DNA of 64,000 nucleotides from an uncultured Saprospiraceae bacterium (GCA_964015035.1 CAXHCA010000005.1:15645-79644); one strand, 5' to 3'; shown: positions 1 through 64,000, numbered from the stretch's first letter. The notes: generated by a model not told the origin, from the sequence alone. A program made the numbers and translations.

Positions 1-897
1 GTGAAAAAGTTTTTTGCAAAAATCCCGGTGGATAGTTTGCCTTATTTTAGCTCGGAGGTAGAAGTTGGGGAAATCGTGTACAAACCCAAAGTGAATGACG
101 AGGAACGGCAAAAGGCGGTGACTAAGCTAGAGGATATCCGGCGGCAAATTTTGGAAGAGGGTGCCTCTTTTGAGGAATTGGCTAAGAAATTTTCTCAGGA
201 TGGTTCCGCCAGAATTGGCGGTGACCTGGGCTGGGCCAAACGGGGGAAATTTGTACCTGAATTTGAGGCGGCGGCCTACAAACTTGACAAGGATGAAATC
301 TCTCCGGTGGTAGAAACTGAGTTTGGTTTTCACCTGATTCAAATGTTGGAGCGCCGGGGTAATTCCATCCACACGCGCCACATTCTCGTTCGTCCGGAGA
401 TTACGGACAATGACTTGGAATTGGCCCGCATGCACCTCGATTCCGTGCGCATGTTGATCGAGTCTGATTCCATTACCTTTTCGCAGGCAGTAAAGATCTA
501 TTCTGATAAAGATGCCCAGAGTTACAACAACGACGGCCGCATTGTCAATCCGAATACCGGCAATACCTTCTTCGAAATCGGCGACTTGGACGCGGATGTT
601 TATTTCGCGGTAGACACACTGCAGATTAATGAAGTATCTGCCCCCTTTGAATTCAATACGCCTACGGGCGAATCTCATTTCCGGATTGTGCAACTTCAGT
701 CGCGCACCGATCCGCATAAAGCCAATCTTAAGCAAGATTATTCTAAGATTCAACAGGCCGCTATCCAGGCCAAGCAAAGCGAATTTGTTGAAGAGTGGGT
801 CCTGCAAAAAATCGATGCCACCTTCATCGCGCTGGACCGTCTGTACGACGATTGCCCCGGTCTCGAAGCTTGGCAACAGCGGCGGCTTCGCCCCTAA
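1..897 (+). CDS. Peptidyl-prolyl cis-trans isomerase, parvulin/SurA-like (probably 5'-partial, gene continues left of window)
   Basis: ORF is open at the window edge. Parvulin PPIase region present (GDLGWAKRGKFVPEFEAAAYKL...GFHLIQM). A weak hairpin plus T-run follows at ~935-951. Confidence 0.8.
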   Translation: MKKFFAKIPVDSLPYFSSEVEVGEIVYKPKVNDEERQKAVTKLEDIRRQILEEGASFEELAKKFSQDGSARIGGDLGWAKRGKFVPEFEAAAYKLDKDEISPVVETEFGFHLIQMLERRGNSIHTRHILVRPEITDNDLELARMHLDSVRMLIESDSITFSQAVKIYSDKDAQSYNNDGRIVNPNTGNTFFEIGDLDADVYFAVDTLQINEVSAPFEFNTPTGESHFRIVQLQSRTDPHKANLKQDYSKIQQAAIQAKQSEFVEEWVLQKIDATFIALDRLYDDCPGLEAWQQRRLRP

Positions 898-1103
898 TCA
901 TACCGGCTGAAATTGAAGACAAAATCCTCAAACGGGCGGCTTCGCCTTTTTGGGGATTTTTTTTATTTTGGGGAACGTAAAGAAATTTGATTGCCTTTCC
1001 GATAAGGAAATTAACTCAAGAGCTCAACAGTACCTAATTCCGAAAGCAATGAAAGCCTTAAAAATGATCAAGGCAGAACGAGAGAAAGTCCATAAACCTT
1101 AAG

Positions 1104-1484
1104 ATGACGATGCCCCATGTCCGTGTAAAAATCACAAGGTCAGATCTCCACTCCTGGTTCAAAAGACAAAAATTCAAAGTCGCTGATTTTGAAAAGGGCC
1201 ACCAGTACATCACCACCCGGTGGAAGGAACAGCCCATTCGCTTCAAGCTGACTCAACGTGATGGGTTTGATACTTTTTACAAAGAAGCTTTTGGCGGATC
1301 ATTGGTGGTATTTGAAGTTTCCCTAAAGGGAAAGGAGCTGAGTTATCACGGCTATTGCCCAATCTGGTTGTTTGGAATATGGACGCTAAAGTGGTCGTTT
1401 AAAAAGGAGGCCGGGCGATTGTTCAAATATCGCGAAGAAGGAGCATTGGAGGAGAAGCGGTTCCTGCAATTTTTGGCCCGTTGA
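1104..1484 (+). CDS. Hypothetical protein (126 aa)
   Basis: Only an intact ORF in an otherwise empty interval. No recognisable motif. Confidence 0.35.
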   Translation: MTMPHVRVKITRSDLHSWFKRQKFKVADFEKGHQYITTRWKEQPIRFKLTQRDGFDTFYKEAFGGSLVVFEVSLKGKELSYHGYCPIWLFGIWTLKWSFKKEAGRLFKYREEGALEEKRFLQFLAR

Positions 1485-1604
1485 AGCGAGCAGTAAATGA
1501 CGGAGTTATCCAATGTACAAGTCAGCCTGGAAATCCAAAAAAAATCAGGGCATACCCAACGGATATACCCTAATGATTTCTTTGCTAATGAGATGACAAC
1601 TGTC

Positions 1605-2171
1605 TTAGTTCACAAAGCGGTACCCAACGGCCAAACGGCCGATAAAATCAAAGTTAACCAGTGGAATGTCTGCTACATCTTCAGAGAAACCGTCATTGGT
1701 TTTGATGTTGTCAGTAATGGATCTTCCCAATCCAAAACCTATTTCAAAAACGACGTTTTTCCTGGAGACCCATTTGTAGCCAGTCAACAGACCTACCGCC
1801 AATCTGGTGCGGGTAAAGCTGTCAGAGTCATCGCCATTTTCAACGGTGTATTTGCCCCCTCTGAAACGGAGGTAGGCACCAGCATAGAAGCGGTCGGCAC
1901 CATCTCTAGGTCCAAAGTAGTACTTACCGGCACCCATCAAACCGGTGCTAAAGGTTTTGTACTTGTCACCATCTCCCAAGTCGAGGCTCAAGAAGTCGAT
2001 AAAAGGGCTTCCCTCCACACCGAAATCATCGCTGACGACAAATTCTACATTGGCAGATACTCTGGAAAATAGCAAACCTACGGGGTTAATTTTTACTTCT
2101 ATTTGTGCAGTGGCCACTTGGGTGAAAATTGCGGTAAACAAGAGCGCGAAAAAAATTGATTTGGTTTTCAT
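1605..2171 (-). CDS. Outer-membrane beta-barrel (porin-like) protein
   Basis: Signal peptide MKTKSIFFALLFTAIFTQVATAQ (start moved to the internal Met at 2171). Alternating beta-strand pattern with a Gly/aromatic-rich C-terminal strand. Confidence 0.7.
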   Translation of the reverse strand: MKTKSIFFALLFTAIFTQVATAQIEVKINPVGLLFSRVSANVEFVVSDDFGVEGSPFIDFLSLDLGDGDKYKTFSTGLMGAGKYYFGPRDGADRFYAGAYLRFRGGKYTVENGDDSDSFTRTRLAVGLLTGYKWVSRKNVVFEIGFGLGRSITDNIKTNDGFSEDVADIPLVNFDFIGRLAVGYRFVN

Positions 2172-2364
2172 AAAATAGAGTTTAGGTAAAGAAATATGGT
2201 CTTCATACAAGAGCTGAATTATTCTAATAAATAGATATCATCAGACTCTCTATGGTTAGTACCTACAAAGAAAAGGGTGCCCCTAAAAAGGTCCAAATTA
2301 TTAACTTATTTGTAACTAAAACATGGCGAACTTAACAAAATAATCACATATTTGATGGCTTTTA

Positions 2365-2384
2365 GTGCATGTATGGAGGTAGTC
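2365..2384 (+). repeat. Solo terminal-inverted-repeat copy of MITE family A, abutting the pepP stop codon
   Basis: gtgcatgtatggaggtagtc matches the left end of the MITEs at 33728 and 41401 (gtgcatgtttggaggtagtc) at 19 of 20 positions by eye. No MITE body follows. Confidence 0.5.
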
Positions 2385-3689
2385 TCAACTGAGCACGCTG
2401 GTATTCATCAATTCTTCTATCTCTTCCACCTCAACAGGAATGTGTTTCATCAAATCAATAGGGTCGGTATCGGTCACCAGAATATCGTTTTCCAGGCGGA
2501 TGCCGATGTTTTCCTGGGGCACATAAATCCCCGGTTCGCAAGTAAAGACCATACCCGCTAAAATTGGATCATACCGGTTGGACAGGTCGTGCACATCCAG
2601 CCCTAAATGATGGGAGGTGCCGTGCATGAAGTATTTTTTGTAAGCGGGATAAGCCGGATCCTGATTTTTGATATCCGTTTTGGTGATTAGTTTAAGGTTG
2701 ACTAGCTCTGCTTCCATCATCTTGCCCACCTCGCGGTGGTACTCTTCGATGGTATTGCCGGGTACCAGCATGGCTTGCGCCCCTCTCATTACACGTAATA
2801 CCGCTTCATACACCTCGCGTTGGCGTGGGGTAAACTGTCCACTTACGGGAATGGTACGGGTCATATCGGAGGCATAATTGGCGTATTCTGCCCCAAAATC
2901 GAGCAACAGCAAATCTCCCTCATGGCAAGGTTGGTCGTTTTGGCTATAGTGCAACACGCAGGCATTCTTCCCACTGGCAATAATGGGATGGTAGGCATGC
3001 CCATTGGCCCGATTGCGAATAAATTCGTGGGTAATCTCGGCCTCTATTTCAAATTCCATACGCCCGGGCTGCACAAACTCCAACACCCGATGAAAGGCCT
3101 TGCCGGTAATCGTAATGGCGTGTTTGATGATTTCTACCTCATAGGGCGATTTGATCATCATCAATTTTTTCAAGATCGGTTGGGCGCGGTGGTATTTATG
3201 TGCGGGGTATTGGTCCATTAATTTGCGCGTTTCCCGTAGGTCGCGGGAAGGCACATCGGAGTGAAAGCGGTCGTTTTCGTTGAGGTTAACGTAGACCCGC
3301 TTTGCCAGGAGGATGAGTTCGCGCAGGATGTTTTCCATTTCATCCAGCCAATAAATGCGCTCAATGCCCGATATTCGACGAGCTTCTTCTTTGGTGTATT
3401 TGTGGCCTTCCCAAGTAGCCAAATAGTCATTGGTGCGCTGGATAAAGGCCACTTCTTGAAATCCCTCCTTAATACAATCGGGAAACAGCACCACGATCGT
3501 TTCCGGCTGGTCCAATCCACTGAGGTAGAAGAGTCCGGAATTTTGACGAAAGTCATAAAACGTATCTCCATTGCGGGGCATCAAATCATTGGAATGAAAA
3601 ATGGCAATAGAGTCAGAAGTCATTTTGCGCGCAAAGCGCTTGCGGTTGAGTTTAAAAAGTTCGGAGCTTAGCGGTTCGTATTTCATCAT
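2385..3689 (-). CDS. pepP: Xaa-Pro aminopeptidase (M24B family)
   Basis: 434 aa. M24 metal-ligand blocks DFGAEYANYASDMTRT, HGTSHHLGLDVHD and EPGIY, with an N-terminal AMP_N-type domain. Confidence 0.85.
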   Translation of the reverse strand: MMKYEPLSSELFKLNRKRFARKMTSDSIAIFHSNDLMPRNGDTFYDFRQNSGLFYLSGLDQPETIVVLFPDCIKEGFQEVAFIQRTNDYLATWEGHKYTKEEARRISGIERIYWLDEMENILRELILLAKRVYVNLNENDRFHSDVPSRDLRETRKLMDQYPAHKYHRAQPILKKLMMIKSPYEVEIIKHAITITGKAFHRVLEFVQPGRMEFEIEAEITHEFIRNRANGHAYHPIIASGKNACVLHYSQNDQPCHEGDLLLLDFGAEYANYASDMTRTIPVSGQFTPRQREVYEAVLRVMRGAQAMLVPGNTIEEYHREVGKMMEAELVNLKLITKTDIKNQDPAYPAYKKYFMHGTSHHLGLDVHDLSNRYDPILAGMVFTCEPGIYVPQENIGIRLENDILVTDTDPIDLMKHIPVEVEEIEELMNTSVLS

Positions 3690-3808
3690 TCTAACTTTTT
3701 CTTATGTTCATGGATATCAATTTCTATTATTTCTGCCAGTAAAAATCAGGGGAAGCCACCCACAGGCAGACTTCCCCCTTTATTTTTGCAGATGATAACA
3801 GACGTAAT

Positions 3809-4195
3809 TTACAATTTCTGGTCTATTTCTTGCAATTCTTCTTCATCATATTCTCCAAACCAGGATTTCAACTGCTGCCGGGCAGTAGTCCTCACTTCTT
3901 TGTCGATATAGGCAGAAATGGTCACCAAGCCGAAACTCAGGACACCGATATCATCGGTATATCCCAGAATCGGACTGAGGTCCGGAATTGCGTCGAAAGG
4001 GGTCAGGAAGTATCCTAAGGTTCCCAGGACGATATTCTTGGCCCAAGTCGGCGTTTCTTTCCGCCGATAGGCATAAAACAGCAGCAGGACCATATACACC
4101 ACCTTCAGGCCTGCCTGGCGGGCGTATTGGCTTAGTTTTTGCCATAGTTTGCCTTCCGAAAAACGGCTGGTATATTGCTTTATTTTATCGAACAT
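3809..4195 (-). CDS. YkvA/DUF1232 family membrane protein
   Basis: 128 aa with pattern PFDAIPDLSPILGYTDD and two hydrophobic segments. Confidence 0.7.
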   Translation of the reverse strand: MFDKIKQYTSRFSEGKLWQKLSQYARQAGLKVVYMVLLLFYAYRRKETPTWAKNIVLGTLGYFLTPFDAIPDLSPILGYTDDIGVLSFGLVTISAYIDKEVRTTARQQLKSWFGEYDEEELQEIDQKL

Positions 4196-4307
4196 TAGTT
4201 TCTATTGTGTTTCAAAAATAATCGATTTCTTCACTTACCCAAGCATTCCTCACCTTATTTAACAGCTTTAGACGATAAAATACTGACTTGGGCACTTCAA
4301 TTTCCGA

Positions 4308-5303
4308 TCAACGCTGCCAATTATTCGTCAAAAGTTCCGCCACAGCACCCGCTACTTCCAGCCCGGCATTACGCCCGGTGCCCGCAAAAATGAGGACCTC
4401 TCCCGCATATAATTTCACATCTACGGTAGATTGCATGCTCTCATTCACTTTACCGGTCATATTTCCCGAAAGGGGAGAAACCAATTCGCCGCCTCCTTCC
4501 TGATGCGCAATGATTTCCAATCGATGCTTTCGGTCTTTAAACCCAAGTAATACTGTTTTGTCTTCCATTTTGGCGTACCTTTTTGCGCCGGTATAGGTAG
4601 CAAAGCGATAGAGTTGATCACCGTATAAAAAACCGACAATACAGCCGATGAAATGACTGCCGATCCACGGAATATTGGCCACCGAAGCCATCAATGAAAC
4701 GGGCCGATCGGCATCGAAATGGTTGGTTTGGGTCCAAATCCAGGAACTGGGAAAGGAGTGCCCCCAATCTTTTTCGATATAGCCTTTACCACCGGTAAAA
4801 TCAACTATTTGGCCATGTACTTCCAGGCTTCCTTGCAATTCATGGTGCACACTCACTACGCCGTGATAACACTCCATAAAGGGCACAAAAGAGTACCAGC
4901 CCATGATCCCCGGAGCGCCCCACATCTTGGGCCAGGGATGTGGATTTTTAATTTTCAAATGCCCTTTCAACTCCGGTAATTGCAGCTGCAAATCAGTCGC
5001 AGAAAAGTGGTTGCTCGCCAGATCAACCGCAAAATATTGGTCCGAAGGCTGAAAATCGGCCACCTTAAAATTGTGGTAGCTCGCTTTAGATTTTTTGCCG
5101 TCCAGAACTTGAATAAAGGAATGATGCTGACCATCCAGTCCACGGGAAAGGCCGGGAATAACGGCAAAAACATACTGCTCGGTAGGATCGACGATTTTGA
5201 AATACCAACCTTCAAAGTAGTTTTGGGTTTTCCCCCAACCGTGAAACATATCGGGGTTCCAGAGGGCGCGCCAGCGACGTTGTAAGTCTTGGATATTGGG
5301 CAA
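4308..5303 (-). CDS. Tocopherol-cyclase-like family protein
   Basis: The N-terminal FEGWYFK block and overall length resemble the tocopherol cyclase family. Assignment is from recollection only. Confidence 0.55.
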   Translation of the reverse strand: MPNIQDLQRRWRALWNPDMFHGWGKTQNYFEGWYFKIVDPTEQYVFAVIPGLSRGLDGQHHSFIQVLDGKKSKASYHNFKVADFQPSDQYFAVDLASNHFSATDLQLQLPELKGHLKIKNPHPWPKMWGAPGIMGWYSFVPFMECYHGVVSVHHELQGSLEVHGQIVDFTGGKGYIEKDWGHSFPSSWIWTQTNHFDADRPVSLMASVANIPWIGSHFIGCIVGFLYGDQLYRFATYTGAKRYAKMEDKTVLLGFKDRKHRLEIIAHQEGGGELVSPLSGNMTGKVNESMQSTVDVKLYAGEVLIFAGTGRNAGLEVAGAVAELLTNNWQR

Positions 5304-5365
5304 AACGAGGTGGATTTAGTGGCTTGAAATATATTGTTCTTTGGGCGCCGCGCTATTGGAGATGT

Positions 5366-7231
5366 TTATCTCCCCATGTGTACCAACAACACTGAAATAT
5401 CTGCCGGAGAAACGCCACTAATGCGACTAGCCTGCCCGATAGTACGCGGCTTGATGCGGGCCAGTTTTTCACGGGCTTCTTTCGACAGCGACACCAACTG
5501 TTGATAGTCAAAATCTGAATGTAGGTTGACCTCTTCCAAGCGGTTCATCTTGTCTACCATTTCCTGTTCTTTCTGGATGTACCCTTCGTATTTGAGGTTA
5601 ATTTCGGCCAATTCCAGGAATTCTTGATCATAGGCCTCGAGGAATTGATCCAATTCCGGCAATGCGGACCGCAAATCAGCAAGTCCGATATGCGGGCGCA
5701 GCAATACTCCTTTTAACTTCACCTTTTGTTTGAGGGGAGAAGAATTTTTACTAGCCAAAAAGCCATTCAAATCATCTGGCCCCACGCTATAGTCTTCCAA
5801 AAACCGCTCTACCGCTTTGGCTGCAGCTACTTTGCTGTTGACCCGCTCAATCCGCTCTTCCATGCCGCGAATGCCTAGTGCATGGGCCAGTGGAGTGAGG
5901 CGCGTATCGGCATTATCCTGACGTAGCAGGATGCGGTATTCTGCCCGAGAAGTAAACATGCGGTATGGCTCCTTAGTGCCTTTATTCACCAAATCATCGA
6001 TCAATACACCGATGTAGGCTTCGGAGCGTTTTAGGATAAATGGCGCTTCCTCTTTCACCGAAAGGTGTGCATTAATGCCCGCCATCAGCCCCTGACAAGC
6101 CGCCTCCTCGTAGCCGGTGGTCCCGTTGATTTGTCCGGCAAAAAACAGTCCTTTCACCAAGTGTGTTTCCAGGGAAAGCTGCAATTGCGTAGGTGGAAAA
6201 AAGTCATATTCGATGGCATACCCCGGGCGGAACATTTTCATGTTTTCAAACCCCGGCACCTGACGTAATGCCTTATATTGGACATCTTCAGGAAGGGAAG
6301 AAGAAAAGCCGTTGACATAGATTTCGCAAGTATTCCAACCTTCTGGTTCAACAAACAACTGGTGGCGATCCCGATCCGCAAAACGGTCGATTTTATCTTC
6401 AATAGAAGGGCAATAACGAGGGCCTAATCCACGAATGCGGCCGTTAAACATCGGCGAACGATCAAAGCCCGTGCGCAATAAGTCGTGTACCTCCGGATTG
6501 GTATACACGATGTGGCAAGGCAATTGACGTTTTAGTTTTGGTGTATCCGTATAGGAAAATTTACTTGGATTTTCGTCGCCCAATTGGACCTCCATCACAT
6601 CCCAATTCAAGGTACGGCCATCCACACGGGGCGGCGTACCCGTCTTCATACGACCGGATTCAAAACCTAGTTCAACCAATTGCTCGGTGATGCCTTTTGC
6701 CGCCTTTTCACCAGCGCGACCACCTCCAAATTGCTTCTCGCCAATGTGGATCAGCCCGTTGAGGAAGGTCCCGTTGGTCAATACGACGGCCTTTCCTTCA
6801 ATGTTCAAACCCATACCGGTGCGTACTCCTTTCGCTCGACCGTCTTTGACTACAATTCCGGTAATCATCTCCTGCCAGAAGTCGATATTGGGGTGGGCTT
6901 CTAACATTTCGCGCCACTTGGCGGCAAACAACATCCGGTCGCTCTGTGCCCGTGGACTCCACATCGCCGGCCCTTTCGACAGATTGAGCATGCGAAACTG
7001 CAACATGGTATGATCTGTTACGATCCCGGAATATCCGCCCAATGCATCCACTTCGCGTACGATCTGCCCCTTGGCCACCCCTCCCATCGCCGGATTACAA
7101 GACATCTGCGCGATGGTGTTCATATTCATGGTCGCCAATAATACCTTGGATCCCATATTCGCTGCCGCCACTGCTGCCTCACATCCGGCATGACCGGCAC
7201 CCACCACTATGACATCGTATGTTGGAAACAT
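5366..7231 (-). CDS. mnmG: tRNA uridine 5-carboxymethylaminomethyl modification enzyme MnmG (GidA)
   Basis: 621 aa. FAD motif VIVVGAGHAGCEAA at the N-terminus. Collinear with MnmG through the C-terminal GQASRISGVSPADI block. Confidence 0.97.
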   Translation of the reverse strand: MFPTYDVIVVGAGHAGCEAAVAAANMGSKVLLATMNMNTIAQMSCNPAMGGVAKGQIVREVDALGGYSGIVTDHTMLQFRMLNLSKGPAMWSPRAQSDRMLFAAKWREMLEAHPNIDFWQEMITGIVVKDGRAKGVRTGMGLNIEGKAVVLTNGTFLNGLIHIGEKQFGGGRAGEKAAKGITEQLVELGFESGRMKTGTPPRVDGRTLNWDVMEVQLGDENPSKFSYTDTPKLKRQLPCHIVYTNPEVHDLLRTGFDRSPMFNGRIRGLGPRYCPSIEDKIDRFADRDRHQLFVEPEGWNTCEIYVNGFSSSLPEDVQYKALRQVPGFENMKMFRPGYAIEYDFFPPTQLQLSLETHLVKGLFFAGQINGTTGYEEAACQGLMAGINAHLSVKEEAPFILKRSEAYIGVLIDDLVNKGTKEPYRMFTSRAEYRILLRQDNADTRLTPLAHALGIRGMEERIERVNSKVAAAKAVERFLEDYSVGPDDLNGFLASKNSSPLKQKVKLKGVLLRPHIGLADLRSALPELDQFLEAYDQEFLELAEINLKYEGYIQKEQEMVDKMNRLEEVNLHSDFDYQQLVSLSKEAREKLARIKPRTIGQASRISGVSPADISVLLVHMGR

Positions 7232-7721
7232 ATTATCTTACCTATTTTATTTCGTTGACCACTTTCGCCGTCAAAGAAGGTTGATTCTCAATAAAAAGAG
7301 TGCAAAATTACGCTTTTTCTCTATTAATTGCTTGAATTTCTAGTCATTAACAATGAGCGAGCGGCTGAGGTTCCCAATGGGGTTTGTGCCCGCGAAGACC
7401 GTATTGATTCTGAGAAGGTGCCTCGTGGCGACCAAAATTTTTTCCCCCTCCTGTAAATCCTGTCCAAAAAAGCAGCCGCCTAAAGACACAAGGCATCACC
7501 TGATCGGCCCTGATTTTCCCCGTGGCGGGACTCGTGTGTAGTTCATAAAATACCGGGTTGGAAACCCTCCAATCGTATGGGGGGCGAAGTTGAAAACATT
7601 CGATCATCGGTGGCTTGATCATCGGTTCTGGAAATTTAAAACCACTTGTTTGCAAACTAAAATAAATCGCCCGAACATCTTCCCTCCGAAATTAGTAAAT
7701 TTGTCACTTAATAAGAATACT

Positions 7722-9140
7722 ATGCGCCAATTACTGGAAACAGAGCAAAAAGCGCTCGAGATCAACCTTGATGACGGCATCTACGGCACCTTTGCCGAAA
7801 TCGGTGCGGGGCAGGAAGTCGCCCGTTATTTTTTTCAGGTAGGAGCCGCGGCAGGCACCATTGCAAAAACCATGTCCGCTTACGACAAGGTTTATTCCGA
7901 CCACATCTATGGCCCCGAACCCAGTGGCCGTTATGTTTGTGAATCGCGGCTCTACAAGATGCTCGACCACGAATACGAATTGATGCACTCCCGCCTACAA
8001 AATGAACGGCTGGATACCAATTTTTTTGTTTTTGCCGATACAGTATCGGCCATCAATTACCAACGGACCATCAAAGGCAACGGCTGGCTAGGCATCCGCT
8101 TTCAACTTGATCCGGATGGAGAAGCGAATGACATCGTATTGCATGTGCGAATGCTAGACAACGACAACCAGTTGCAACAGCAAGCCATTGGTATTTTGGG
8201 CGTCAACATGATCTATGGTTGCTTCCACTACAATCAAGACCTAGAGGTTTTTGTACAATCCCTGATGGATAGCCTGCGCGGACGGGTGAAAATCGATATG
8301 ATCCGGATCACTGGACCGGATTTTGAACACATTGACAACCGATTGCTGAGTTTGTGGTTGGTCAAACATCGTCTGACAGAAGTGGCGATGTTTGGACCGG
8401 ATGGCCGCAATCTGCATGCCTCAGAATTCTTGTACAAACGCAATGTGCTGGTGGTTCGAGGCAGCTACCGCCCGGTGACATTGGTCAACCAAGACATGAT
8501 CAAAACCAGCTACCAGCAATTTCGCAACGAGCCGGATGTAGATGCCAAAAAGACCTTTTTGCTCACCGAGATTACGATGGACAACCTGCGTATGGAAGGC
8601 GAACTGGACGAGCGCGATTTCCTCGACCGGGCCGAATTGCTCAATACTCTGGGACATACTGTGGTGATCTCCGATTGTGAGCAACATCAGAAATTGATCG
8701 GTTATCTGTCGGATTACCGGGTGCAGCAATTGGGACTGGTCGTCGGCGTGCGGCCCCTATTGGACATGATCAATGCGAAATACTTCGAAAACATGGACGG
8801 CCGGTTATTGGCTGCCTTTGGGGAACTGTTTACCCGCAATGTCAAGTTGTATGTCTATCCTGCCATGCAGGAAGGTAGTGCCGAACTGATGACGGCTCAA
8901 AACCTACCTATTCCCGAAGGCGTGAAATTTTTGTACCGCCACCTACTCGACAATCGGCAGATTGTGGACGTAGAGGATTTTAATGCAGATCAACTACACA
9001 TCTTCTCCAAGCAAGTGCTGGCCATGTTGCGCAACGGAGAAAGTGATTGGGAGAACATGGTGCCTCCTAAAGTGGCCAAATTGATTAAGGAAAAATACCT
9101 CTTTGGTTATCCGTGCGAAATACTGGAGTTTGAATACTAA
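7722..9140 (+). CDS. Conserved hypothetical protein (about 472 aa)
   Basis: Long ORF. Start moved to the Met at 7722 (MRQLLETEQ) because the upstream 44 codons run into repeat-like non-coding sequence. The block GTFAEIGAGQEVARYFF is recalled from uncharacterised Bacteroidetes proteins. Confidence 0.7.
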   Translation: MRQLLETEQKALEINLDDGIYGTFAEIGAGQEVARYFFQVGAAAGTIAKTMSAYDKVYSDHIYGPEPSGRYVCESRLYKMLDHEYELMHSRLQNERLDTNFFVFADTVSAINYQRTIKGNGWLGIRFQLDPDGEANDIVLHVRMLDNDNQLQQQAIGILGVNMIYGCFHYNQDLEVFVQSLMDSLRGRVKIDMIRITGPDFEHIDNRLLSLWLVKHRLTEVAMFGPDGRNLHASEFLYKRNVLVVRGSYRPVTLVNQDMIKTSYQQFRNEPDVDAKKTFLLTEITMDNLRMEGELDERDFLDRAELLNTLGHTVVISDCEQHQKLIGYLSDYRVQQLGLVVGVRPLLDMINAKYFENMDGRLLAAFGELFTRNVKLYVYPAMQEGSAELMTAQNLPIPEGVKFLYRHLLDNRQIVDVEDFNADQLHIFSKQVLAMLRNGESDWENMVPPKVAKLIKEKYLFGYPCEILEFEY

Positions 9141-9149
9141 AATATCCCT

Positions 9150-9941
9150 ATGAAATATCTTATGCTTTGTCTGGCGTTGATCACCATCGCCTGTGGTAAT
9201 TCGGAGCAGGCGACAGCCCGGCAAGAAGTTGAACAAACACCATCCACTGCCGAAAAGGCGGAAGCCATTGCCATCGACAGTAGTTTCACCATTGACTATA
9301 TCACTGGTCATTTTGATCCGGCTACGCATCCGGATTTTACGCGTATTGAAGACCAGTACACGGATAAAAAGGGGGTGTATTTAAGGAAAGACACCTACGA
9401 GGCCTTTTTGAAGATGTACGCTGCCGCGAAAAAAGACGGCGTCAGGCTTTTAATCCGCTCCGCTACCCGCAATTTTGATTACCAAAAACGCATTTGGGAA
9501 TCGAAATGGGAAGGCAAACAGCAACTTGAAGCCGGTGAAACAGCCCCCAATGCCTACCCTGACCCAAAAGAGCGGGCACTGGCTATCTTGCGGTACAGCT
9601 CCATGCCCGGCACCTCCCGACACCACTGGGGGACGGATATGGATTTGAATGCCTTTAGCAATGCCTACTTTGAAAAAGGAGAAGGCAAAAAGATTTACGA
9701 CTGGCTGACTGCCCATGCGGCTGAATATGGGTTTTGCCAACCTTATAGCGCGGGGCGCCCGTATGGCTACAACGAAGAGCGCTGGCACTGGTCGTACCTG
9801 CCGGTAGCCAAACAACTAACCTATCTGGCTAAAACCCAGCTCAAAGACGAAAACATCAAGGGCTTCAAAGGAGACGAAGCGGCAACGGACATTGGCGTGG
9901 TGGAAAAGTATGTACTGGGCATTAATGAAGCTTGTTTGTGA
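9150..9941 (+). CDS. M15 family D-alanyl-D-alanine carboxypeptidase-like metallopeptidase (lipoprotein)
   Basis: Lipobox LITIAC-G. Zn-ligand blocks SRHHWGTDMDLN and ERWHWSY typical of VanY/LdcB-type M15 enzymes. Confidence 0.8.
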   Translation: MKYLMLCLALITIACGNSEQATARQEVEQTPSTAEKAEAIAIDSSFTIDYITGHFDPATHPDFTRIEDQYTDKKGVYLRKDTYEAFLKMYAAAKKDGVRLLIRSATRNFDYQKRIWESKWEGKQQLEAGETAPNAYPDPKERALAILRYSSMPGTSRHHWGTDMDLNAFSNAYFEKGEGKKIYDWLTAHAAEYGFCQPYSAGRPYGYNEERWHWSYLPVAKQLTYLAKTQLKDENIKGFKGDEAATDIGVVEKYVLGINEACL

Positions 9942-9979
9942 AAATAACAGCTATTTGAGCAAGCCCCAAGGCGTCATCC

Positions 9980-10879
9980 TCACGCTGGATCATTTAACAC
10001 CAATTTGTAACCAACTCCACGAATGTTAGCAATTTTCACACTTGGATCAGCTTCGAGCTTTTTCCGCAGCTTCGAGATGAAAACATCCAATGTTCTGCCC
10101 ATATAATCGCCTTCGTCTCCCCAAACTGTTTTCATGATCACCTCCCGTGCAAGGGTCGTATTGGCAGAGGAGCGTAATAAAGCAAGGAGATCGGCTTCTT
10201 TGCTGGTTAGCTCAATGCTATCTTGATCAAGCGAAAGCTTCATATTTTTTTTATCGAACTGGTAGTCTCCGATCGCAATGATATTCGGATTGGGTTTGGC
10301 GTTGCGCTTTCCCGGCCAAAAAAAATGCCCCAGGCTAAAGAAAAGCAGCAAGACAAATATCCCTGCGCCGAGGCTAAAATACGGGATGTTTTTGGGGGGG
10401 TAGGCAGTAGCAACTTGCAATGATGCCCTCCCGGGCGCTGATGTATCCAAAATGGTGAATAAAAGACGATAACAAGCTTTAGGCTGCATTCTTGGCCCAC
10501 ATGGAATTACATCGGCACTCAGTGAATTCCCAACCAAATAACTATAGACAATCTCACAGGAGGCACAATTTTCCACTTCCACCAAATAGTTACTGGCTAT
10601 TTTGGTATCCATCAGCACACATTCAATGGTTTCCACCAATTCATCTGGTTTGAATTGAAAACCGGATTCAAATGCAATGCGGTAGCGATCCTCTACTTTT
10701 TCAATGGGTAGTACCCGTGACGTGCTATCGCCGGAATTGAGCAGCATTTGATGCCCAATCATCCGCATCAATACTTTGTTCTGCCGGTCGTCTTTGGCGT
10801 CCCGGACATTGCCTTCTGCGGCGAGACAGAGGGTACTTGCCAAAAGCAAAAAAATCGTGCTTAAATGTTTGAAACCCAT
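9980..10879 (-). CDS. Membrane-anchored transcriptional regulator with C-terminal OmpR/PhoB-type winged-helix domain
   Basis: Signal/anchor at the N-terminus, a Cys-containing extracytoplasmic domain, one TM (YFSLGAGIFVLLLFFSLGHFFW), then a wHTH block (LTSKEADLLALL...LDVFISKLRKKL...IRGVGYKL). No receiver domain. Confidence 0.75.
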   Translation of the reverse strand: MGFKHLSTIFLLLASTLCLAAEGNVRDAKDDRQNKVLMRMIGHQMLLNSGDSTSRVLPIEKVEDRYRIAFESGFQFKPDELVETIECVLMDTKIASNYLVEVENCASCEIVYSYLVGNSLSADVIPCGPRMQPKACYRLLFTILDTSAPGRASLQVATAYPPKNIPYFSLGAGIFVLLLFFSLGHFFWPGKRNAKPNPNIIAIGDYQFDKKNMKLSLDQDSIELTSKEADLLALLRSSANTTLAREVIMKTVWGDEGDYMGRTLDVFISKLRKKLEADPSVKIANIRGVGYKLVLNDPA

Positions 10880-10917
10880 GCTGCAAATCTAAACGAATCT
10901 GCTGCACTTTGAAGTGT

Positions 10918-10947
10918 TTTACATTGGATTTTACACTAATTTACACT
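10918..10947. promoter_or_regulatory. Three direct TTTACA(C/T)T repeats upstream of the wHTH regulator (candidate operator)
   Basis: tttacatt at 10918, tttacact at 10930 and tttacact at 10940, spaced 12 and 10 bp. They lie 39-68 nt upstream of the regulator ATG (10879), in the divergent region shared with the protease gene. Confidence 0.35.
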
Positions 10948-11328
10948 AGTTAAAACCTCTGACCGATCCTCAAGCCTGCCTTTGAAAAAAATCATGCTCA
11001 GGGTAAGATTCTCTTTTTGGTAGCAATAGATAATAAAAACCAAAAAAGAACTATGAGTTCGTAATTGAGGGTGCAAAATTAGTAGCCAGACAACTTGGCG
11101 CGAACGTGCTGGTGATTACGGAGATAGAAACGCCCGAAGAAAATAATGCTGGGTTTGCACTTAAAGCAGATATGTATAGAGATATAGACCATAAAGGAGA
11201 AGCAAGCACAACTCCACTCAAGAGCAAGTGATTTAAACTTGAGAAATTCTAAGTGCTCATCGAAGAAATTGGTAGTTTCTTTAATGCATTCTATTTTTCG
11301 TATTTTTATCACCTTATCAACCAGAATT

Positions 11329-12513
11329 ATGATGCGATATTTTTTAGGCTGCTGCCTATTGTTGTTTATTTCAACCAGCGCGCTTTTTTGTCAACAAACC
11401 AATCAAGCCCTTTTGGACTCTCGGGAAGTGCCTTTTGAAATGGTTAAAAATGCCATTATCGTACCCGTCAAAATAAACGGAATCTCTTACCGGTTTGTCT
11501 TGGATACCGGAGGGGTCTTTATGATCTCCAGGAAATTACAAGAACAAGGCAATTTTGTGGTTACCGACTCCATCAGTATTTCCGATATCAATAAACAGGA
11601 GCAGGTTTTTGAAAAAGTTCTCATTGAGGAAGCCTCTATTGGTGAGTTGAGTTTAAAGGATCGAGAAGCCATTGTGCTTTTTGATAACCAATCCTACCCC
11701 AATAGTTGTTTTGAAACCGATGGAATGATCGGGCGAGACTTCTTCGGAGGGATGATCTTACAATTTGACTATGATAATAAGGTCATACGGTTAACCGAAG
11801 ATGAATCGGTTTTTGACCTGGATCAGGAGCATCGAACCAAAATGAAAATCAGCGAAAGAGGAATTGCTGATGTGTTACTCAATATCAACGGCAAGAACCA
11901 ATACATCGAGTTTGATTCCGGCTCTGGCGATTTTTTTAGCTATCAAGCGAAAAAGGCCAAACGGTTGCGCGTGAAATCTAAAGCAGACAAACTCGAATAT
12001 GAGGGCATTTTTTCCTTCGGGGTCAGCAGCAGCAATCTCATCGAATCAAGTACCCGATACAAGGCAAAAGTGTACAACCTGACCATGGGCAGCACCACTT
12101 TTGAAAACTTTTACAGCGACTTCACCAAACCGACTGCGCCCCGAATTGGTGCCAGTATTTTGTATCATGGAAAGGTGACGGTTGATTATAAAAACCTTTG
12201 GTTTTATTTTGAGCCATACCCTACTCAGTTCAAACCGACAACCCTGAGCACCTTCGGATTTGATATCGTGTACCTCCAAGAGCAATATTTGATCAAATGG
12301 GTTTTAAAAGGCTCCGTAGCCGAACAAGAAGGCCTTAAATTTGGCCTTAAGATCAAATCTATTGATGGGACTCCTATTGCTGAAATCATAAAGGGTTGCG
12401 AAACGTATATCAACGGTTACGCCTTTCAGGAAAAGGAAAGCGTTGTTCTTGAATATTACGATCCCAAAGGAACGCTCAAGACCATGACCTTGCATAAAAC
12501 CCAATATGAATAA
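11329..12513 (+). CDS. Secreted retropepsin-like aspartyl protease with C-terminal PDZ domain
   Basis: Signal peptide from the Met at 11329 (MMRYFLGCCLLLFISTSALFC). First Asp motif FVLDTGG (Asp codon 11503-11505), second pseudo-repeat FDSGSGD, and a PDZ-like C-terminus (GLKFGLKIKSIDG). Confidence 0.7.
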   Translation: MMRYFLGCCLLLFISTSALFCQQTNQALLDSREVPFEMVKNAIIVPVKINGISYRFVLDTGGVFMISRKLQEQGNFVVTDSISISDINKQEQVFEKVLIEEASIGELSLKDREAIVLFDNQSYPNSCFETDGMIGRDFFGGMILQFDYDNKVIRLTEDESVFDLDQEHRTKMKISERGIADVLLNINGKNQYIEFDSGSGDFFSYQAKKAKRLRVKSKADKLEYEGIFSFGVSSSNLIESSTRYKAKVYNLTMGSTTFENFYSDFTKPTAPRIGASILYHGKVTVDYKNLWFYFEPYPTQFKPTTLSTFGFDIVYLQEQYLIKWVLKGSVAEQEGLKFGLKIKSIDGTPIAEIIKGCETYINGYAFQEKESVVLEYYDPKGTLKTMTLHKTQYE

Positions 12514-12722
12514 CCCCCGTATTTCTAAAAAAAAACATGCACTTAACGCTGCGAACCAGTAAATGAAAAACACAAATCTAAAATAATGACGAAGCAAATT
12601 AATAGAATCCCATCTGCTCAATCCTTTTTTGGGGACAAACCTGACACCCTCCTGCAATTTGTTAAACACACGCTCTGCTTAAATTGATCAGCACTTTTAG
12701 AAAATAGTTTTACCTTAGATTT

Positions 12723-13502
12723 ATGAGTAAAATTGAAATCCGCACGGTGGATGTGGTGGAATACAGAATGCCCCTGCGGGAAGGGGGCTCGCTGCCGGCG
12801 ATTGTGATGGCCGACGACGACTTCCCCTATGTGTTGAAATTTCGGGGCGCCGGACAGGGCAAGAAGGCCCTGATCGCCGAATTGATCGGTGGAGAACTGG
12901 CCCGGGCCATGGGCCTGAAGGTGCCGGAATTGGTGTTTATGAACCTGGACGATTCCTTTAGCAAAACCGAACCGGATGAAGAAATTCAGGACTTGCTGAA
13001 ATTCAGTGTCGGACTCAACATGGGCTTACATTTTCTATCTGGGGCCATCACTTACGATCCGCTGGTGCCGATTGGCGAAAGCCGGTATGTCTCGAAGATC
13101 GTGCTATTGGATAGTATCATTACCAATATTGACCGGACGGCAAAAAACACGAATCTGCTGAACTGGAAAAATGAACTGTGGCTCATCGACCACGGAGCAA
13201 GTTTGTATTTTCACCACAACTGGGCCAATTGGGAGTCGCACCTCGATCGTACCTTTCCGAACGTCAAGGATCACGTCCTACTCAAACGAGCCGATCATTT
13301 GGCGGAAGCCGCAGCGGAAATCAAGGATTTAATCAGCGAAGCCAAGATTGAGGAGATTATTGCGTTGATTCCGGAAGATTGGTTGTTGGAGGAATCCAAC
13401 CCACTGACCCCGCAGGAAATGCGGGCCGCTTATGTGCGCTTTTTGAATACCAAATTGGCCAATATCGATTCACTAGCCAAAGAAGCGGAAAATGCCAGAT
13501 AG
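12723..13502 (+). CDS. HipA-like serine/threonine kinase family protein
   Basis: 259 aa. HipA_C-type catalytic loop ITNIDRTAKNTN (Asp 13131-13133) and Mg-binding WLIDHGAS (Asp 13188-13190). Confidence 0.75.
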   Translation: MSKIEIRTVDVVEYRMPLREGGSLPAIVMADDDFPYVLKFRGAGQGKKALIAELIGGELARAMGLKVPELVFMNLDDSFSKTEPDEEIQDLLKFSVGLNMGLHFLSGAITYDPLVPIGESRYVSKIVLLDSIITNIDRTAKNTNLLNWKNELWLIDHGASLYFHHNWANWESHLDRTFPNVKDHVLLKRADHLAEAAAEIKDLISEAKIEEIIALIPEDWLLEESNPLTPQEMRAAYVRFLNTKLANIDSLAKEAENAR

Positions 13503-13878
13503 AGTAACCTACGAATTTGCGGTGATCCGGGTGGTGCCCCGGGTGGAGCGCGAAGAGTTTCTCAACGTGGGGGTGATGCTGTTTTCCAAACGCAAAAAAT
13601 ACCTGGGTATTCGCTATAAGATTGATGAAGTCAGGCTGACCCACTTCTCTCCCGATATTGACCTCGATTTGATCAAAAACCACCTGCATGCCTGGGAATT
13701 GGTTTGTCAAGGCGGCCCGGATGCCGGTCCGATCGGTCAGTTTGATTTGCCATCCCGCTTTCGCTGGCTCACCGCAGCACGGAGTACCATCATTCAAAGC
13801 TCTAAAACCCATCCGGGGAGGTGCACTGACCCGGAGCAAGTACTGGAAGGGTTGTTTGAACGGTATGTCGGGGAATAA
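13492..13878 (+). CDS. DUF3037 domain protein
   Basis: 128 aa. N-terminal YEFAVIRVVPRVEREEFLNVGVMLF is typical of DUF3037. The start overlaps the kinase stop by 11 nt. Confidence 0.75.
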   Translation: MPDRVTYEFAVIRVVPRVEREEFLNVGVMLFSKRKKYLGIRYKIDEVRLTHFSPDIDLDLIKNHLHAWELVCQGGPDAGPIGQFDLPSRFRWLTAARSTIIQSSKTHPGRCTDPEQVLEGLFERYVGE

Positions 13879-13977
13879 TGGTGGGTTTATTTATGAAACG
13901 ATGTATCTATACCGGTCTACTTTTCTGGGGAGCTTTTTATTTCTGTTCATTTCTGACAATAGTTCGGTGAAAATTAA

Positions 13978-14508
13978 GAGCATATTTGGAGCGGATTCTA
14001 TTTGAAAACGGGCTTTATAATACCGACCAAACAATCATTTCATAAATGATGATATCTTGATCTTGATAAAGCCACTTGAGTTGCCTTTTGTCGATCTTTT
14101 TTAAATCGACTTTGCCATCATATTTTTTGGGTTGTCCCCGACCTTTAGTTTTTGGGCCATGGTATAGATATTTCAAATTGGCATCACAACGTAGTTTTGA
14201 GATAATACGCAGATCGGTCAATGCACTGACAGGGTCAACGAATGATTGTTTAGCAAAATAATCGTCTACGGCCAGGTAAGTTGATAGCGAAGCTAATTTC
14301 TCCCAGCGATCAATAATGACTTGGACATAGTGATCGTGGATCGTTGCAGTTGGCAACTTCAACAGCCTACGTTTACACGATTGGTAATCCGTACACGGCC
14401 TCGTAAGGAGAATAATCATCCCTTATGCTCCTTCAAAAGCTTCCTTTTGTTTTTCCCATAGAAAAGTAATATTTTCACGGGGTGGAAATACTACCTCCAA
14501 TCAGGTAC
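13978..14508. mobile_element. Decayed insertion sequence (531 bp) with MITE-family-A-type termini, flanked by 3-bp TAA duplications
   Basis: Left end gagcatatttggag is identical over 14 nt to the left end of the MITE at 55324. Right end actacctccaatcaggtac matches the reverse complement of the MITE left TIR at 16 of 19 positions by eye. TAA lies at 13975-13977 and at 14509-14511. A truncated transposase ORF lies inside. Confidence 0.65.
14015..14419 (-). pseudogene. DDE transposase fragment (IS4/IS5-superfamily-like; family uncertain)
   Basis: 134-aa ORF with a YLAVDDYF block (second-Asp region) and KGRGQPKKYDGKV, as in IS4/IS701-like transposases. Far too short for an intact transposase. 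Confidence 0.6.
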
Positions 14509-14521
14509 TAAAACCCTAACC

Positions 14522-16468
14522 ATGGTTGAAACCATTGCTGAAAGCAACTTTTATCTGCTCGACGGTAATTTGAGTGTCGCTGATGCTGCCGTTGCCGTTG
14601 CGAATGCTCCTTACTACTATATCCTGATCGACCGCGAAGATGCCGGCGATCATTTCTACTACTTTTATTCCCAGGAAGAATTACTCAACAGACTCTCCCG
14701 GCTACCCAAACCCGTTCCCGTAAAATTGGCCATGCAACTCCACTTGGAGCAGCCCCTGCCCACCTTACCCTTTGATGCACCGTTGTCAGCCAGGGTGGAG
14801 GAATGTTATGCGATCCTCAAGGGAGACGAGGTGGTTGGACTGATTTATGATAAAGAAGTAGCCGAAGCATCACCGCCGCCGCCACCTGCACCTTCGGTGC
14901 CCGGTAGCGACAAAGGGACTTCCCGAGGTGGCGCAACCATTGAAGAGGAAACAGTCGAAACCTTCGAAGCATACCCCAGTATCAGCGATCCAGGCATTGT
15001 CAAGCCGGATCAGACCTTCAAGGTTTTTGTGGGCTTCAGCTCGGAAAAAGACGAAAGCCTGGAAGAAGGAGAAATCATCGTCATCGACCGGCCGGATGAA
15101 GATATCCCGGCTAAGGTGTCCCTGATGGTGACCGGGGGTAAGGTCGCCGATAAGGACAATCGCGCCAAGCCGATTATGCTGGATCCAGACGCTCAAACCT
15201 CGTTTACAATAACGGTCAACAGCAATGCCACGGAGGTTAATATCATAGCCATGTACCGCTACAATAAACGCATCGTTGGCAATGCACAGCGCGTTATTCC
15301 GGTGAAACAGGCCGCCGCACCAGCTCCGACTCCAGCTGAAACTCCGGCTCCAGACCAGGGCAAACGCTGCCAATTGTCCATTGCCAGCGCCAGTTTTGAG
15401 CAGGCGCAACCTGATCTCACCATTGTCATACGGCAGGACCGCAGTGCTCAGCAATTGGTTTGGGAAATTGATGCCCCGGAACTGGATCTACTGGAAAAGG
15501 CGACCACCCCAATTGCCGATGCGCGGGCTTTCGCCAAACGCATTGGCTCCGAACTCAAGGCCGAAGATTTTAAGGATGCCCTGGCCAATAATATTTTGGT
15601 AACCCTGGGAGAGTCCATTGCCGACCTCTTGCCGGATGCCTTCTTTACGGCCCTGCACGGCGTGCATGAGGCTATTAACCGAACGCCACGTCTATTGTTG
15701 TTAACCGATGAAGCCTATATTCCCTGGGAACTGGCTTACGGAAAAAGGCTTACCGTAGACGACAATCATCCGCGTTTTTTGGGGGCACAAGTAATCATGG
15801 GCCGCTGGTGGCTGCACGAACGAGTCGTCACGCCGCCTCCATCTGGGTTGAAAATATTGCAGCTTTCCGCCATAGCGGCCAATTATAATGCACTGGTGGC
15901 GAGAGTGGCCAAATTGCCTGAAGCTCTTGAAGAAAAGGCTTTTCTGGAAAAAGAATTTAAAGCCACCAGTATTCCCGCTACGGTAGATGGAGTGCTGGGG
16001 ATGACCATGACGCAACCGGTAGAAGGAAACCTGGTGCATATGGCCCTGCACGGACACAGCGACTCCGTCTTTAATGAGCAAAAACTGATCTTGGAAGACG
16101 GCAAAGGATTAAATCCCAATGCCATGTTTGGTCCTTATGATTGCGGTGATCAACCGGCCATTTCCTTTATGTTTCTCAATGCCTGTCAGGTAGGTACGGC
16201 GGGAGAAACCCTAGGGCAGGCCAGTGGATTTCCAGGGATATTGCTGAAAAAAGGCATGTTGGGTTTCATCGCACCATTGTGGGAAGTACATGATGTGGCC
16301 GCTCGTGAATTTGCGGAGACCTTTTATCAAGAAACGCTTAACAATAAAAAGCCTGTTGCCGAAGTACTGCTAGACCTTCGCCGTAAGTATGACTTTAAGG
16401 AATCACTGACCCCATTGGCCTATCTCTATTATGGTCATCCGGGGTTGGTATTAGATTATAAACACTAA
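14522..16468 (+). CDS. CHAT-domain (caspase-like) protease with a novel multi-module N-terminal region
   Basis: 648 aa. C-terminal CHAT domain with His in HMALHGH (16049-16051) and Cys in FLNACQVG (16184-16186). Two Pro/Ala-rich linkers lie at ~14867-14911 and ~15308-15364. Confidence 0.85.
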   Translation: MVETIAESNFYLLDGNLSVADAAVAVANAPYYYILIDREDAGDHFYYFYSQEELLNRLSRLPKPVPVKLAMQLHLEQPLPTLPFDAPLSARVEECYAILKGDEVVGLIYDKEVAEASPPPPPAPSVPGSDKGTSRGGATIEEETVETFEAYPSISDPGIVKPDQTFKVFVGFSSEKDESLEEGEIIVIDRPDEDIPAKVSLMVTGGKVADKDNRAKPIMLDPDAQTSFTITVNSNATEVNIIAMYRYNKRIVGNAQRVIPVKQAAAPAPTPAETPAPDQGKRCQLSIASASFEQAQPDLTIVIRQDRSAQQLVWEIDAPELDLLEKATTPIADARAFAKRIGSELKAEDFKDALANNILVTLGESIADLLPDAFFTALHGVHEAINRTPRLLLLTDEAYIPWELAYGKRLTVDDNHPRFLGAQVIMGRWWLHERVVTPPPSGLKILQLSAIAANYNALVARVAKLPEALEEKAFLEKEFKATSIPATVDGVLGMTMTQPVEGNLVHMALHGHSDSVFNEQKLILEDGKGLNPNAMFGPYDCGDQPAISFMFLNACQVGTAGETLGQASGFPGILLKKGMLGFIAPLWEVHDVAAREFAETFYQETLNNKKPVAEVLLDLRRKYDFKESLTPLAYLYYGHPGLVLDYKH

Positions 16469-16487
16469 TAAACTAAACTGAAACATC

Positions 16488-17996
16488 ATGGGTAAGGAAA
16501 CTCCATTAGCCGGAAGTATTGAACCCATCAAAATATCTTCCAGTGAATTCACGCTGCATTGTCCGGGTATGCACGGTATGGTCAAGGAAATGGAAACCGA
16601 TAAATCCACTACCCGAGGGCCTGGCGTAGAGGACCCTATGCATAAAATGGTGATGGAGTCGGCGAAGGACAATGATATCATCCTGTTTAATCAATTTGAA
16701 ATTGAGATCGAAAAGGATGATCTAAAAGACGCTCCGGAAACGCAGACCCGGGCGGCCGGAGTCACCCGTACAACAGAGATGGGAGAACCGGCGATGGTGC
16801 TTTCCGCGCCAAAGCTCGAAGAAAATATGGCCTCTGCGGTACTGTATACCGATGAAGACGGGGAGTCGCGCTGGGTCTTTCCCGAAGAGAAAAACCCTCG
16901 GGATAAATTCACCTTTTTGCTGCCGCGTGAAGGTGCGCCACCTCTCCCCACAGATGGATCTACCGTGCGCGGGGTCATTACCAAAGGCATTCGGCGGGTA
17001 GTCAAGGTGTTTGCCTGGCTAACGGATGAAATCGTCGGCGCGGGGGCTTTGATTCTGGTCAAAAACTGGGAAAGTAAAAAACGACCTTACACTTTAAATT
17101 CTGTGTTAGCCGATCGGGATGATGCACCGGTTGATTGGGACAAGATATCCGGAGAGCGATCTCTGTTGCTCATTCACGGCACCTTTTCTACTTGGCAGTC
17201 GGCTTTTGACGGTTTGCGCAGGAGTAAAACCTGGTTTCCGCAAATGCAGGAGTTTTACGGCAACCGCATATTTGCTTTTAATCATCCCAGTTTGCACCAG
17301 ACGCCGGCAGAAAATGTCAAAACCTTGATGGAAATGCTGCCCGATGGGGTTGAATTGGATATCGACATTATTACGCACAGTCGGGGAGGTCTGGTCGGTC
17401 GAGAAATGTGTGAAAGACTGGCGGATATTGACCCTTTTGGTCGGAAGGTGGCCATCAAAAAGGCCATTTTTGTGGCGGGCCCACACCTTGGTACCACCTT
17501 ACTGAATAAAGATCATATACTGACACTGATCGATACCTACACCAACATGCTCACCAATTTACCCGATAATCCGGCGACGATTATCATGGAAGCAATTGTC
17601 AATCTGGTGAAGATTATTGGAGGCGGGGCGATTGAAGGATTACCGGGTTTACAGTCTATGGTGCCTGATGGTGATTATATCAAGCGCCTGAATGGTACGC
17701 CTCCTATCGATACCACTTATTACGCCATAGGGGCTAAGTATGCACCCCATGACGAAAAGTTGCTACAACGCTTTGGCAAACGTCTGTTGATGAAAGTGCT
17801 GGCCAAGATATTTGAAGAGGATAGTGATATGGTAGTGCCTACTATGGGGTCTTTTGATACCCTACTCGGTAACGGGGGCTTTCCCATTCCGGAAGACCGG
17901 CAGAAATTGTATCAAATGGATGACGATATCAACCACATTACCTTCTTTGAACACGATGTAGTGAATCGGCAGTTGTTTAATTGGTTGTCATCATAA
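16488..17996 (+). CDS. Alpha/beta-hydrolase (lipase/esterase-like) with ~225-aa N-terminal extension
   Basis: 502 aa. LLIHGTFS strand and nucleophile elbow ITHSRGG (Ser codon 17379-17381). Starts 19 nt after the CHAT gene stop. Confidence 0.75.
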   Translation: MGKETPLAGSIEPIKISSSEFTLHCPGMHGMVKEMETDKSTTRGPGVEDPMHKMVMESAKDNDIILFNQFEIEIEKDDLKDAPETQTRAAGVTRTTEMGEPAMVLSAPKLEENMASAVLYTDEDGESRWVFPEEKNPRDKFTFLLPREGAPPLPTDGSTVRGVITKGIRRVVKVFAWLTDEIVGAGALILVKNWESKKRPYTLNSVLADRDDAPVDWDKISGERSLLLIHGTFSTWQSAFDGLRRSKTWFPQMQEFYGNRIFAFNHPSLHQTPAENVKTLMEMLPDGVELDIDIITHSRGGLVGREMCERLADIDPFGRKVAIKKAIFVAGPHLGTTLLNKDHILTLIDTYTNMLTNLPDNPATIIMEAIVNLVKIIGGGAIEGLPGLQSMVPDGDYIKRLNGTPPIDTTYYAIGAKYAPHDEKLLQRFGKRLLMKVLAKIFEEDSDMVVPTMGSFDTLLGNGGFPIPEDRQKLYQMDDDINHITFFEHDVVNRQLFNWLSS

Positions 17997-18020
17997 GTCA
18001 CATTCACTAATGCACGGCCC

Positions 18021-19133
18021 ATGCAAAACCTCATTTTTTGGATTTTTATCTTGGCTACGGCAGTGCAATTGTTCTTTTGGGGAGGGGTGTTTTCCAGGTT
18101 GGCCCGGTATTTGGTAAAAAAAAATAAAAAATCTGAGGCCACTCATTTTCCCGGAGTTTCAGTAGTGATTTGCGCCCGCAATGAAGCGGAAAATCTGAAA
18201 AAAAACCTTCCCGGCATCCTCCAACAGGATTATCCTTTGTTTGAAGTTATCGTCGTAAATGACGATTCAAATGATGAAACCTGGAAAATTCTTTTGGATT
18301 TTCAAACAAAAAATCCGATCTTACACCCTGTAAACGTCACAGAAAAGTTGTTGCCCGGAAAAAAGGCAGCATTGACAAAGGGCATCGAAGCCGCCCGTCA
18401 TGAAATCATATTACTCACCGACGCAGATTGTCGGCCTACAAGTAAGGAATGGATTTTTAAAATGCAATCCGCACTTAAAGGCAAAATTCAAATCGGTTTA
18501 GGTTATGGTCCGTATTTTTCTAAGAAAGGCTTCCTGAATACTTTTATACGCTTTGAGACTGTTTACGCGGCTATCCAATACCAATCCTTCACATTAATGC
18601 GAATGCCCTACATGGGTGTAGGGCGAAATTTAGTTTATCGCAAGTCTTTGTTTGCAAAAGCAAATGGCTTTCGAAAACATGCTCATCTTGCGTCCGGTGA
18701 TGATGATTTATTCATTAATGCCGTTGCTAATGGGCATAATACTACTGTTATATTAGATCCAGCCACTTTTGTGTTTTCCGAAGCCAAAAGCAGCTGGAGA
18801 GACTACTACTACCAAAAATCGAGACACTTAACTACTGGTAGCCATTATCGGCTCCGCCACCAATTGGCACTGGGCGCACTTGCAGCCAGCCATTTTGGGC
18901 ATTACGCCGGCGCGATAATTCTACTTGGGTTAGGAGTCAGCCCTCAGGCAATTTGTATATGGTATTTGGTGAGAATCCTAGTAGTAGTCGCAGTGTATGC
19001 AGGCATCCTATCCAAACTCAAGGCAGTTGATCTGCTTCCCTGGATCCCTTTTCTAGACTTATTTTATCTGCTCTACTACTTGGCATTTACACCGGCTTTA
19101 TTAACAACCGGCAATCAAAGAAAATGGAAGTAG
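18021..19133 (+). CDS. Family 2 glycosyltransferase (membrane-associated)
   Basis: GT-A blocks VSVVICARNE, VNDDSNDET and TDADC. C-terminal TM segments. Confidence 0.85.
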   Translation: MQNLIFWIFILATAVQLFFWGGVFSRLARYLVKKNKKSEATHFPGVSVVICARNEAENLKKNLPGILQQDYPLFEVIVVNDDSNDETWKILLDFQTKNPILHPVNVTEKLLPGKKAALTKGIEAARHEIILLTDADCRPTSKEWIFKMQSALKGKIQIGLGYGPYFSKKGFLNTFIRFETVYAAIQYQSFTLMRMPYMGVGRNLVYRKSLFAKANGFRKHAHLASGDDDLFINAVANGHNTTVILDPATFVFSEAKSSWRDYYYQKSRHLTTGSHYRLRHQLALGALAASHFGHYAGAIILLGLGVSPQAICIWYLVRILVVVAVYAGILSKLKAVDLLPWIPFLDLFYLLYYLAFTPALLTTGNQRKWK

Positions 19134-19771
19134 TAGCCAAAAACGTATTATCAAAAAAGGCCCACGCCGATTATGAATTGGTAAAAAAGGCCGTACAAGG
19201 CGATCAAAGAGCGTATGCTTCACTGATGAATCGTTACCAAACCTCGATTTATCACCTGATGTTGAAAATGGTCAACGATCGCGAAGACGCCAATGACCTC
19301 ACCATTGAGGCTTTTGGTAAGGCTTTTCTTAAACTCCCCAGCTACGTACCGCGCTACGCTTTTAGTACCTGGTTGTTTAAGATTGCTATCAATAATTGCA
19401 TCGATTACGTGCGTAAAAAGCGCATGTTGACCTACTCTATCGATGATCCGATCGAACCGGATAGCGAGCAGGATTACAGCAGTAGCTTGCGGGCCAAAGT
19501 GCTCAACCCGGAAGAGGAAGTGATTCGCAAGCAACGGGTCAAATTGATGAGACAAGTATTAACCAAACTCAGTAATAAGTACCGTCTGATGATCGAGCTG
19601 CGCTTTTTTGAAGAGCTCAGCTATGAAGAAATATCCAACGAGTTGAATATTCCACTCGGAACGGTAAAAGCTCAATTGTTTCGGGCCAAAGAAATGCTCT
19701 ACGAATTGTTGCAACAGCCAGGTGCCAGTGCCTATCTGGAAACAACAAGACGTCGGACAGGAACAGCCTGA
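19124..19771 (+). CDS. RNA polymerase sigma-70 family (ECF-type) sigma factor
   Basis: Region 2 (DLTIEAFGKAFLKL...WLFKIAINNCIDYVRKK) and region 4 (LSYEEISNELNIPLGTVKAQLFRAK). Overlaps the GT2 stop by 10 nt. Confidence 0.85.
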   Translation: MEVVAKNVLSKKAHADYELVKKAVQGDQRAYASLMNRYQTSIYHLMLKMVNDREDANDLTIEAFGKAFLKLPSYVPRYAFSTWLFKIAINNCIDYVRKKRMLTYSIDDPIEPDSEQDYSSSLRAKVLNPEEEVIRKQRVKLMRQVLTKLSNKYRLMIELRFFEELSYEEISNELNIPLGTVKAQLFRAKEMLYELLQQPGASAYLETTRRRTGTA

Positions 19772-19898
19772 TTGTTTTTACGATTTAGTCGTAAGCCCAA
19801 AAGTTATCCTAATTAATATTAAGCTTTAGTTTCAACAAGTTCACATTCGATAGGAGTCTTCTTCTCAGAGAAGGCTCCTATTTTTTGTAGTACTTTGC

Positions 19899-19906
19899 TA
19901 ATTTTG
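19899..19906 (+). promoter_or_regulatory. Bacteroidetes-type -7 box TAnnTTTG (TAATTTTG)
   Basis: Exact TAnnTTTG match 13 nt upstream of the ATG at 19919. No well-spaced -33 TTTG was confirmed. Confidence 0.3.
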
Positions 19907-19918
19907 CAGGAAAAAGTT

Positions 19919-20479
19919 ATGAAAGCAACCTTTGCCAATTTTTTTCTGCTCATTAGTGCCTTCTTGTGTTTATTCACTTCCTGTGGCCCCACAGCGGATG
20001 CACCAAACAGCAATCGCGATGATCAACTAGCTGCTATCAATGCGTTGGAACAAAAATTGCGTGCTCAAAAAGACGTCAAATTGGATACGGCTTCCGCCAA
20101 TGCGCTGATCGAGCAGAGCATGGATTTTGTCACCACTTACCCCAGTGATTCTTTGTCCGGCGATATCTTATTCAAAGCTGCCGATGTATCAAGAGGCGTA
20201 GGGCATTACCAACAAGCTATTGAGATGTGGGACCGTTTTTATCGCGAATATCCTACCCACGACAAAGTGCCCATTTCCCTCTTTCTGAAGGCATTTACCG
20301 CAGATAAAGATTTGAAAGATGTCGGATTGGCTATTTCCTCTTACGAACGATTCCTACTAAAATATCCGGATCATCCGGTGGCCAAGGATGCCCGTTTTTT
20401 ACTGGAAATCCTGCAAAACGATCAATCGCCGGAGGAGCTGATCAAACAGTTTGAAAAGAATAATCCGGGAGATGAATAA
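19919..20479 (+). CDS. TPR-like lipoprotein
   Basis: Lipoprotein signal MKATFANFFLLISAFLCLFTSC from the internal Met at 19919. Helical repeat composition (YbgF/TPR-like). Confidence 0.6.
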   Translation: MKATFANFFLLISAFLCLFTSCGPTADAPNSNRDDQLAAINALEQKLRAQKDVKLDTASANALIEQSMDFVTTYPSDSLSGDILFKAADVSRGVGHYQQAIEMWDRFYREYPTHDKVPISLFLKAFTADKDLKDVGLAISSYERFLLKYPDHPVAKDARFLLEILQNDQSPEELIKQFEKNNPGDE

Positions 20480-20675
20480 TGCTTTTGTTACTAAAGCGTT
20501 AAAGTTGACCAGACTGGCCGGAAGGGAGGACATGCGCCCGCTAGATTTTGGTTATCTTGCAGGTTAATGTAATTCGTACCTGACAATTGGGAGATTACCT
20601 TCTAAAAAGACTTGCCTTTCGGCCAATGTTACGGCTGTTGTCAGTACCGAAAGAACTAAAATAAAAGACCTCATT

Positions 20676-21848
20676 ATGAAAAATTTGATTTTAACCTCAC
20701 TTATATTATTCATCGGATTGGTTAATGCTAAGGCTCAAGGGATTGAGTTTTTCCACGGCACGTGGGAAGAAGCGGTGGCCAAAGCGCAGAAAGAAGAAAA
20801 AGTCATTTTTGTGGATGCCTACGCCAGTTGGTGCGGACCGTGCAAGCGCATGGCCGCCAATGTGTTTCCACAGCCGGAAGTGGGCGAATTTTTTAATAAA
20901 AACTTCGTTTGCCTCAAGCTGGATATGGAGAAAGATCCGGTAGGGGTGCGGTTTCGTCAAAAATATCCCGTTTCGGCATTTCCTACCCTTTATTTCATCG
21001 ATTACAATGAAGAAGTGGTGCAGGTGGTTCGCGGTGCTCAACAGGCTGATGCCTTGATCAAATTGGGGGAGAGTGTGTTGGGAAAAGTAGACCGTAGTGG
21101 CGAATTTTCGGAGGCTTACGAAAATGGCGACCGCAACCCGGAATTGGTGTACAACTACGTTAAAGCCCTCAACCGGGCAGGAAAGTCCAGTCTGAAAATT
21201 GCCAATGACTACCTACGCGATCAGGAAGACCTGACCACGGAGCAAAACCTCAAATTTATCCTGGAAGCGACTACCGAAGCCGATTCGCGAATTTTTGCAT
21301 TGATGATTGAAAATCGCAAGTCCATTGAAGCCCTGATGGGCAAAGAAGCAGTACAGGAAAAAATTATGCAAGCTTGTCAGGCCACTGCACAAAAAGGCAT
21401 CGAGTTTGAAAGTAAGGACCTGATTGACGAAGCCATCGGCAAGATGAAAAAGCATTATCCTGCGGAAGCGGAAGTTTTTGCCATCAAGACCCAGATGTCC
21501 TTTTGCCTGGAATGCCAAGATGCTAAAGAATACGTTGACGCTTGTAAGGATTACGCCAAGAAGGTAGTCAACAACGATCCGGAGCACTTGGACAAATTGG
21601 CCATCACCCTGCTCAAGAAATTTGGCGATGATGACAAGGCGATGAAAACGGCAGAAAAATTTGCCGAAAAGGCAGCAAAAGACAGCAATCGCTACGAATA
21701 TTACATCACCTATGCCGATATTTTGAAGAAAAACGGCAAGCAGAAAGATGCATTGGATGCCGCTAATAGATCACTGGAACTTGCTCGGGAGCAAGGGCCC
21801 AATGCCGTGCGGATGGTGGAAGGTTTTATTCAGCGCATTCAAGGGTAA
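20676..21848 (+). CDS. Thioredoxin-fold protein with helical C-terminal domain (exported)
   Basis: Signal peptide, WCGPCK redox motif, 390 aa. Confidence 0.8.
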   Translation: MKNLILTSLILFIGLVNAKAQGIEFFHGTWEEAVAKAQKEEKVIFVDAYASWCGPCKRMAANVFPQPEVGEFFNKNFVCLKLDMEKDPVGVRFRQKYPVSAFPTLYFIDYNEEVVQVVRGAQQADALIKLGESVLGKVDRSGEFSEAYENGDRNPELVYNYVKALNRAGKSSLKIANDYLRDQEDLTTEQNLKFILEATTEADSRIFALMIENRKSIEALMGKEAVQEKIMQACQATAQKGIEFESKDLIDEAIGKMKKHYPAEAEVFAIKTQMSFCLECQDAKEYVDACKDYAKKVVNNDPEHLDKLAITLLKKFGDDDKAMKTAEKFAEKAAKDSNRYEYYITYADILKKNGKQKDALDAANRSLELAREQGPNAVRMVEGFIQRIQG

Positions 21849-21930
21849 TCAGAATTTCGCCATTTAAATCCTCATTCGGTTGGGCAACTAATCGAAAGGA
21901 CGACGTGTTGTTCAAAAAAAAATAACCATA

Positions 21931-23091
21931 ATGAAACTCAAATTAATTGTATTGTTGCAGATCCTGTTCATCGGAAATATGATGGCTCAGGGAGGGATCA
22001 AATTTTCGGAAGGGTCGTGGAACGATATTTTGGCGAAGGCTAAAGCGGAAAACCGCATTATCTTCATGGATGCCTATACGACCTGGTGTGGCCCTTGTAA
22101 AATGATGGCGCAAAATTCCTTTCCGGAAAGATCGGTAGGGGATTATTTTAACGCCCAATTTGTCAACGTAAAAATTGACATGGAGAAAGGAGAAGGCCTG
22201 CAAATCGCGCAGGATTATCAGGTAAGAGCTTATCCCACACTGCTTTTTATCAATGGAGATGGCGAGCTGGTACACCGTGGCGTGGGCTACCGTGGCCCTG
22301 ATGAATTGCTGGCTTTGGGCAAAATTGCCGCCGATCCAAAATCAAATATGCTCGGAATGGCAGAGACCTATAAAAGTGGTGATTACCAGCCGGATTTTTT
22401 ACGCCGCTATGCATTGGCGAAAGCCGAAATGATGGACGGGAGCCATGAAGAAATTGCGGATGCCTATTTGGAAACACAAAAAGATTGGAATACCGAGCAA
22501 AATCGCGAGTTCATCTATACCATGATTGATGATGCCGAGGGAAAAAAGTTTGACTATCTGGTAGAAAACCGGGCGGCTTTCGCCCAACAATTTGGCAAAG
22601 CAGCAGTGATCAATCGCATTCAGGCGTTGATTTTGCGCAAGGCATTTTCCAATGCCACAGAAATGCCGGCACTAGAGGAAATTGATGCTTTATTTGCGAA
22701 AGCATATCCTGAAGTGGCGCCTCAATTGTCGGCTAGTTTTAGAATGAACTACTACCAGCAGGTGGGCGATATGGACAACTTTGCCAAAGCAGCTATCAAC
22801 TACTTCGACAAATATCCCTCTGATGATTTGATGGAGTTGAATAATGCTTCTTGGGCCTTTTTTGAGAGTGTCAATGACATGAAGCAGCTGAAAAAGGCCG
22901 TAAAATGGGCGGAAAAGTCGGTCAAAATTGATAAACAATATTTCAATCTGGATACGTTGGCCGCGCTGTATTTTAAAACCGGACAACAGAAAAAGGGGCT
23001 CAAAACAGCCAATGAGGCCATTGAGTTGGCGAAAGCCAATGATGAGGATTATTCCGGTACCGAGGTATTGATTGAGATGTATACAAAATAA
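21931..23091 (+). CDS. Thioredoxin-fold protein, tandem paralog of the preceding gene
   Basis: Signal peptide, WCGPCK motif, and the same domain order as 20676-21848 (386 aa). Confidence 0.8.
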   Translation: MKLKLIVLLQILFIGNMMAQGGIKFSEGSWNDILAKAKAENRIIFMDAYTTWCGPCKMMAQNSFPERSVGDYFNAQFVNVKIDMEKGEGLQIAQDYQVRAYPTLLFINGDGELVHRGVGYRGPDELLALGKIAADPKSNMLGMAETYKSGDYQPDFLRRYALAKAEMMDGSHEEIADAYLETQKDWNTEQNREFIYTMIDDAEGKKFDYLVENRAAFAQQFGKAAVINRIQALILRKAFSNATEMPALEEIDALFAKAYPEVAPQLSASFRMNYYQQVGDMDNFAKAAINYFDKYPSDDLMELNNASWAFFESVNDMKQLKKAVKWAEKSVKIDKQYFNLDTLAALYFKTGQQKKGLKTANEAIELAKANDEDYSGTEVLIEMYTK

Positions 23092-23097
23092 TATTTA

Positions 23098-24156
23098 ATG
23101 GCAGAACAGGAAAAAGTAAGCCGTACGGACGTCAATACTTTGGGCGAATTTGGACTGATTGACCACTTGACCAAGGAGGCTCGGAGAGAAAATCCGTCTA
23201 CACTGAAAGGTGTTGGCGATGATGCGGCAGTGATTGATAATGGAGCTCACTTGACGGTGGTGTCCACAGATATGTTGGTAGAAGGCATTCATTTTGATTT
23301 GATGTATACCCCACTGAAACATTTGGGCTATAAATCGGTAGTGGTCAACCTTTCTGACATCTATGCAATGAATGCGACGCCCAAGCAGGTAACCGTGTCC
23401 ATGGCTTTGTCCAACCGGTTTTCGGTTGAGGCGCTGGAAGAACTGTACGCCGGTATTCATGCTGCTTGCGAACGCTACGGTGTGGATTTGGTGGGGGGAG
23501 ATACAACCTCTTCACCCAAGGGGCTCTATCTCAGTATCACAGCCATTGGGCAAGTGAAAAAGGAGAAGGTCGTGTACCGCAATACTGCCCGCGTAGGCGA
23601 TTTGGTGTGTATTACCGGTAATTTGGGAGCGGCGTACTTGGGGTTGCAATTGTTGGAACGCGAACGTCAGGTGTACCTGGCCGATCCCAATATGAAACCC
23701 GATTTGGAAAACCAAGATTTTCTGGTGGGCCGATTGCTCAAGCCGGAGGCGCGGCAGGACATTATCGATATGTTTGCCAAAAACAAACTGGTGCCTACGT
23801 CTATGATCGATATTTCGGATGGACTGGCGTCGGAATTGTATCATATTTGCCAGCAGTCGGGGGTGGGGGCCTTCATTGAGGAAAGTGGTGTGCCCATTCA
23901 CCCTGATGCCCAGCAGATGGCCATCAAGTTTAAACTAGACCCGATCACTTGTGCGTTGAGTGGTGGAGAAGATTACGAGCTTTTATTTACTATACGGCCA
24001 AACGATGTGGAGAAAATTCGATATTTGCCAGACATTTACATCGCCGGAGAGATCGTGAAAGCGTCGGATGGCATCAAATTGCATACCACCGGGGGGAATA
24101 TCCACGATATCACGGCTCAAGGGTGGAAACATTTTAACCCCGGAAACAAGGGGTAA
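23098..24156 (+). CDS. thiL: Thiamine-monophosphate kinase
   Basis: AIR-synthase-like fold blocks GVGDDAAVI and GGDTTSS. 352 aa. Confidence 0.9.
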   Translation: MAEQEKVSRTDVNTLGEFGLIDHLTKEARRENPSTLKGVGDDAAVIDNGAHLTVVSTDMLVEGIHFDLMYTPLKHLGYKSVVVNLSDIYAMNATPKQVTVSMALSNRFSVEALEELYAGIHAACERYGVDLVGGDTTSSPKGLYLSITAIGQVKKEKVVYRNTARVGDLVCITGNLGAAYLGLQLLERERQVYLADPNMKPDLENQDFLVGRLLKPEARQDIIDMFAKNKLVPTSMIDISDGLASELYHICQQSGVGAFIEESGVPIHPDAQQMAIKFKLDPITCALSGGEDYELLFTIRPNDVEKIRYLPDIYIAGEIVKASDGIKLHTTGGNIHDITAQGWKHFNPGNKG

Positions 24157-24186
24157 TGAATCTCAATATATTACAATCGTAAGTTC

Positions 24187-25188
24187 ATGAAAAGAATATT
24201 TTTCCTGCTCATCGTTGGAGTGCTGCTTTTTCAATCCTGTAAAGAAGACCCCAAACCGGAAAAAGAGAAGAAGCAACTGCCCGTTCCTAAATTTGAGCGG
24301 GATTCGGCTTATGCCTATGTGGAAAAGCAAGTGGCTTTTGGGCCAAGAGTGGTGAATTCAGAAGGGCATAAAGCCACCAAAGAATGGTTGGTCAATAAAT
24401 TCAAAGACTTTGGAGCCAAGGTGATTGAGCAGGATTTTCAAGCCAAAGCCTACACGGGGGAAATACTAAATGGCACTAATATCATTGCACAATACAACCC
24501 GGAAGCACGCAGCCGGATTGTACTGTCAGCCCACTGGGATACCCGCCACATTGCCGATTCACCGCTGAGCAAGGAACGCCAAAATGAACCGATACTGGGC
24601 GCCGATGACGGGGCGAGCGGCGTCGGTGTTTTGTTGGAAATTGCCCGTCAATTGCAAGCCAACCCAATAGACCTTGGTGTCGATATTGTCCTTTTTGATG
24701 CCGAAGATTACGGCGAAAGCCGGGAGCAATACGCCAATGCTGCGGAAGAGCGCGAGAGCCTTTATTCCTGGGCCTTGGGATCGCAACACTGGGCAAAAAA
24801 TGTACACGCCTCAGGCATTCAATATGGAATTTTGCTGGATATGGTTGGGGCTAAAGGGGCCCGTTTCCCTAAAGAAGCTTATTCCATGCAGTTTGCACCG
24901 GAGGTGGTGGATAAAGTTTGGAAATTGGCCAACCAAATGGGATATGGCAATTATTTTCACAATGCAGCGGGCGGCGGCGTCACCGATGACCACGTCTTTG
25001 TGAATAACATAGCGGGTATCAAAATGATCGACATTATTAATTTACCGATTGATTCTGACAATAAAGGCTTCGGTTCTCACTGGCACACCCACAATGACGA
25101 TCTTGATGTGATTGATAAACGCAGTTTGCGGGCGGTGGGACAGGTGCTGCTGGCCGTGATCTACCGGGAAGCGGCGGGGACTTTATAA
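24187..25188 (+). CDS. M28 family metallopeptidase (glutaminyl-cyclase-like), lipoprotein
   Basis: Lipobox LFQSC. M28 blocks SAHWDTRH, GADDGASGVGVLLE and LFDAEDYG. Confidence 0.85.
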   Translation: MKRIFFLLIVGVLLFQSCKEDPKPEKEKKQLPVPKFERDSAYAYVEKQVAFGPRVVNSEGHKATKEWLVNKFKDFGAKVIEQDFQAKAYTGEILNGTNIIAQYNPEARSRIVLSAHWDTRHIADSPLSKERQNEPILGADDGASGVGVLLEIARQLQANPIDLGVDIVLFDAEDYGESREQYANAAEERESLYSWALGSQHWAKNVHASGIQYGILLDMVGAKGARFPKEAYSMQFAPEVVDKVWKLANQMGYGNYFHNAAGGGVTDDHVFVNNIAGIKMIDIINLPIDSDNKGFGSHWHTHNDDLDVIDKRSLRAVGQVLLAVIYREAAGTL

Positions 25189-25212
25189 ACCAATAGACCA
25201 ATAAGATCTGCC

Positions 25213-26667
25213 ATGACCACTGATACCACCATTTTAAATTACATCAACGGTAACTTACAACCGCCACTATCCGGCAATTATCTTGATAATTATGATCCCT
25301 CTACGGGACAGGTATACAGCCAGATCCCAGATTCGGGTCAGGACGATGTGCAACAGGCCGTAGAGGCAGCCAAAAAGGCCTTTCCGCATTGGTCGTCCTG
25401 TGGAACACAGGAACGGTCGCGTATCATGGTGCGTATTGCCGATTTGATTGCAGAAAATCTGGATGCTTTTGCGAAAGCAGAAAGCCAGGATAATGGCAAG
25501 CCGGTATGGTTGTCTTCCAGTGTTGATATTCCCCGTGCTGAGGCCAATTTTCGTTTTTTTGCCACCGCAATTTTGCATTTTAGCAGTGAAGCCCATCGCA
25601 TGGAAGGGGTAGCGATCAATTATACCATTCGCCAACCGATTGGTGTGGTTGGATGTATTTCGCCCTGGAATTTGCCTTTGTATTTATTTACCTGGAAAAT
25701 AGCGCCTGCCCTGGCAACGGGCAACTGCGTGGTAGCCAAACCTTCCGAATTGACGCCAATGACGGCCTTTTTGCTGTCTAAAGTGTGTCAAGAAGCCGGA
25801 CTGCCAGCTGGCGTATTAAATATTGTGCACGGCTTGGGCGGTAATACCGGGCAAGCCATTGTCGAACATCCGGAAATTAAAGCCATTTCCTTTACCGGAG
25901 GTACACAAACCGGAAAGAGCATTGCCGCGACGGCAGCGCCTATGTTTAAAAAGCTTTCGCTGGAATTGGGTGGTAAAAATCCCAATATCATCTTTGCCGA
26001 CTGCGATTTTGAGGAGATGATGGATGCCACCATGCGGTCTTCTTTTGCGAATAATGGCCAGATCTGTCTATGTGGTTCCAGGATTTATATTGAGCGCCCT
26101 ATTTACGAGCGGTTTCGTGATGAATTGGTCAAAAGAACCCGGGCCTTAAAAGTGGGAGATCCACTGAGCGAAGGTTCTGACCTTGGGGCCTTGGTTTCCA
26201 AAGCACACCTGGAAAAAGTCAAATCCTACCTCACGCTGGCTCAGCAGGAAGGGGGCAAAATACTCTGTGGCGGAGCCGCAATTGATCATCGGGAAGAACG
26301 CCTGCGCAGTGGTTATTATCTTAGTCCGGCGGTGATAGAAGGCCTACCCATCGGTTGTCGGACCAATCAGGAAGAAATTTTCGGACCTGTAGTCACCATC
26401 GCTCCTTTTGATAGCGAAGAAGAAGCCATCGCGTTGGCCAATGGCACCGTCTATGGCCTGGCCTCCACGCTTTGGACCAGCAATTTACAACGCGCCACTC
26501 GTGTAGCGGAACAGTTGCAGGCCGGGATTGTGTGGGTCAACTGCTGGATGCTTCGAGATCTGCGCACCCCATTTGGAGGTGTTAAAAACTCTGGTGTGGG
26601 TCGCGAAGGAGGATTGGAGGCGTTCCGCTTCTTCACCGAGGCCAAGAATGTGTGTTTGAAGTATTGA
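25213..26667 (+). CDS. NAD-dependent aldehyde dehydrogenase
   Basis: 484 aa. ELGGKNP block and catalytic Cys in GQICLCGSR. Confidence 0.9.
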   Translation: MTTDTTILNYINGNLQPPLSGNYLDNYDPSTGQVYSQIPDSGQDDVQQAVEAAKKAFPHWSSCGTQERSRIMVRIADLIAENLDAFAKAESQDNGKPVWLSSSVDIPRAEANFRFFATAILHFSSEAHRMEGVAINYTIRQPIGVVGCISPWNLPLYLFTWKIAPALATGNCVVAKPSELTPMTAFLLSKVCQEAGLPAGVLNIVHGLGGNTGQAIVEHPEIKAISFTGGTQTGKSIAATAAPMFKKLSLELGGKNPNIIFADCDFEEMMDATMRSSFANNGQICLCGSRIYIERPIYERFRDELVKRTRALKVGDPLSEGSDLGALVSKAHLEKVKSYLTLAQQEGGKILCGGAAIDHREERLRSGYYLSPAVIEGLPIGCRTNQEEIFGPVVTIAPFDSEEEAIALANGTVYGLASTLWTSNLQRATRVAEQLQAGIVWVNCWMLRDLRTPFGGVKNSGVGREGGLEAFRFFTEAKNVCLKY

Positions 26668-26738
26668 GGGCAGGCTTAGACTCCAAATTGTCCCATTTCC
26701 CAAATATCCCTATCTTTGCAACCAAATTAAAAATTCCG

Positions 26739-28088
26739 ATGGCTACGCCAAAGACAGTTGCCTTTTACACGCTGGGTTGCAAGCTCAATTATTCTGAAAC
26801 ATCGTCGATCGGGCGCTTGTTTGAGGATGCAGGGTATGGAGAAGTGAAGTTTGACGAAGGGGCGGATATCTACGTGATCAACACCTGCTCTGTCACCGAT
26901 TTTGCCGATAAGAAATGTCGCAATATCGTGCGGAAAGCGCTGCGGCACAATGCCCAGGCGTTTGTGGTTGTGATTGGTTGTTACGCCCAACTGAAACCGG
27001 AAGAAATCTCCAATATCTCCGGGGTTGATCTGGTGCTCGGTGCAGCCGAGAAATTCCGCATTCTGGAATACATTGATGACCTCAGCAAATCGCCCGATAA
27101 AGGTATGGTGAGGGCCGGGGAGGTGACTGAAGCGAAGGACTTTATCAATGCTTTTTCCTTTGGTGATCGGACCCGATCGTTTCTTAAAGTACAGGATGGC
27201 TGCAATTATAAATGTACCTTTTGTACCATCCCGCTAGCCCGAGGTAAGAGCCGTAGCGATACCGTTGAAAATGTGGTGGCTAATGCCAAAAAAATTGCCG
27301 CATTAGGGGTGAAAGAGATTGTGCTGACCGGGGTCAATATTGGCGACTTTGGCAATGGCACGGAAGTGATAGAAGGCGTCAGACCTCGGAAAGAAGCTCT
27401 TTTCATCGACCTGATCCGGGCATTGGATGAGGTAGCAGGTATCGAACGGTTCCGGATCTCTTCCATCGAGCCCAATTTGTGTACCGATGAAATTATCGAA
27501 TTTGTAGCCCAATCCAAGCGGTTTGTTCCCCATTTTCACATGCCATTGCAGTCTGGAAATAACCGACAATTGCAACAAATGCGCCGTCGCTACAAGCGTG
27601 AATTGTATGCCTCTCGCGTGGCAAAGATCAAGGAATTGATGCCGCATTGCTGCATCGGTGTGGATACCATTGTCGGATTTCCCGGAGAGACCGAAGAAGA
27701 TTTCTTGGAGTCCTACCGCTTTATCAACGAACTGGACATTTCCTACCTGCACGTCTTTACCTATTCGGAACGTCCCAATACGCCTGCGGTAGAAATGGAG
27801 GGCAAAGTCCCTATGCAGGAGCGCCGTCGCCGCAACGAAATGCTGAATATTCTAAGTGACAAAAAGCGGCGACATTTTTATAGCCAGCACCTGGGAGAAG
27901 AACGCATTGTTTTGTTTGAACACAGTAAAACTCCGGGATTAATGTCCGGATTTACCGACAACTACGTCAAAGTCGAGCTGCCATTGGACGAAAGTCTACT
28001 CAACAAACTGGCTCCCGTTACCCTTCAGGATATCAACGATCAGGGATTGGTGAATGCCGTGCTGTGTGATGTTAAAGTCACTACCTAA
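26739..28088 (+). CDS. mtaB: tRNA methylthiotransferase MtaB-like (radical SAM)
   Basis: MTTase N-domain (VAFYTLGCKLN) and radical-SAM CNYKCTFC. Start placed at the Met at 26739 (MATPKTV). Confidence 0.88.
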   Translation: MATPKTVAFYTLGCKLNYSETSSIGRLFEDAGYGEVKFDEGADIYVINTCSVTDFADKKCRNIVRKALRHNAQAFVVVIGCYAQLKPEEISNISGVDLVLGAAEKFRILEYIDDLSKSPDKGMVRAGEVTEAKDFINAFSFGDRTRSFLKVQDGCNYKCTFCTIPLARGKSRSDTVENVVANAKKIAALGVKEIVLTGVNIGDFGNGTEVIEGVRPRKEALFIDLIRALDEVAGIERFRISSIEPNLCTDEIIEFVAQSKRFVPHFHMPLQSGNNRQLQQMRRRYKRELYASRVAKIKELMPHCCIGVDTIVGFPGETEEDFLESYRFINELDISYLHVFTYSERPNTPAVEMEGKVPMQERRRRNEMLNILSDKKRRHFYSQHLGEERIVLFEHSKTPGLMSGFTDNYVKVELPLDESLLNKLAPVTLQDINDQGLVNAVLCDVKVTT

Positions 28089-28809
28089 ACGACTTATCCC
28101 GCCAAAGTTTTTGCCCTTGTTCAAGCGCCTCCGGCTTGCCCACATCCAGCCAGATGTCCGCATCGTGGCGATAGGCTTGGATAACTTCTTTTTGTGCGGC
28201 CTCGAGATACACATCAATGATGGAAAAAACCTCCTGATCTGGAAAGTAACGAAATAGATTGGGATGGATCACGTGAATGCCGCTAAAGGAAAGGGGCGTT
28301 TGCACATCGGCATAGCGGCTGATTTTTTGTTCTCCCGTCTTCATGTTTTGCCAGCCACAAAGGGTCTGGTTTTGATCAAATAGTAGCTTGCGGGAGCTCT
28401 CCCGGTCTCTCACGGCCAGAGTGGCGATGGCGTCAGTACCTAATTGCTGTTGATATAAAGCTGCCAAATCAATATTGGTTAAGATGTCGGCATTGTATAC
28501 CAAAAAAGGGCCGTCTTGTAAAAACCAAGCGGCTTTTTTTAAGCCGCCTCCAGTATCCAATAGTTGATCTCGTTCGTCGGAAATTTCGAGGTGAATGCCA
28601 AAATGATCCTTAGCTTCGAGAAAGTCGATGATCTGTTGTCCGAAGTGGTGAATGTTGATGATTACCTCTCGAAAGCCGTGATGAATTAGCTTTTGAAGGG
28701 CAATTTCCAGCAATGGAATGCCATTGACCTCAACCAGAGCCTTTGGTTTGTTGTTGGTTAATGGACGTAATCGGGTGCCGAGGCCGGCAGCAAAGATCAT
28801 GGCCTTCAT
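28081..28809 (-). CDS. Sugar-phosphate nucleotidyltransferase (MurU/mannose-1-P guanylyltransferase-like)
   Basis: N-terminal AAGLGTRLRPLT motif. Start placed at the internal Met at 28809. Confidence 0.8.
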   Translation of the reverse strand: MKAMIFAAGLGTRLRPLTNNKPKALVEVNGIPLLEIALQKLIHHGFREVIINIHHFGQQIIDFLEAKDHFGIHLEISDERDQLLDTGGGLKKAAWFLQDGPFLVYNADILTNIDLAALYQQQLGTDAIATLAVRDRESSRKLLFDQNQTLCGWQNMKTGEQKISRYADVQTPLSFSGIHVIHPNLFRYFPDQEVFSIIDVYLEAAQKEVIQAYRHDADIWLDVGKPEALEQGQKLWRDKSFR

Positions 28810-28861
28810 GAATTGATGCTTTTTGTGAAACTTGGTAGCCAAAAGTCTTACTTTTACACGC

Positions 28862-29929
28862 ATGATCCAAAGTATACTGGTTAAAATTTTATTAGCCCCC
28901 CTATCCTTGCTTTACGGTTTTGGCGTAAGCCTGCGCGATTTTTTCTATCGACAGGGATTGTTGAAGTCGATAGAATTTAATGTGCCAACCATCTCTGTGG
29001 GTAATCTTTCTGTAGGAGGGGCTGGAAAAACGCCTCATATAGAATACCTCATCCGCTTGTTGCAAGACTACCTGGAAGTAGCTACACTTAGTCGGGGGTA
29101 CAAACGCAAAACAAAGGGATATCTGGAGGTTCATCCACGCATGACGGCCGAGCAGGCCGGAGATGAACCCTTGCAGTTTAAGCGCAAGTTCCCGGAAATT
29201 ATGGTGACTGTTTCCGAAAGTCGCACCTTTGCTGTTCCGCAGATTATGATGGCGCGACCCGACACACAGGTGGTATTGCTTGATGACGCCTTTCAACACC
29301 GCTCTATTAAACCGGGGTTGAATGTGTTACTCACCCAGTTTAGTGAGCCTTTTACCCGGGATTACCTGCTGCCTTCGGGGCGCTTGCGCGAATGGCGTTC
29401 TGCCTACGAGCGGGCCGATATCGTTATCGTTTCCAAATGCCCATTTGAAGTCAGTGAGGCAGAGAAACAGGCCTTGATTGAGGAGATTAAGCCGTTGCCG
29501 CACCAACAGATTTATTTCTCTTATTACGATTATACCCGGCCCTATTACATTATCAATCCCAATTATGTGACAGACCTGCAAGCGGATTGGGATGTGCTGT
29601 TGATCTGTGCTATTGCGCGAACCGATTATTTGGTGGATTACCTGGAGCAAAAGGTAAACAGTGTGAAGGTGTTGGAATACGAAGATCACCACTTTTTTGA
29701 AAAGTCTGATGTAGCCCATCTCAAGGCGGTTTTTGACAATATTGAATCGGAGAAAAAGCTGATCATTACCACGGAAAAGGACGCTATGCGATTAGAGTTG
29801 CACCGGGCTTTTTTGGTTGAAAACCGAATGCCTATATTTGCTATACCGGTGGACGTGAAGTTCCACTTTGGCGAAGGCGAGAAATTTGATGAAAACATCA
29901 AAGATTTTCTGTTAAACTTTAAAGTCTGA
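28862..29929 (+). CDS. lpxK: Tetraacyldisaccharide 4'-kinase
   Basis: P-loop GNLSVGGAGKTP with LpxK-length collinearity. Start at the Met at 28862. Confidence 0.9.
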   Translation: MIQSILVKILLAPLSLLYGFGVSLRDFFYRQGLLKSIEFNVPTISVGNLSVGGAGKTPHIEYLIRLLQDYLEVATLSRGYKRKTKGYLEVHPRMTAEQAGDEPLQFKRKFPEIMVTVSESRTFAVPQIMMARPDTQVVLLDDAFQHRSIKPGLNVLLTQFSEPFTRDYLLPSGRLREWRSAYERADIVIVSKCPFEVSEAEKQALIEEIKPLPHQQIYFSYYDYTRPYYIINPNYVTDLQADWDVLLICAIARTDYLVDYLEQKVNSVKVLEYEDHHFFEKSDVAHLKAVFDNIESEKKLIITTEKDAMRLELHRAFLVENRMPIFAIPVDVKFHFGEGEKFDENIKDFLLNFKV

Positions 29930-29931
29930 TT

Positions 29932-31224
29932 TTGAATCCATTGCTTAGAGGCATCTACCGATTTTTAAAATTACTGACCCGGTTAATTCTGGCTATTTTT
30001 TATCCAGATACTACTATTATCAATGGAGAGCGATTGGTTTTTCGCAATCCGGCCATTGTGGTCAGCAATCATCCAAACACCTTGATTGATGCGGTGCGAA
30101 CAGCCTCCCTGGTTAAGCGGCAGGTATTCTTTTTGGCCAATTGGGGCTTGTTTAAAACGCCTTTTCAAAACTGGTTTTTCAATACCTTTTACTGCATTCC
30201 CATTAAGCGGCCACAGGATGTAAGCAGTGGTGTGGTACTCAAAAATGATGATGCTTTTGATCGCTGCGACGAGCACCTGGGCAATGGCGGGGTCCTTTAT
30301 ATTGCTCCGGAAGGCACCAGCTTTATTGAACGACGGTTGCGGCCTATTAAAACCGGCACGGCCCGTATTGCGTTAAGCGCTGAAGACAAAAAAGACTTCA
30401 ATCTCGACCTCTCCATTTTACCGGTGGGGCTGACTTATTCGGATAGTCACCTTTCGGGAACCCGGTTGGTGGTAAATGTAGGAGAACCCATTTCCCTCAA
30501 ACCTTTCGCCGAGGATTATCGAAAAGACACTTTTGGCACTGTGCGCAAGCTTACTGCGCTGCTGGAGGAACGCATGAAGGGGCTGTTGTTGCAATCTCGC
30601 AATGATGAAGAAGATGCGCTATTGCGAAAGCTGGAACGCATTCTTTCTTCCGAGAATCGAAGTGGGACCTGGCTGTTTTACAAAAGCCAGGCGCTGCTGA
30701 CCATGATCCAATCAGCGGAAAAAGCCACCTTGGACCGATTGCGTACCACAACCCATCAATATTTTGGCAAGCTGCGCTTTTACCATCTTGAGGATGAGGT
30801 TATTGCCGAAGCCACCGGTTACCGAAGTGGGGCGCCTCTCATTTTTCGATTGATGGGGCTGGTTATTGGTGCTCCGCTCTTTTTATATGGACTGGTCAAT
30901 AATTTTTTGGCGGCCTTTACCCCGGTACTGATTGCCAATAAAGTCAATTTGTACATTGGTTATATGTCTACGGTGAAAGTCCTGAGCGGAATTTTGTCTT
31001 TCCCTTTGTTCTACTATATACAGTGCAAGGTATTCATGGCGCTATTTCCAGAAATTGGAGTTGGGTGGTACCTGCTTAGTTTGCCCATCAGTGGCTTTTT
31101 TGCACGCCGCTATTGGAAGTGGGCCAAAATTGTGATCTCCGCCCTGCGTTGGGATTTACTGGATGAGTCGATCAGAGAACAGATGAGTAACTGGCGCCGG
31201 GAGCTACGGGAATTTGAAGGATAA
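29932..31224 (+). CDS. Lysophospholipid (PlsC-type) acyltransferase with C-terminal membrane domain
   Basis: Acyltransferase blocks NHPNTLID and APEGTS. TTG start 2 nt after the lpxK stop. C-terminal TM helices. Confidence 0.75.
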   Translation: MNPLLRGIYRFLKLLTRLILAIFYPDTTIINGERLVFRNPAIVVSNHPNTLIDAVRTASLVKRQVFFLANWGLFKTPFQNWFFNTFYCIPIKRPQDVSSGVVLKNDDAFDRCDEHLGNGGVLYIAPEGTSFIERRLRPIKTGTARIALSAEDKKDFNLDLSILPVGLTYSDSHLSGTRLVVNVGEPISLKPFAEDYRKDTFGTVRKLTALLEERMKGLLLQSRNDEEDALLRKLERILSSENRSGTWLFYKSQALLTMIQSAEKATLDRLRTTTHQYFGKLRFYHLEDEVIAEATGYRSGAPLIFRLMGLVIGAPLFLYGLVNNFLAAFTPVLIANKVNLYIGYMSTVKVLSGILSFPLFYYIQCKVFMALFPEIGVGWYLLSLPISGFFARRYWKWAKIVISALRWDLLDESIREQMSNWRRELREFEG

Positions 31225-31545
31225 TTGGCATTTTATACTGTTAGCATTACGTTAAAGTTGAAATTGGCACGATTCTAGTAAAACAATTATAGGCAAAAAG
31301 AAGTATATTTATTGTCCAGTAAATTTGAAATTTGTTGTAAGAACTTTTTCAAAAAGGTGTTGGGTGCCGGAAATGCATCATCTACCCCCAAGCGGGAGAT
31401 CTTTGGATCCCCGTAGACTAATCCGACCTCCATTGACGTTAACATTATTAGATTTTTGAATCAATAAATGCCCTTGCGAGATTTGGAGTAAAATAAAAAT
31501 AGCATGCTAAATTTTTCGCTCCCAAGGGAATTAAAAAAGAAAATT

Positions 31546-33639
31546 ATGAAGTTCAGAGGAGCCATCTTTTTTTCGCTCATAGCAGTTGTCCTTACTGTAG
31601 CGGCTTACTATCCCAAAGTAAATAGCCAGGAAAAAGAATCCATCTTAGTGAGAACGATCCTTCGTGGATTGGAGCAATTGCACTATCAGCCGCAAAAAAT
31701 TGATGATAAGTTTTCTGAGAAAGTATACAATATGTATCTCAATCAATTGGATAGCGGCAAGCGGTTTTTGACGCAGGAAGATATTGATCAACTGGAGAAA
31801 TTCAAGTACGATATCGATGAGGAGTCCAATGCAGGTACATATGAATTTTTTGACCTTTCTCTGAGTTTGGTAGAAGCGGGTATGAAGAAGACTCAGGCTT
31901 ACTACCGCGAAATTCTCTCCCATCCATTCGATTTTTCTGAAAAAGAAGAAATTCAAATGGATGGTGAAAAAAGATCATTTGCCAAAGATGATAAAGAATT
32001 GAAGGCCTTCTGGGAAAAATACTTGAAATACGAGGTGTTGACCAAGTATGTTGATAAATTGGAAAGTCAAAAGGATATAGGTGAAGGAGAAGAGCGGAAA
32101 TCAGAAGAAGTTTTGGAAGAGGAATCTCGCAAAGAAATACTTGAGATGTTTGATAATTGGTATGAGCGTCTCAGCAAGTTGAAGCGGGAAGACCGCCTGA
32201 GCTACTACCTCAATACGCTGACCAGTACTTTTGATCCTCACACGAATTATTTCAAGCCGATTGATAAAGAAAACTTCAACATTCGCTTCAGCGGCCGTTT
32301 GGAAGGTATTGGTGCTCGCTTGATGAGTGATGGAGACTATACTAAAGTTTCTGATATCGTAGTAGGTGGCCCAGCCTGGAAGGGCAAAGAACTGGAAGCC
32401 AACGATATAATCATGAAGGTGAAACAAGAAGACGGAGAAGCGGTAGACATCAAAAATATGGTGTTGGATGACGTCGTTTCCCAGATTCGTGGTGACAAAG
32501 GAACAACGGTTACCCTTACGGTGAAAAAGATAGATGGTACCATACAAGATATTTCTATCGTTCGTGAAGTTGTCATCATCGATGAGCGTTTTGCCCGTTC
32601 ATTAATTCTTGATGGCAGCGGTGAAAACGAAAAAATTGGGTACATCTATCTGCCTAGTTTCTACGCCGATTTCGAAAATGAAGACGGCCGGAATTGTTCA
32701 GAAGATGTGAAGAAAGAGATCGAAAAACTAAAAGCAGAAAAAGTCGATGGTATTATCCTGGATCTGCGGAATAATGGTGGGGGCTCTCTGCGCGATGTGG
32801 TAGAAATGTCCGGATATTTTATCGAAAAGGGACCAATTGTGCAAGTGAAGTCTCGTCGGGATAAAGCGCAGGTATTGATGGATGTTGATCCTCGGGTACA
32901 ATACGATGGCCCCTTAGCGGTCATGGTAAATTCATATAGTGCTTCTGCTTCCGAAATTTTGGCGGCTGCTCTGCAGGATTACGGACGTGCTGTAATTGTA
33001 GGAAGCAAGTCGACCTTTGGTAAAGGAACGGTACAGCGATTTGTAGACCTGGACCGCACCATTAACGGTTTGGACGAAGTCAAGCCACTCGGTGAGGTGA
33101 AACTGACCATGCAAAAATTCTACCGAATCAACGGAGGGTCTACTCAGTTGAAAGGGGTTATTCCTGATATCATTCTTCCAGATAATTATCACTACATCAA
33201 AACCGGTGAAAAGGAAGAAGATTATCCAATGGAATGGTCAGAAATTGAGCCCGTGAAGTTTAGCCAGAATGTCAATATCGTGAAAAATTTGGATAAGCTG
33301 CGTAAGCGCAGTGAGCAGCGTCTGAAAAACAACGGGACCTTCCAGAAAATTCTGGAAAACGCTAAGCGTTTGCAAACCAAAATGGAGGAGTCCGTTTATC
33401 CATTGTCTCTAGAGGAATACCAGGAGATGGAACGCCGCCAGAAGAAAGAAGCCGATGAATTTAAAGGGATGTTTGATGAAGTAGTGCTTTCAGGAGTTTC
33501 CAACCTGGAAGTTGACCTTCCTCTGATCAATGCAGATGAGTCAAAGCAAGCTCGTAACGAAGATTTGATGGCCACTCTTTCAAAAGACGTTTACGTAAAA
33601 GAAACATTGAACATCATGCACGATATGATTAAGCAATAA
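31546..33639 (+). CDS. Carboxy-terminal processing peptidase (S41 family)
   Basis: PDZ plus S41 catalytic blocks (NSYSASASEILAAAL; TFGKGTVQ). Start at the Met at 31546 (MKFRGAIFF). Confidence 0.9.
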   Translation: MKFRGAIFFSLIAVVLTVAAYYPKVNSQEKESILVRTILRGLEQLHYQPQKIDDKFSEKVYNMYLNQLDSGKRFLTQEDIDQLEKFKYDIDEESNAGTYEFFDLSLSLVEAGMKKTQAYYREILSHPFDFSEKEEIQMDGEKRSFAKDDKELKAFWEKYLKYEVLTKYVDKLESQKDIGEGEERKSEEVLEEESRKEILEMFDNWYERLSKLKREDRLSYYLNTLTSTFDPHTNYFKPIDKENFNIRFSGRLEGIGARLMSDGDYTKVSDIVVGGPAWKGKELEANDIIMKVKQEDGEAVDIKNMVLDDVVSQIRGDKGTTVTLTVKKIDGTIQDISIVREVVIIDERFARSLILDGSGENEKIGYIYLPSFYADFENEDGRNCSEDVKKEIEKLKAEKVDGIILDLRNNGGGSLRDVVEMSGYFIEKGPIVQVKSRRDKAQVLMDVDPRVQYDGPLAVMVNSYSASASEILAAALQDYGRAVIVGSKSTFGKGTVQRFVDLDRTINGLDEVKPLGEVKLTMQKFYRINGGSTQLKGVIPDIILPDNYHYIKTGEKEEDYPMEWSEIEPVKFSQNVNIVKNLDKLRKRSEQRLKNNGTFQKILENAKRLQTKMEESVYPLSLEEYQEMERRQKKEADEFKGMFDEVVLSGVSNLEVDLPLINADESKQARNEDLMATLSKDVYVKETLNIMHDMIKQ

Positions 33640-33665
33640 TCCCTTCGAGAGGCATGCTTCGCAAG

Positions 33666-33700
33666 GGGGCAATTCGGACATTAATTCGGATTGCCCCTTT
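33666..33700 (+). terminator. Possible intrinsic terminator after the S41 peptidase gene
   Basis: 8-bp stem GGGGCAAT/ATTGCCCC with a 16-nt loop, followed by tttgtcgttt. Confidence 0.4.
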
Positions 33701-33727
33701 GTCGTTTGAGATGGAGCGCTTATCTAA

Positions 33728-33920
33728 GTGCATGTTTGGAGGTAGTCCCTGAAGTATATTCGGGCAAGCTATTCCGTCCCGGTAAAACCGGGATTTTGGA
33801 GCCTCTTTTCGACTATTTTTTCGTCCATCTCGGCTGAGCCGAGACGGGCTCAAAAATGAGCCTTGCGAGAACCCAATATCTGCAATTTTCGCTGCTGAAG
33901 CGCCACCTCCAAACATGCAC
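33728..33920 (+). mobile_element. MITE family A, copy 1 (193 bp)
   Basis: TIRs gtgcatgtttggaggt / acctccaaacatgcac. Flanked by TAA at 33725-33727 and 33921-23. Internal hairpins cccggtaaaaccggg and tctcggctgagccgaga. Collinear with the copies at 41401 and 55324. Confidence 0.75.
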
Positions 33921-35380
33921 TAAACAACTTTACTCCGATCCAGGGCATCGATTTTTTCCAGAATCCAGTTTTTATCTGCCAGGGCCTGGCATTCATGCAC
34001 TTTGTTGCGGACTTTTTCAATGGCTTGCTGGTTGTATGGATCGATATTAGCCAGTTTACGGATGAAACGCAGCACGTTGAGGTACTGCCGCCGGACATCT
34101 TTTGAGATTAACCGGTTGCGCTGCAGGTAGATGCGAAAGCTATCCACCAGAGAATCAAGGGCAAGGTATTCAGCCTGCTCGTAGTAGGTCTTGAGCAACA
34201 TCAGTTTGCTGCCTAGCGCGTAGACTACATCGTCGTATTCGACTTCTCGGAGTTGCGCAATCACTTCAGGATACTTTTTTTGATGAAAATACACCTTGGC
34301 CAGGTTGTACGTCAGCGCATTTTCACGGTTATCATCCGGCAGGTAATCCGTATTGGTTTTAATGAAATGTTCCACCCAGTCGAAAGCCTTGACATAGAGC
34401 GCCACGGTGATGATGTTTTTGTAGTCCTGGCTGTCTAGCTTGCCATTCGCAGTGAGAATTTCTTCCTTAATCAGGGTTTGAAATAGTTGAAACAATTCCA
34501 CAAGGTATTCCGAATGCCCTTTATTGATTCGGGAGTCAATACAGTAATTTTTCAGGTAGATATAAAGCGTGTTAAGCTCTTCTTTCGAAAAATGTTGTTG
34601 CTGTGCTTTTAGGTAGTCTCGCAGATTGTGGAAATGGCTTTCGTCCTCTTCATCACGCAACATCTTTAATACGAGCAGGTAGGCTTGTAAAGGCGGTTCT
34701 TGAATGTATTTAGAGCCTTCAAGGAAATGGATGAACCCAGGGATAGTCCGGATCTCTGTTTCAATGGGTAAGAACTTCCGGTATCCCAAAATGTCGCAGA
34801 GATATTTTAGCTTTTGCAAAAAGTAAAAACAATCCAGGTGAAAATCTGCTTGTTCCAGCTCGCCAAAATTAGATAATTTTTTACCTGATGCCTCCAGCGT
34901 GCGGTGGGTCAGGTCAGATACGGCATAGTTGAAAAAATGATAATCGGTATCCTTCAGGGCCGATGTATCCGACAGGGCATTTTTTACCTTTTGGGCAGTG
35001 CTGTGAAAATATTTATCTAGTTTTCGTTCTTTGAGAATATGTAATTGCTCCAAACCGGGAAGAAAAACTTGTTTTTTACTGCGTTGAAGTTGGAGAAAAT
35101 TCATACCGTGCTGGGTTAGCTCAGAGCATATACGGCGCAGGTAGTTGTCGTCGTAAGGCTGATTTTTTTTAAGTTTTTTCCATGCTTCCCGCTTGCTCAA
35201 TACCTTTTTAGGTGGCTCATTTTCGGGCTCAGTATGCAAATATACTGTTTCAACCAGGTCAAACAGATCAATGAGTTCCGCGTTTTCGTTAAAATAGGGG
35301 GAATTCAGGTATTTTCGAAAGTGCTTTCGTTCTAGTCGGGAACAGGTATCCAGTAGGGTAATCAGTTTTTTGCTTGGCAT
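33920..35380 (-). CDS. Hypothetical all-alpha (TPR-like) protein, 486 aa
   Basis: Long intact ORF with helical-repeat-like composition and no catalytic motif recognised. Its stop codon spans the MITE/TSD junction. Confidence 0.6.
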   Translation of the reverse strand: MPSKKLITLLDTCSRLERKHFRKYLNSPYFNENAELIDLFDLVETVYLHTEPENEPPKKVLSKREAWKKLKKNQPYDDNYLRRICSELTQHGMNFLQLQRSKKQVFLPGLEQLHILKERKLDKYFHSTAQKVKNALSDTSALKDTDYHFFNYAVSDLTHRTLEASGKKLSNFGELEQADFHLDCFYFLQKLKYLCDILGYRKFLPIETEIRTIPGFIHFLEGSKYIQEPPLQAYLLVLKMLRDEEDESHFHNLRDYLKAQQQHFSKEELNTLYIYLKNYCIDSRINKGHSEYLVELFQLFQTLIKEEILTANGKLDSQDYKNIITVALYVKAFDWVEHFIKTNTDYLPDDNRENALTYNLAKVYFHQKKYPEVIAQLREVEYDDVVYALGSKLMLLKTYYEQAEYLALDSLVDSFRIYLQRNRLISKDVRRQYLNVLRFIRKLANIDPYNQQAIEKVRNKVHECQALADKNWILEKIDALDRSKVV

Positions 35381-35558
35381 GACTCACTAGTTGCAATTAG
35401 ATTAAAAACAAAGTAATTTTACAATGGAATTTAAAATGTTGAAATTCAATATTTTATCCAAAATGGGTTTTATTGTTTTTCCGACAATTTACAAAAAATG
35501 TATTTGACCAAATGCCTCTATCGTTGGATTTTTGTAATGTCTTAAACCATTTCGCGTC

Positions 35559-37097
35559 ATGAAAAATAGCTGCATTTTTACGCTGGTCAGTTTCTTTTGT
35601 TGTATTGCGGGTCCTCAGTTTGTGTTCGCACAGTGCATAGACGAAGACCAGATCGACCTGAGTGCGCCCTGTACTGCCGATCCCGATCCAGTATGTGGAT
35701 GCGATGGTCAGACCTACATCAATGCCTGTCAGGCCAAAAATTGGTATGGTGTTACGGAATGGACACAGGGGCCTTGTGTTACCAATGAATGTGAGGCCGA
35801 TTTTATTTTTGCCTACTTGCTGAACCAGGAAGTTTTGTTTTACAATAATTCTGTCAATTACACCAATCACGAATGGCATATTGAGGGGCAAACGCTCTAT
35901 TCTGATGCGGATGGGGTGCTGCATTATACTTTTTCCAATACGGCTCCCTCCCTGGTTTGTCTCACGATTTTCAATGATGAGGGGTGTGAGGATACGGAAT
36001 GTATTTTTGTTTACCCCAATGCACCAGAAGAGATGTGTAACATCAGCGACTGTGTGTGGCCGGGTGATGCCAATGGCAACTGGCACCCCAATAATTACGA
36101 TTTGCTCAATATTGGGTTGGCATTCAACTCGACGGGGCCAGCACGGCCTTTTTTCCCAAACCCGGATGATCATATTGCCTGGGCGCCTAACTATTCCGAT
36201 GCCTGGGGGGATGATGTGAGTGGTATCGATTTTAAGCACTTTGATTGTGATGGCAATGGTTTGGTGAACGAAGAAGATATTGAAGCCATTTACCACAACT
36301 ACGATGCGGAAGTCAATACCGCTACTAACCCGGAAGAGGACGCTCCGCTACTTTGGCTGGATTTTGCCGATGATTTAATCAATATCGACCTGAACAGCCC
36401 GGCAGAAATCGAAATTACGGCCACTTTACGGATCGGCAATGCCGCTAATCCGGTGTCCAACCTCCACGGGTTGGCCTTTACGATTGGGTTCCCTGATACT
36501 CTGGTCTATCCCGGGACAACCACGTTCAATTATATTGGTACATCCTTTTTCGGTTACAATTACGATGTGTTGACCGTTAGCCGCGAAGTTTCCGATTTTT
36601 TTCCTGGCCGCTTTGATGCTGCCCTGAGCCGTAAATCCGGGCAAGGCATTAATGGTAGTGGCGCCTTGGCGGAAATCAATTTCATCGTTAATTCCGATAT
36701 CATTGGAGGACGCGCTGTTCCGGAAACTCCGTTTGATGTGGTTCTCGACAATGTGATTATGATCAATTCGGATGGTGATACACTTTCCTATAACCTGCCG
36801 ATAGAACCGGCAACCGTGATTTTTCTCAATTCCGGTGTTTCAGATGTCGATTCGCCCGATTTACATCGAGAATTGCGGGTATTCCCCAATCCGGTCCAAG
36901 ATCTGCTCACTATTGAAAGTCTCCATACTCCGCTGGAAGCTATCCGTGTATTCAATCATCTAGGTCAGTCCGTTTTTCAGCAAATCGATCCAGCCCTAAC
37001 CACTCATATTCGTACGGAAGGCTGGGGGGCTGGCGTTTACCTGCTGGAAGCCATCAGTAACGGTAGGCGGGTGACCAAGAAGGTGATGGTGGAATAA
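35559..37097 (+). CDS. Secreted modular protein: Kazal-type inhibitor domain + dockerin-like Ca-binding repeat + cohesin-like module + T9SS C-terminal sorting domain
   Basis: Signal peptide. Kazal pattern CTADPDPVCGCDGQTYINACQAKNWYGVTEWTQGPC. DCDGNGLVNEED repeat. C-terminal LRVFPNPVQDLLTIE...GVYLLEAISNGRRVTKKVMVE is typical of Por/T9SS tails. Confidence 0.75.
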   Translation: MKNSCIFTLVSFFCCIAGPQFVFAQCIDEDQIDLSAPCTADPDPVCGCDGQTYINACQAKNWYGVTEWTQGPCVTNECEADFIFAYLLNQEVLFYNNSVNYTNHEWHIEGQTLYSDADGVLHYTFSNTAPSLVCLTIFNDEGCEDTECIFVYPNAPEEMCNISDCVWPGDANGNWHPNNYDLLNIGLAFNSTGPARPFFPNPDDHIAWAPNYSDAWGDDVSGIDFKHFDCDGNGLVNEEDIEAIYHNYDAEVNTATNPEEDAPLLWLDFADDLINIDLNSPAEIEITATLRIGNAANPVSNLHGLAFTIGFPDTLVYPGTTTFNYIGTSFFGYNYDVLTVSREVSDFFPGRFDAALSRKSGQGINGSGALAEINFIVNSDIIGGRAVPETPFDVVLDNVIMINSDGDTLSYNLPIEPATVIFLNSGVSDVDSPDLHRELRVFPNPVQDLLTIESLHTPLEAIRVFNHLGQSVFQQIDPALTTHIRTEGWGAGVYLLEAISNGRRVTKKVMVE

Positions 37098-37460
37098 ATT
37101 ATAGATTTGGAGCCCGGAATTTTGGCCTGTATTGAGCTGCCGCACCGCTGGGGCGGAAATACACATCGATATTATTGGCTACAGAGATGGCATTCCGGCT
37201 GGAACGCGATAGGGATTTGGAATGGCTGTGCTGCAACTTCGGCCTGATCCTCTGTTTACTTATTCTTCTCTGACCCCTAGCGGATGACTCTGGCCAGTGG
37301 GGCGTCAACCGCATTGCGCTGCGTAGCAGCGACACCAGACCAGATCATTCATGGAAATCTACATAAAGTCATCATTTGTAGACATAGACAATAGCTCATT
37401 TGAGAAAGGAGGAGTAATTTTGTGCAGGGGTTAGATTTGAGTTGAGGCTGGGGAGGCGGC

Positions 37461-37609
37461 GAGCGTTTGTGTTTGGGAGCAGATCGCGTAAGTGGGCTGG
37501 AGGACCACCTGTAAAGGTGGGTGTCGGCTTGGCCGATACGGAGCGCAGCGAACTCAGGAAGCACGCGGCCCCGACGGAGCCATAGCGGAGAAGGGGATAC
37601 GCCCAAATT
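37461..37609 (+). repeat. Repeat family B, copy 1 (hairpin-rich, ~149 bp)
   Basis: Collinear with 55589-55720 (cgcgtaag.gggctggagg.ccacctg.taaaggtggg.tcgg...gccgatacggagc...ggaagcacgcg...gggatacgcccaaa). Carries an ~18-nt insertion relative to copy 2. Confidence 0.55.
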
Positions 37610-37688
37610 TAACAGACTCCTAATGGGATTCTACACATTTTGGTTGCCGTATTTCTTACCTTTAGTCCCGAATCAAAGAGCTTACATC

Positions 37689-38120
37689 ATGATGCTACAC
37701 ACCTATCGATTTTATGCAGTGCTTGGCTTATTGCTGGGCCTTGGGGTTGCGTGCAGTTCGACGCAATACACACTAGATACCTTGCCGGAACGGCAACTTT
37801 ACTTTGGGAGTGGAGGTGGATTTGCGGGAACGACTACCGAATATATGCTGCTGGACAATGGGCAGTTGTTTCGGAATGATCCCAAGGGGTATACCCCGCT
37901 AGAACCCGCCAAGGCCGGGGAGGCACGTCGGGCATTTAAGCAGTTTTACAAGATGAAACTAGATACCCTGAGCTACAATGAACCGGGTAACCTGTATTAC
38001 TTTATCCGGATGAAGGATGAGGGGGCAACCTACGAAATCACCTGGGGGAGCAACAAGGATTTACCCAATGACAATATTGAGACTTACTACCAGAGGCTAA
38101 ATCAGATTATCAATCCGTAG
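37689..38120 (+). CDS. Hypothetical lipoprotein (143 aa)
   Basis: Start moved to the Met at 37689, giving the lipoprotein signal LGLLLGLGVAC-S. The upstream part of the ORF runs through repeat B. Confidence 0.55.
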   Translation: MMLHTYRFYAVLGLLLGLGVACSSTQYTLDTLPERQLYFGSGGGFAGTTTEYMLLDNGQLFRNDPKGYTPLEPAKAGEARRAFKQFYKMKLDTLSYNEPGNLYYFIRMKDEGATYEITWGSNKDLPNDNIETYYQRLNQIINP

Positions 38121-38153
38121 TACCGATAAGTATACTTCAAAAATTCATCATCT

Positions 38154-41100
38154 ATGAAAAACAGTTATGTCCTTATGATTATAGTGGGTTTGTTGTTTTG
38201 CCTCAATGGGCGAGCGCAGCGAAGCAAACCGGCATTTCCCCCGAAAACGGAACCAACCCACTTTAAAGCAGAAGATTTTGTGCCCAACCCAAGGATACTC
38301 AAGGGGGTTCCAGTGGCGGCGCGGCCACTACCGAGCACACTATCTTATCAAGGGGTAGATCTGACAACGATCCCCGGCGCGGCGGTGCCACGCATGGAAG
38401 TAGTGGCTAAAGATGACCACGGGCTACCCATCTTTATTCGCGGTAAACTGGCGGAAAAACATCGCCAACTGCCCATTGAGGAGCAGGCTTATCTCTTTTT
38501 GGAAACGGTTAGTCATTTGACGAAAGTAAAAAATGCGCGTAGCGAATGGCAGGTAAAAGAAATGCATACCGATAATGTGGGGTTTACCCATCTTCGCATG
38601 CAGCAGGTGTACAAGGGGATACCCATTTACGGTAGCGAGATCCAACTGCATGCCCGCAATGGGGTGGTACAAACCTTCAACGGCCGCTACTATGCCACGC
38701 CACAATTGGAAAACCTGACGCCGCAACTGGATGAAGAAAATGCCCGGTTGTTGGTGAATGCTGATCTGGAAAACCTGACCAATGTGCGCGAGCTGAGCGA
38801 TTGGGAGAAACAATTTACGGTGGACGCACATGCTGCGCTGACCATCTATTGCGATCCAAAACAAGATGATGCACCAGTATTGGCTTGGCAAATTGAGGCC
38901 GTACCTAATTTGCTGGAACATTGGACCTATTTTGTCAATGCCGAGACGGGAGCAATTCTCCATCAACGGAAAAACACCTGTTCCTTTAGTCCACATCATT
39001 TGTATTACCCACAAGCCGATGTCTGTGCACCGGAGGTACATTTGGAAACCCCCAATCGGCTATCCATGGCGTCATCTTCAATGTTGCCTCCTGGCCCTAC
39101 TACGGCTACGGCGTTGGATTTGAAAGGTGAAACCCGGACGATCAATGTTTATGATGATAACGGCACCTACGTGCTGCTCGACGCAGGGCGGCAGATGTTT
39201 GATGCCTCTTCTTCGATACCGGATGATATGCGCGGGGCGATTTTGACGGTGACGGCCATGGGAACGCATCCTGCCAACAATGACTTTGGGGCAGAATATA
39301 TCCTTTCGGGGAATAACCAATGGAATGTACCTGGGGCCGTGAGTGCCCATTATCATGCCGGATTGTGTTATGAATATTACCGGCAAACGCATACGCGCAA
39401 TTCTATCAATGGACAGGGCGGCAACATTGTTTCCTTTATAAATGTATCTGAAACGGATGGCAATAATATGGACAATGCCTTTTGGAATGGCCAGGCGATG
39501 TTTTACGGGGAAGGCAATCAATATTTTGGCAGTCCGCTGCAAAAGTCATTGGATACGGGCGGCCATGAGATGACTCACGGGGTGGTGCAAAATACCGCCA
39601 ATCTGGTGTATGAAGGCCAGTCGGGCGCGCTGAATGAAAGTTTTGCCGATGTTTTTGGCGTGCTGATTGATCCGGTCAACTGGCAATTGGGCGAGGATAT
39701 TGTGAATAATTCTTTTTACCCCTCCGGCGCCTTGCGTGATATGTCGAACCCGAATCAGGGAGGCACTGGCCTGAGTTCGCCCGGTTGGCAGCCAGCCCAC
39801 ATGAATGAGTACCAAAACTTACCCAATACCCAACAGGGTGATAATGGTGGGGTGCACATTAATAGTGGAATTCCCAATCATGCCTTTTATCTGTATGCGA
39901 ATAGTGTGGGGTTGGCCAAAGCGGGTGCGACTTATTATCGGGCGTTGAGTGAATATTTGACCTTCAATTCTCAATTTATCGATGCGCGGTTAGCAGTGGT
40001 TCAGGCAGCAACGGACCTGTATGGCGGTAATTCTTCAGAAGTAAATGCGGCCAAATCGGCTTTTGATCAGGTGGGAATTAATAATGGGTCGGGCACGAGT
40101 GGTCCTACCGATTTAGAAATCAATCCTGGTTCTGATTTTATTCTGGCAACAGATGCCAACCTGGATGGCCTCTACCTCTATGATTTTAATGCGGTTCCAC
40201 AAATTTCTACTAGTTCCATTATTAGTCGGCCCAGTGTGTCGGATGATGGCTCTCTGATTGTTTTTGTGGCTGATGATAATACCTTGCGGTATATGGAGTA
40301 TAATCCAGGAGTGGGGGGCTATGAGGAGTTTTATTTGGAAAATAATCCGCAAACCATCTGGCGGAATGCCGCCATTTCTAAAGATGGTAGCAAACTAGCT
40401 GCCCTGACCACAGATAACGACAATTTCATTTTCATTTTTGATTTTAATACCGGGCAGGGACTCACCTTTGAGTTGTACAATCCGACCTCCGCACAAGGGG
40501 TCTCTACCGGTGATGTACAATATGCCGATTTCATCGAATGGGATTATTCCGGCGAGCGTATCCTTTATGATGCTTATAATGTCTTGGAATCCGATTTTGG
40601 CAATACCAGTGATTACTGGGACATCGGAATGTTACGGGTTTGGGATAATGGCGCTAACGATTTTGATGACGGTTTTATCTTCAAAATTTTTAATGGCCTG
40701 CCCGATAATACTAGTGTAGGAAACCCCACTTTTGCCAAAAACAGTCCGTTGGTCGTTGCGCTGGATTTTATCGGTGATGCACAGAGTTTTTCAGATTTTA
40801 CCATTCTAGGGGTAGATTTATTGGCTGGTGATGTAGGGGAAATTTACCAAATGGACAATTTGGGGTATCCCAATTATTCGGTCAACGATCAGCAGTTGAT
40901 TTTTGATGTTGAGAATTTTAGCAATGGCAATAATCTGGAGTTCATTAACCTGAATGCGGATAAGATTACCTCCAATGGTAGTCCACAGGTCATTTTGCAA
41001 GGAGGTAAATGGGGCGTATGGTTTGCCACTGGCGAGCGTGAACTGGTGGGGACAAAAGATCCATCTGGATTGAATGAGCAAATGTTGGTGATGCCCAACC

Positions 41101-41324
41101 CGGTGAAAGATGCCGCGACTTTACGCTTTATTGCTGAACAAAATGGCCTAGCTCAGATTGAAGTTTTTGACCTGCTGGGACAACATTTGCAGCAACAACA
41201 GGAGGTGGTGGTGCCTGGTGAAAATCAGCTTGAATTGAACTTGATGAATTTACCTGCGGGTACTTACTGGGTGCGCTTGAGTATGAATGGCGCAACGGGA
41301 ACGGTGAGTGTGGTGAAGGAGTAG
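38154..41324 (+). CDS. M4 (thermolysin-like) zinc metalloprotease with propeptide, PD40/beta-propeller-like extension and T9SS C-terminal domain
   Basis: HEMTH at 39564-39578 and a downstream GALNESFADVFG block. FTP/PepSY-like propeptide. DDGSLIVF/SKDGSKLA propeller-type repeats. C-terminal MPNPVKD...GTYWVRLSMNGATGTVSVVKE tail. Confidence 0.9.
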   Translation: MKNSYVLMIIVGLLFCLNGRAQRSKPAFPPKTEPTHFKAEDFVPNPRILKGVPVAARPLPSTLSYQGVDLTTIPGAAVPRMEVVAKDDHGLPIFIRGKLAEKHRQLPIEEQAYLFLETVSHLTKVKNARSEWQVKEMHTDNVGFTHLRMQQVYKGIPIYGSEIQLHARNGVVQTFNGRYYATPQLENLTPQLDEENARLLVNADLENLTNVRELSDWEKQFTVDAHAALTIYCDPKQDDAPVLAWQIEAVPNLLEHWTYFVNAETGAILHQRKNTCSFSPHHLYYPQADVCAPEVHLETPNRLSMASSSMLPPGPTTATALDLKGETRTINVYDDNGTYVLLDAGRQMFDASSSIPDDMRGAILTVTAMGTHPANNDFGAEYILSGNNQWNVPGAVSAHYHAGLCYEYYRQTHTRNSINGQGGNIVSFINVSETDGNNMDNAFWNGQAMFYGEGNQYFGSPLQKSLDTGGHEMTHGVVQNTANLVYEGQSGALNESFADVFGVLIDPVNWQLGEDIVNNSFYPSGALRDMSNPNQGGTGLSSPGWQPAHMNEYQNLPNTQQGDNGGVHINSGIPNHAFYLYANSVGLAKAGATYYRALSEYLTFNSQFIDARLAVVQAATDLYGGNSSEVNAAKSAFDQVGINNGSGTSGPTDLEINPGSDFILATDANLDGLYLYDFNAVPQISTSSIISRPSVSDDGSLIVFVADDNTLRYMEYNPGVGGYEEFYLENNPQTIWRNAAISKDGSKLAALTTDNDNFIFIFDFNTGQGLTFELYNPTSAQGVSTGDVQYADFIEWDYSGERILYDAYNVLESDFGNTSDYWDIGMLRVWDNGANDFDDGFIFKIFNGLPDNTSVGNPTFAKNSPLVVALDFIGDAQSFSDFTILGVDLLAGDVGEIYQMDNLGYPNYSVNDQQLIFDVENFSNGNNLEFINLNADKITSNGSPQVILQGGKWGVWFATGERELVGTKDPSGLNEQMLVMPNPVKDAATLRFIAEQNGLAQIEVFDLLGQHLQQQQEVVVPGENQLELNLMNLPAGTYWVRLSMNGATGTVSVVKE

Positions 41325-41400
41325 AGAGGCGGCATGCCGAGCAACCTTAGGTGTATGAAAAGGAATCGCCTATCTGGCGGTTTTATTTGAGTGCATGTTT

Positions 41401-41560
41401 GGAGGTAGTCAATCAGTCCCGGTAAAACCGGGATTTTGATACCTCTTTTTGGCTGTTTTTTCGTCCGTCTCGGCTGAGCCGAGATGCACTCAAAAATGAG
41501 CCTTGCGAGAACCCAAAATCTGCAATTTTCGCGGCTAAAGCACCACCTCCAAACAAGCAC
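41401..41560 (+). mobile_element. MITE family A, copy 2 (160 bp)
   Basis: Same TIRs (gtgcatgtttggaggtagtc ... caccacctccaaacaagcac). Flanks are TGA/TTA (imperfect). Lacks a ~30-nt segment present in copy 1. Confidence 0.75.
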
Positions 41561-41788
41561 TTACAATCCGGGGCACTGGCATCAAGGATTCGGAGGACGA
41601 ATAGGAATATACTCCGGAGTGCGGCCTACTTGATGTTTTTATCCATTAAACTCCCGCCAAAAATCCAGTAAAATCAGTCTCTCTGGCTTTTTTTTAAAAA
41701 AAATCTCAAAAAAAGTGATTTTTCATGATGACCTTTTTGATTTCCTGCGATACAGGGGTAAATAATCAAAAATAAAAAACCATAGATC

Positions 41789-42952
41789 ATGAAAATCACG
41801 AAGCTTATTTCTTACAGCGTTTTGGTTGTAGTTATTGCCGCTTATGCCGCCTTTAGTACTGAAGAATATGGAATGGAGGATGGGTACTACGCCGAAGATG
41901 GTTATTATGAGGAATACGGCAATGACGGATATGCAGCAGAAAATTACAATAATGAACAAGGCAGTGCCTATCAAGAGCAAAACAGCTACCAGGCTCAGCC
42001 GGTAGCCAATAGAACCTCCCGCAGTAATGGTGGTGGCCGTGTGGTTGAGCATGCCATTAAAGATCCTAAAACCGGAATGGTTTCTTGTACGTTACCATTG
42101 CCTTCCAATTGGAAAGTAGGCTCCAATGGCATCAGCAGTCCTAACGGTTCGGTGGTGAGAGATCAGAAGGGAGCGATGTATACAGAGCAGATGCGCCGGG
42201 TAAATTCCATTGATCAGATCATTCAGCAGGATGTGATTCCCAATATTCGCCAGAATGGCGGACAGGTGTTGGGGTCTTTTGATCTGCCGGAAGTGTCGCG
42301 TCGGGATCAGCAAAACTACGCCATGTACTGGCAAGCTATGCCTGCGCAAAATATTCATCAGGCGAAAGCTATTGAAGCAAAGGATGCACAGGGCAATCCC
42401 AACCTGATTGTGATCCATTTCACCCTTACTCGCTCACAGTATGGCAATATGGCTTTCTATTACGGCAATGTGATGACTTCCAATGCCGCAGCCTATGAGC
42501 AGGATAAAAAAGCTCTTTTATACGGCTTGGCCAATATGAAATTGAATCCTCAGCAGGTGGCCGTACACAACAGAAATGAGCAGCAGAAATCTCAGGCAAG
42601 TTGGAGTGCCCACAACCAGAAAATGCGCGCCAATCAGGCCAATTTTGATGCCTGGAACAAAACCCACCAGGAAACTTATAATGCCATCAACAAAGCGTCT
42701 ATGGACAGCTACTGGGCCAGAAGCAATTCCTCTGACAGAATGCATGACAAAGTGGTAGACGGAATCTGGGAGCGTCAGAATGCTATTGATCCCTACAATG
42801 GCCAACAGGTAAAGGTGGATGCCGGATACAACAATTACTATATGAACAACTACAACGAATACATTGGTACGGATGATGAATTCTACAAGCCAAATATGGA
42901 TCCCAATGTAAACAACACGGAATGGAGAGCCGTCGAGGACGGTGGATATTGA
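41789..42952 (+). CDS. Hypothetical exported/anchored protein, Tyr/Asn/Gln-rich
   Basis: N-terminal hydrophobic segment, then an acidic Tyr-rich low-complexity tract (EDGYYAEDGYYEEYGNDGYAAENYNNEQ). The remainder is Q/N-rich with no recognised motif. Confidence 0.6.
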   Translation: MKITKLISYSVLVVVIAAYAAFSTEEYGMEDGYYAEDGYYEEYGNDGYAAENYNNEQGSAYQEQNSYQAQPVANRTSRSNGGGRVVEHAIKDPKTGMVSCTLPLPSNWKVGSNGISSPNGSVVRDQKGAMYTEQMRRVNSIDQIIQQDVIPNIRQNGGQVLGSFDLPEVSRRDQQNYAMYWQAMPAQNIHQAKAIEAKDAQGNPNLIVIHFTLTRSQYGNMAFYYGNVMTSNAAAYEQDKKALLYGLANMKLNPQQVAVHNRNEQQKSQASWSAHNQKMRANQANFDAWNKTHQETYNAINKASMDSYWARSNSSDRMHDKVVDGIWERQNAIDPYNGQQVKVDAGYNNYYMNNYNEYIGTDDEFYKPNMDPNVNNTEWRAVEDGGY

Positions 42953-42966
42953 TAAATGTAATTTCC

Positions 42967-43018
42967 CTCGCAAGGACGCTTAGAGGAAAGGCTTTTAGGC
43001 GTCTTTGCGAGTTTTTTT
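42967..43018 (+). terminator. Intrinsic terminator
   Basis: 13-bp stem ctcgcaaggacgc/gcgtctttgcgag (one G-U pair) followed by seven Ts (43012-43018). Confidence 0.6.
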
Positions 43019-43169
43019 GCTCTGGTGACTTTTACCCTTTTAGCTTGAGTGCTTGGCGGCCAATTTTTGATCTTCAATTAAGCACTGAAATCGCTTTTGG
43101 ATATCTCACTGTGCGGGCCTATATTTGAGAGGAAAGTGTGTTACACAAAAACCTCATAAGCATTAGTCC

Positions 43170-43718
43170 GTGACCGACCAGGAAATATTTGAAGGCATCG
43201 CTCGCAAAGACAATCAGACCTTTTTATTCCTTTATCAGGAACATCAGGGCCAGATTTTGCGAATGGTGCAAAAGAACAGTGGAAATGAAGCCGACGCGCA
43301 CGATATCTTTCAGGAAGGATTGGTGGCACTCTGGACGAATATTTCACGAGGTAAATTTGTGCAAAAAGACAATGCCAAGATTTCGACTTACCTGTATACG
43401 TTGTGCCGGAACATCTGGATTAGCCGTTTGAGAAAAAGAAAAAATATACTATCGATCGATAAGCGCCCACATCTGGAGGTAGCGGCGGAAGTGGATGAAA
43501 TGGAGGCGCAATACGACCAGATTGCGATGCTGGAAAATCAATTTGCCAAACTCGGCGATGCCTGCAGGAAGATCTTGACGCTTTTTTATTATCAAAAAGC
43601 CGCCCTGAAGGAGATTGCGGAGCTTATGCAGATCACGGAGAAGACCGCCAAAAACACCAAATATCGCTGTATGCAAAATTTGCGTACCATTTATGAAACA
43701 GAAACTCAAGGACAATGA
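43170..43718 (+). CDS. ECF-type RNA polymerase sigma factor
   Basis: GTG start. Region 2 (DIFQEGLVALW...YLYTLCRNIWISRLRKR) and region 4 (ALKEIAELMQITEKTAKNTKYRCMQNL). Confidence 0.85.
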   Translation: MTDQEIFEGIARKDNQTFLFLYQEHQGQILRMVQKNSGNEADAHDIFQEGLVALWTNISRGKFVQKDNAKISTYLYTLCRNIWISRLRKRKNILSIDKRPHLEVAAEVDEMEAQYDQIAMLENQFAKLGDACRKILTLFYYQKAALKEIAELMQITEKTAKNTKYRCMQNLRTIYETETQGQ

Positions 43719-44440
43719 AAGAGGAATTAATGGAGCGGATCGAAGCTTTCCTGGACGGTAAAATCAGTCGGGAGGAATTGCAACGGGACGCCGATGCCTT
43801 GGGGGAAACGGATTTGCAGGAAAAAATCACATGGTTTACAAATACCCAAACGGCCATTGAAGCGGCAGGCTTGCGCAACCAATTGCAAGATATTTTACCC
43901 AAACCTCAACATAAAGAAGCCAAGGTAGTCAGGTTTACCCGCAACCGCTGGACATGGGCTATTGCGGCTTCTCTGCTTTTACTAGTGGTGGCCTATTGGG
44001 GCGTCAACAACTTTTCCAACCCTGGCCTTTACGCCGAATATGAATACGTTGATCCGGGCTTGCCCGTGTTGATGAGCCAGTCGGACGACTACCAACTCTA
44101 CGATGCATTGACTTATTATAGTGAAGGCAATTATGCGGTAGCAGAAGAAAAATTACTACAAATTGAGGAACAATCTCCAGCGAGCGATACACTGGTTTAT
44201 TATTTGGGGGCCAGTCAGCTCTACCAGGGAAAAACCACTGCTGCCGAAGGGAATTTGTCTAAGGTGGCCAATGTTGAAAATTCTAAGTTTGTACAGCGAG
44301 CAGAATGGCTCCTGATCCTGGTGGCATTAAAGGAACAGCATATGGAAAAGGCCAAACAATTATTGCAGCAAATCCTGGCTACACCGGATCACGAATTTTT
44401 GCAACAGGCCCAAAGTTTACAAAAAGAGTTGGGGGAATGA
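43715..44440 (+). CDS. Anti-sigma-factor-like single-pass membrane protein with TPR-like outer domain
   Basis: ATGA overlap with the sigma gene. Short cytoplasmic N-domain, TM WTWAIAASLLLLVVAYWGV and a helical-repeat C-domain. Confidence 0.6.
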   Translation: MKEELMERIEAFLDGKISREELQRDADALGETDLQEKITWFTNTQTAIEAAGLRNQLQDILPKPQHKEAKVVRFTRNRWTWAIAASLLLLVVAYWGVNNFSNPGLYAEYEYVDPGLPVLMSQSDDYQLYDALTYYSEGNYAVAEEKLLQIEEQSPASDTLVYYLGASQLYQGKTTAAEGNLSKVANVENSKFVQRAEWLLILVALKEQHMEKAKQLLQQILATPDHEFLQQAQSLQKELGE

Positions 44441-47400
44441 CGGTTGTTTTTCCACATCAACTGGTCTTGAAGTTTTGGTCTTGTTGCCTGTGTTTACTTC
44501 TGCCTATTATTGGCTACAGCCAAAAACCGCAAGAACTACTAGAAAATGCTATCGGCTATTATAAATCGGATCAACTTGATTCGGCCCGCCATTTTTACCA
44601 ACTTGCTTATCAAACAACGGATGCCGACATTCAACTGCAAGCGGTAGAAGGGTTGGTTAAAGTGGCGATACTGAAAGCGGAGTTGGGAAGAGCAGATTCC
44701 CTACTTCAAATTGGTGATGACTTGATCGAAAATAAAACGGTTGGCCCAGCCGCTATTTGTGAATTTGAAACTGCCAGAGGGGAGTATTATCGAAGTAATT
44801 CGCAATTTGAAAAAGCACTCGCCCAACACCGGGCGGTGATTCAGAAAAGTGCCGATCTGGAAGGAGGCGAAGTGATTCACGCTTATGCTTTGTATTATAC
44901 CGGGCTTACTTTTGAGCGTTTAGGAACTTATGATTCCAGTTTGATCTATGTCAATCGGGCTTATCAAATCTTTCGGGAACAACTGGATACGACGAGTCTT
45001 GAATTTAGTGGTATCTACAACGGTCTGGGGGTGTGTCATTATCGCGCCAATCGGCTGGAAGAGGCCAAATTTTTTTACCTAAAATCTAAGGCCATTGCTG
45101 AAGAAAAACTGGGGCCGGTTTCCAGTGATTTGGCGATGTGTTTGAATAACCTTTCGTCCATATTTCGGGCGGAAGAAAATTACCAACAAGCCATTCAGTA
45201 TAGCGAGCAGGCGCTAAAAATTTCGCGGGCACTCAAAGACGAAGCCAGTATCTCCAGTGCCTATTATGCCTTGGGGGTTTACCATTATTTTATGGGCGAT
45301 TACGGTCGAACGAAAGATTATATGGAAGCCTGCATTGCCATTCGCGAACGGTTGTACGATGCCAATCACTATTCTCTGATCGGACCGTATGAAGTGTTGG
45401 GGATTGCGGAAGAAGAATCGGGTAATTATCAGCAAACACTTTATTGTTTGAGGAAGGTACGGAGAAAAATCAAGGCCAATTATGGGCCGGGAAGCCTGGT
45501 GGAGGGGTTTAATTATGAAAATACGGCCATCTGTTTCAAAACGGTAAACCAATTGGATTCAGCATTGCATTACATCCAGTTGGCCAGTCAAATTATCCCC
45601 GTGCTAGCTCCCGAAAATGACTATTCTGTCGGCGTGCACTACTTCAATTATGGCAATATTTTGTACCTGCAGGGGAAACTGGAAAAAGCCGAACAGATGG
45701 TGGAGAAATCCATGGCCATTTATCAAGCCGTTGGGTTGGACCACACTACGGAATATGCTCAGAATTTAACGTTGCAAGGACTAATTGCTGCGGAACAGGC
45801 TAACTGGACAAAGGCCGATCAACTGTTTCAGATGGCGTTGGAAATCGTTCGTTTACCATCGGGTGCGTTGGAAGGCGAGGGGTATCAAATGAGACCAAAT
45901 ACCCTTAGTGTGTTGCACGAATATTTGCAATACTTGATCACCAAATATCAAGCTGATGTAGCGCCAGGAGTTTTGAAACAATTTGAAAAATTTTCGGCCA
46001 TTTACCTCGATCTTTCCGATGATTTTAGAAAGCAATTTCACGATCCCTATACCAAAAGTGTATTGATCAAGGATAATGCCACAGTGTACAAAAGAATCAT
46101 TGGCTTTTATCAACAGTTGTATCGAAAAACCGGGCATGAAAAATACCTGAAAGCGGTCTATCAATTTTCAGAAAATGGGCGCACCTGTCTGCTACGCGAT
46201 TTGCAGGATGATAAAATTAAATCCTATGCCGGAATCCCGGATTCTGTGGTGCAAAAGGAACTGGCTTTGAAAAATGAGCTGACCCGCCTGAATCAACAAT
46301 TGCTAGAAAATCCGGCGTCGGACACAGTGAAGAGAGCCCTGTTTGCCAGCAAGGAGGCTTTTAATGCGCACCTAGACCAAACCTTAAAAGCTTATCCCAA
46401 ATATTACGACCTGAAATTCAATTCCAAAATTCCGGATTTAGCCGCGGTTCAAGCCCAATTAGACCAAAGGGCGCTGATTGAATATCTCGAAGATGATACA
46501 GCCTATTATGCGCTGGTTATTCAGCTGGATGCCGCGGAATTACTTCATTTGGGTAACCGACAAAAGATCAATGAAACCGTGGCGGACTGGAAGCGAGCTT
46601 TGGTGTCACAAGAGAAAAAGCAGCTCGATCAAACGGGAAGGATCTTGTATCAAAAACTATGGCAGCCGCTGGCCGAAAAACTGTCTGGGGAGCGCGTCAT
46701 CATTATTCCTTCGGGAACTTTATTTTACCTCAATTTTGAAACTTTGCCGACCGGCAATGCAAGTGCCCCTTTTCTGATTTATGACTACAACATTTCCTAT
46801 GCGCTTTCCATTAATGTGTTGTTGTCAAAAGTACCCCAAAGCAGCAAAAAAGGGTTGCTGGCAGTGGTGCCGGGTTTTGAGGATGACATTAAGCTGGCTT
46901 ATCGCAATCAGCGGGACACGATAGAGCCAATTGACGACAATTTTCTCCATACCATCCGTCAACCTTGGTCATTGAAGTTGGCCAATAGTTTGAAACAAAA
47001 ATTTGACAATCAGGCGTATATCGGGCTACAGGCCACGGAATCCAATCTCAAAAAGAATATTCATAAGGGCCGTATCTTATATTTTGGCACTCACGCCATT
47101 GCCAATGCCTCGGATCCACTACGCTCCAAGCTGGTATTGGCCAAAGAGGCAGGTGCGCAAGAGGAGGATGGTTATTTGCATGCTTATGAATTGTATGGCT
47201 TGCCGCTGGAGGCGGAATTGGCGGTGCTCAATGCCTGTGAAAGTGGTCTGGGAGAATTGCAAGAAGGCGAGGGAATGATTTCTTTGGCCTACAGCATTCA
47301 CTACGCCGGTTGTCCAAGCACCGTAATGTCCTTGTGGAAAGTGGATGAAAAAGTGAGCACTCAGATCACTGAAAAATTTCTGGATTATCTGGCAGACGGG

Positions 47401-47616
47401 TATACCAAAAGTGGAGCATTGCGCCAGGCCAAGCTGGACTACCTCGGGTCAGCCAATGCAGTTCTGCAACATCCTTTCTTTTGGGGAGGCATGGTTTTGA
47501 TGGGACAGGATGGTGTAGTATCGTTTCAGCGCAGGTGGCCAAAACGGCTCTGGTTTGCAGGACTTGGCTTTTTGTTGCTAGTAGTAGGCATTTGGGCAGC
47601 GCGAAGAGTGCGCTAG
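44437..47616 (+). CDS. Exported TPR-repeat CHAT-domain protease with C-terminal membrane anchor
   Basis: ATGA overlap with the upstream gene. Signal peptide from the Met at 44437 and multiple TPRs. CHAT dyad: His in YFGTHAIAN (47092-47094) and Cys in LNACESG (47236-47238). C-terminal TM LWFAGLGFLLLVVGIWAA. Confidence 0.85.
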   Translation: MTVVFPHQLVLKFWSCCLCLLLPIIGYSQKPQELLENAIGYYKSDQLDSARHFYQLAYQTTDADIQLQAVEGLVKVAILKAELGRADSLLQIGDDLIENKTVGPAAICEFETARGEYYRSNSQFEKALAQHRAVIQKSADLEGGEVIHAYALYYTGLTFERLGTYDSSLIYVNRAYQIFREQLDTTSLEFSGIYNGLGVCHYRANRLEEAKFFYLKSKAIAEEKLGPVSSDLAMCLNNLSSIFRAEENYQQAIQYSEQALKISRALKDEASISSAYYALGVYHYFMGDYGRTKDYMEACIAIRERLYDANHYSLIGPYEVLGIAEEESGNYQQTLYCLRKVRRKIKANYGPGSLVEGFNYENTAICFKTVNQLDSALHYIQLASQIIPVLAPENDYSVGVHYFNYGNILYLQGKLEKAEQMVEKSMAIYQAVGLDHTTEYAQNLTLQGLIAAEQANWTKADQLFQMALEIVRLPSGALEGEGYQMRPNTLSVLHEYLQYLITKYQADVAPGVLKQFEKFSAIYLDLSDDFRKQFHDPYTKSVLIKDNATVYKRIIGFYQQLYRKTGHEKYLKAVYQFSENGRTCLLRDLQDDKIKSYAGIPDSVVQKELALKNELTRLNQQLLENPASDTVKRALFASKEAFNAHLDQTLKAYPKYYDLKFNSKIPDLAAVQAQLDQRALIEYLEDDTAYYALVIQLDAAELLHLGNRQKINETVADWKRALVSQEKKQLDQTGRILYQKLWQPLAEKLSGERVIIIPSGTLFYLNFETLPTGNASAPFLIYDYNISYALSINVLLSKVPQSSKKGLLAVVPGFEDDIKLAYRNQRDTIEPIDDNFLHTIRQPWSLKLANSLKQKFDNQAYIGLQATESNLKKNIHKGRILYFGTHAIANASDPLRSKLVLAKEAGAQEEDGYLHAYELYGLPLEAELAVLNACESGLGELQEGEGMISLAYSIHYAGCPSTVMSLWKVDEKVSTQITEKFLDYLADGYTKSGALRQAKLDYLGSANAVLQHPFFWGGMVLMGQDGVVSFQRRWPKRLWFAGLGFLLLVVGIWAARRVR

Positions 47617-47621
47617 GAAGA

Positions 47622-48032
47622 TTATCGCGCCGGATATTCTACATAATTGCGGGGTGTTTCATAAAGCCGTACACCCACCTCATAGCGATCATCCAGGTGC
47701 GTGGTGAGGATTTGCCAAATGACGTAACAAATGTGCTCGGCAGTAGGGTTGAGGTTTTTAAATTCTTCGGTGTCCAGATTGAGGTTTTTGTGGTCAAAGC
47801 GCAATTCCACTTCTCGATAAATCAAATCCTTCAATATCTTTAAATCGATGAGAAAACCCGTTTCAGGGTCCACCTCTCCCGACACCCTCACTTCCAAATC
47901 ATAATTATGGCCATGGTAATTGGGGCTATTGCAAAGACCAAAAACTTCGCGGTTTTTCTCATCACTCCAAGCGGGGTTATGCAAGCGGTGGGCGGCATTG
48001 AAGTGGGCCTTTCTGTAAATGGAAACTCTCAT
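47622..48032 (-). CDS. queD: 6-carboxy-5,6,7,8-tetrahydropterin synthase
   Basis: 136 aa with PTPS/QueD signature CNSPNYHGHNY. Confidence 0.9.
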   Translation of the reverse strand: MRVSIYRKAHFNAAHRLHNPAWSDEKNREVFGLCNSPNYHGHNYDLEVRVSGEVDPETGFLIDLKILKDLIYREVELRFDHKNLNLDTEEFKNLNPTAEHICYVIWQILTTHLDDRYEVGVRLYETPRNYVEYPAR

Positions 48033-48431
48033 AGATCATCGTTTATCACGCAACAAAATTACATGGGGTTTGGTTTGCACCAAATTGGGTAATAACGCTA
48101 TTTCCTGTTTTGAGAAACCTCCCCGGTATAAAATCGGGATCAAACTAAAACGTGAGGCGCAAACAACCACCGGAGGTGGCGATTTGCATTTTTGAATGGT
48201 CTTCTAACCACAAGATTGGTCGAAAACCATCTATTCACGAATTAATTGCCCAACAATCTATCTACTGAGGTGGTTTTGTCTTATTTGGGTTTTTGAAGAT
48301 TAAACCTGTTTTTATTTTATAAAGTGGTTTTTTTATAAAACATTTCTTATATTTTCGCTTTATATACTTAGGGCTTCCTGAGTGGTCTCTTTTGAGCAAG
48401 TTTTAAGCTTCTTTTACGCAACAAAATACAA

Positions 48432-48878
48432 TTGCCTATGCAACTTACCGGTAAGCATACCTTCAGTGCTTCAGCTTCTACTATATGGAAAATGTTGATG
48501 GATGCCGATACCCTCGCAGAGATTACACCGGGCATTACCAGACTGGAACCTACTGGAGAGGACCAATACAAAGCCATTGCCGATGTCAAAATGGGACCGG
48601 TGAAAGGTTCTTTTTCCGGTGATCTGGAAGTGGCCGAAAAAGAAGAACCCAAGCGATTTTTACTCAAAGTAAAACAGAACAGCAAAATTGGTAATGTTGC
48701 TGCTGACGTGAGCATTGAGTTAAATGAACTTTCCGCAGAAGAGACTGAATTATCATTTAGTGGTGATGCTCGCTTGTCGGGGCTACTGGCTCGTACAGGC
48801 AACCGCGTAATGTCGGGGGTAGCCAATACCCTGAGCAAGCAGTTCTTTGAGGCCATGGAAGAGAAAATTAAGCAATAA
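48432..48878 (+). CDS. coxG: CoxG-like SRPBCC family protein
   Basis: 148 aa, collinear with the carbon monoxide dehydrogenase subunit G family (GPVKGSFSGDL block). Lies in the cluster with coxSLM-type genes. Confidence 0.8.
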   Translation: MPMQLTGKHTFSASASTIWKMLMDADTLAEITPGITRLEPTGEDQYKAIADVKMGPVKGSFSGDLEVAEKEEPKRFLLKVKQNSKIGNVAADVSIELNELSAEETELSFSGDARLSGLLARTGNRVMSGVANTLSKQFFEAMEEKIKQ

Positions 48879-48902
48879 ATTTTTGTCACCTTATCAAATA
48901 GA

Positions 48903-49385
48903 TTGAAACTCATGACGATTAAAATTACCCTAACCGTTAATGGGGAAACTCGCAGCCACGAGGTAGAACCAAGGCTTTTGTTGTCGCACTTCCTGCGCGA
49001 CACGCTGGGCCTGACGGGAACCCATATCGGATGCGATACCAGCAATTGTGGGGCCTGTACCGTAATGGTAGATGGCAAAGCCGCAAAATCGTGCACCCTA
49101 TTGGCAGTGCAGGCCGATGGCGCCAACATAACGACCATCGAAGGTCTGGCTCAAAATGGCAACTTACATCCACTTCAAGAAGGATTTAAAGAACAGCATG
49201 GTCTGCAGTGTGGGTTTTGCACGCCTGGCATGATCATGACTGCAGCCGACTTGCTAGATCGCAATCCACATCCGAGTGAAAAGGAAATCCGCGAAGCTTT
49301 GGAGGGCAATTTCTGTCGCTGTACCGGTTATCACAATATTGTGAAAGCCATCCAGCACGCTGCGGAACATGCACAAAGTGTTTAG
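48903..49385 (+). CDS. coxS: [2Fe-2S]-binding small subunit of a xanthine-dehydrogenase/CODH-family molybdoenzyme
   Basis: Cys clusters [11 protein letters not shown] and CGFCTPG...CRCTGY. Confidence 0.9.
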
Positions 49386-49417
49386 CATTTGTAAACTTCT
49401 AAAAAAAAACAACCCTT

Positions 49418-51775
49418 ATGACATTCATAGGAAAATCTGTAAAGCGTGTTGAAGACAAACGCTTTATTACAGGTAAGGGAAATTATACGGATGATATTGT
49501 CCTGCCGGGCATGCTCCACGCCTACATCATTCGTAGTCCTTATGCCCACGCCAATATTCTTAGTATAGATACCTCCGAAGCGACTTCCATGGAAGGAGTC
49601 GTTGCCATTTATACAGGAAAGGATTTGGCCGGCGTCAATGGTGTACCTTGCGGCTGGCAAATCAATTTCAAAAATGGTGATACGATGAAGGAACCTCCTC
49701 ACCCACTGATCGTGGCGGATAAGGTGCGCCATCAGGGAGATTCTGTCGCCATTGTCATTGCTGAAACCCGCGAGCAAGCCCGTGATGCCGCCGATGCCGT
49801 TGAAATTGAGTATGAAGAACTACCGGCAGTCGTCAATGCCAAAGCGGCCACCGAAGCAGGGGCGCCTTTAGTGCATGATGATGCACCCAATAATATATGC
49901 TTTGATTGGGAACTTGGAAACCCCAAAGCAGAAGTGGATGAGGCCATGAATAACGCCCATCACATCACCAAACTGGAGTTTGTCAACCAGCGGGTGATTC
50001 CCAATGCCATCGAGCCGCGGGCGGCGATTGGTAGTTTTGATACCACTAGTGAAAAATATACCCTCTATACTACTTCCCAGAATCCGCACTTGACCCGCCT
50101 GTTGTTGTGTGCTTTTGTTTTGGGCATCCCCGAACACAAAGTACGGGTTGTTGCACCTGATGTTGGGGGTGGGTTTGGCAGTAAAATTTTCCATTATCTG
50201 GAAGAAGCATTAGTGATTTGGTGTTCTCAAAAATTGGGTCAGCCCGTAAAGTGGACGGCCGAACGTAGTGAGAGTTTCATTACTGATGCCCACGGTCGCG
50301 ATCACATCACAAAGGCCGAGATGGGCTTTGATAAGGAAGGCAAAATTGTTGGACTACGCGTCAATACCTTTGCCAATTTAGGGGCCTATCTTTCTACCTT
50401 TGCGCCCGCTGTTCCCACGTGGTTGCATGGCACGCTCTTGCAAGGATTGTATACTACGCCCAAGATTCACATTGATTTGGTGGGCGTTTTTACACATACT
50501 ACAGCTGTTGATGCCTACCGTGGTGCAGGCCGTCCGGAAGCTACATATTTGCTAGAGCGATTACTGGATACCGCAGCGTTGGAAATGAACGTTGATCCTG
50601 CGGAATTGCGATTAAAGAATTTTATACCACCATTTGATGGGGTTAAGGAACCCGGTTACCAAACCCAAGTGGCTCTGCAATACGACAGTGGCAACTACCA
50701 CGGGGTATTGGAGAAGGCGTTGGAAAAGGTAGATTATAAAAATTTCCGTAAGGAACAAGAGGCAGCCCGTAAGGAAGGCCGCTTGCTCGGCATTGGATTT
50801 TCTACTTATATCGAAGCATGTGGTATTGCTCCTTCTGCGGTGGTTGGTGCCCTGGGGGCTCGTGCCGGCTTATACGAATCGGCGCAAGTACGGGTACAGC
50901 CTACGGGTAAGGTCAGTGTCTACTCTGGATCTCACTCACACGGGCAAGGACACGAAACGACTTTTGCACAGGTTGTGGCTGACAAATTTGGCATCCCGAT
51001 GGAGGATGTAGATATTATACATGGCGACTCCGATGCCGTAGCCTTCGGAATGGGAACTTACGGTTCTCGCAGTTTGGCCGTAGGCGGTAGTGCCATCGTT
51101 AAGAGTATCGAGAAGGTCATCGAGAAAGGAAGTAAAATTGCGGCGCACAAATTGGAGGCATCGGTGGATGATCTTGAGTTTGCCAATGGAAAATGGACGG
51201 TGAAAGGAACGGATAAGAGTGTTGGGTTTGGCGATGTGGCGTTGACGGCCTATGTGCCGCACGACTATCCGGAAGGTCTGGAGCCGGGTATGGACTTTGC
51301 CAGTTTCTATGATCCGACCAACTTTACTTATCCCTTCGGGGCACACATTGCTGTGGTAGAAGTAGATAAGGATACCGGAAAAGTGACCTTGAAACGTTTC
51401 ATCGCAGTTGATGATGTGGGAAATGTGATCAATCCGATGATCGTGGACGGGCAGATTCACGGTGGAATTGCGCAAGGCGTTGGGCAGGCTCTGTTTGAAG
51501 GTGCCATTTACGATGAAAACGGCCAGTTGACCAATGGTTCGTACATGGACTACACGATGCCAAGGGCAGATGATTTTCCCTCATTTGAAATAGATCGTCA
51601 GGTGACCCCTTGTCCGCACAATCCACTGGGTGTGAAAGGTGCCGGTGAAGCCGGAACGATTGGCTCTACCCCTGCTGTAGTGAATGCGGTAATGGATGCT
51701 TTGTCTCCATTTGGGATAAAAGACATTCAAATGCCGTTGACTTCTGAGCGGGTGTGGAGAGCGATGAATGAATAA
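49418..51775 (+). CDS. coxL: Molybdopterin-binding large subunit, form-II CoxL-type
   Basis: 785 aa. Active-site loop AYRGAGR at 50513-50533 (form II signature, not the VAYRCSFR of bona fide CO dehydrogenases). Confidence 0.9.
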   Translation: MTFIGKSVKRVEDKRFITGKGNYTDDIVLPGMLHAYIIRSPYAHANILSIDTSEATSMEGVVAIYTGKDLAGVNGVPCGWQINFKNGDTMKEPPHPLIVADKVRHQGDSVAIVIAETREQARDAADAVEIEYEELPAVVNAKAATEAGAPLVHDDAPNNICFDWELGNPKAEVDEAMNNAHHITKLEFVNQRVIPNAIEPRAAIGSFDTTSEKYTLYTTSQNPHLTRLLLCAFVLGIPEHKVRVVAPDVGGGFGSKIFHYLEEALVIWCSQKLGQPVKWTAERSESFITDAHGRDHITKAEMGFDKEGKIVGLRVNTFANLGAYLSTFAPAVPTWLHGTLLQGLYTTPKIHIDLVGVFTHTTAVDAYRGAGRPEATYLLERLLDTAALEMNVDPAELRLKNFIPPFDGVKEPGYQTQVALQYDSGNYHGVLEKALEKVDYKNFRKEQEAARKEGRLLGIGFSTYIEACGIAPSAVVGALGARAGLYESAQVRVQPTGKVSVYSGSHSHGQGHETTFAQVVADKFGIPMEDVDIIHGDSDAVAFGMGTYGSRSLAVGGSAIVKSIEKVIEKGSKIAAHKLEASVDDLEFANGKWTVKGTDKSVGFGDVALTAYVPHDYPEGLEPGMDFASFYDPTNFTYPFGAHIAVVEVDKDTGKVTLKRFIAVDDVGNVINPMIVDGQIHGGIAQGVGQALFEGAIYDENGQLTNGSYMDYTMPRADDFPSFEIDRQVTPCPHNPLGVKGAGEAGTIGSTPAVVNAVMDALSPFGIKDIQMPLTSERVWRAMNE

Positions 51776-51825
51776 AATGGTTTGCTTTTGATGACCATTT
51801 ACTCAAAAATTTAAAATCTAAAAAA

Positions 51826-52680
51826 ATGATTCCAGCTGAATTCTCATATCACCGGGCAAACTCTGTGGATGAAGTTATTTCCCTGCTCTCGGAGCACGGC
51901 GATGACGCCAAATTGCTGTCAGGTGGCCACAGTTTGATTCCAGCCATGAAAATGCGTCTGAACCAGCCCGGCATGTTGATCGATATCGGAAGATTATCCG
52001 AATTACAAGGCATCAAACACGAAAAGGATATGCTTGTGATTGGTGCTAATACGACTCATGGAGCCATTGCTCACTCCAAAACGGTGCAGCAACAATTGCC
52101 AATTTTGGCGGAAGCCGCTGAACTAATTGGCGACGTGCAAGTGCGCAACCGGGGGACTATTGGCGGAAGCCTAGCCCATGCCGATCCATCTGCCGATTGG
52201 CCAGCCGTCATGATTGCAACCAATGCTTCGATTGTCCTCAAAGGCCCTGATGGCGAGCGTACTATTGCGGCCGAGGATTTTTTCACCGGCTTCTACATGA
52301 CCGAGCTGGCGGAAAATGAAATCATCACCCACATTGAGGTGCCGGTAGCCGGTAAAAATACGAAGACCAGCTACCAGAAATTTATGCAACCCGCTTCCCG
52401 TTTTGCCATTGTAGGTTGTGCGGTGGTACTGACCAGTTCGGGTGGCCAATGTGAGGATGTTCGGGTAGCCTTCACCGGTGTTTCTGATGGCGCATTTAGG
52501 GATAAAGGTGTTGAAGCAGCCTTGAAGGGGAAAGCCCTCAATGCAGAAAATATCGAGGCCGCAGCGGCAAAAGCTGCAGCGGGAATGAGCATTTTGAGCG
52601 ATCATTTCGCCTCCGAAGAATATCGTCAGCATCTAGCACGGGTTTATGCCAAAAGGGCATTAACCGCTACTGCTGGGTAG
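51826..52680 (+). CDS. coxM: FAD-binding medium subunit (CoxM-type)
   Basis: Blocks GGHSLIP and GTIGGSLAHADP. 284 aa. Confidence 0.9.
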   Translation: MIPAEFSYHRANSVDEVISLLSEHGDDAKLLSGGHSLIPAMKMRLNQPGMLIDIGRLSELQGIKHEKDMLVIGANTTHGAIAHSKTVQQQLPILAEAAELIGDVQVRNRGTIGGSLAHADPSADWPAVMIATNASIVLKGPDGERTIAAEDFFTGFYMTELAENEIITHIEVPVAGKNTKTSYQKFMQPASRFAIVGCAVVLTSSGGQCEDVRVAFTGVSDGAFRDKGVEAALKGKALNAENIEAAAAKAAAGMSILSDHFASEEYRQHLARVYAKRALTATAG

Positions 52681-52746
52681 TTATTGAGCTACTTAGACCA
52701 ATCTCGTGATTGGTGTAAGTACTGTTATTATTAGGAAATGATTTGA

Positions 52747-52788
52747 AATTTGGGTTCGGAATGATCTGTTTCGGACCCAAATTGTTTT
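52747..52788 (+). terminator. Probable intrinsic terminator after coxM
   Basis: Stem aatttgggttcg/cggacccaaatt (with wobble pairs) followed by gtttt. Confidence 0.45.
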
Positions 52789-52798
52789 ACTTAGCACT

Positions 52799-53701
52799 AT
52801 GATCCAGAATAAAGAACTCAATAAGATACAGCAACTACTGGAAGCGCAGGGTTATATCACCGAATCTTCGATTGTGATGTCCATTTTTCTGGCTAAGACT
52901 TTGCAAAAGCCACTGCTGATTGAAGGCCCGGCGGGAGTAGGAAAGACAGAGATTGCCAAGGTGATGGCCCGTGCCTTGGATACCGACTTGATTCGCTTGC
53001 AGTGTTATGAAGGACTAGATGCGACCCATGCACTCTACGAGTGGAATTATCAGCAGCAATTGCTGCATCTAAAAATGGAAGAACAGACTTCGAAAAGTGT
53101 AGAAGAGAAAGAAAAGACCATTTTTAGTGATAAATTCTTGCTCAAGCGGCCGTTATTGCAAGCCATTACCCACCACAAAGCGCCGGTGTTACTCATTGAC
53201 GAAATTGACCGTTCGGATGAGGAGTTTGAAAGCTTTTTTTTGGAAGTACTCTCTGATTGGCAAATCAGTATTCCGGAAATCGGTACGATCAAAGCGACCC
53301 ATATCCCTCAAGTGATTGTTACCAGTAATCGCGTGCGGGAATTATCCGAAGCCCTGCGGCGGCGGTGTTTGTATTTATGGATTGATTATCCCACTTTTGA
53401 AAAGGAATTGCAAATTGTACTAAGTAAAGTGCCTGGCGTAGATCAACGGTTGGGGACTCAAATTTGTGCTTTTATGGTTGAATTGCGGCAGATGAAATTG
53501 GAAAAAGTACCCGGCGTAGCTGAAACCCTGGATTGGGCTCAAGCTCTTGCTGCGCTACACATAGACCATCTTGATAAGGAAATTGTAGCATCCACCCTCG
53601 GTATCATCCTCAAAGACTGGCAGGATGTGCGACAAGCGCAGTTGTCACTGACCGAATTATTTGAAAAAGTAGGGGCCATCTCCAAATTTGAGAATCTTTA
53701 A
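52799..53701 (+). CDS. MoxR-family AAA+ ATPase (CoxD-like)
   Basis: Walker A GPAGVGKT and Walker B LLIDEID. 300 aa. Confidence 0.85.
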   Translation: MIQNKELNKIQQLLEAQGYITESSIVMSIFLAKTLQKPLLIEGPAGVGKTEIAKVMARALDTDLIRLQCYEGLDATHALYEWNYQQQLLHLKMEEQTSKSVEEKEKTIFSDKFLLKRPLLQAITHHKAPVLLIDEIDRSDEEFESFFLEVLSDWQISIPEIGTIKATHIPQVIVTSNRVRELSEALRRRCLYLWIDYPTFEKELQIVLSKVPGVDQRLGTQICAFMVELRQMKLEKVPGVAETLDWAQALAALHIDHLDKEIVASTLGIILKDWQDVRQAQLSLTELFEKVGAISKFENL

Positions 53702-54060
53702 TCCTCCCCCCCATGTTTCTTCCATCCCCAGCGTTCCTTCCATTTATTCTTAAACGCTGCGCGTTCCTCCTCGCTCATGTTCATCCATTTTTCTTTCCAA
53801 ATTTTCTTTTTAGCGTGTATGGGATGGGTTCCCCGGGGGCCAAAACGGAAACCGCCGAAAAGGATACGAGATAAAATAAGTAGTCCGACGGCTTGCCAAA
53901 AGGTCAGGGGGTTAACGCCAACCACTTCCGGCAAGATAGCATTCCAGAGTGACATCACTATAAAGCCAAAAAGGGCCCCAAATGCCACTCCAACGACCAG
54001 AAAGAATAAGACTTTGTCGGGGCGGAATTTTCTTTGGTGATGCATTTTATTGGGAAACAT
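53698..54060 (-). CDS. Small two-TM membrane protein with Lys/Trp-rich C-terminal tail (possible anti-sigma partner)
   Basis: Lies 11 nt downstream of the ECF sigma gene on the same strand. Two hydrophobic helices, then a tail KKKIWKEKWMNMSEEERAAFKNKWKERWGWKK. Start placed at the Met at 54060. Confidence 0.5.
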   Translation of the reverse strand: MFPNKMHHQRKFRPDKVLFFLVVGVAFGALFGFIVMSLWNAILPEVVGVNPLTFWQAVGLLILSRILFGGFRFGPRGTHPIHAKKKIWKEKWMNMSEEERAAFKNKWKERWGWKKHGGED

Positions 54061-54071
54061 AACGTTTTGTT

Positions 54072-54635
54072 TTACGATTCTAAAAATTCGAGGTACAACC
54101 ATTGCAATTGCTTGCGCAGGTGCTGTACGGCATAACGCTTACGCGAAATCAGGGTTTTGATGTTTTCGCCGGTGCGATCTGCAATTTCCTGGAAGGTTTG
54201 ATCTTCCAATTCATTCCAGACAAAGACCTGGCGTTGGGCTTCCGGCAGTTCTTCCAAGGCGGCAAAAAGCTCTTCCCAGAATAACTCTTTCAGGTTTTCC
54301 ATTTCCGGGTCTTGGCTGTCGGCCAACAGGATTTCTCTAAACAAAAGATCGCCTTCCTCGTCTTCGTAGGCATAATCCTCCAAAAGGTCGGGTTTTCGTT
54401 TTCGATAGCTATCGGTCACCTTATTGCGCGCTACCCGAAACAACCAACCGCTAACCTGTTCGATCGGTTCGGCGTCAATGACTTTGCTGAACTGGTACCA
54501 CACCTCTTGTAGGATATCCTCTGCATCGGCCTGCGTCGACACCCTGCCGCGGATAAACCGGGACAGCCGCTGGCCATATTCTCTCATGGCACCTACAACC
54601 GTTTTATCACGCTGTGTGGTCATTGGTGTTGACAT
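54072..54635 (-). CDS. ECF-type RNA polymerase sigma factor
   Basis: Region 2 (DILQEVWYQF...WLFRVARNKVTDSYRKRK) and region 4 (QTFQEIADRTGENIKTLISRKRYAVQHL). Confidence 0.85.
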   Translation of the reverse strand: MSTPMTTQRDKTVVGAMREYGQRLSRFIRGRVSTQADAEDILQEVWYQFSKVIDAEPIEQVSGWLFRVARNKVTDSYRKRKPDLLEDYAYEDEEGDLLFREILLADSQDPEMENLKELFWEELFAALEELPEAQRQVFVWNELEDQTFQEIADRTGENIKTLISRKRYAVQHLRKQLQWLYLEFLES

Positions 54636-54723
54636 ATTAATCCTTTGTCAGGAAGACGATTGTTTCCGAAAATTACTTTAGAAAGCTACAACTTTTTTGT
54701 AAAAAAATGCGATCTATGAAAAA

Positions 54724-55305
54724 ATGATTGGTATGAACCCTATCGAAGAAGCTAGAAACTGTAACATTTGTGCCCAATATTTGCCGCACGGCACCAATCC
54801 TGTTTTTACCGTGCATCCGGCTGCGAAAATACTGATCATTGGGCAGGCACCGGGACGTAAGGTTCACGAAAGTGGGATTCCCTGGGATGATGCCAGTGGC
54901 AAACGCCTACGCCATTGGCTGGGGGTAGATGAAGCAACGTTCTACAATCCGGCAGACTTTTCGATTCTGCCGATGGGTTTTTGTTATCCCGGTACCGGTA
55001 AATCCGGTGACCTGCCGCCTCGACCGGAATGTGCGCCGCAGTGGCATGAAGTGTTGATCAAAATGATGCCAGGTATTCGACTAACGCTTTTATTTGGGCA
55101 ATATGCACAGGCTCGCTATCTCGGAGAGCACCGCCGTAAAAACCTGACGGAGACGGTGAGAAATTGGCAGGAGTTTGTGCCTGATTATTTGCCTTTGCCG
55201 CATCCTTCTCCGCGCAATCAGATTTGGGAGCGGAGAAATCCCTGGTTTGCGGTGGAGGTATTGCCTTATTTGCGGCGGGTGGTTGAAGAGGCATTGGCGG
55301 GTTAA
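54724..55305 (+). CDS. Uracil-DNA glycosylase superfamily protein (family 4/5-like)
   Basis: Motif A GQAPG and motif B HPSPRN. 193 aa. Confidence 0.8.
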   Translation: MIGMNPIEEARNCNICAQYLPHGTNPVFTVHPAAKILIIGQAPGRKVHESGIPWDDASGKRLRHWLGVDEATFYNPADFSILPMGFCYPGTGKSGDLPPRPECAPQWHEVLIKMMPGIRLTLLFGQYAQARYLGEHRRKNLTETVRNWQEFVPDYLPLPHPSPRNQIWERRNPWFAVEVLPYLRRVVEEALAG

Positions 55306-55323
55306 AGAGGCTGAGGGTTATCA

Positions 55324-55492
55324 GAGCATATTTGGAGGTAATCACTCAGTTCCGGTAAAACCGGGGTTTTGGAATCTCACTTCGGCTATTTTTTTATCCG
55401 TCTCGGCTGAGCCGAGATGCATTTCAAAAAACGCCTTGTTTGCCAAAAAAAATGATGCTTGTCGCCAGCAAATCCGACCTCCAAACATGCTC
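55324..55492 (+). mobile_element. MITE family A, copy 3 (169 bp, most divergent)
   Basis: TIRs gagcatatttggaggta / gacctccaaacatgctc. Perfect TCA duplications at 55321-55323 and 55493-55495. Shares the ccggtaaaaccggg and tctcggctgagccgaga hairpins. Confidence 0.7.
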
Positions 55493-55588
55493 TCAGGCAC
55501 AAGGTATCTCAACCTTAGATTGGGAAAATCGAGACCTTGACAAGGCAAATTTTTCGATCTTTAAACAAAGGTTTGATATTGAAAACTA

Positions 55589-55720
55589 GAGCGGCTTTTG
55601 TTTTTCGATAGCTGCCGCGTAAGCGGGCTGGAGGGCCACCTGATAAGGTGGGTATCGGTTGAGCCGATACGGAGCAAAGCGAACCCCGGAAGCACGCGAC
55701 CCGCAGGGATACGCCCAAAA
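55589..55720 (+). repeat. Repeat family B, copy 2 (~132 bp)
   Basis: Collinear with 37461-37609. Ends directly at the stop codon of the flippase gene (55721). Confidence 0.55.
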
Positions 55721-57205
55721 TCACTTCTTTGAAATTACGGCTTTGATGTTTTTCCATTCTAGCCATCCAATGATGCCTAAATAACCTGCCATCAACCCCG
55801 TGTTGATCAATAAAACTTGCCACAATATTTGCGGACGAACCCATAAACTAAGGGCATAAATGGCGAGTGCCAAGACGATGTAAAAGACCATCTTGTGGAT
55901 GGGGTAGGGTACGGGATAATACCGCTGACCGATGAGGTAGCTGCTGATCGTCATAAAACCAAAACAGGCCACCGCGGCCCAGGCAGCACCGAGATAGCCG
56001 ATGCGAGGAATCAGCAGGTAGTTGAGAACCAATACGATAATGGCCCCGCCGGTAGAGATGTAGGCGCCAAATTTGGTTTGATCGGTGAGCTTGTACCAGA
56101 TGGAAAAGCTGTAATAAATGCCCAGAAACAAATAGGCCAACAGGAGCAACGGGACGATATTTAATCCACTGCGGAAAGAGGGCGCAATGAGGTATTGGAT
56201 CAAATCGAGATAGAGCAGGATGCCGAGCATGGCCATGCTACCGACCAGTGCAAATGCCTGCCCAACGCGTGCATAAATCAATGGCGAATCAGCCCGGTCG
56301 GAGTGGCGGAAGAAGAAGGGCTCGGCAGCAAATTTGAAGGCCTGAGTAAAGAGATTCATCAATACTGCAATCTTAATGCAGGCATTGTAAATGCCGAGTT
56401 GTACCAGATTTTCTTCCAAGGTGCCGGGCAACCATTCTTTGAGCAGGTAACGATCGGCCAACTGGCTGAACATGCCGGTGATGCCGACAATAACCAAGGG
56501 GAAAGCATAGCGGAACATACGCCGCCATAAAGCCGGATCGAAGCGTAGTTTGATGCGGAAATAGGTGGGCAGTAGCAAGATCAACGTAACACCGCTGGCA
56601 ATGAGATTGGCGATAAAAACATAGTCGAGCTTGCGAGCAGGATCGTAGAGTGCTGCAAAATTGGCATGACCCTGATCGATTAAATACGGGCATAATTCCA
56701 GGAAAAAGAGCAACATGCCCGCATTCACCAGGATATTGATCACCTTCAAAAAGGCAAAACGCAAGGGCCGATTTTCCAGCCGCAGCCGCGCAAACGGAAT
56801 GGCGACCAAGACGTCAAAGGCAATGATAAACGCAAAAAAGACCACGTAAATGCGATCTTCTGCGGTGGTGAGAATGGCCGCGATGTCGGAAGCAAAGAAC
56901 AGCAGTAGCAACACAAACCCTGCGGTACTAATCAGTAAGGAAACAGAGGCTGTAGAAAAGGCATTGGGCCGATCTTCATTGCGGTGACCAAAGCGAAAAA
57001 AGGCCGTTTCCATGCCATAAGTCAGCAAGACCAGGAGCAGCGCCGAAAAAGCGTACATCAGTCCGTGAATGCCGTATTCTCCTTGGTCATCGGCAAATAC
57101 TCGGGTGAGATAAGGCGTAACAATAATATAGTTGAGCAACCGGTTGAGGATGTTACTCACGCCATAAATGGCTGTTTCCTTGGCTAAACTCCTGATTAGC
57201 GACAT
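55721..57205 (-). CDS. Polysaccharide/oligosaccharide flippase (MOP/Wzx family)
   Basis: 494 aa, hydrophobic throughout (about 12-14 TM segments), Wzx-like N-terminus. Confidence 0.8.
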   Translation of the reverse strand: MSLIRSLAKETAIYGVSNILNRLLNYIIVTPYLTRVFADDQGEYGIHGLMYAFSALLLVLLTYGMETAFFRFGHRNEDRPNAFSTASVSLLISTAGFVLLLLFFASDIAAILTTAEDRIYVVFFAFIIAFDVLVAIPFARLRLENRPLRFAFLKVINILVNAGMLLFFLELCPYLIDQGHANFAALYDPARKLDYVFIANLIASGVTLILLLPTYFRIKLRFDPALWRRMFRYAFPLVIVGITGMFSQLADRYLLKEWLPGTLEENLVQLGIYNACIKIAVLMNLFTQAFKFAAEPFFFRHSDRADSPLIYARVGQAFALVGSMAMLGILLYLDLIQYLIAPSFRSGLNIVPLLLLAYLFLGIYYSFSIWYKLTDQTKFGAYISTGGAIIVLVLNYLLIPRIGYLGAAWAAVACFGFMTISSYLIGQRYYPVPYPIHKMVFYIVLALAIYALSLWVRPQILWQVLLINTGLMAGYLGIIGWLEWKNIKAVISKK

Positions 57206-57388
57206 TTTCGATAGTGTTAAACCGAATCAATAAGCTAAATTCGGGCAAAAGTGCCATAAAGCTGACAAAAATTTTATGCCTCACCAAATTAGTGCTAATT
57301 TGGCGAAAATTTTTTTGTTAATCACGCACGAAAAGAGCATCGACTTCGCTTGAAATAGGGTGCATTACTTTGGGAAAACCAACGAATT

Positions 57389-58468
57389 ATGATCAATGTT
57401 GAGTTGCTAAAAAAAATTTGTGAAACACCGGGAGCTCCGGGATTTGAGCAGCGCATTCGCGAACTGGTGGTACGCGAGGTACGGCCACTGGTCGATGAGC
57501 TGTCTATCGATAACATGGGCAATGTAATTGCCGTAAAAAGGGGAAAAGCACGCAAGAAAGCGATGGTTGCGGCTCACATGGATGAGATTTCCTTTGTGGT
57601 AACCTATATTGATGATGATGGCTTTTTGCGCTTTCATACGCTGGGCGGGTTTGATCCAAAGACCCTCACCTCACAACGGGTGATCGTGCACGGCCGGAAA
57701 GATGTAATCGGGGTAATGGGGTGTAAACCTATCCACCTGATGAAACCCGAGGAGCGTAGCAAGCAGATGCCTATTTCAGAATATTTTATCGATTTGGGCA
57801 TGAGTAAGGAGGCCGTTAAAGAGATTGTCAGCATTGGTGATCCGGTGACGCGGGAGCGGGGGTTGATTGAAATGGGAGATTGTGTCAATAGCAAATCGCT
57901 AGATAATCGCGTTTCGGTCTTCATTTTGCTGGAAACGTTGCGAGCACTAAAAGATGAAACGGTGCCCTATGATATCTATGGCGTCTTTACGGTACAGGAA
58001 GAGGTGGGGTTGCGTGGTGCGATTTCTGCGGCTCACTTTATTGATCCGGATTTTGGATTTGGACTTGACGTGACCATTGCCTTTGATGTACCCGGTGCGC
58101 AGGGGCACGAGGTGGTCACCAAGCTGGGGCACGGGGCGGCCATCAAAATTATGGACGGATCGGTTATTTCGGATTACCGCATGGTGAGCTATATGAAACA
58201 GGTGGCCAATGAACATCAGATCAAATGGCAACCCGAAATACTGCCTGCGGGTGGCACCGATACCGCCGGCATCCAGCGGTATGGTAAGAAAGGAGCCATC
58301 TCCGGAGCCATTTCTATTCCCTTGCGGAATATGCACCAAACTATAGAAATGGCCAATAAAGAGGATATCAGGCATTGTATTGATTTGCTTAAGGTGAGCC
58401 TAAGTCAACTGGATAAGTACAATTGGGAGTTTGCAGAATTGCCGCAGGAAGACAATGATTGGGGGTAA
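57389..58468 (+). CDS. M42 family aminopeptidase (FrvX/CelM-like)
   Basis: Blocks AHMDE, SLDNRVS, QEEVGLRGA and GGTDT. 359 aa. Confidence 0.85.
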   Translation: MINVELLKKICETPGAPGFEQRIRELVVREVRPLVDELSIDNMGNVIAVKRGKARKKAMVAAHMDEISFVVTYIDDDGFLRFHTLGGFDPKTLTSQRVIVHGRKDVIGVMGCKPIHLMKPEERSKQMPISEYFIDLGMSKEAVKEIVSIGDPVTRERGLIEMGDCVNSKSLDNRVSVFILLETLRALKDETVPYDIYGVFTVQEEVGLRGAISAAHFIDPDFGFGLDVTIAFDVPGAQGHEVVTKLGHGAAIKIMDGSVISDYRMVSYMKQVANEHQIKWQPEILPAGGTDTAGIQRYGKKGAISGAISIPLRNMHQTIEMANKEDIRHCIDLLKVSLSQLDKYNWEFAELPQEDNDWG

Positions 58469-58507
58469 TTCCTAACCACCAGGCAATTGAACCAAAAATA
58501 ACAGACT

Positions 58508-58762
58508 ATGTGGAAAGAAGAGCACGATCAGTTGAAAGCAACCTTTGCGTTTGAAAATTTTGTACAGGCATTTGCCTTTATGACAGAAGTGGCCTTTCAT
58601 GCTGAAAAGCAGGGGCATCATCCAAACTGGAGCAATGTGTACAATACCGTGGAATTTGCCCTCAATACGCACGATGCAGGAGGCAAGGTGACGGATAAAG
58701 ACCGGAAATTGGCCAAGGCGATAGATGGGGTGTATGAAAAGTTTGGAGGAGGGAAAGTTTAA
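58508..58762 (+). CDS. phhB: Pterin-4a-carbinolamine dehydratase
   Basis: 84 aa. PCD pattern FAFMTEVAFHAEKQGHHPNW...V...L.THD. Confidence 0.85.
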   Translation: MWKEEHDQLKATFAFENFVQAFAFMTEVAFHAEKQGHHPNWSNVYNTVEFALNTHDAGGKVTDKDRKLAKAIDGVYEKFGGGKV

Positions 58763-59097
58763 GAGAAAGGGCAATGGAGGATAAGTGTTTTCATGGATAG
58801 GATAAAGCCAAATCCAATATATTTTGAGCGGCACTGCTCAATAAAATCGAGCTGCCGTCAGGGGTTACTACTTCTTTCTAACCGAAGAGGGTGGGTATAA
58901 AAAAAAGCCCGCCCACATCCGCCAGGCCGCCAGGAGCTTGCGTACAGCTTGCGCATCAGCACAGAGCTGTCAGGGTAGGATGCGATGGGGCATCTACAGA
59001 ATCGCCGGCGAAGCTTATAAGGTCAATGACATTGCAATATAATAAAAAAAGTTTAATTTTAGATAAATTAAAAACATTTTTTGTAAAATATTTGTGC

Positions 59098-60243
59098 GTG
59101 CTAAATATCCAATCCAAATTGCCCCATACCGGAACCACCATCTTTACGGTGATGTCAGCTTTGGCCAATGAATATGGAGCCATCAACCTTTCTCAGGGGT
59201 TCCCCAATTTTCCTTCTTCCACCCGGTTAACGGAATTGGTTGCACATTATATGCGAGAGGGCTACAATCAATACGCTCCAATGGCGGGCGTGCCCGTCTT
59301 GCGGATGCAACTGGCTGCCAAAATTCAGCAGATGTATCAGATTGCCGTTAATCCCGAAGAAGAAATTACCATTACCGCTGGAGCAACGCAAGGATTATTT
59401 ACAGCCATTGCGGCTTTTATCAAGTCCGGAGACGAGGTCATTATCATCGAACCGGCTTATGATTCCTATGCACCATCGATTCAAGTGATGGGGGCAAAAG
59501 TCGTCCCCTATCAACTTAGCGCACCCGATTATCGCATCGATTGGGAGGCTTTCGCCCAATTGATCACATCGGACACCCGCATGATCATCATCAATACACC
59601 ACACAATCCTACAGGGAGCATTCTCGATAAATCAGACTTGCAGCAATTGGATCAATTGACCCGCGACACGGAAATTCTGGTCTTGAGCGATGAAGTGTAC
59701 GAGCACCTGGTTTATGATGGGGAAGAGCACCAAAGCGTCTTGCGCTTTCCCGAATTGCGCAAGCGTAGCCTCGCCGTCTATTCCTTTGGTAAAACCTTTC
59801 ACAATACGGGATGGAAAATTGGCTACTGTGTGGCACCACCCGAATTGATGATCGAATTCCGTAAGGTGCACCAATTTAATGTCTTTTCCGTCAATACACC
59901 TGTGCAGTATGCTTTGGCCGAATTTCTGACAACTCCGGAAGAATACCTGGAGTTATCCCAATTCTTTCAGCAAAAAAGAGATTTTTTCCTGTCTAAAATG
60001 CAGGGTAGTTCTTTAAAGCCCTTATCCTGTCGCGGCACTTATTTTCATCTCTTCGACTACAGTGCGATCAGCGATTTGCCTGAACATGAATTTGCGGTTT
60101 GGATGACCAAATATGTAGGCGTGGCCGCCATTCCGGTAGCTGCTTTTTATGGTCAGCAAAAAAGCGATCAGATCATCCGCTTGTGTTTTGCGAAAACAGA
60201 AGAAACCCTCGAAAAGGCAGCTGTTTTACTGCAAAAGCTCTAA
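59098..60243 (+). CDS. PLP-dependent aminotransferase class I/II (YbdL/methionine aminotransferase-like)
   Basis: The conserved N-terminus SKLPHTGTTIFTVMS...INLSQGFPNF begins just after the GTG at 59098. PLP-Lys lies in YSFGKTFHNTGWKIGY. The start is uncertain (alternative ATG at 59026). Confidence 0.85.
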   Translation: MLNIQSKLPHTGTTIFTVMSALANEYGAINLSQGFPNFPSSTRLTELVAHYMREGYNQYAPMAGVPVLRMQLAAKIQQMYQIAVNPEEEITITAGATQGLFTAIAAFIKSGDEVIIIEPAYDSYAPSIQVMGAKVVPYQLSAPDYRIDWEAFAQLITSDTRMIIINTPHNPTGSILDKSDLQQLDQLTRDTEILVLSDEVYEHLVYDGEEHQSVLRFPELRKRSLAVYSFGKTFHNTGWKIGYCVAPPELMIEFRKVHQFNVFSVNTPVQYALAEFLTTPEEYLELSQFFQQKRDFFLSKMQGSSLKPLSCRGTYFHLFDYSAISDLPEHEFAVWMTKYVGVAAIPVAAFYGQQKSDQIIRLCFAKTEETLEKAAVLLQKL

Positions 60244-60336
60244 TTGAAGCATTTCAATAGTGACTTTTTATTAAATTTAACATCTAAACTCATACATACT
60301 AGAGAAATACTTTCCTGTTCTTTTTTCTTACATATA

Positions 60337-60344
60337 TATATTTG
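60337..60344 (+). promoter_or_regulatory. Bacteroidetes-type -7 box TAnnTTTG (TATATTTG)
   Basis: Exact motif 59 nt upstream of the MscS gene ATG (60403). -33 element not confirmed. Confidence 0.3.
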
Positions 60345-60402
60345 TTATGTGTTGCATGACAATTAAGGATAGCCAATTAATCAAAACTTAATACCAATCG
60401 TT

Positions 60403-61209
60403 ATGAATTTTGACTTAGACAAAATCTCGGAAATGTTGATTGAATATGTCCCGAGAGTTGCAGGAGCCTTATTGACGCTGCTCATTGGCTTTTGGATCAT
60501 CGGCCGTTTGACCAGTTACCTGAGAAAAGTATTGGAAAGGCGCGATATTGACCCCACTATTCGGCCCTTTTTATTATCGCTGGTTAATGTAGGACTAAAA
60601 ATATTGGTACTGCTGAGCGTAGCCAATCAGTTTGGGATCGAAACCACTTCCTTTATCGCCATTTTTGGTGCGTTGGCTTTTGCCGTTGGTCTGGCGTTAC
60701 AAGGTAGTTTGGGGCATTTTGCAAGTGGGGTATTGTTACTCGTTTTCAAACCTTATAAAGTGGGGGACTTGGTCGAGATAGGCGGAGGTAAAACCGGAAC
60801 AGTGAAGGAAATCCAGGTATTTAACACCATATTATTGACGCTCGACAATAAGAAGATTATCGTACCGAATGGTGTGGTGACAGATAATGTGATTACCAAT
60901 ATTTCCGGACAAGATATCATCGGAGTAGAATTGACTTTCGGTATTGGGTACAACGACAGCATTGACAAGGCCCGCGAAATTATCTTACAGGTGGGCAACG
61001 ATTGTCCTTATATTTTGGATGATCCCAAACAAGCGGTAGTCGTTGCAGAACTGGGTGACAGCTCGGTGAATTTGGCTACCCGCCCCTTTTGCAAAAGTGA
61101 GGATTATTGGGCAACCTACTTTTATATGCAGGAGCATGTGAAGAAACAATTTGATCAAGGTGGTGTGAGCATCCCATTCCCACAGATGGATGTGCACATG
61201 GACAAATAA
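60403..61209 (+). CDS. Small-conductance mechanosensitive channel (MscS family)
   Basis: Three TM helices plus the MscS beta-domain (FKPYKVGDLVEIGGGKTGTVKEIQVFNTILLTLDNKKIIVPN). Confidence 0.85.
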   Translation: MNFDLDKISEMLIEYVPRVAGALLTLLIGFWIIGRLTSYLRKVLERRDIDPTIRPFLLSLVNVGLKILVLLSVANQFGIETTSFIAIFGALAFAVGLALQGSLGHFASGVLLLVFKPYKVGDLVEIGGGKTGTVKEIQVFNTILLTLDNKKIIVPNGVVTDNVITNISGQDIIGVELTFGIGYNDSIDKAREIILQVGNDCPYILDDPKQAVVVAELGDSSVNLATRPFCKSEDYWATYFYMQEHVKKQFDQGGVSIPFPQMDVHMDK

Positions 61210-61225
61210 ACAAGTTTTTATTGGT

Positions 61226-61270
61226 GGCGCTGTTTGGTGGCTTTAATTTTTCCCAAACAGCGCCTTTAAT
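61226..61270 (+). terminator. Hairpin/terminator after the first MscS gene
   Basis: Perfect 12-bp stem ggcgctgtttgg/ccaaacagcgcc with a 15-nt loop, followed by only a short T-run (tttaat). Confidence 0.45.
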
Positions 61271-61380
61271 AGGATATTGTAATAAACATCGTCTATTCTT
61301 AAATCGATCGATTTTTTTTGCGACGATTGTGAACTATTTCTAGCTCATTCCTTTATAGAGGGGAACACAAATCAACCTTT

Positions 61381-62217
61381 ATGAATATAGAGCTTATTCT
61401 CGAACAAATCCAGGCCTTTCTGGCCACTTACGCACTGAAAGCCATTGGTGCAATTATCACCTTAATTATTGGTTTCTGGGTCATCGGTTACCTGACTCGT
61501 TTGATCAAGAAGGGCATGGAAAAACGCCATATTGAGGTGTCTCTTCGCAGCTTTCTGGGATCCATCGTCGGTATTGGTTTAAAGGCACTGCTGATCTTGA
61601 GTGTCGCCAGCATGTTTGGGGTAGAAGTAACCTCCTTCATTGCCATTTTTAGTGCTTTGGCCTTTGCCGTAGGACTAGCATTGCAGGGAAATCTAGCCAA
61701 TTTTGCCAGTGGTGTCATTATATTAATTTTCAAATTTTACAAAGTAGGCGATTTTATTGAGGCGCAGGGCCACTCCGGGACCGTAAAGGAAATCCAGATA
61801 TTCCATACCGTCTTACTTGCACTCGACAACCGCATCATCATTATTCCCAATGGTGCAATGACCAGTGGGCCTATCCAAAATTATACGGCACAAGGCGAAC
61901 GTAGACATGACCTCACTGTAGGCATTGGCTACGATGACGATATTGACAAAGCCAAGCAAATCATCACACAAGTTGTTGAAAACCTGCCCGATATTGAACA
62001 CGAATTAGGCTATGATATTTTTGTAAAAGGCCTGGGCGACAGCTCCGTAAATTTTGCCGTAAGGTTTGTGGCCAAGAACGATTTCTTCTGGCCCGCATAT
62101 AAGCTTTTCTGGGAACAGATCAAGAAAGAATTTGACAAAAATGGCATTGGTATTCCATTTCCACAAATGGATGTTCATTTGAAAAAAGAGGAAGTGGAAG
62201 TAGAAAAAAAGGTGTGA
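61381..62217 (+). CDS. Small-conductance mechanosensitive channel (MscS family), tandem paralog
   Basis: Same architecture and block (FKFYKVGDFIEAQGHSGTVKEIQIFHTVLLALDNRIIIIPN). Confidence 0.85.
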   Translation: MNIELILEQIQAFLATYALKAIGAIITLIIGFWVIGYLTRLIKKGMEKRHIEVSLRSFLGSIVGIGLKALLILSVASMFGVEVTSFIAIFSALAFAVGLALQGNLANFASGVIILIFKFYKVGDFIEAQGHSGTVKEIQIFHTVLLALDNRIIIIPNGAMTSGPIQNYTAQGERRHDLTVGIGYDDDIDKAKQIITQVVENLPDIEHELGYDIFVKGLGDSSVNFAVRFVAKNDFFWPAYKLFWEQIKKEFDKNGIGIPFPQMDVHLKKEEVEVEKKV

Positions 62218-62299
62218 ATTTTTAAAATCCCTTGGTTCGATATGAAAATCAACAAAGTTTACGATAACTTTAAGGGTAGTTTTAAACAGACCCAACGCC

Positions 62300-63670
62300 A
62301 TGGAAAACGAGGACCAACCGGATTTTAAACCATCGACCCCAAGCAAATTCCAGCAATGGCTGGACAATCTGCAACAAGAAAGTTGGCAGCTGGAATTACT
62401 CGTTTCGGGCTTTGCCATTTTTTTGATTTTGGCGGCGTATGAACCACTACAAGAATTGGGACGCTCCGTAAGGTATCTTTCCCTCAGTATCACTCGCAAT
62501 TTTCTTCTCAACGGTCCCTTTACCATCATTATGCTCAGTTGGATATTTTTTCTCTTCAACCTGCTGTTGCATGTGGTGTTGAGAGGGTTGTGGATCAGTA
62601 CACTTGGTTTGCGCTATGTATCCGGAGACATTGATTATGCTCGGCTGGGGTATACCCAACGTTTTCGAACTATGTTGGAAAAGCGAATAGGAACTTTCGA
62701 TCAGTACATCGAACGGTTGGAAAAATTGTGTAGCGTCGTTTTTGCTTTTACTTTTCTCACCTTTTTTGTATTTCTCTCCTTTGGCCTGTATTTTCTGGTC
62801 TTGGGCCTGATGGTTAACGCAATTAATGCCTTGGGACTCTGGGGAGTCCCCTCCTCAGTCTTTAAAATACTTTTGATCCTTTTCGTCATCTTTTACTTCG
62901 CAGCAGGATTGCTTTATATGGTGGACTTCCTTACATTAGGTTGGTTGAAGCGTAAATCCTGGGCCACTAGGTGGTATTTTCCCATTTATCGAGTGATGAG
63001 CTGGATCAGTCTTTCCTTTATCTATCGGCCAATTTATTACAATTTGGTAGACAACCGATTTGGAAGGAAGGTTGGTTTTCTCCTGGTGCCTTATATCGTC
63101 TTGATTATGCTGTTGAGTAGTCTGTATTTTGAAACACATGACTATTTTCCCAAAAATCAAAGCGAGGCCATCACCTTTTACAGAAATAATTATGATGATT
63201 CTCGAGACGAAGACATTTTGGTCACTTATCCATCGATCTCCTCCCAGTACATCAGCAATGGATTTTTGGACGTCTTTATCCCGTATCTCCCCGTACAGGA
63301 TGATCGCACTCTCAGACTCATTTGTCCGGATTTTACCCCTATAAAATCAACCAAGCTGAAGAGTGATATCATCATCATCAATGATGACGCAATAGATCAG
63401 AAGACTAAGGTAGATTCTTCTTTTTTATGTTTAAAACAACTGTCACGTGTTTACATCAATGACAGTTTATTTCACGACATTGATGCTTTGCTATTCGAAC
63501 ACCCCAGCCGACAGGAACGGGGGTTAAGGGCTACGTTTGATGTGGCCTACCTGCCACGTGGCAAACATTTGTTGAGAGTAGAAAAACAAAGGCGCTACCA
63601 AGGTGATTCTCCGGTAGTAGATAGCTTGTTTTGGGCCCCCATTACTACTATTCCGTTTTGGATGGAGTAA
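62300..63670 (+). CDS. Hypothetical polytopic membrane protein with soluble C-terminal domain
   Basis: 456-aa ORF with several TM segments in the first ~280 aa. No recognised motif. Confidence 0.6.
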   Translation: MENEDQPDFKPSTPSKFQQWLDNLQQESWQLELLVSGFAIFLILAAYEPLQELGRSVRYLSLSITRNFLLNGPFTIIMLSWIFFLFNLLLHVVLRGLWISTLGLRYVSGDIDYARLGYTQRFRTMLEKRIGTFDQYIERLEKLCSVVFAFTFLTFFVFLSFGLYFLVLGLMVNAINALGLWGVPSSVFKILLILFVIFYFAAGLLYMVDFLTLGWLKRKSWATRWYFPIYRVMSWISLSFIYRPIYYNLVDNRFGRKVGFLLVPYIVLIMLLSSLYFETHDYFPKNQSEAITFYRNNYDDSRDEDILVTYPSISSQYISNGFLDVFIPYLPVQDDRTLRLICPDFTPIKSTKLKSDIIIINDDAIDQKTKVDSSFLCLKQLSRVYINDSLFHDIDALLFEHPSRQERGLRATFDVAYLPRGKHLLRVEKQRRYQGDSPVVDSLFWAPITTIPFWME

Positions 63671-63780
63671 GGAACAGCAGGTAGTGGCGAGATGCCGGAA
63701 GTCAGATCGAGACAACAGTGCATCATCAACCAAAACTTTCCCGAACGGCCTGCCCCTCCTCTACTCCGGTCCAGGGTCTG

Positions 63781-64000
63781 TTACCACTCGTACAAATAAT
63801 TATACTTCACGGTGATGTTATAAAAGTTGAACGGCATATCGGCAACAGTGGTGTTTTGCAATTCACTCTTTGGGGTTTTGCCGGTGATGTTATAGGCAAA
63901 TTCAAGCGCAAAACTGCTGATTTGCACGCCTAATCGTGGTGATACGGCCAGGTTAAAGCTGCTTTCTGAAGGGATGGTAGAGCTATTACCTGTTCCGTCC
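63781..64000 (-). CDS. 3' end of a gene running off the window; C-terminus resembles an outer-membrane beta-barrel protein
   Basis: My own translation of the minus strand gives an open frame from the window edge to TAA (63781-63783): ...SSFNLAVSPRLGVQISSFALEFAYNITGKTPKSELQNTTVADMPFNFYNITVKYNYLYEW*. It is absent from the ORF track, presumably because no Met-initiated ORF of sufficient length falls inside the window. Confidence 0.4.
   Translation of the reverse strand, partial: DGTGNSSTIPSESSFNLAVSPRLGVQISSFALEFAYNITGKTPKSELQNTTVADMPFNFYNITVKYNYLYEW

Follow-up and report, generated by a model that had tools for sequence, protein, structure and literature searches.

Introduction

A caspase-like protease gene followed at once by a lipase-like hydrolase gene in the genome of an uncultured Saprospiraceae bacterium raises the question of what the two proteins do together, and whether their combination is new. 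The genes lie in a window of 64,000 nucleotides (GCA_964015035.1, CAXHCA010000005.1:15645-79644), the whole stretch of DNA that was analysed and to which all positions refer. ORF1 (14522–16468, forward strand) encodes a 648-residue protein comprising a TCAD7 domain, an Ig-like module and a CHAT caspase-fold cysteine protease. ORF2 (16488–17996, forward strand) encodes 502 residues, a DUF7379 lipase-like alpha/beta-hydrolase with a putative N-terminal pro-domain. Both assignments combine Pfam, AlphaFold2 and Foldseek results, for ORF1 together with the ORF list and its translation. Coordinates, lengths and the 19-nt spacing of the two same-strand genes are exactly as originally predicted, and so are the codons of the catalytic residues His510, Cys555 (ORF1) and Ser298 (ORF2). 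ORF1 and ORF2 form a genuine two-gene unit, caspase-like protease first and lipase-like enzyme second, and ORF2 has the look of a latent effector that would kill the cell once a protease activates it. The original prediction held this composition to be undescribed; in fact the pairing was reported in 2020 (PMC7159879) and characterised biochemically in 2025 (PMC12642450). The present pair is a new variant of this known protease-licensed effector module, without an NTPase gene nearby.

The region upstream provides context only. A decayed insertion sequence had been placed 14 bp from the pair; an IS701-family transposase fragment is indeed there (14015–14419, reverse strand; tblastn to annotated transposases and a partial NCBIfam IS701 match, profile positions 176–252 of 412), but 102 nt separate the end of its ORF from the ORF1 start codon, and no IS terminus is definable. 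Collinearity with the closest relative (83%-identical) begins at about 14436, and the fragment marks a rearrangement breakpoint upstream of the pair.

The protease and its N-terminal modules

The C-terminal part of ORF1 (residues 285–648, 15374–16465) is a CHAT protease domain. It matches Pfam CHAT (PF12770) with an E-value of 2.5e-9 and 37.4 bits against a cut-off of 24, and the best Foldseek matches of the AlphaFold2 model (mean pLDDT 78) are the TPR-CHAT protein Csx29 (E 2e-11) and separase, over approximately 370 aligned columns. The predicted His/Cys dyad is intact: His510 (16049–16051) and Cys555 (16184–16186) do not vary among 13 homologs with identities as low as 23%. The structural alignment also shows that the helical region, which had been set apart as a separate module, belongs to the CHAT fold as its N-terminal half.

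The first 380 or so residues, described initially as matching nothing recognisable, are thus divided between a TCAD7 domain (1–112), an Ig-like sandwich (146–262) and the beginning of the Csx29/separase-like fold. The TCAD7 domain (14522–14857, forward strand) falls slightly short of the PF19973 cut-off of 24 bits when the full-length protein is searched (23.4 bits) and exceeds it when residues 1–115 are searched alone (28.0 bits); homologs score as high as 48–59 bits. A profile built from 19 TCAD7 segments was compared with PDB sequences, and the four best matches, as well as most of the others, were CBS proteins, with marginal E-values from 2.5e-4 to about 1e-2. They include 2yzi (2.5e-4), 1pvm (1.3e-3, over positions 2–111) and 5nmu (0.0096), and Pfam CBS matched two homologs with E-values of 0.02 and 0.13. 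The modelled succession of secondary structure elements, beta-alpha-beta-beta-alpha, is compatible with a CBS topology in which the second repeat looks degenerate. Judging from these marginal sequence matches, the domain may be a divergent CBS-pair-like alpha+beta module and a candidate ligand sensor or regulator. It is the fastest-evolving part of ORF1, with 71% identity to the closest homolog as opposed to 90% for the CHAT domain. The family name, 'ternary complex associated domain 7', by itself points to conflict-system work on caspase/alpha-beta-hydrolase pairs.

The two Pro/Ala linkers that had been noticed in ORF1 coincide with segments of low confidence in the model, residues 113–145 and 265–284. 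The former is a disordered, Pro-rich stretch (14858–14956, forward strand; pLDDT below 50) with the motif GTSR↓GGA, the arrow following Arg135 (14924–14926). T-x-R-G-G motifs recur at this linker in several lineages, not in all, and could conceivably serve for autoprocessing. The Ig-like module that follows (14957–15307, forward strand) is modelled as an all-beta sandwich consisting of strands only (pLDDT 76–87), with Fab and amylopullulanase beta-sandwiches as its Foldseek matches. A homologous module was detected in 41 of 58 CHAT partners encoded next to a DUF7379 gene.

The hydrolase and its putative pro-domain

ORF2 matches Pfam DUF7379 (PF24096) over the entire model (positions 1–191 of 191; E 2.3e-46, 158.6 bits against a cut-off of 33), and family-I bacterial lipases are the best Foldseek matches of its AlphaFold2 model (mean pLDDT 81). 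This bears out the predicted alpha/beta-hydrolase core with a serine nucleophile, which occupies residues 223–502 (17154–17993, forward strand). It contains His230 of the oxyanion HG motif and a triad of Ser298 (17379–17381), Asp447 (17826–17828) and His483 (17934–17936) that is conserved in every one of 189 homologs with a residue at those columns. Database searches returned 262 homologous proteins at E ≤ 0.001, and those listed have a length of about 500 residues.

The N-terminal extension of about 225 residues had been called unrecognisable. Homolog alignment and the AlphaFold model instead resolve it into a conserved domain with invariant residues, family-specific rather than unstructured filler, and a helical hairpin. 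The beta-rich domain (residues 1–161, 16488–16970, forward strand), a putative pro-domain, is seen solely at the N-termini of DUF7379-family members of about 500 residues. The hairpin (residues 162–222, 16971–17153, forward strand; helices 163–178 and 180–198) carries the conserved consensus ITKxGRRxVxVxAW and would form the new N-terminus following cleavage after R161. Its residues 163–181 form a cationic amphipathic helix with a net charge of +4 and a hydrophobic moment (muH 0.68) that no other stretch of ORF2 reaches. On inspection, neither ORF2 nor ORF1 begins with a signal-peptide-like feature.

Three conserved motifs of arginine followed by a small residue are found in this part of ORF2, all on the forward strand: R43-G44 (16614–16619), R88-A89 (16749–16754) and R161-G162 (16968–16973). 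Counted over 189 distinct homologs, R161-G162 is nearly invariant (R161 in 183 of 184, G162 in 176 of 182), while R43 and R88 are retained in 159 of 177 and 127 of 159 sequences, respectively, each followed by G, S or A; at both of the latter positions the motif extends to T-R-(G/S/A). The arginines lie in loops of variable length, with pLDDT values below 50 at residues 44–46 and 153–162, and R161-G162, which is kept in the fusion proteins described below, directly precedes the most amphipathic helix of ORF2. As motifs, the Arg-Gly pairs are candidate cleavage sites.

Genomic linkage and distribution

A survey of 185,579 species genomes yielded 567 DUF7379 loci; 77 informative loci, from at least 10 phyla, were examined for linkage. 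The expectation that the two families travel together across genomes was borne out, with a CHAT gene directly upstream on the same strand at 58 of the 77 loci; the expected conservation of the catalytic dyad (13 homologs) and triad (189 homologs) was likewise confirmed. The order CHAT–DUF7379 is maintained in homologs down to 26% identity with unrelated flanks, and a CHAT homolog of 23% identity is paired instead with a lipase-like hydrolase of the LCAT/PGAP1 type. Single polypeptides join the two functions as well, namely Peptidase_C14-X-DUF7379 proteins at three loci and DUF7379-CHAT proteins encoded by the Ruegeria pomeroyi DSS-3 megaplasmid and an Azotobacter plasmid. The hydrolase gene is found without an adjacent CHAT gene at 15 of the 77 loci, several of them downstream of sbcDC.

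The family is rare and patchily distributed across phyla, and one metagenome-assembled genome harbours two copies. Its hosts are rich in filamentous or aggregating lineages, including Saprospiraceae, Lewinella, Herpetosiphon, Anaerolineae, Caldilineaceae, Microthrix and actinomycetes. Some members have neighbours of the conflict type: a C14-nSTAND1-WD40 gene, a SIR2 + ABC-type ATPase gene, or type I restriction-modification genes with IS701. The flanks of 37 loci (two genes on each side) comprise a housekeeping mix with no recurrent defence neighbour and no family seen more than three times. In Saprospiraceae the flanks are housekeeping genes, and the position of the pair is syntenic in the closest relative. 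In the window the pair is surrounded by the IS fragment, HipA_2/DUF3037, a GT2 glycosyltransferase and an ECF sigma factor. The candidate pair PDC-M66 is the sole neighbour of a defence type there, and the closest relative lacks it. A TPR-CHAT protease gene at 44305–47616, 26 kb from the pair, encodes a protein without specific similarity to ORF1; at four surveyed loci TCAD7-CHAT and DUF7379 are immediately preceded by a TPR-CHAT gene. The proposal of a defence module gained nothing from PADLOC-DB v2, in which no protein model matches ORF1 or ORF2 at E ≤ 0.01, and no phage record contains a homolog.

A proposed proteolysis-licensed effector and its alternatives

The best explanation, to which we assign a probability of roughly 0.6, is that ORF1 and ORF2 constitute a self-contained 'proteolysis-licensed death effector' module, in which a signal-gated CHAT protease cuts the latent lipase-like ORF2 and the cell is killed or arrested. 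ORF2 would be made as an inactive cytoplasmic pro-enzyme, its N-terminal domain (residues 1–161) preceding the Ser-Asp-His hydrolase, and the CHAT domain of ORF1 would be kept inactive until a signal is sensed by the TCAD7 (CBS-pair-like) and the Ig-like module. The signal is probably the emergence of a ligand or protein, or a shift in the level of a metabolite, when the cell is infected or suffers another insult. Once active, ORF1 would cleave ORF2 after R43, R88 and, above all, between R161 and G162, stripping off the pro-domain and leaving the cationic amphipathic helix exposed as the new N-terminal segment. Released in this way, the esterase or lipase might attack an ester-linked cellular substrate, most likely a membrane lipid, and the death or arrest of the cell would serve immunity by abortive infection. 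In favour of this reading, the two genes stay adjacent, some are fused so as to encode a single polypeptide, the catalytic residues are intact, and Arg-Gly motifs are conserved in exposed loops where pro-domain and core meet. The conflict-type neighbours of some members, the confinement of the N-terminal domain of ORF2 to its family, the lack of signal-peptide-like N-termini and the fast evolution of the domain on the sensor side point the same way. The original suggestion that the CHAT protease activates its lipase-like neighbour, with the N-terminal extension as pro-domain, appears compatible with all of these computed data and with experimental precedent (PMC12642450), and can be considered partly supported. 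Against it stand the empty PADLOC search, the housekeeping flanks of the 37 loci, the 15 hydrolase loci without an adjacent CHAT gene, a single defence-type neighbour in the window that the closest relative lacks, and the phage records without a homolog; moreover, the arginine specificity of the ORF1 CHAT domain is putative, and the hydrolase of the experimental precedent differs in architecture (about 295 versus 502 residues). A bolder version, which we consider doubtful, takes TCAD7 to be a working CBS-type sensor in a minimal death switch without an NTPase: the CHAT domain would respond directly to a changing adenosyl metabolite or nucleotide messenger and become active, possibly by way of self-cleavage at TSR↓GG, whereupon the cut at R161-G162 would release the pro-domain and the amphipathic helix would bring the lipase to the membrane.

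The same biochemistry could serve a purpose other than defence against phage, either as a programmed cell-death, developmental or stress switch of filamentous or multicellular bacteria, or in conflict with kin and competitors. The abundance of filamentous and aggregating hosts, the mostly housekeeping flanks and the lack of a PADLOC match favour such a role, and Kaur et al. (PMC7159879) link systems of this kind with a multicellular habit. We nevertheless judge it unlikely in view of the immune-type genes adjoining some members (nSTAND1-WD40, SIR2-ATPase, type I restriction-modification) and of the patchy spread over at least 10 phyla and the two copies in one genome, both typical of accessory conflict genes. 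It is decidedly unlikely that the pair supplies only the output of a larger system with dispersed components, with ORF1 activated in trans by the TPR-CHAT protein encoded at 44305–47616 in a protease cascade, or by a MoxR-vWA-type ternary system that recognises TCAD7. TPR-CHAT genes do adjoin four related pairs and one occurs 26 kb away in the window, the TCAD7 name implies an origin in ternary systems, and the TSR↓GG linker motif could be cut by another protease as well as by ORF1 itself; but most loci consist of two genes only, TPR-CHAT proteins such as the dissimilar one in the window are common, and MoxR, vWA and VMAP are missing both within about six genes of the pair and from the 25 commonest flanking families of 37 loci.

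Gene linkage alone gives no direction, both enzymes are catalytically intact and the fusions are compatible with joint action on one target. The two proteins might accordingly act in parallel, the hydrolase for instance deacylating or processing a substrate that is also cut by the protease, or in reverse order with the hydrolase regulating the protease, ORF2 not being a zymogen at all. The invariant R-G and T-R-(G/S/A) motifs in variable, exposed loops exactly at the domain boundary, the family-specific and non-catalytic nature of the ORF2 N-terminal domain and a published precedent that runs from protease to hydrolase make this highly improbable. Only a very faint chance is left to ordinary lipid metabolism or lipase maturation, in which a housekeeping esterase would have its own processing protease and the pair no part in conflict. 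The lipase-like fold, the housekeeping flanks in Saprospiraceae and the synteny with the closest relative would suit this reading, whereas both N-termini lack signal-peptide-like features, the family is rare (567 loci) and phyletically patchy, fusion or adjacency to caspase-STAND-WD40 and SIR2-ATPase genes is seen in some members, and the N-terminal domain of the protease evolves fast.

Comparison with known systems

In Craspase, Csx29 (TPR-CHAT) is a signal-gated protease that cuts the co-encoded Csx30, a sigma-factor regulator. Structurally, the ORF1 protease domain is most like Csx29, but sequence identity is only 10–13%, ORF1 is without the TPR arm, and its putative substrate is an enzyme zymogen. 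A type III-E Craspase, in which a TPR-CHAT protein has Cas7-11/gRAMP and Csx30 as neighbours, can be rejected: TCAD7 and Ig-like modules take the place of TPR, and the neighbours are non-cas, with no cas-like Pfam domain among approximately 15 flanking ORFs scanned. A likeness to CBS-pair (Bateman) modules is suggested by the PDB matches of the TCAD7 profile, which include a full-length alignment to Ta0289; to our knowledge, a CBS-like module on a CHAT protease has not been characterised before.

Kaur, Burroughs, Iyer and Aravind (eLife 2020, PMC7159879) described conflict systems of the MoxR-vWA-VMAP ternary and GAP1 GTPase types in which the gene for a caspase-superfamily domain has an alpha/beta-hydrolase gene beside it. 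The N-terminal domain of ORF1 belongs to a 'ternary complex associated' Pfam family, but the pair is a stand-alone, two-gene form without a MoxR, vWA, VMAP or GTPase gene nearby in the window and the related loci sampled. Pfam and NCBIfam scans revealed no MoxR, vWA or VMAP among the ORFs across 7590–21848 or at three of the surveyed loci, nor were any of the three among the 25 commonest families in the flanks of 37 loci or among the 25 commonest of the 54 window ORFs. A MoxR-vWA-VMAP ternary system, with its conserved gene order, was rejected accordingly, there being no MoxR AAA+ ATPase, vWA protein or VMAP-C in the stretch scanned around the pair.

Pairs of a trypsin-like or caspase-like protease and an MBL-fold nuclease zymogen likewise have a latent enzyme licensed by an adjacent, sensor-fused protease (Tuck et al. 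2025, PMC12799240; Evans et al. 2025). There the effector is a dsDNA nuclease and here a lipase-like esterase, while the proposed licensing logic is the same. In Lysobacter capsici AZ78, LcCaspase cuts the adjacent LcHydrolase zymogen after the arginine of two R↓G motifs, yielding fragments that are lethal to E. coli (Evans et al., bioRxiv 2025, PMC12642450). LcHydrolase has about 295 residues and is cut at R73 and R117; its N and C fragments are both required for toxicity (PMC12642450). ORF2, which is likened to it by fold, gene adjacency and motifs, has 502 residues, a separate beta-rich N-terminal domain of about 160 residues and three candidate sites. The catalytic cysteine of LcCaspase is at position 129, hence in an N-terminal caspase domain (PMC12642450), whereas the CHAT domain of ORF1 is C-terminal, behind the TCAD7 and Ig-like modules. 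In both cases the gene of a caspase-fold protease adjoins that of a lipase-like alpha/beta-hydrolase, and ORF2, too, has conserved R-(G/S/A) motifs in exposed loops. The features of a caspase and alpha/beta-hydrolase zymogen module that are present in the Saprospiraceae pair are an adjacent protease with an intact dyad, a lipase-like hydrolase with an intact triad, and Arg-Gly motifs.

The protease-hydrolase gene pair

A gene for a caspase-like CHAT protease (ORF1, 14522-16468, + strand, 648 aa) is followed after a gap of 19 nt by a gene for a lipase-like alpha/beta-hydrolase of the DUF7379 family (PF24096; ORF2, 16488-17996, + strand, 502 aa), and the pair is a genuine, functionally coupled putative protease-effector cassette. 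The two ORFs of the original prediction were reproduced exactly in length and spacing, and their catalytic codons had been placed correctly (His510 at 16049-16051 and Cys555 at 16184-16186 in ORF1, Ser298 at 17379-17381 in ORF2). A decayed insertion sequence had also been reported 14 bp upstream; the remnant is real and comes from the interior of an IS701-type transposase (14015-14419, - strand), but it lies 102 nt from the ORF1 start codon and the 14 bp could not be reproduced. The nearest relatives of the pair are found in Saprospiraceae MAGs at 83-90% protein identity, so that the window very probably stems from a Saprospiraceae member (Bacteroidota). The pair is collinear with the 83% relative from 14436 onward, and the two sequences differ upstream because of a rearrangement beside the IS fragment.

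In the stretch 18021-19882 (+ strand), a gene for a GT2 glycosyltransferase begins 24 nt past ORF2 and is followed and overlapped by an ECF sigma factor gene, an arrangement conserved only in the 83% relative. The first terminator-like site past the pair is a strong hairpin at 19849-19882, and therefore ORF1, ORF2, the glycosyltransferase and the sigma factor may be co-transcribed. Sites returned by a sigma-70 promoter scan, whose coverage does not extend to Bacteroidota promoters, were no more numerous than in shuffled sequence.

Linkage across genomes

Scanning one genome per species yielded 567 loci encoding ORF2 relatives (L-numbers below); the best 80, from at least 10 phyla, were analysed, and 77 of them have enough upstream DNA. 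The adjacency holds across genomes, with a same-strand CHAT gene directly upstream in 58 of the 77 loci. The N-termini of these 58 partners comprise TCAD7 (PF19973) plus an Ig-like domain (19), an Ig-like domain only (22) or others such as HEAT repeats (17). A more distant CHAT homolog, at 23% identity, is instead partnered by an LCAT/PGAP1-type hydrolase. Protease and hydrolase are joined in a single Peptidase_C14-X-DUF7379 polypeptide at three of the 77 loci, and downstream of two of these fusions lie C14-nSTAND1-WD40 or nSTAND1-WD40 genes. The clusters concerned, L052 (7916-18032) and L065 (7505-15464), are multi-protease clusters, and L052 has an additional CHAT protein at its end.

A further 15 of the 77 loci carry a DUF7379 gene without an adjacent CHAT gene. 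At L017, L031, L034, L037 and L038, all from Bacteroidota, this gene lies on the same strand directly downstream of a ~1050-aa gene, and the Pfam matches of the upstream region (AAA_23, SbcC_Walker_B, Metallophos, SbcD_C) point to sbcD-sbcC.

Fusion recurs on plasmids, where seven of nine tblastn matches lie within annotated CHAT-protein genes. On the megaplasmid of Ruegeria pomeroyi DSS-3, SPO_RS20450 combines DUF7379 (aa 210-382) with CHAT (aa 662-943), and the gene after it encodes a SIR2 + ABC-type ATPase protein; an Azotobacter plasmid copy adjoins a type I restriction-modification system and IS701. Two separate CHAT + DUF7379 loci, L039 and L047, occur in the same Herpetosiphonaceae MAG (isolate F20_78), and the module can therefore occur as paralogous copies per genome. 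Cultured members include Herpetosiphon aurantiacus DSM 785, Paraburkholderia piptadeniae and Nocardioides, and Ruegeria pomeroyi DSS-3 carries the fused form.

Domain architecture of ORF1

The AlphaFold2 model of ORF1 (mean pLDDT 78) has three folded parts joined by two Pro/Ala linkers with pLDDT <50. The N-domain and the beta-rich module that these linkers had been proposed to delimit are borne out; the third proposed unit, a separate helical region, is not, as Foldseek aligns residues 285-648 over ~370 columns with the Csx29 TPR-CHAT protein of Craspase (E 2e-11) and with separases, and the helices therefore belong to the CHAT fold. Pfam places CHAT at aa 446-614 (E 2.5e-9), and the His510/Cys555 dyad, already recognised as intact, does not vary among 13 homologs with identities as low as 23%.

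The first ~380 aa, originally described as unrecognisable, thus comprise TCAD7, an Ig-like sandwich and the start of the CHAT fold. Residues 146-262 form the all-beta Ig-like sandwich, judging from the model and Foldseek. Residues 1-112 form an alpha+beta domain matching TCAD7, which scores 23.4 bits in whole ORF1 and 28.0 bits when scanned alone (Pfam cut-off 24 bits), and up to 48-59 bits in ORF1 homologs. When a profile of 19 TCAD7 segments was compared with PDB sequences, mostly CBS-domain proteins were returned, the best being 2yzi (E 2.5e-4), Ta0289 (1pvm, E 1.3e-3, spanning profile positions 2-111) and CBS-CP12 (E 0.0096). Since Pfam CBS also matches two TCAD7 homologs weakly, we read TCAD7, with moderate confidence and from sequence comparison, as a divergent CBS-pair-like module. 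It is the fastest-evolving part of ORF1, with 71% identity to the closest homolog against 90% for CHAT, and about 25% against about 57% in the next clade.

The linker that joins TCAD7 to the Ig-like domain (14858-14956, + strand) is disordered and contains GTSR|GGA (the bar marks a candidate cleavage site; Arg135, 14924-14926), which has the same T-x-R-G pattern as the sites in ORF2 and may be an autoprocessing site. Similar TRGG/TRGS-like motifs occur in this linker, sometimes twice, at L001, L004, L010/L011, L014 and L071/L072, and are absent at L002 and L006-L008.

A conserved, putative pro-domain in ORF2

Pfam DUF7379 covers aa 226-402 of ORF2 (E 2.3e-46), and the families Palm_thioest, DUF676 and PGAP1, all of lipid esterases, match weakly. 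In the structural model (mean pLDDT 81), a beta-rich N-domain at aa 1-146 is followed by a disordered loop at aa 153-162, a helical hairpin at aa 163-198 and the alpha/beta core at aa 202-502. In the Foldseek list for whole ORF2, which lipases fill, the best matches of the core are family-I bacterial lipases from Geobacillus (T1), Proteus, Burkholderia and Pseudomonas. The predicted hydrolase core with Ser298 stands, the triad Ser298/Asp447/His483 being conserved without exception in 189 distinct homologs.

The ~225-aa N-extension had likewise been called unrecognisable; it is a conserved, beta-rich and family-specific domain. A sequence search of the N-terminal 223 aa against the PDB gave no match, and among 1.8 billion representative proteins the domain is confined to the N-terminus of ~500-aa family members. 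Invariant residues are E123, W129, P146, R161, G162, R169 and W177. Three Arg-(Gly/Ser/Ala) motifs, TTR43|G, TR88|A and VR161|G, are located in loops that otherwise vary in length and composition, and two of them fall where the model is least confident (44-46 and 153-162). R161 is present in 183 of 184 and G162 in 176 of 182 of the homologs aligned there (from the 189 distinct ones), and the R-G motif is retained both in the fused proteins and in the sbcDC-associated hydrolases. The helix right behind R161|G162 (GVITKGIRRVVKVFAWL) has the top hydrophobic moment in ORF2 and a net charge of +4. A secreted-lipase maturation pair is rejected, since on inspection neither the ORF1 nor the ORF2 protein has a signal-peptide-like N-terminus.

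Defence context

PADLOC, run on all 54 window ORFs, matched neither ORF1 nor ORF2, and its only match near the pair is PDC-M66A/B. The genes concerned encode a HipA_2-type kinase (259 aa) overlapping a DUF3037 protein (128 aa; 12723-13878, + strand) and match both components of this PADLOC candidate system (E 1e-26 and 9e-10); they lie directly upstream of the IS fragment and are missing from the closest relative's locus. A 424-aa protein with a retropepsin-like aspartyl protease domain (11239-12513, + strand; Asp_protease_2, E 2e-8) and a weak PDZ match, encoded two genes before HipA_2, is without PADLOC match. The PDC-M37B, DolB and TPR models match ORFs outside 9980-21848. Across 37 loci, the two genes flanking the pair on each side included no recurrent family. 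A possible anti-phage role of the pair finds support in the contexts of some relatives, and not in PADLOC or the general flanks.

The name TCAD7 ('ternary complex associated domain 7') hints at membership in a ternary system. MoxR-vWA-VMAP genes were found neither among the window neighbours nor at L001-L003, and MoxR/vWA are not among the 25 commonest families flanking the pair (37 loci); ternary-system membership is therefore rejected. The window encodes a second CHAT protease of 1103 aa (44305-47616, + strand; TPR ~aa 190-470, CHAT ~aa 740-1044), with a gene for an ECF-type sigma factor in front of it (43170-43718, + strand). At L023-L026 a TPR-CHAT gene lies directly upstream of TCAD7-CHAT + DUF7379, and it is therefore conceivable that the window TPR-CHAT protein and ORF1 act in one protease cascade.

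Proposed mechanism and significance

Licensing of effectors by proteases is increasingly recognised as a common logic in bacterial immunity. The original proposal that the protease licenses the hydrolase is the best-supported reading, given that the two genes are adjacent and at times fused, that their active sites are conserved and that conserved Arg-Gly motifs lie at the boundary of the putative pro-domain; its direction and the cleavage itself are what we infer. Following a putative triggering step, ORF1 would cut ORF2 at the predicted Arg sites and remove the pro-domain, and the freed hydrolase would act on its presumed target, a membrane lipid.

The pair overturns nothing. It widens the reach of a known principle to a family that Pfam, NCBIfam and PADLOC leave without a functional name, and in the library searched no paper mentions DUF7379, PF24096, TCAD7 or PF19973. 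The substrate of protease-activated alpha/beta-hydrolases is still to be found (PMC12642450), and the pair is a compact system to find it: ORF2 offers a clearly lipase-like core, a discrete and presumably removable pro-domain and sharply defined candidate cleavage sites, and ORF1 a small candidate sensor domain. It is also useful for understanding how a CHAT protease switches on without an ATPase partner, and for deciding whether DUF7379 belongs in defence-gene catalogues.

Comparison with known systems

The composition had been called undescribed, but caspase/alpha-beta-hydrolase pairs are already published (PMC7159879, PMC12642450). In VMAP ternary systems the caspase-superfamily domain always has a neighbouring alpha/beta-hydrolase gene, and GAP1 GTPase systems have a related hydrolase as well (Kaur et al. 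2020, PMC7159879). The Lysobacter capsici caspase (LcCaspase) cuts its adjacent alpha/beta-hydrolase (LcHydrolase) at R73|G and R117|G (Evans et al. 2025, PMC12642450). The LcHydrolase fragments are lethal to E. coli only if their junctions are exact, the cleavage motifs are conserved in 161 homologs, and HHpred indicates lipases and oligopeptidases for this enzyme, whose substrate is still to be found (PMC12642450). The Arg-Gly motifs at the pro-domain boundary of ORF2 agree with this cleavage logic. In contrast to the known module, ORF2 is larger and has a separate putative pro-domain at its N-terminus as well as three candidate sites; the ORF1 protease is a C-terminal CHAT rather than an N-terminal C14-type domain, and CBS-like TCAD7 plus an Ig-like domain replace the STAND or WD40 sensor. 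Unlike the MoxR-vWA-VMAP and GTPase systems, the pair stands alone, with no NTPase gene nearby. Overall, with LcHydrolase compared by its published description, the pair is a stand-alone form of the known caspase/alpha-beta-hydrolase module.
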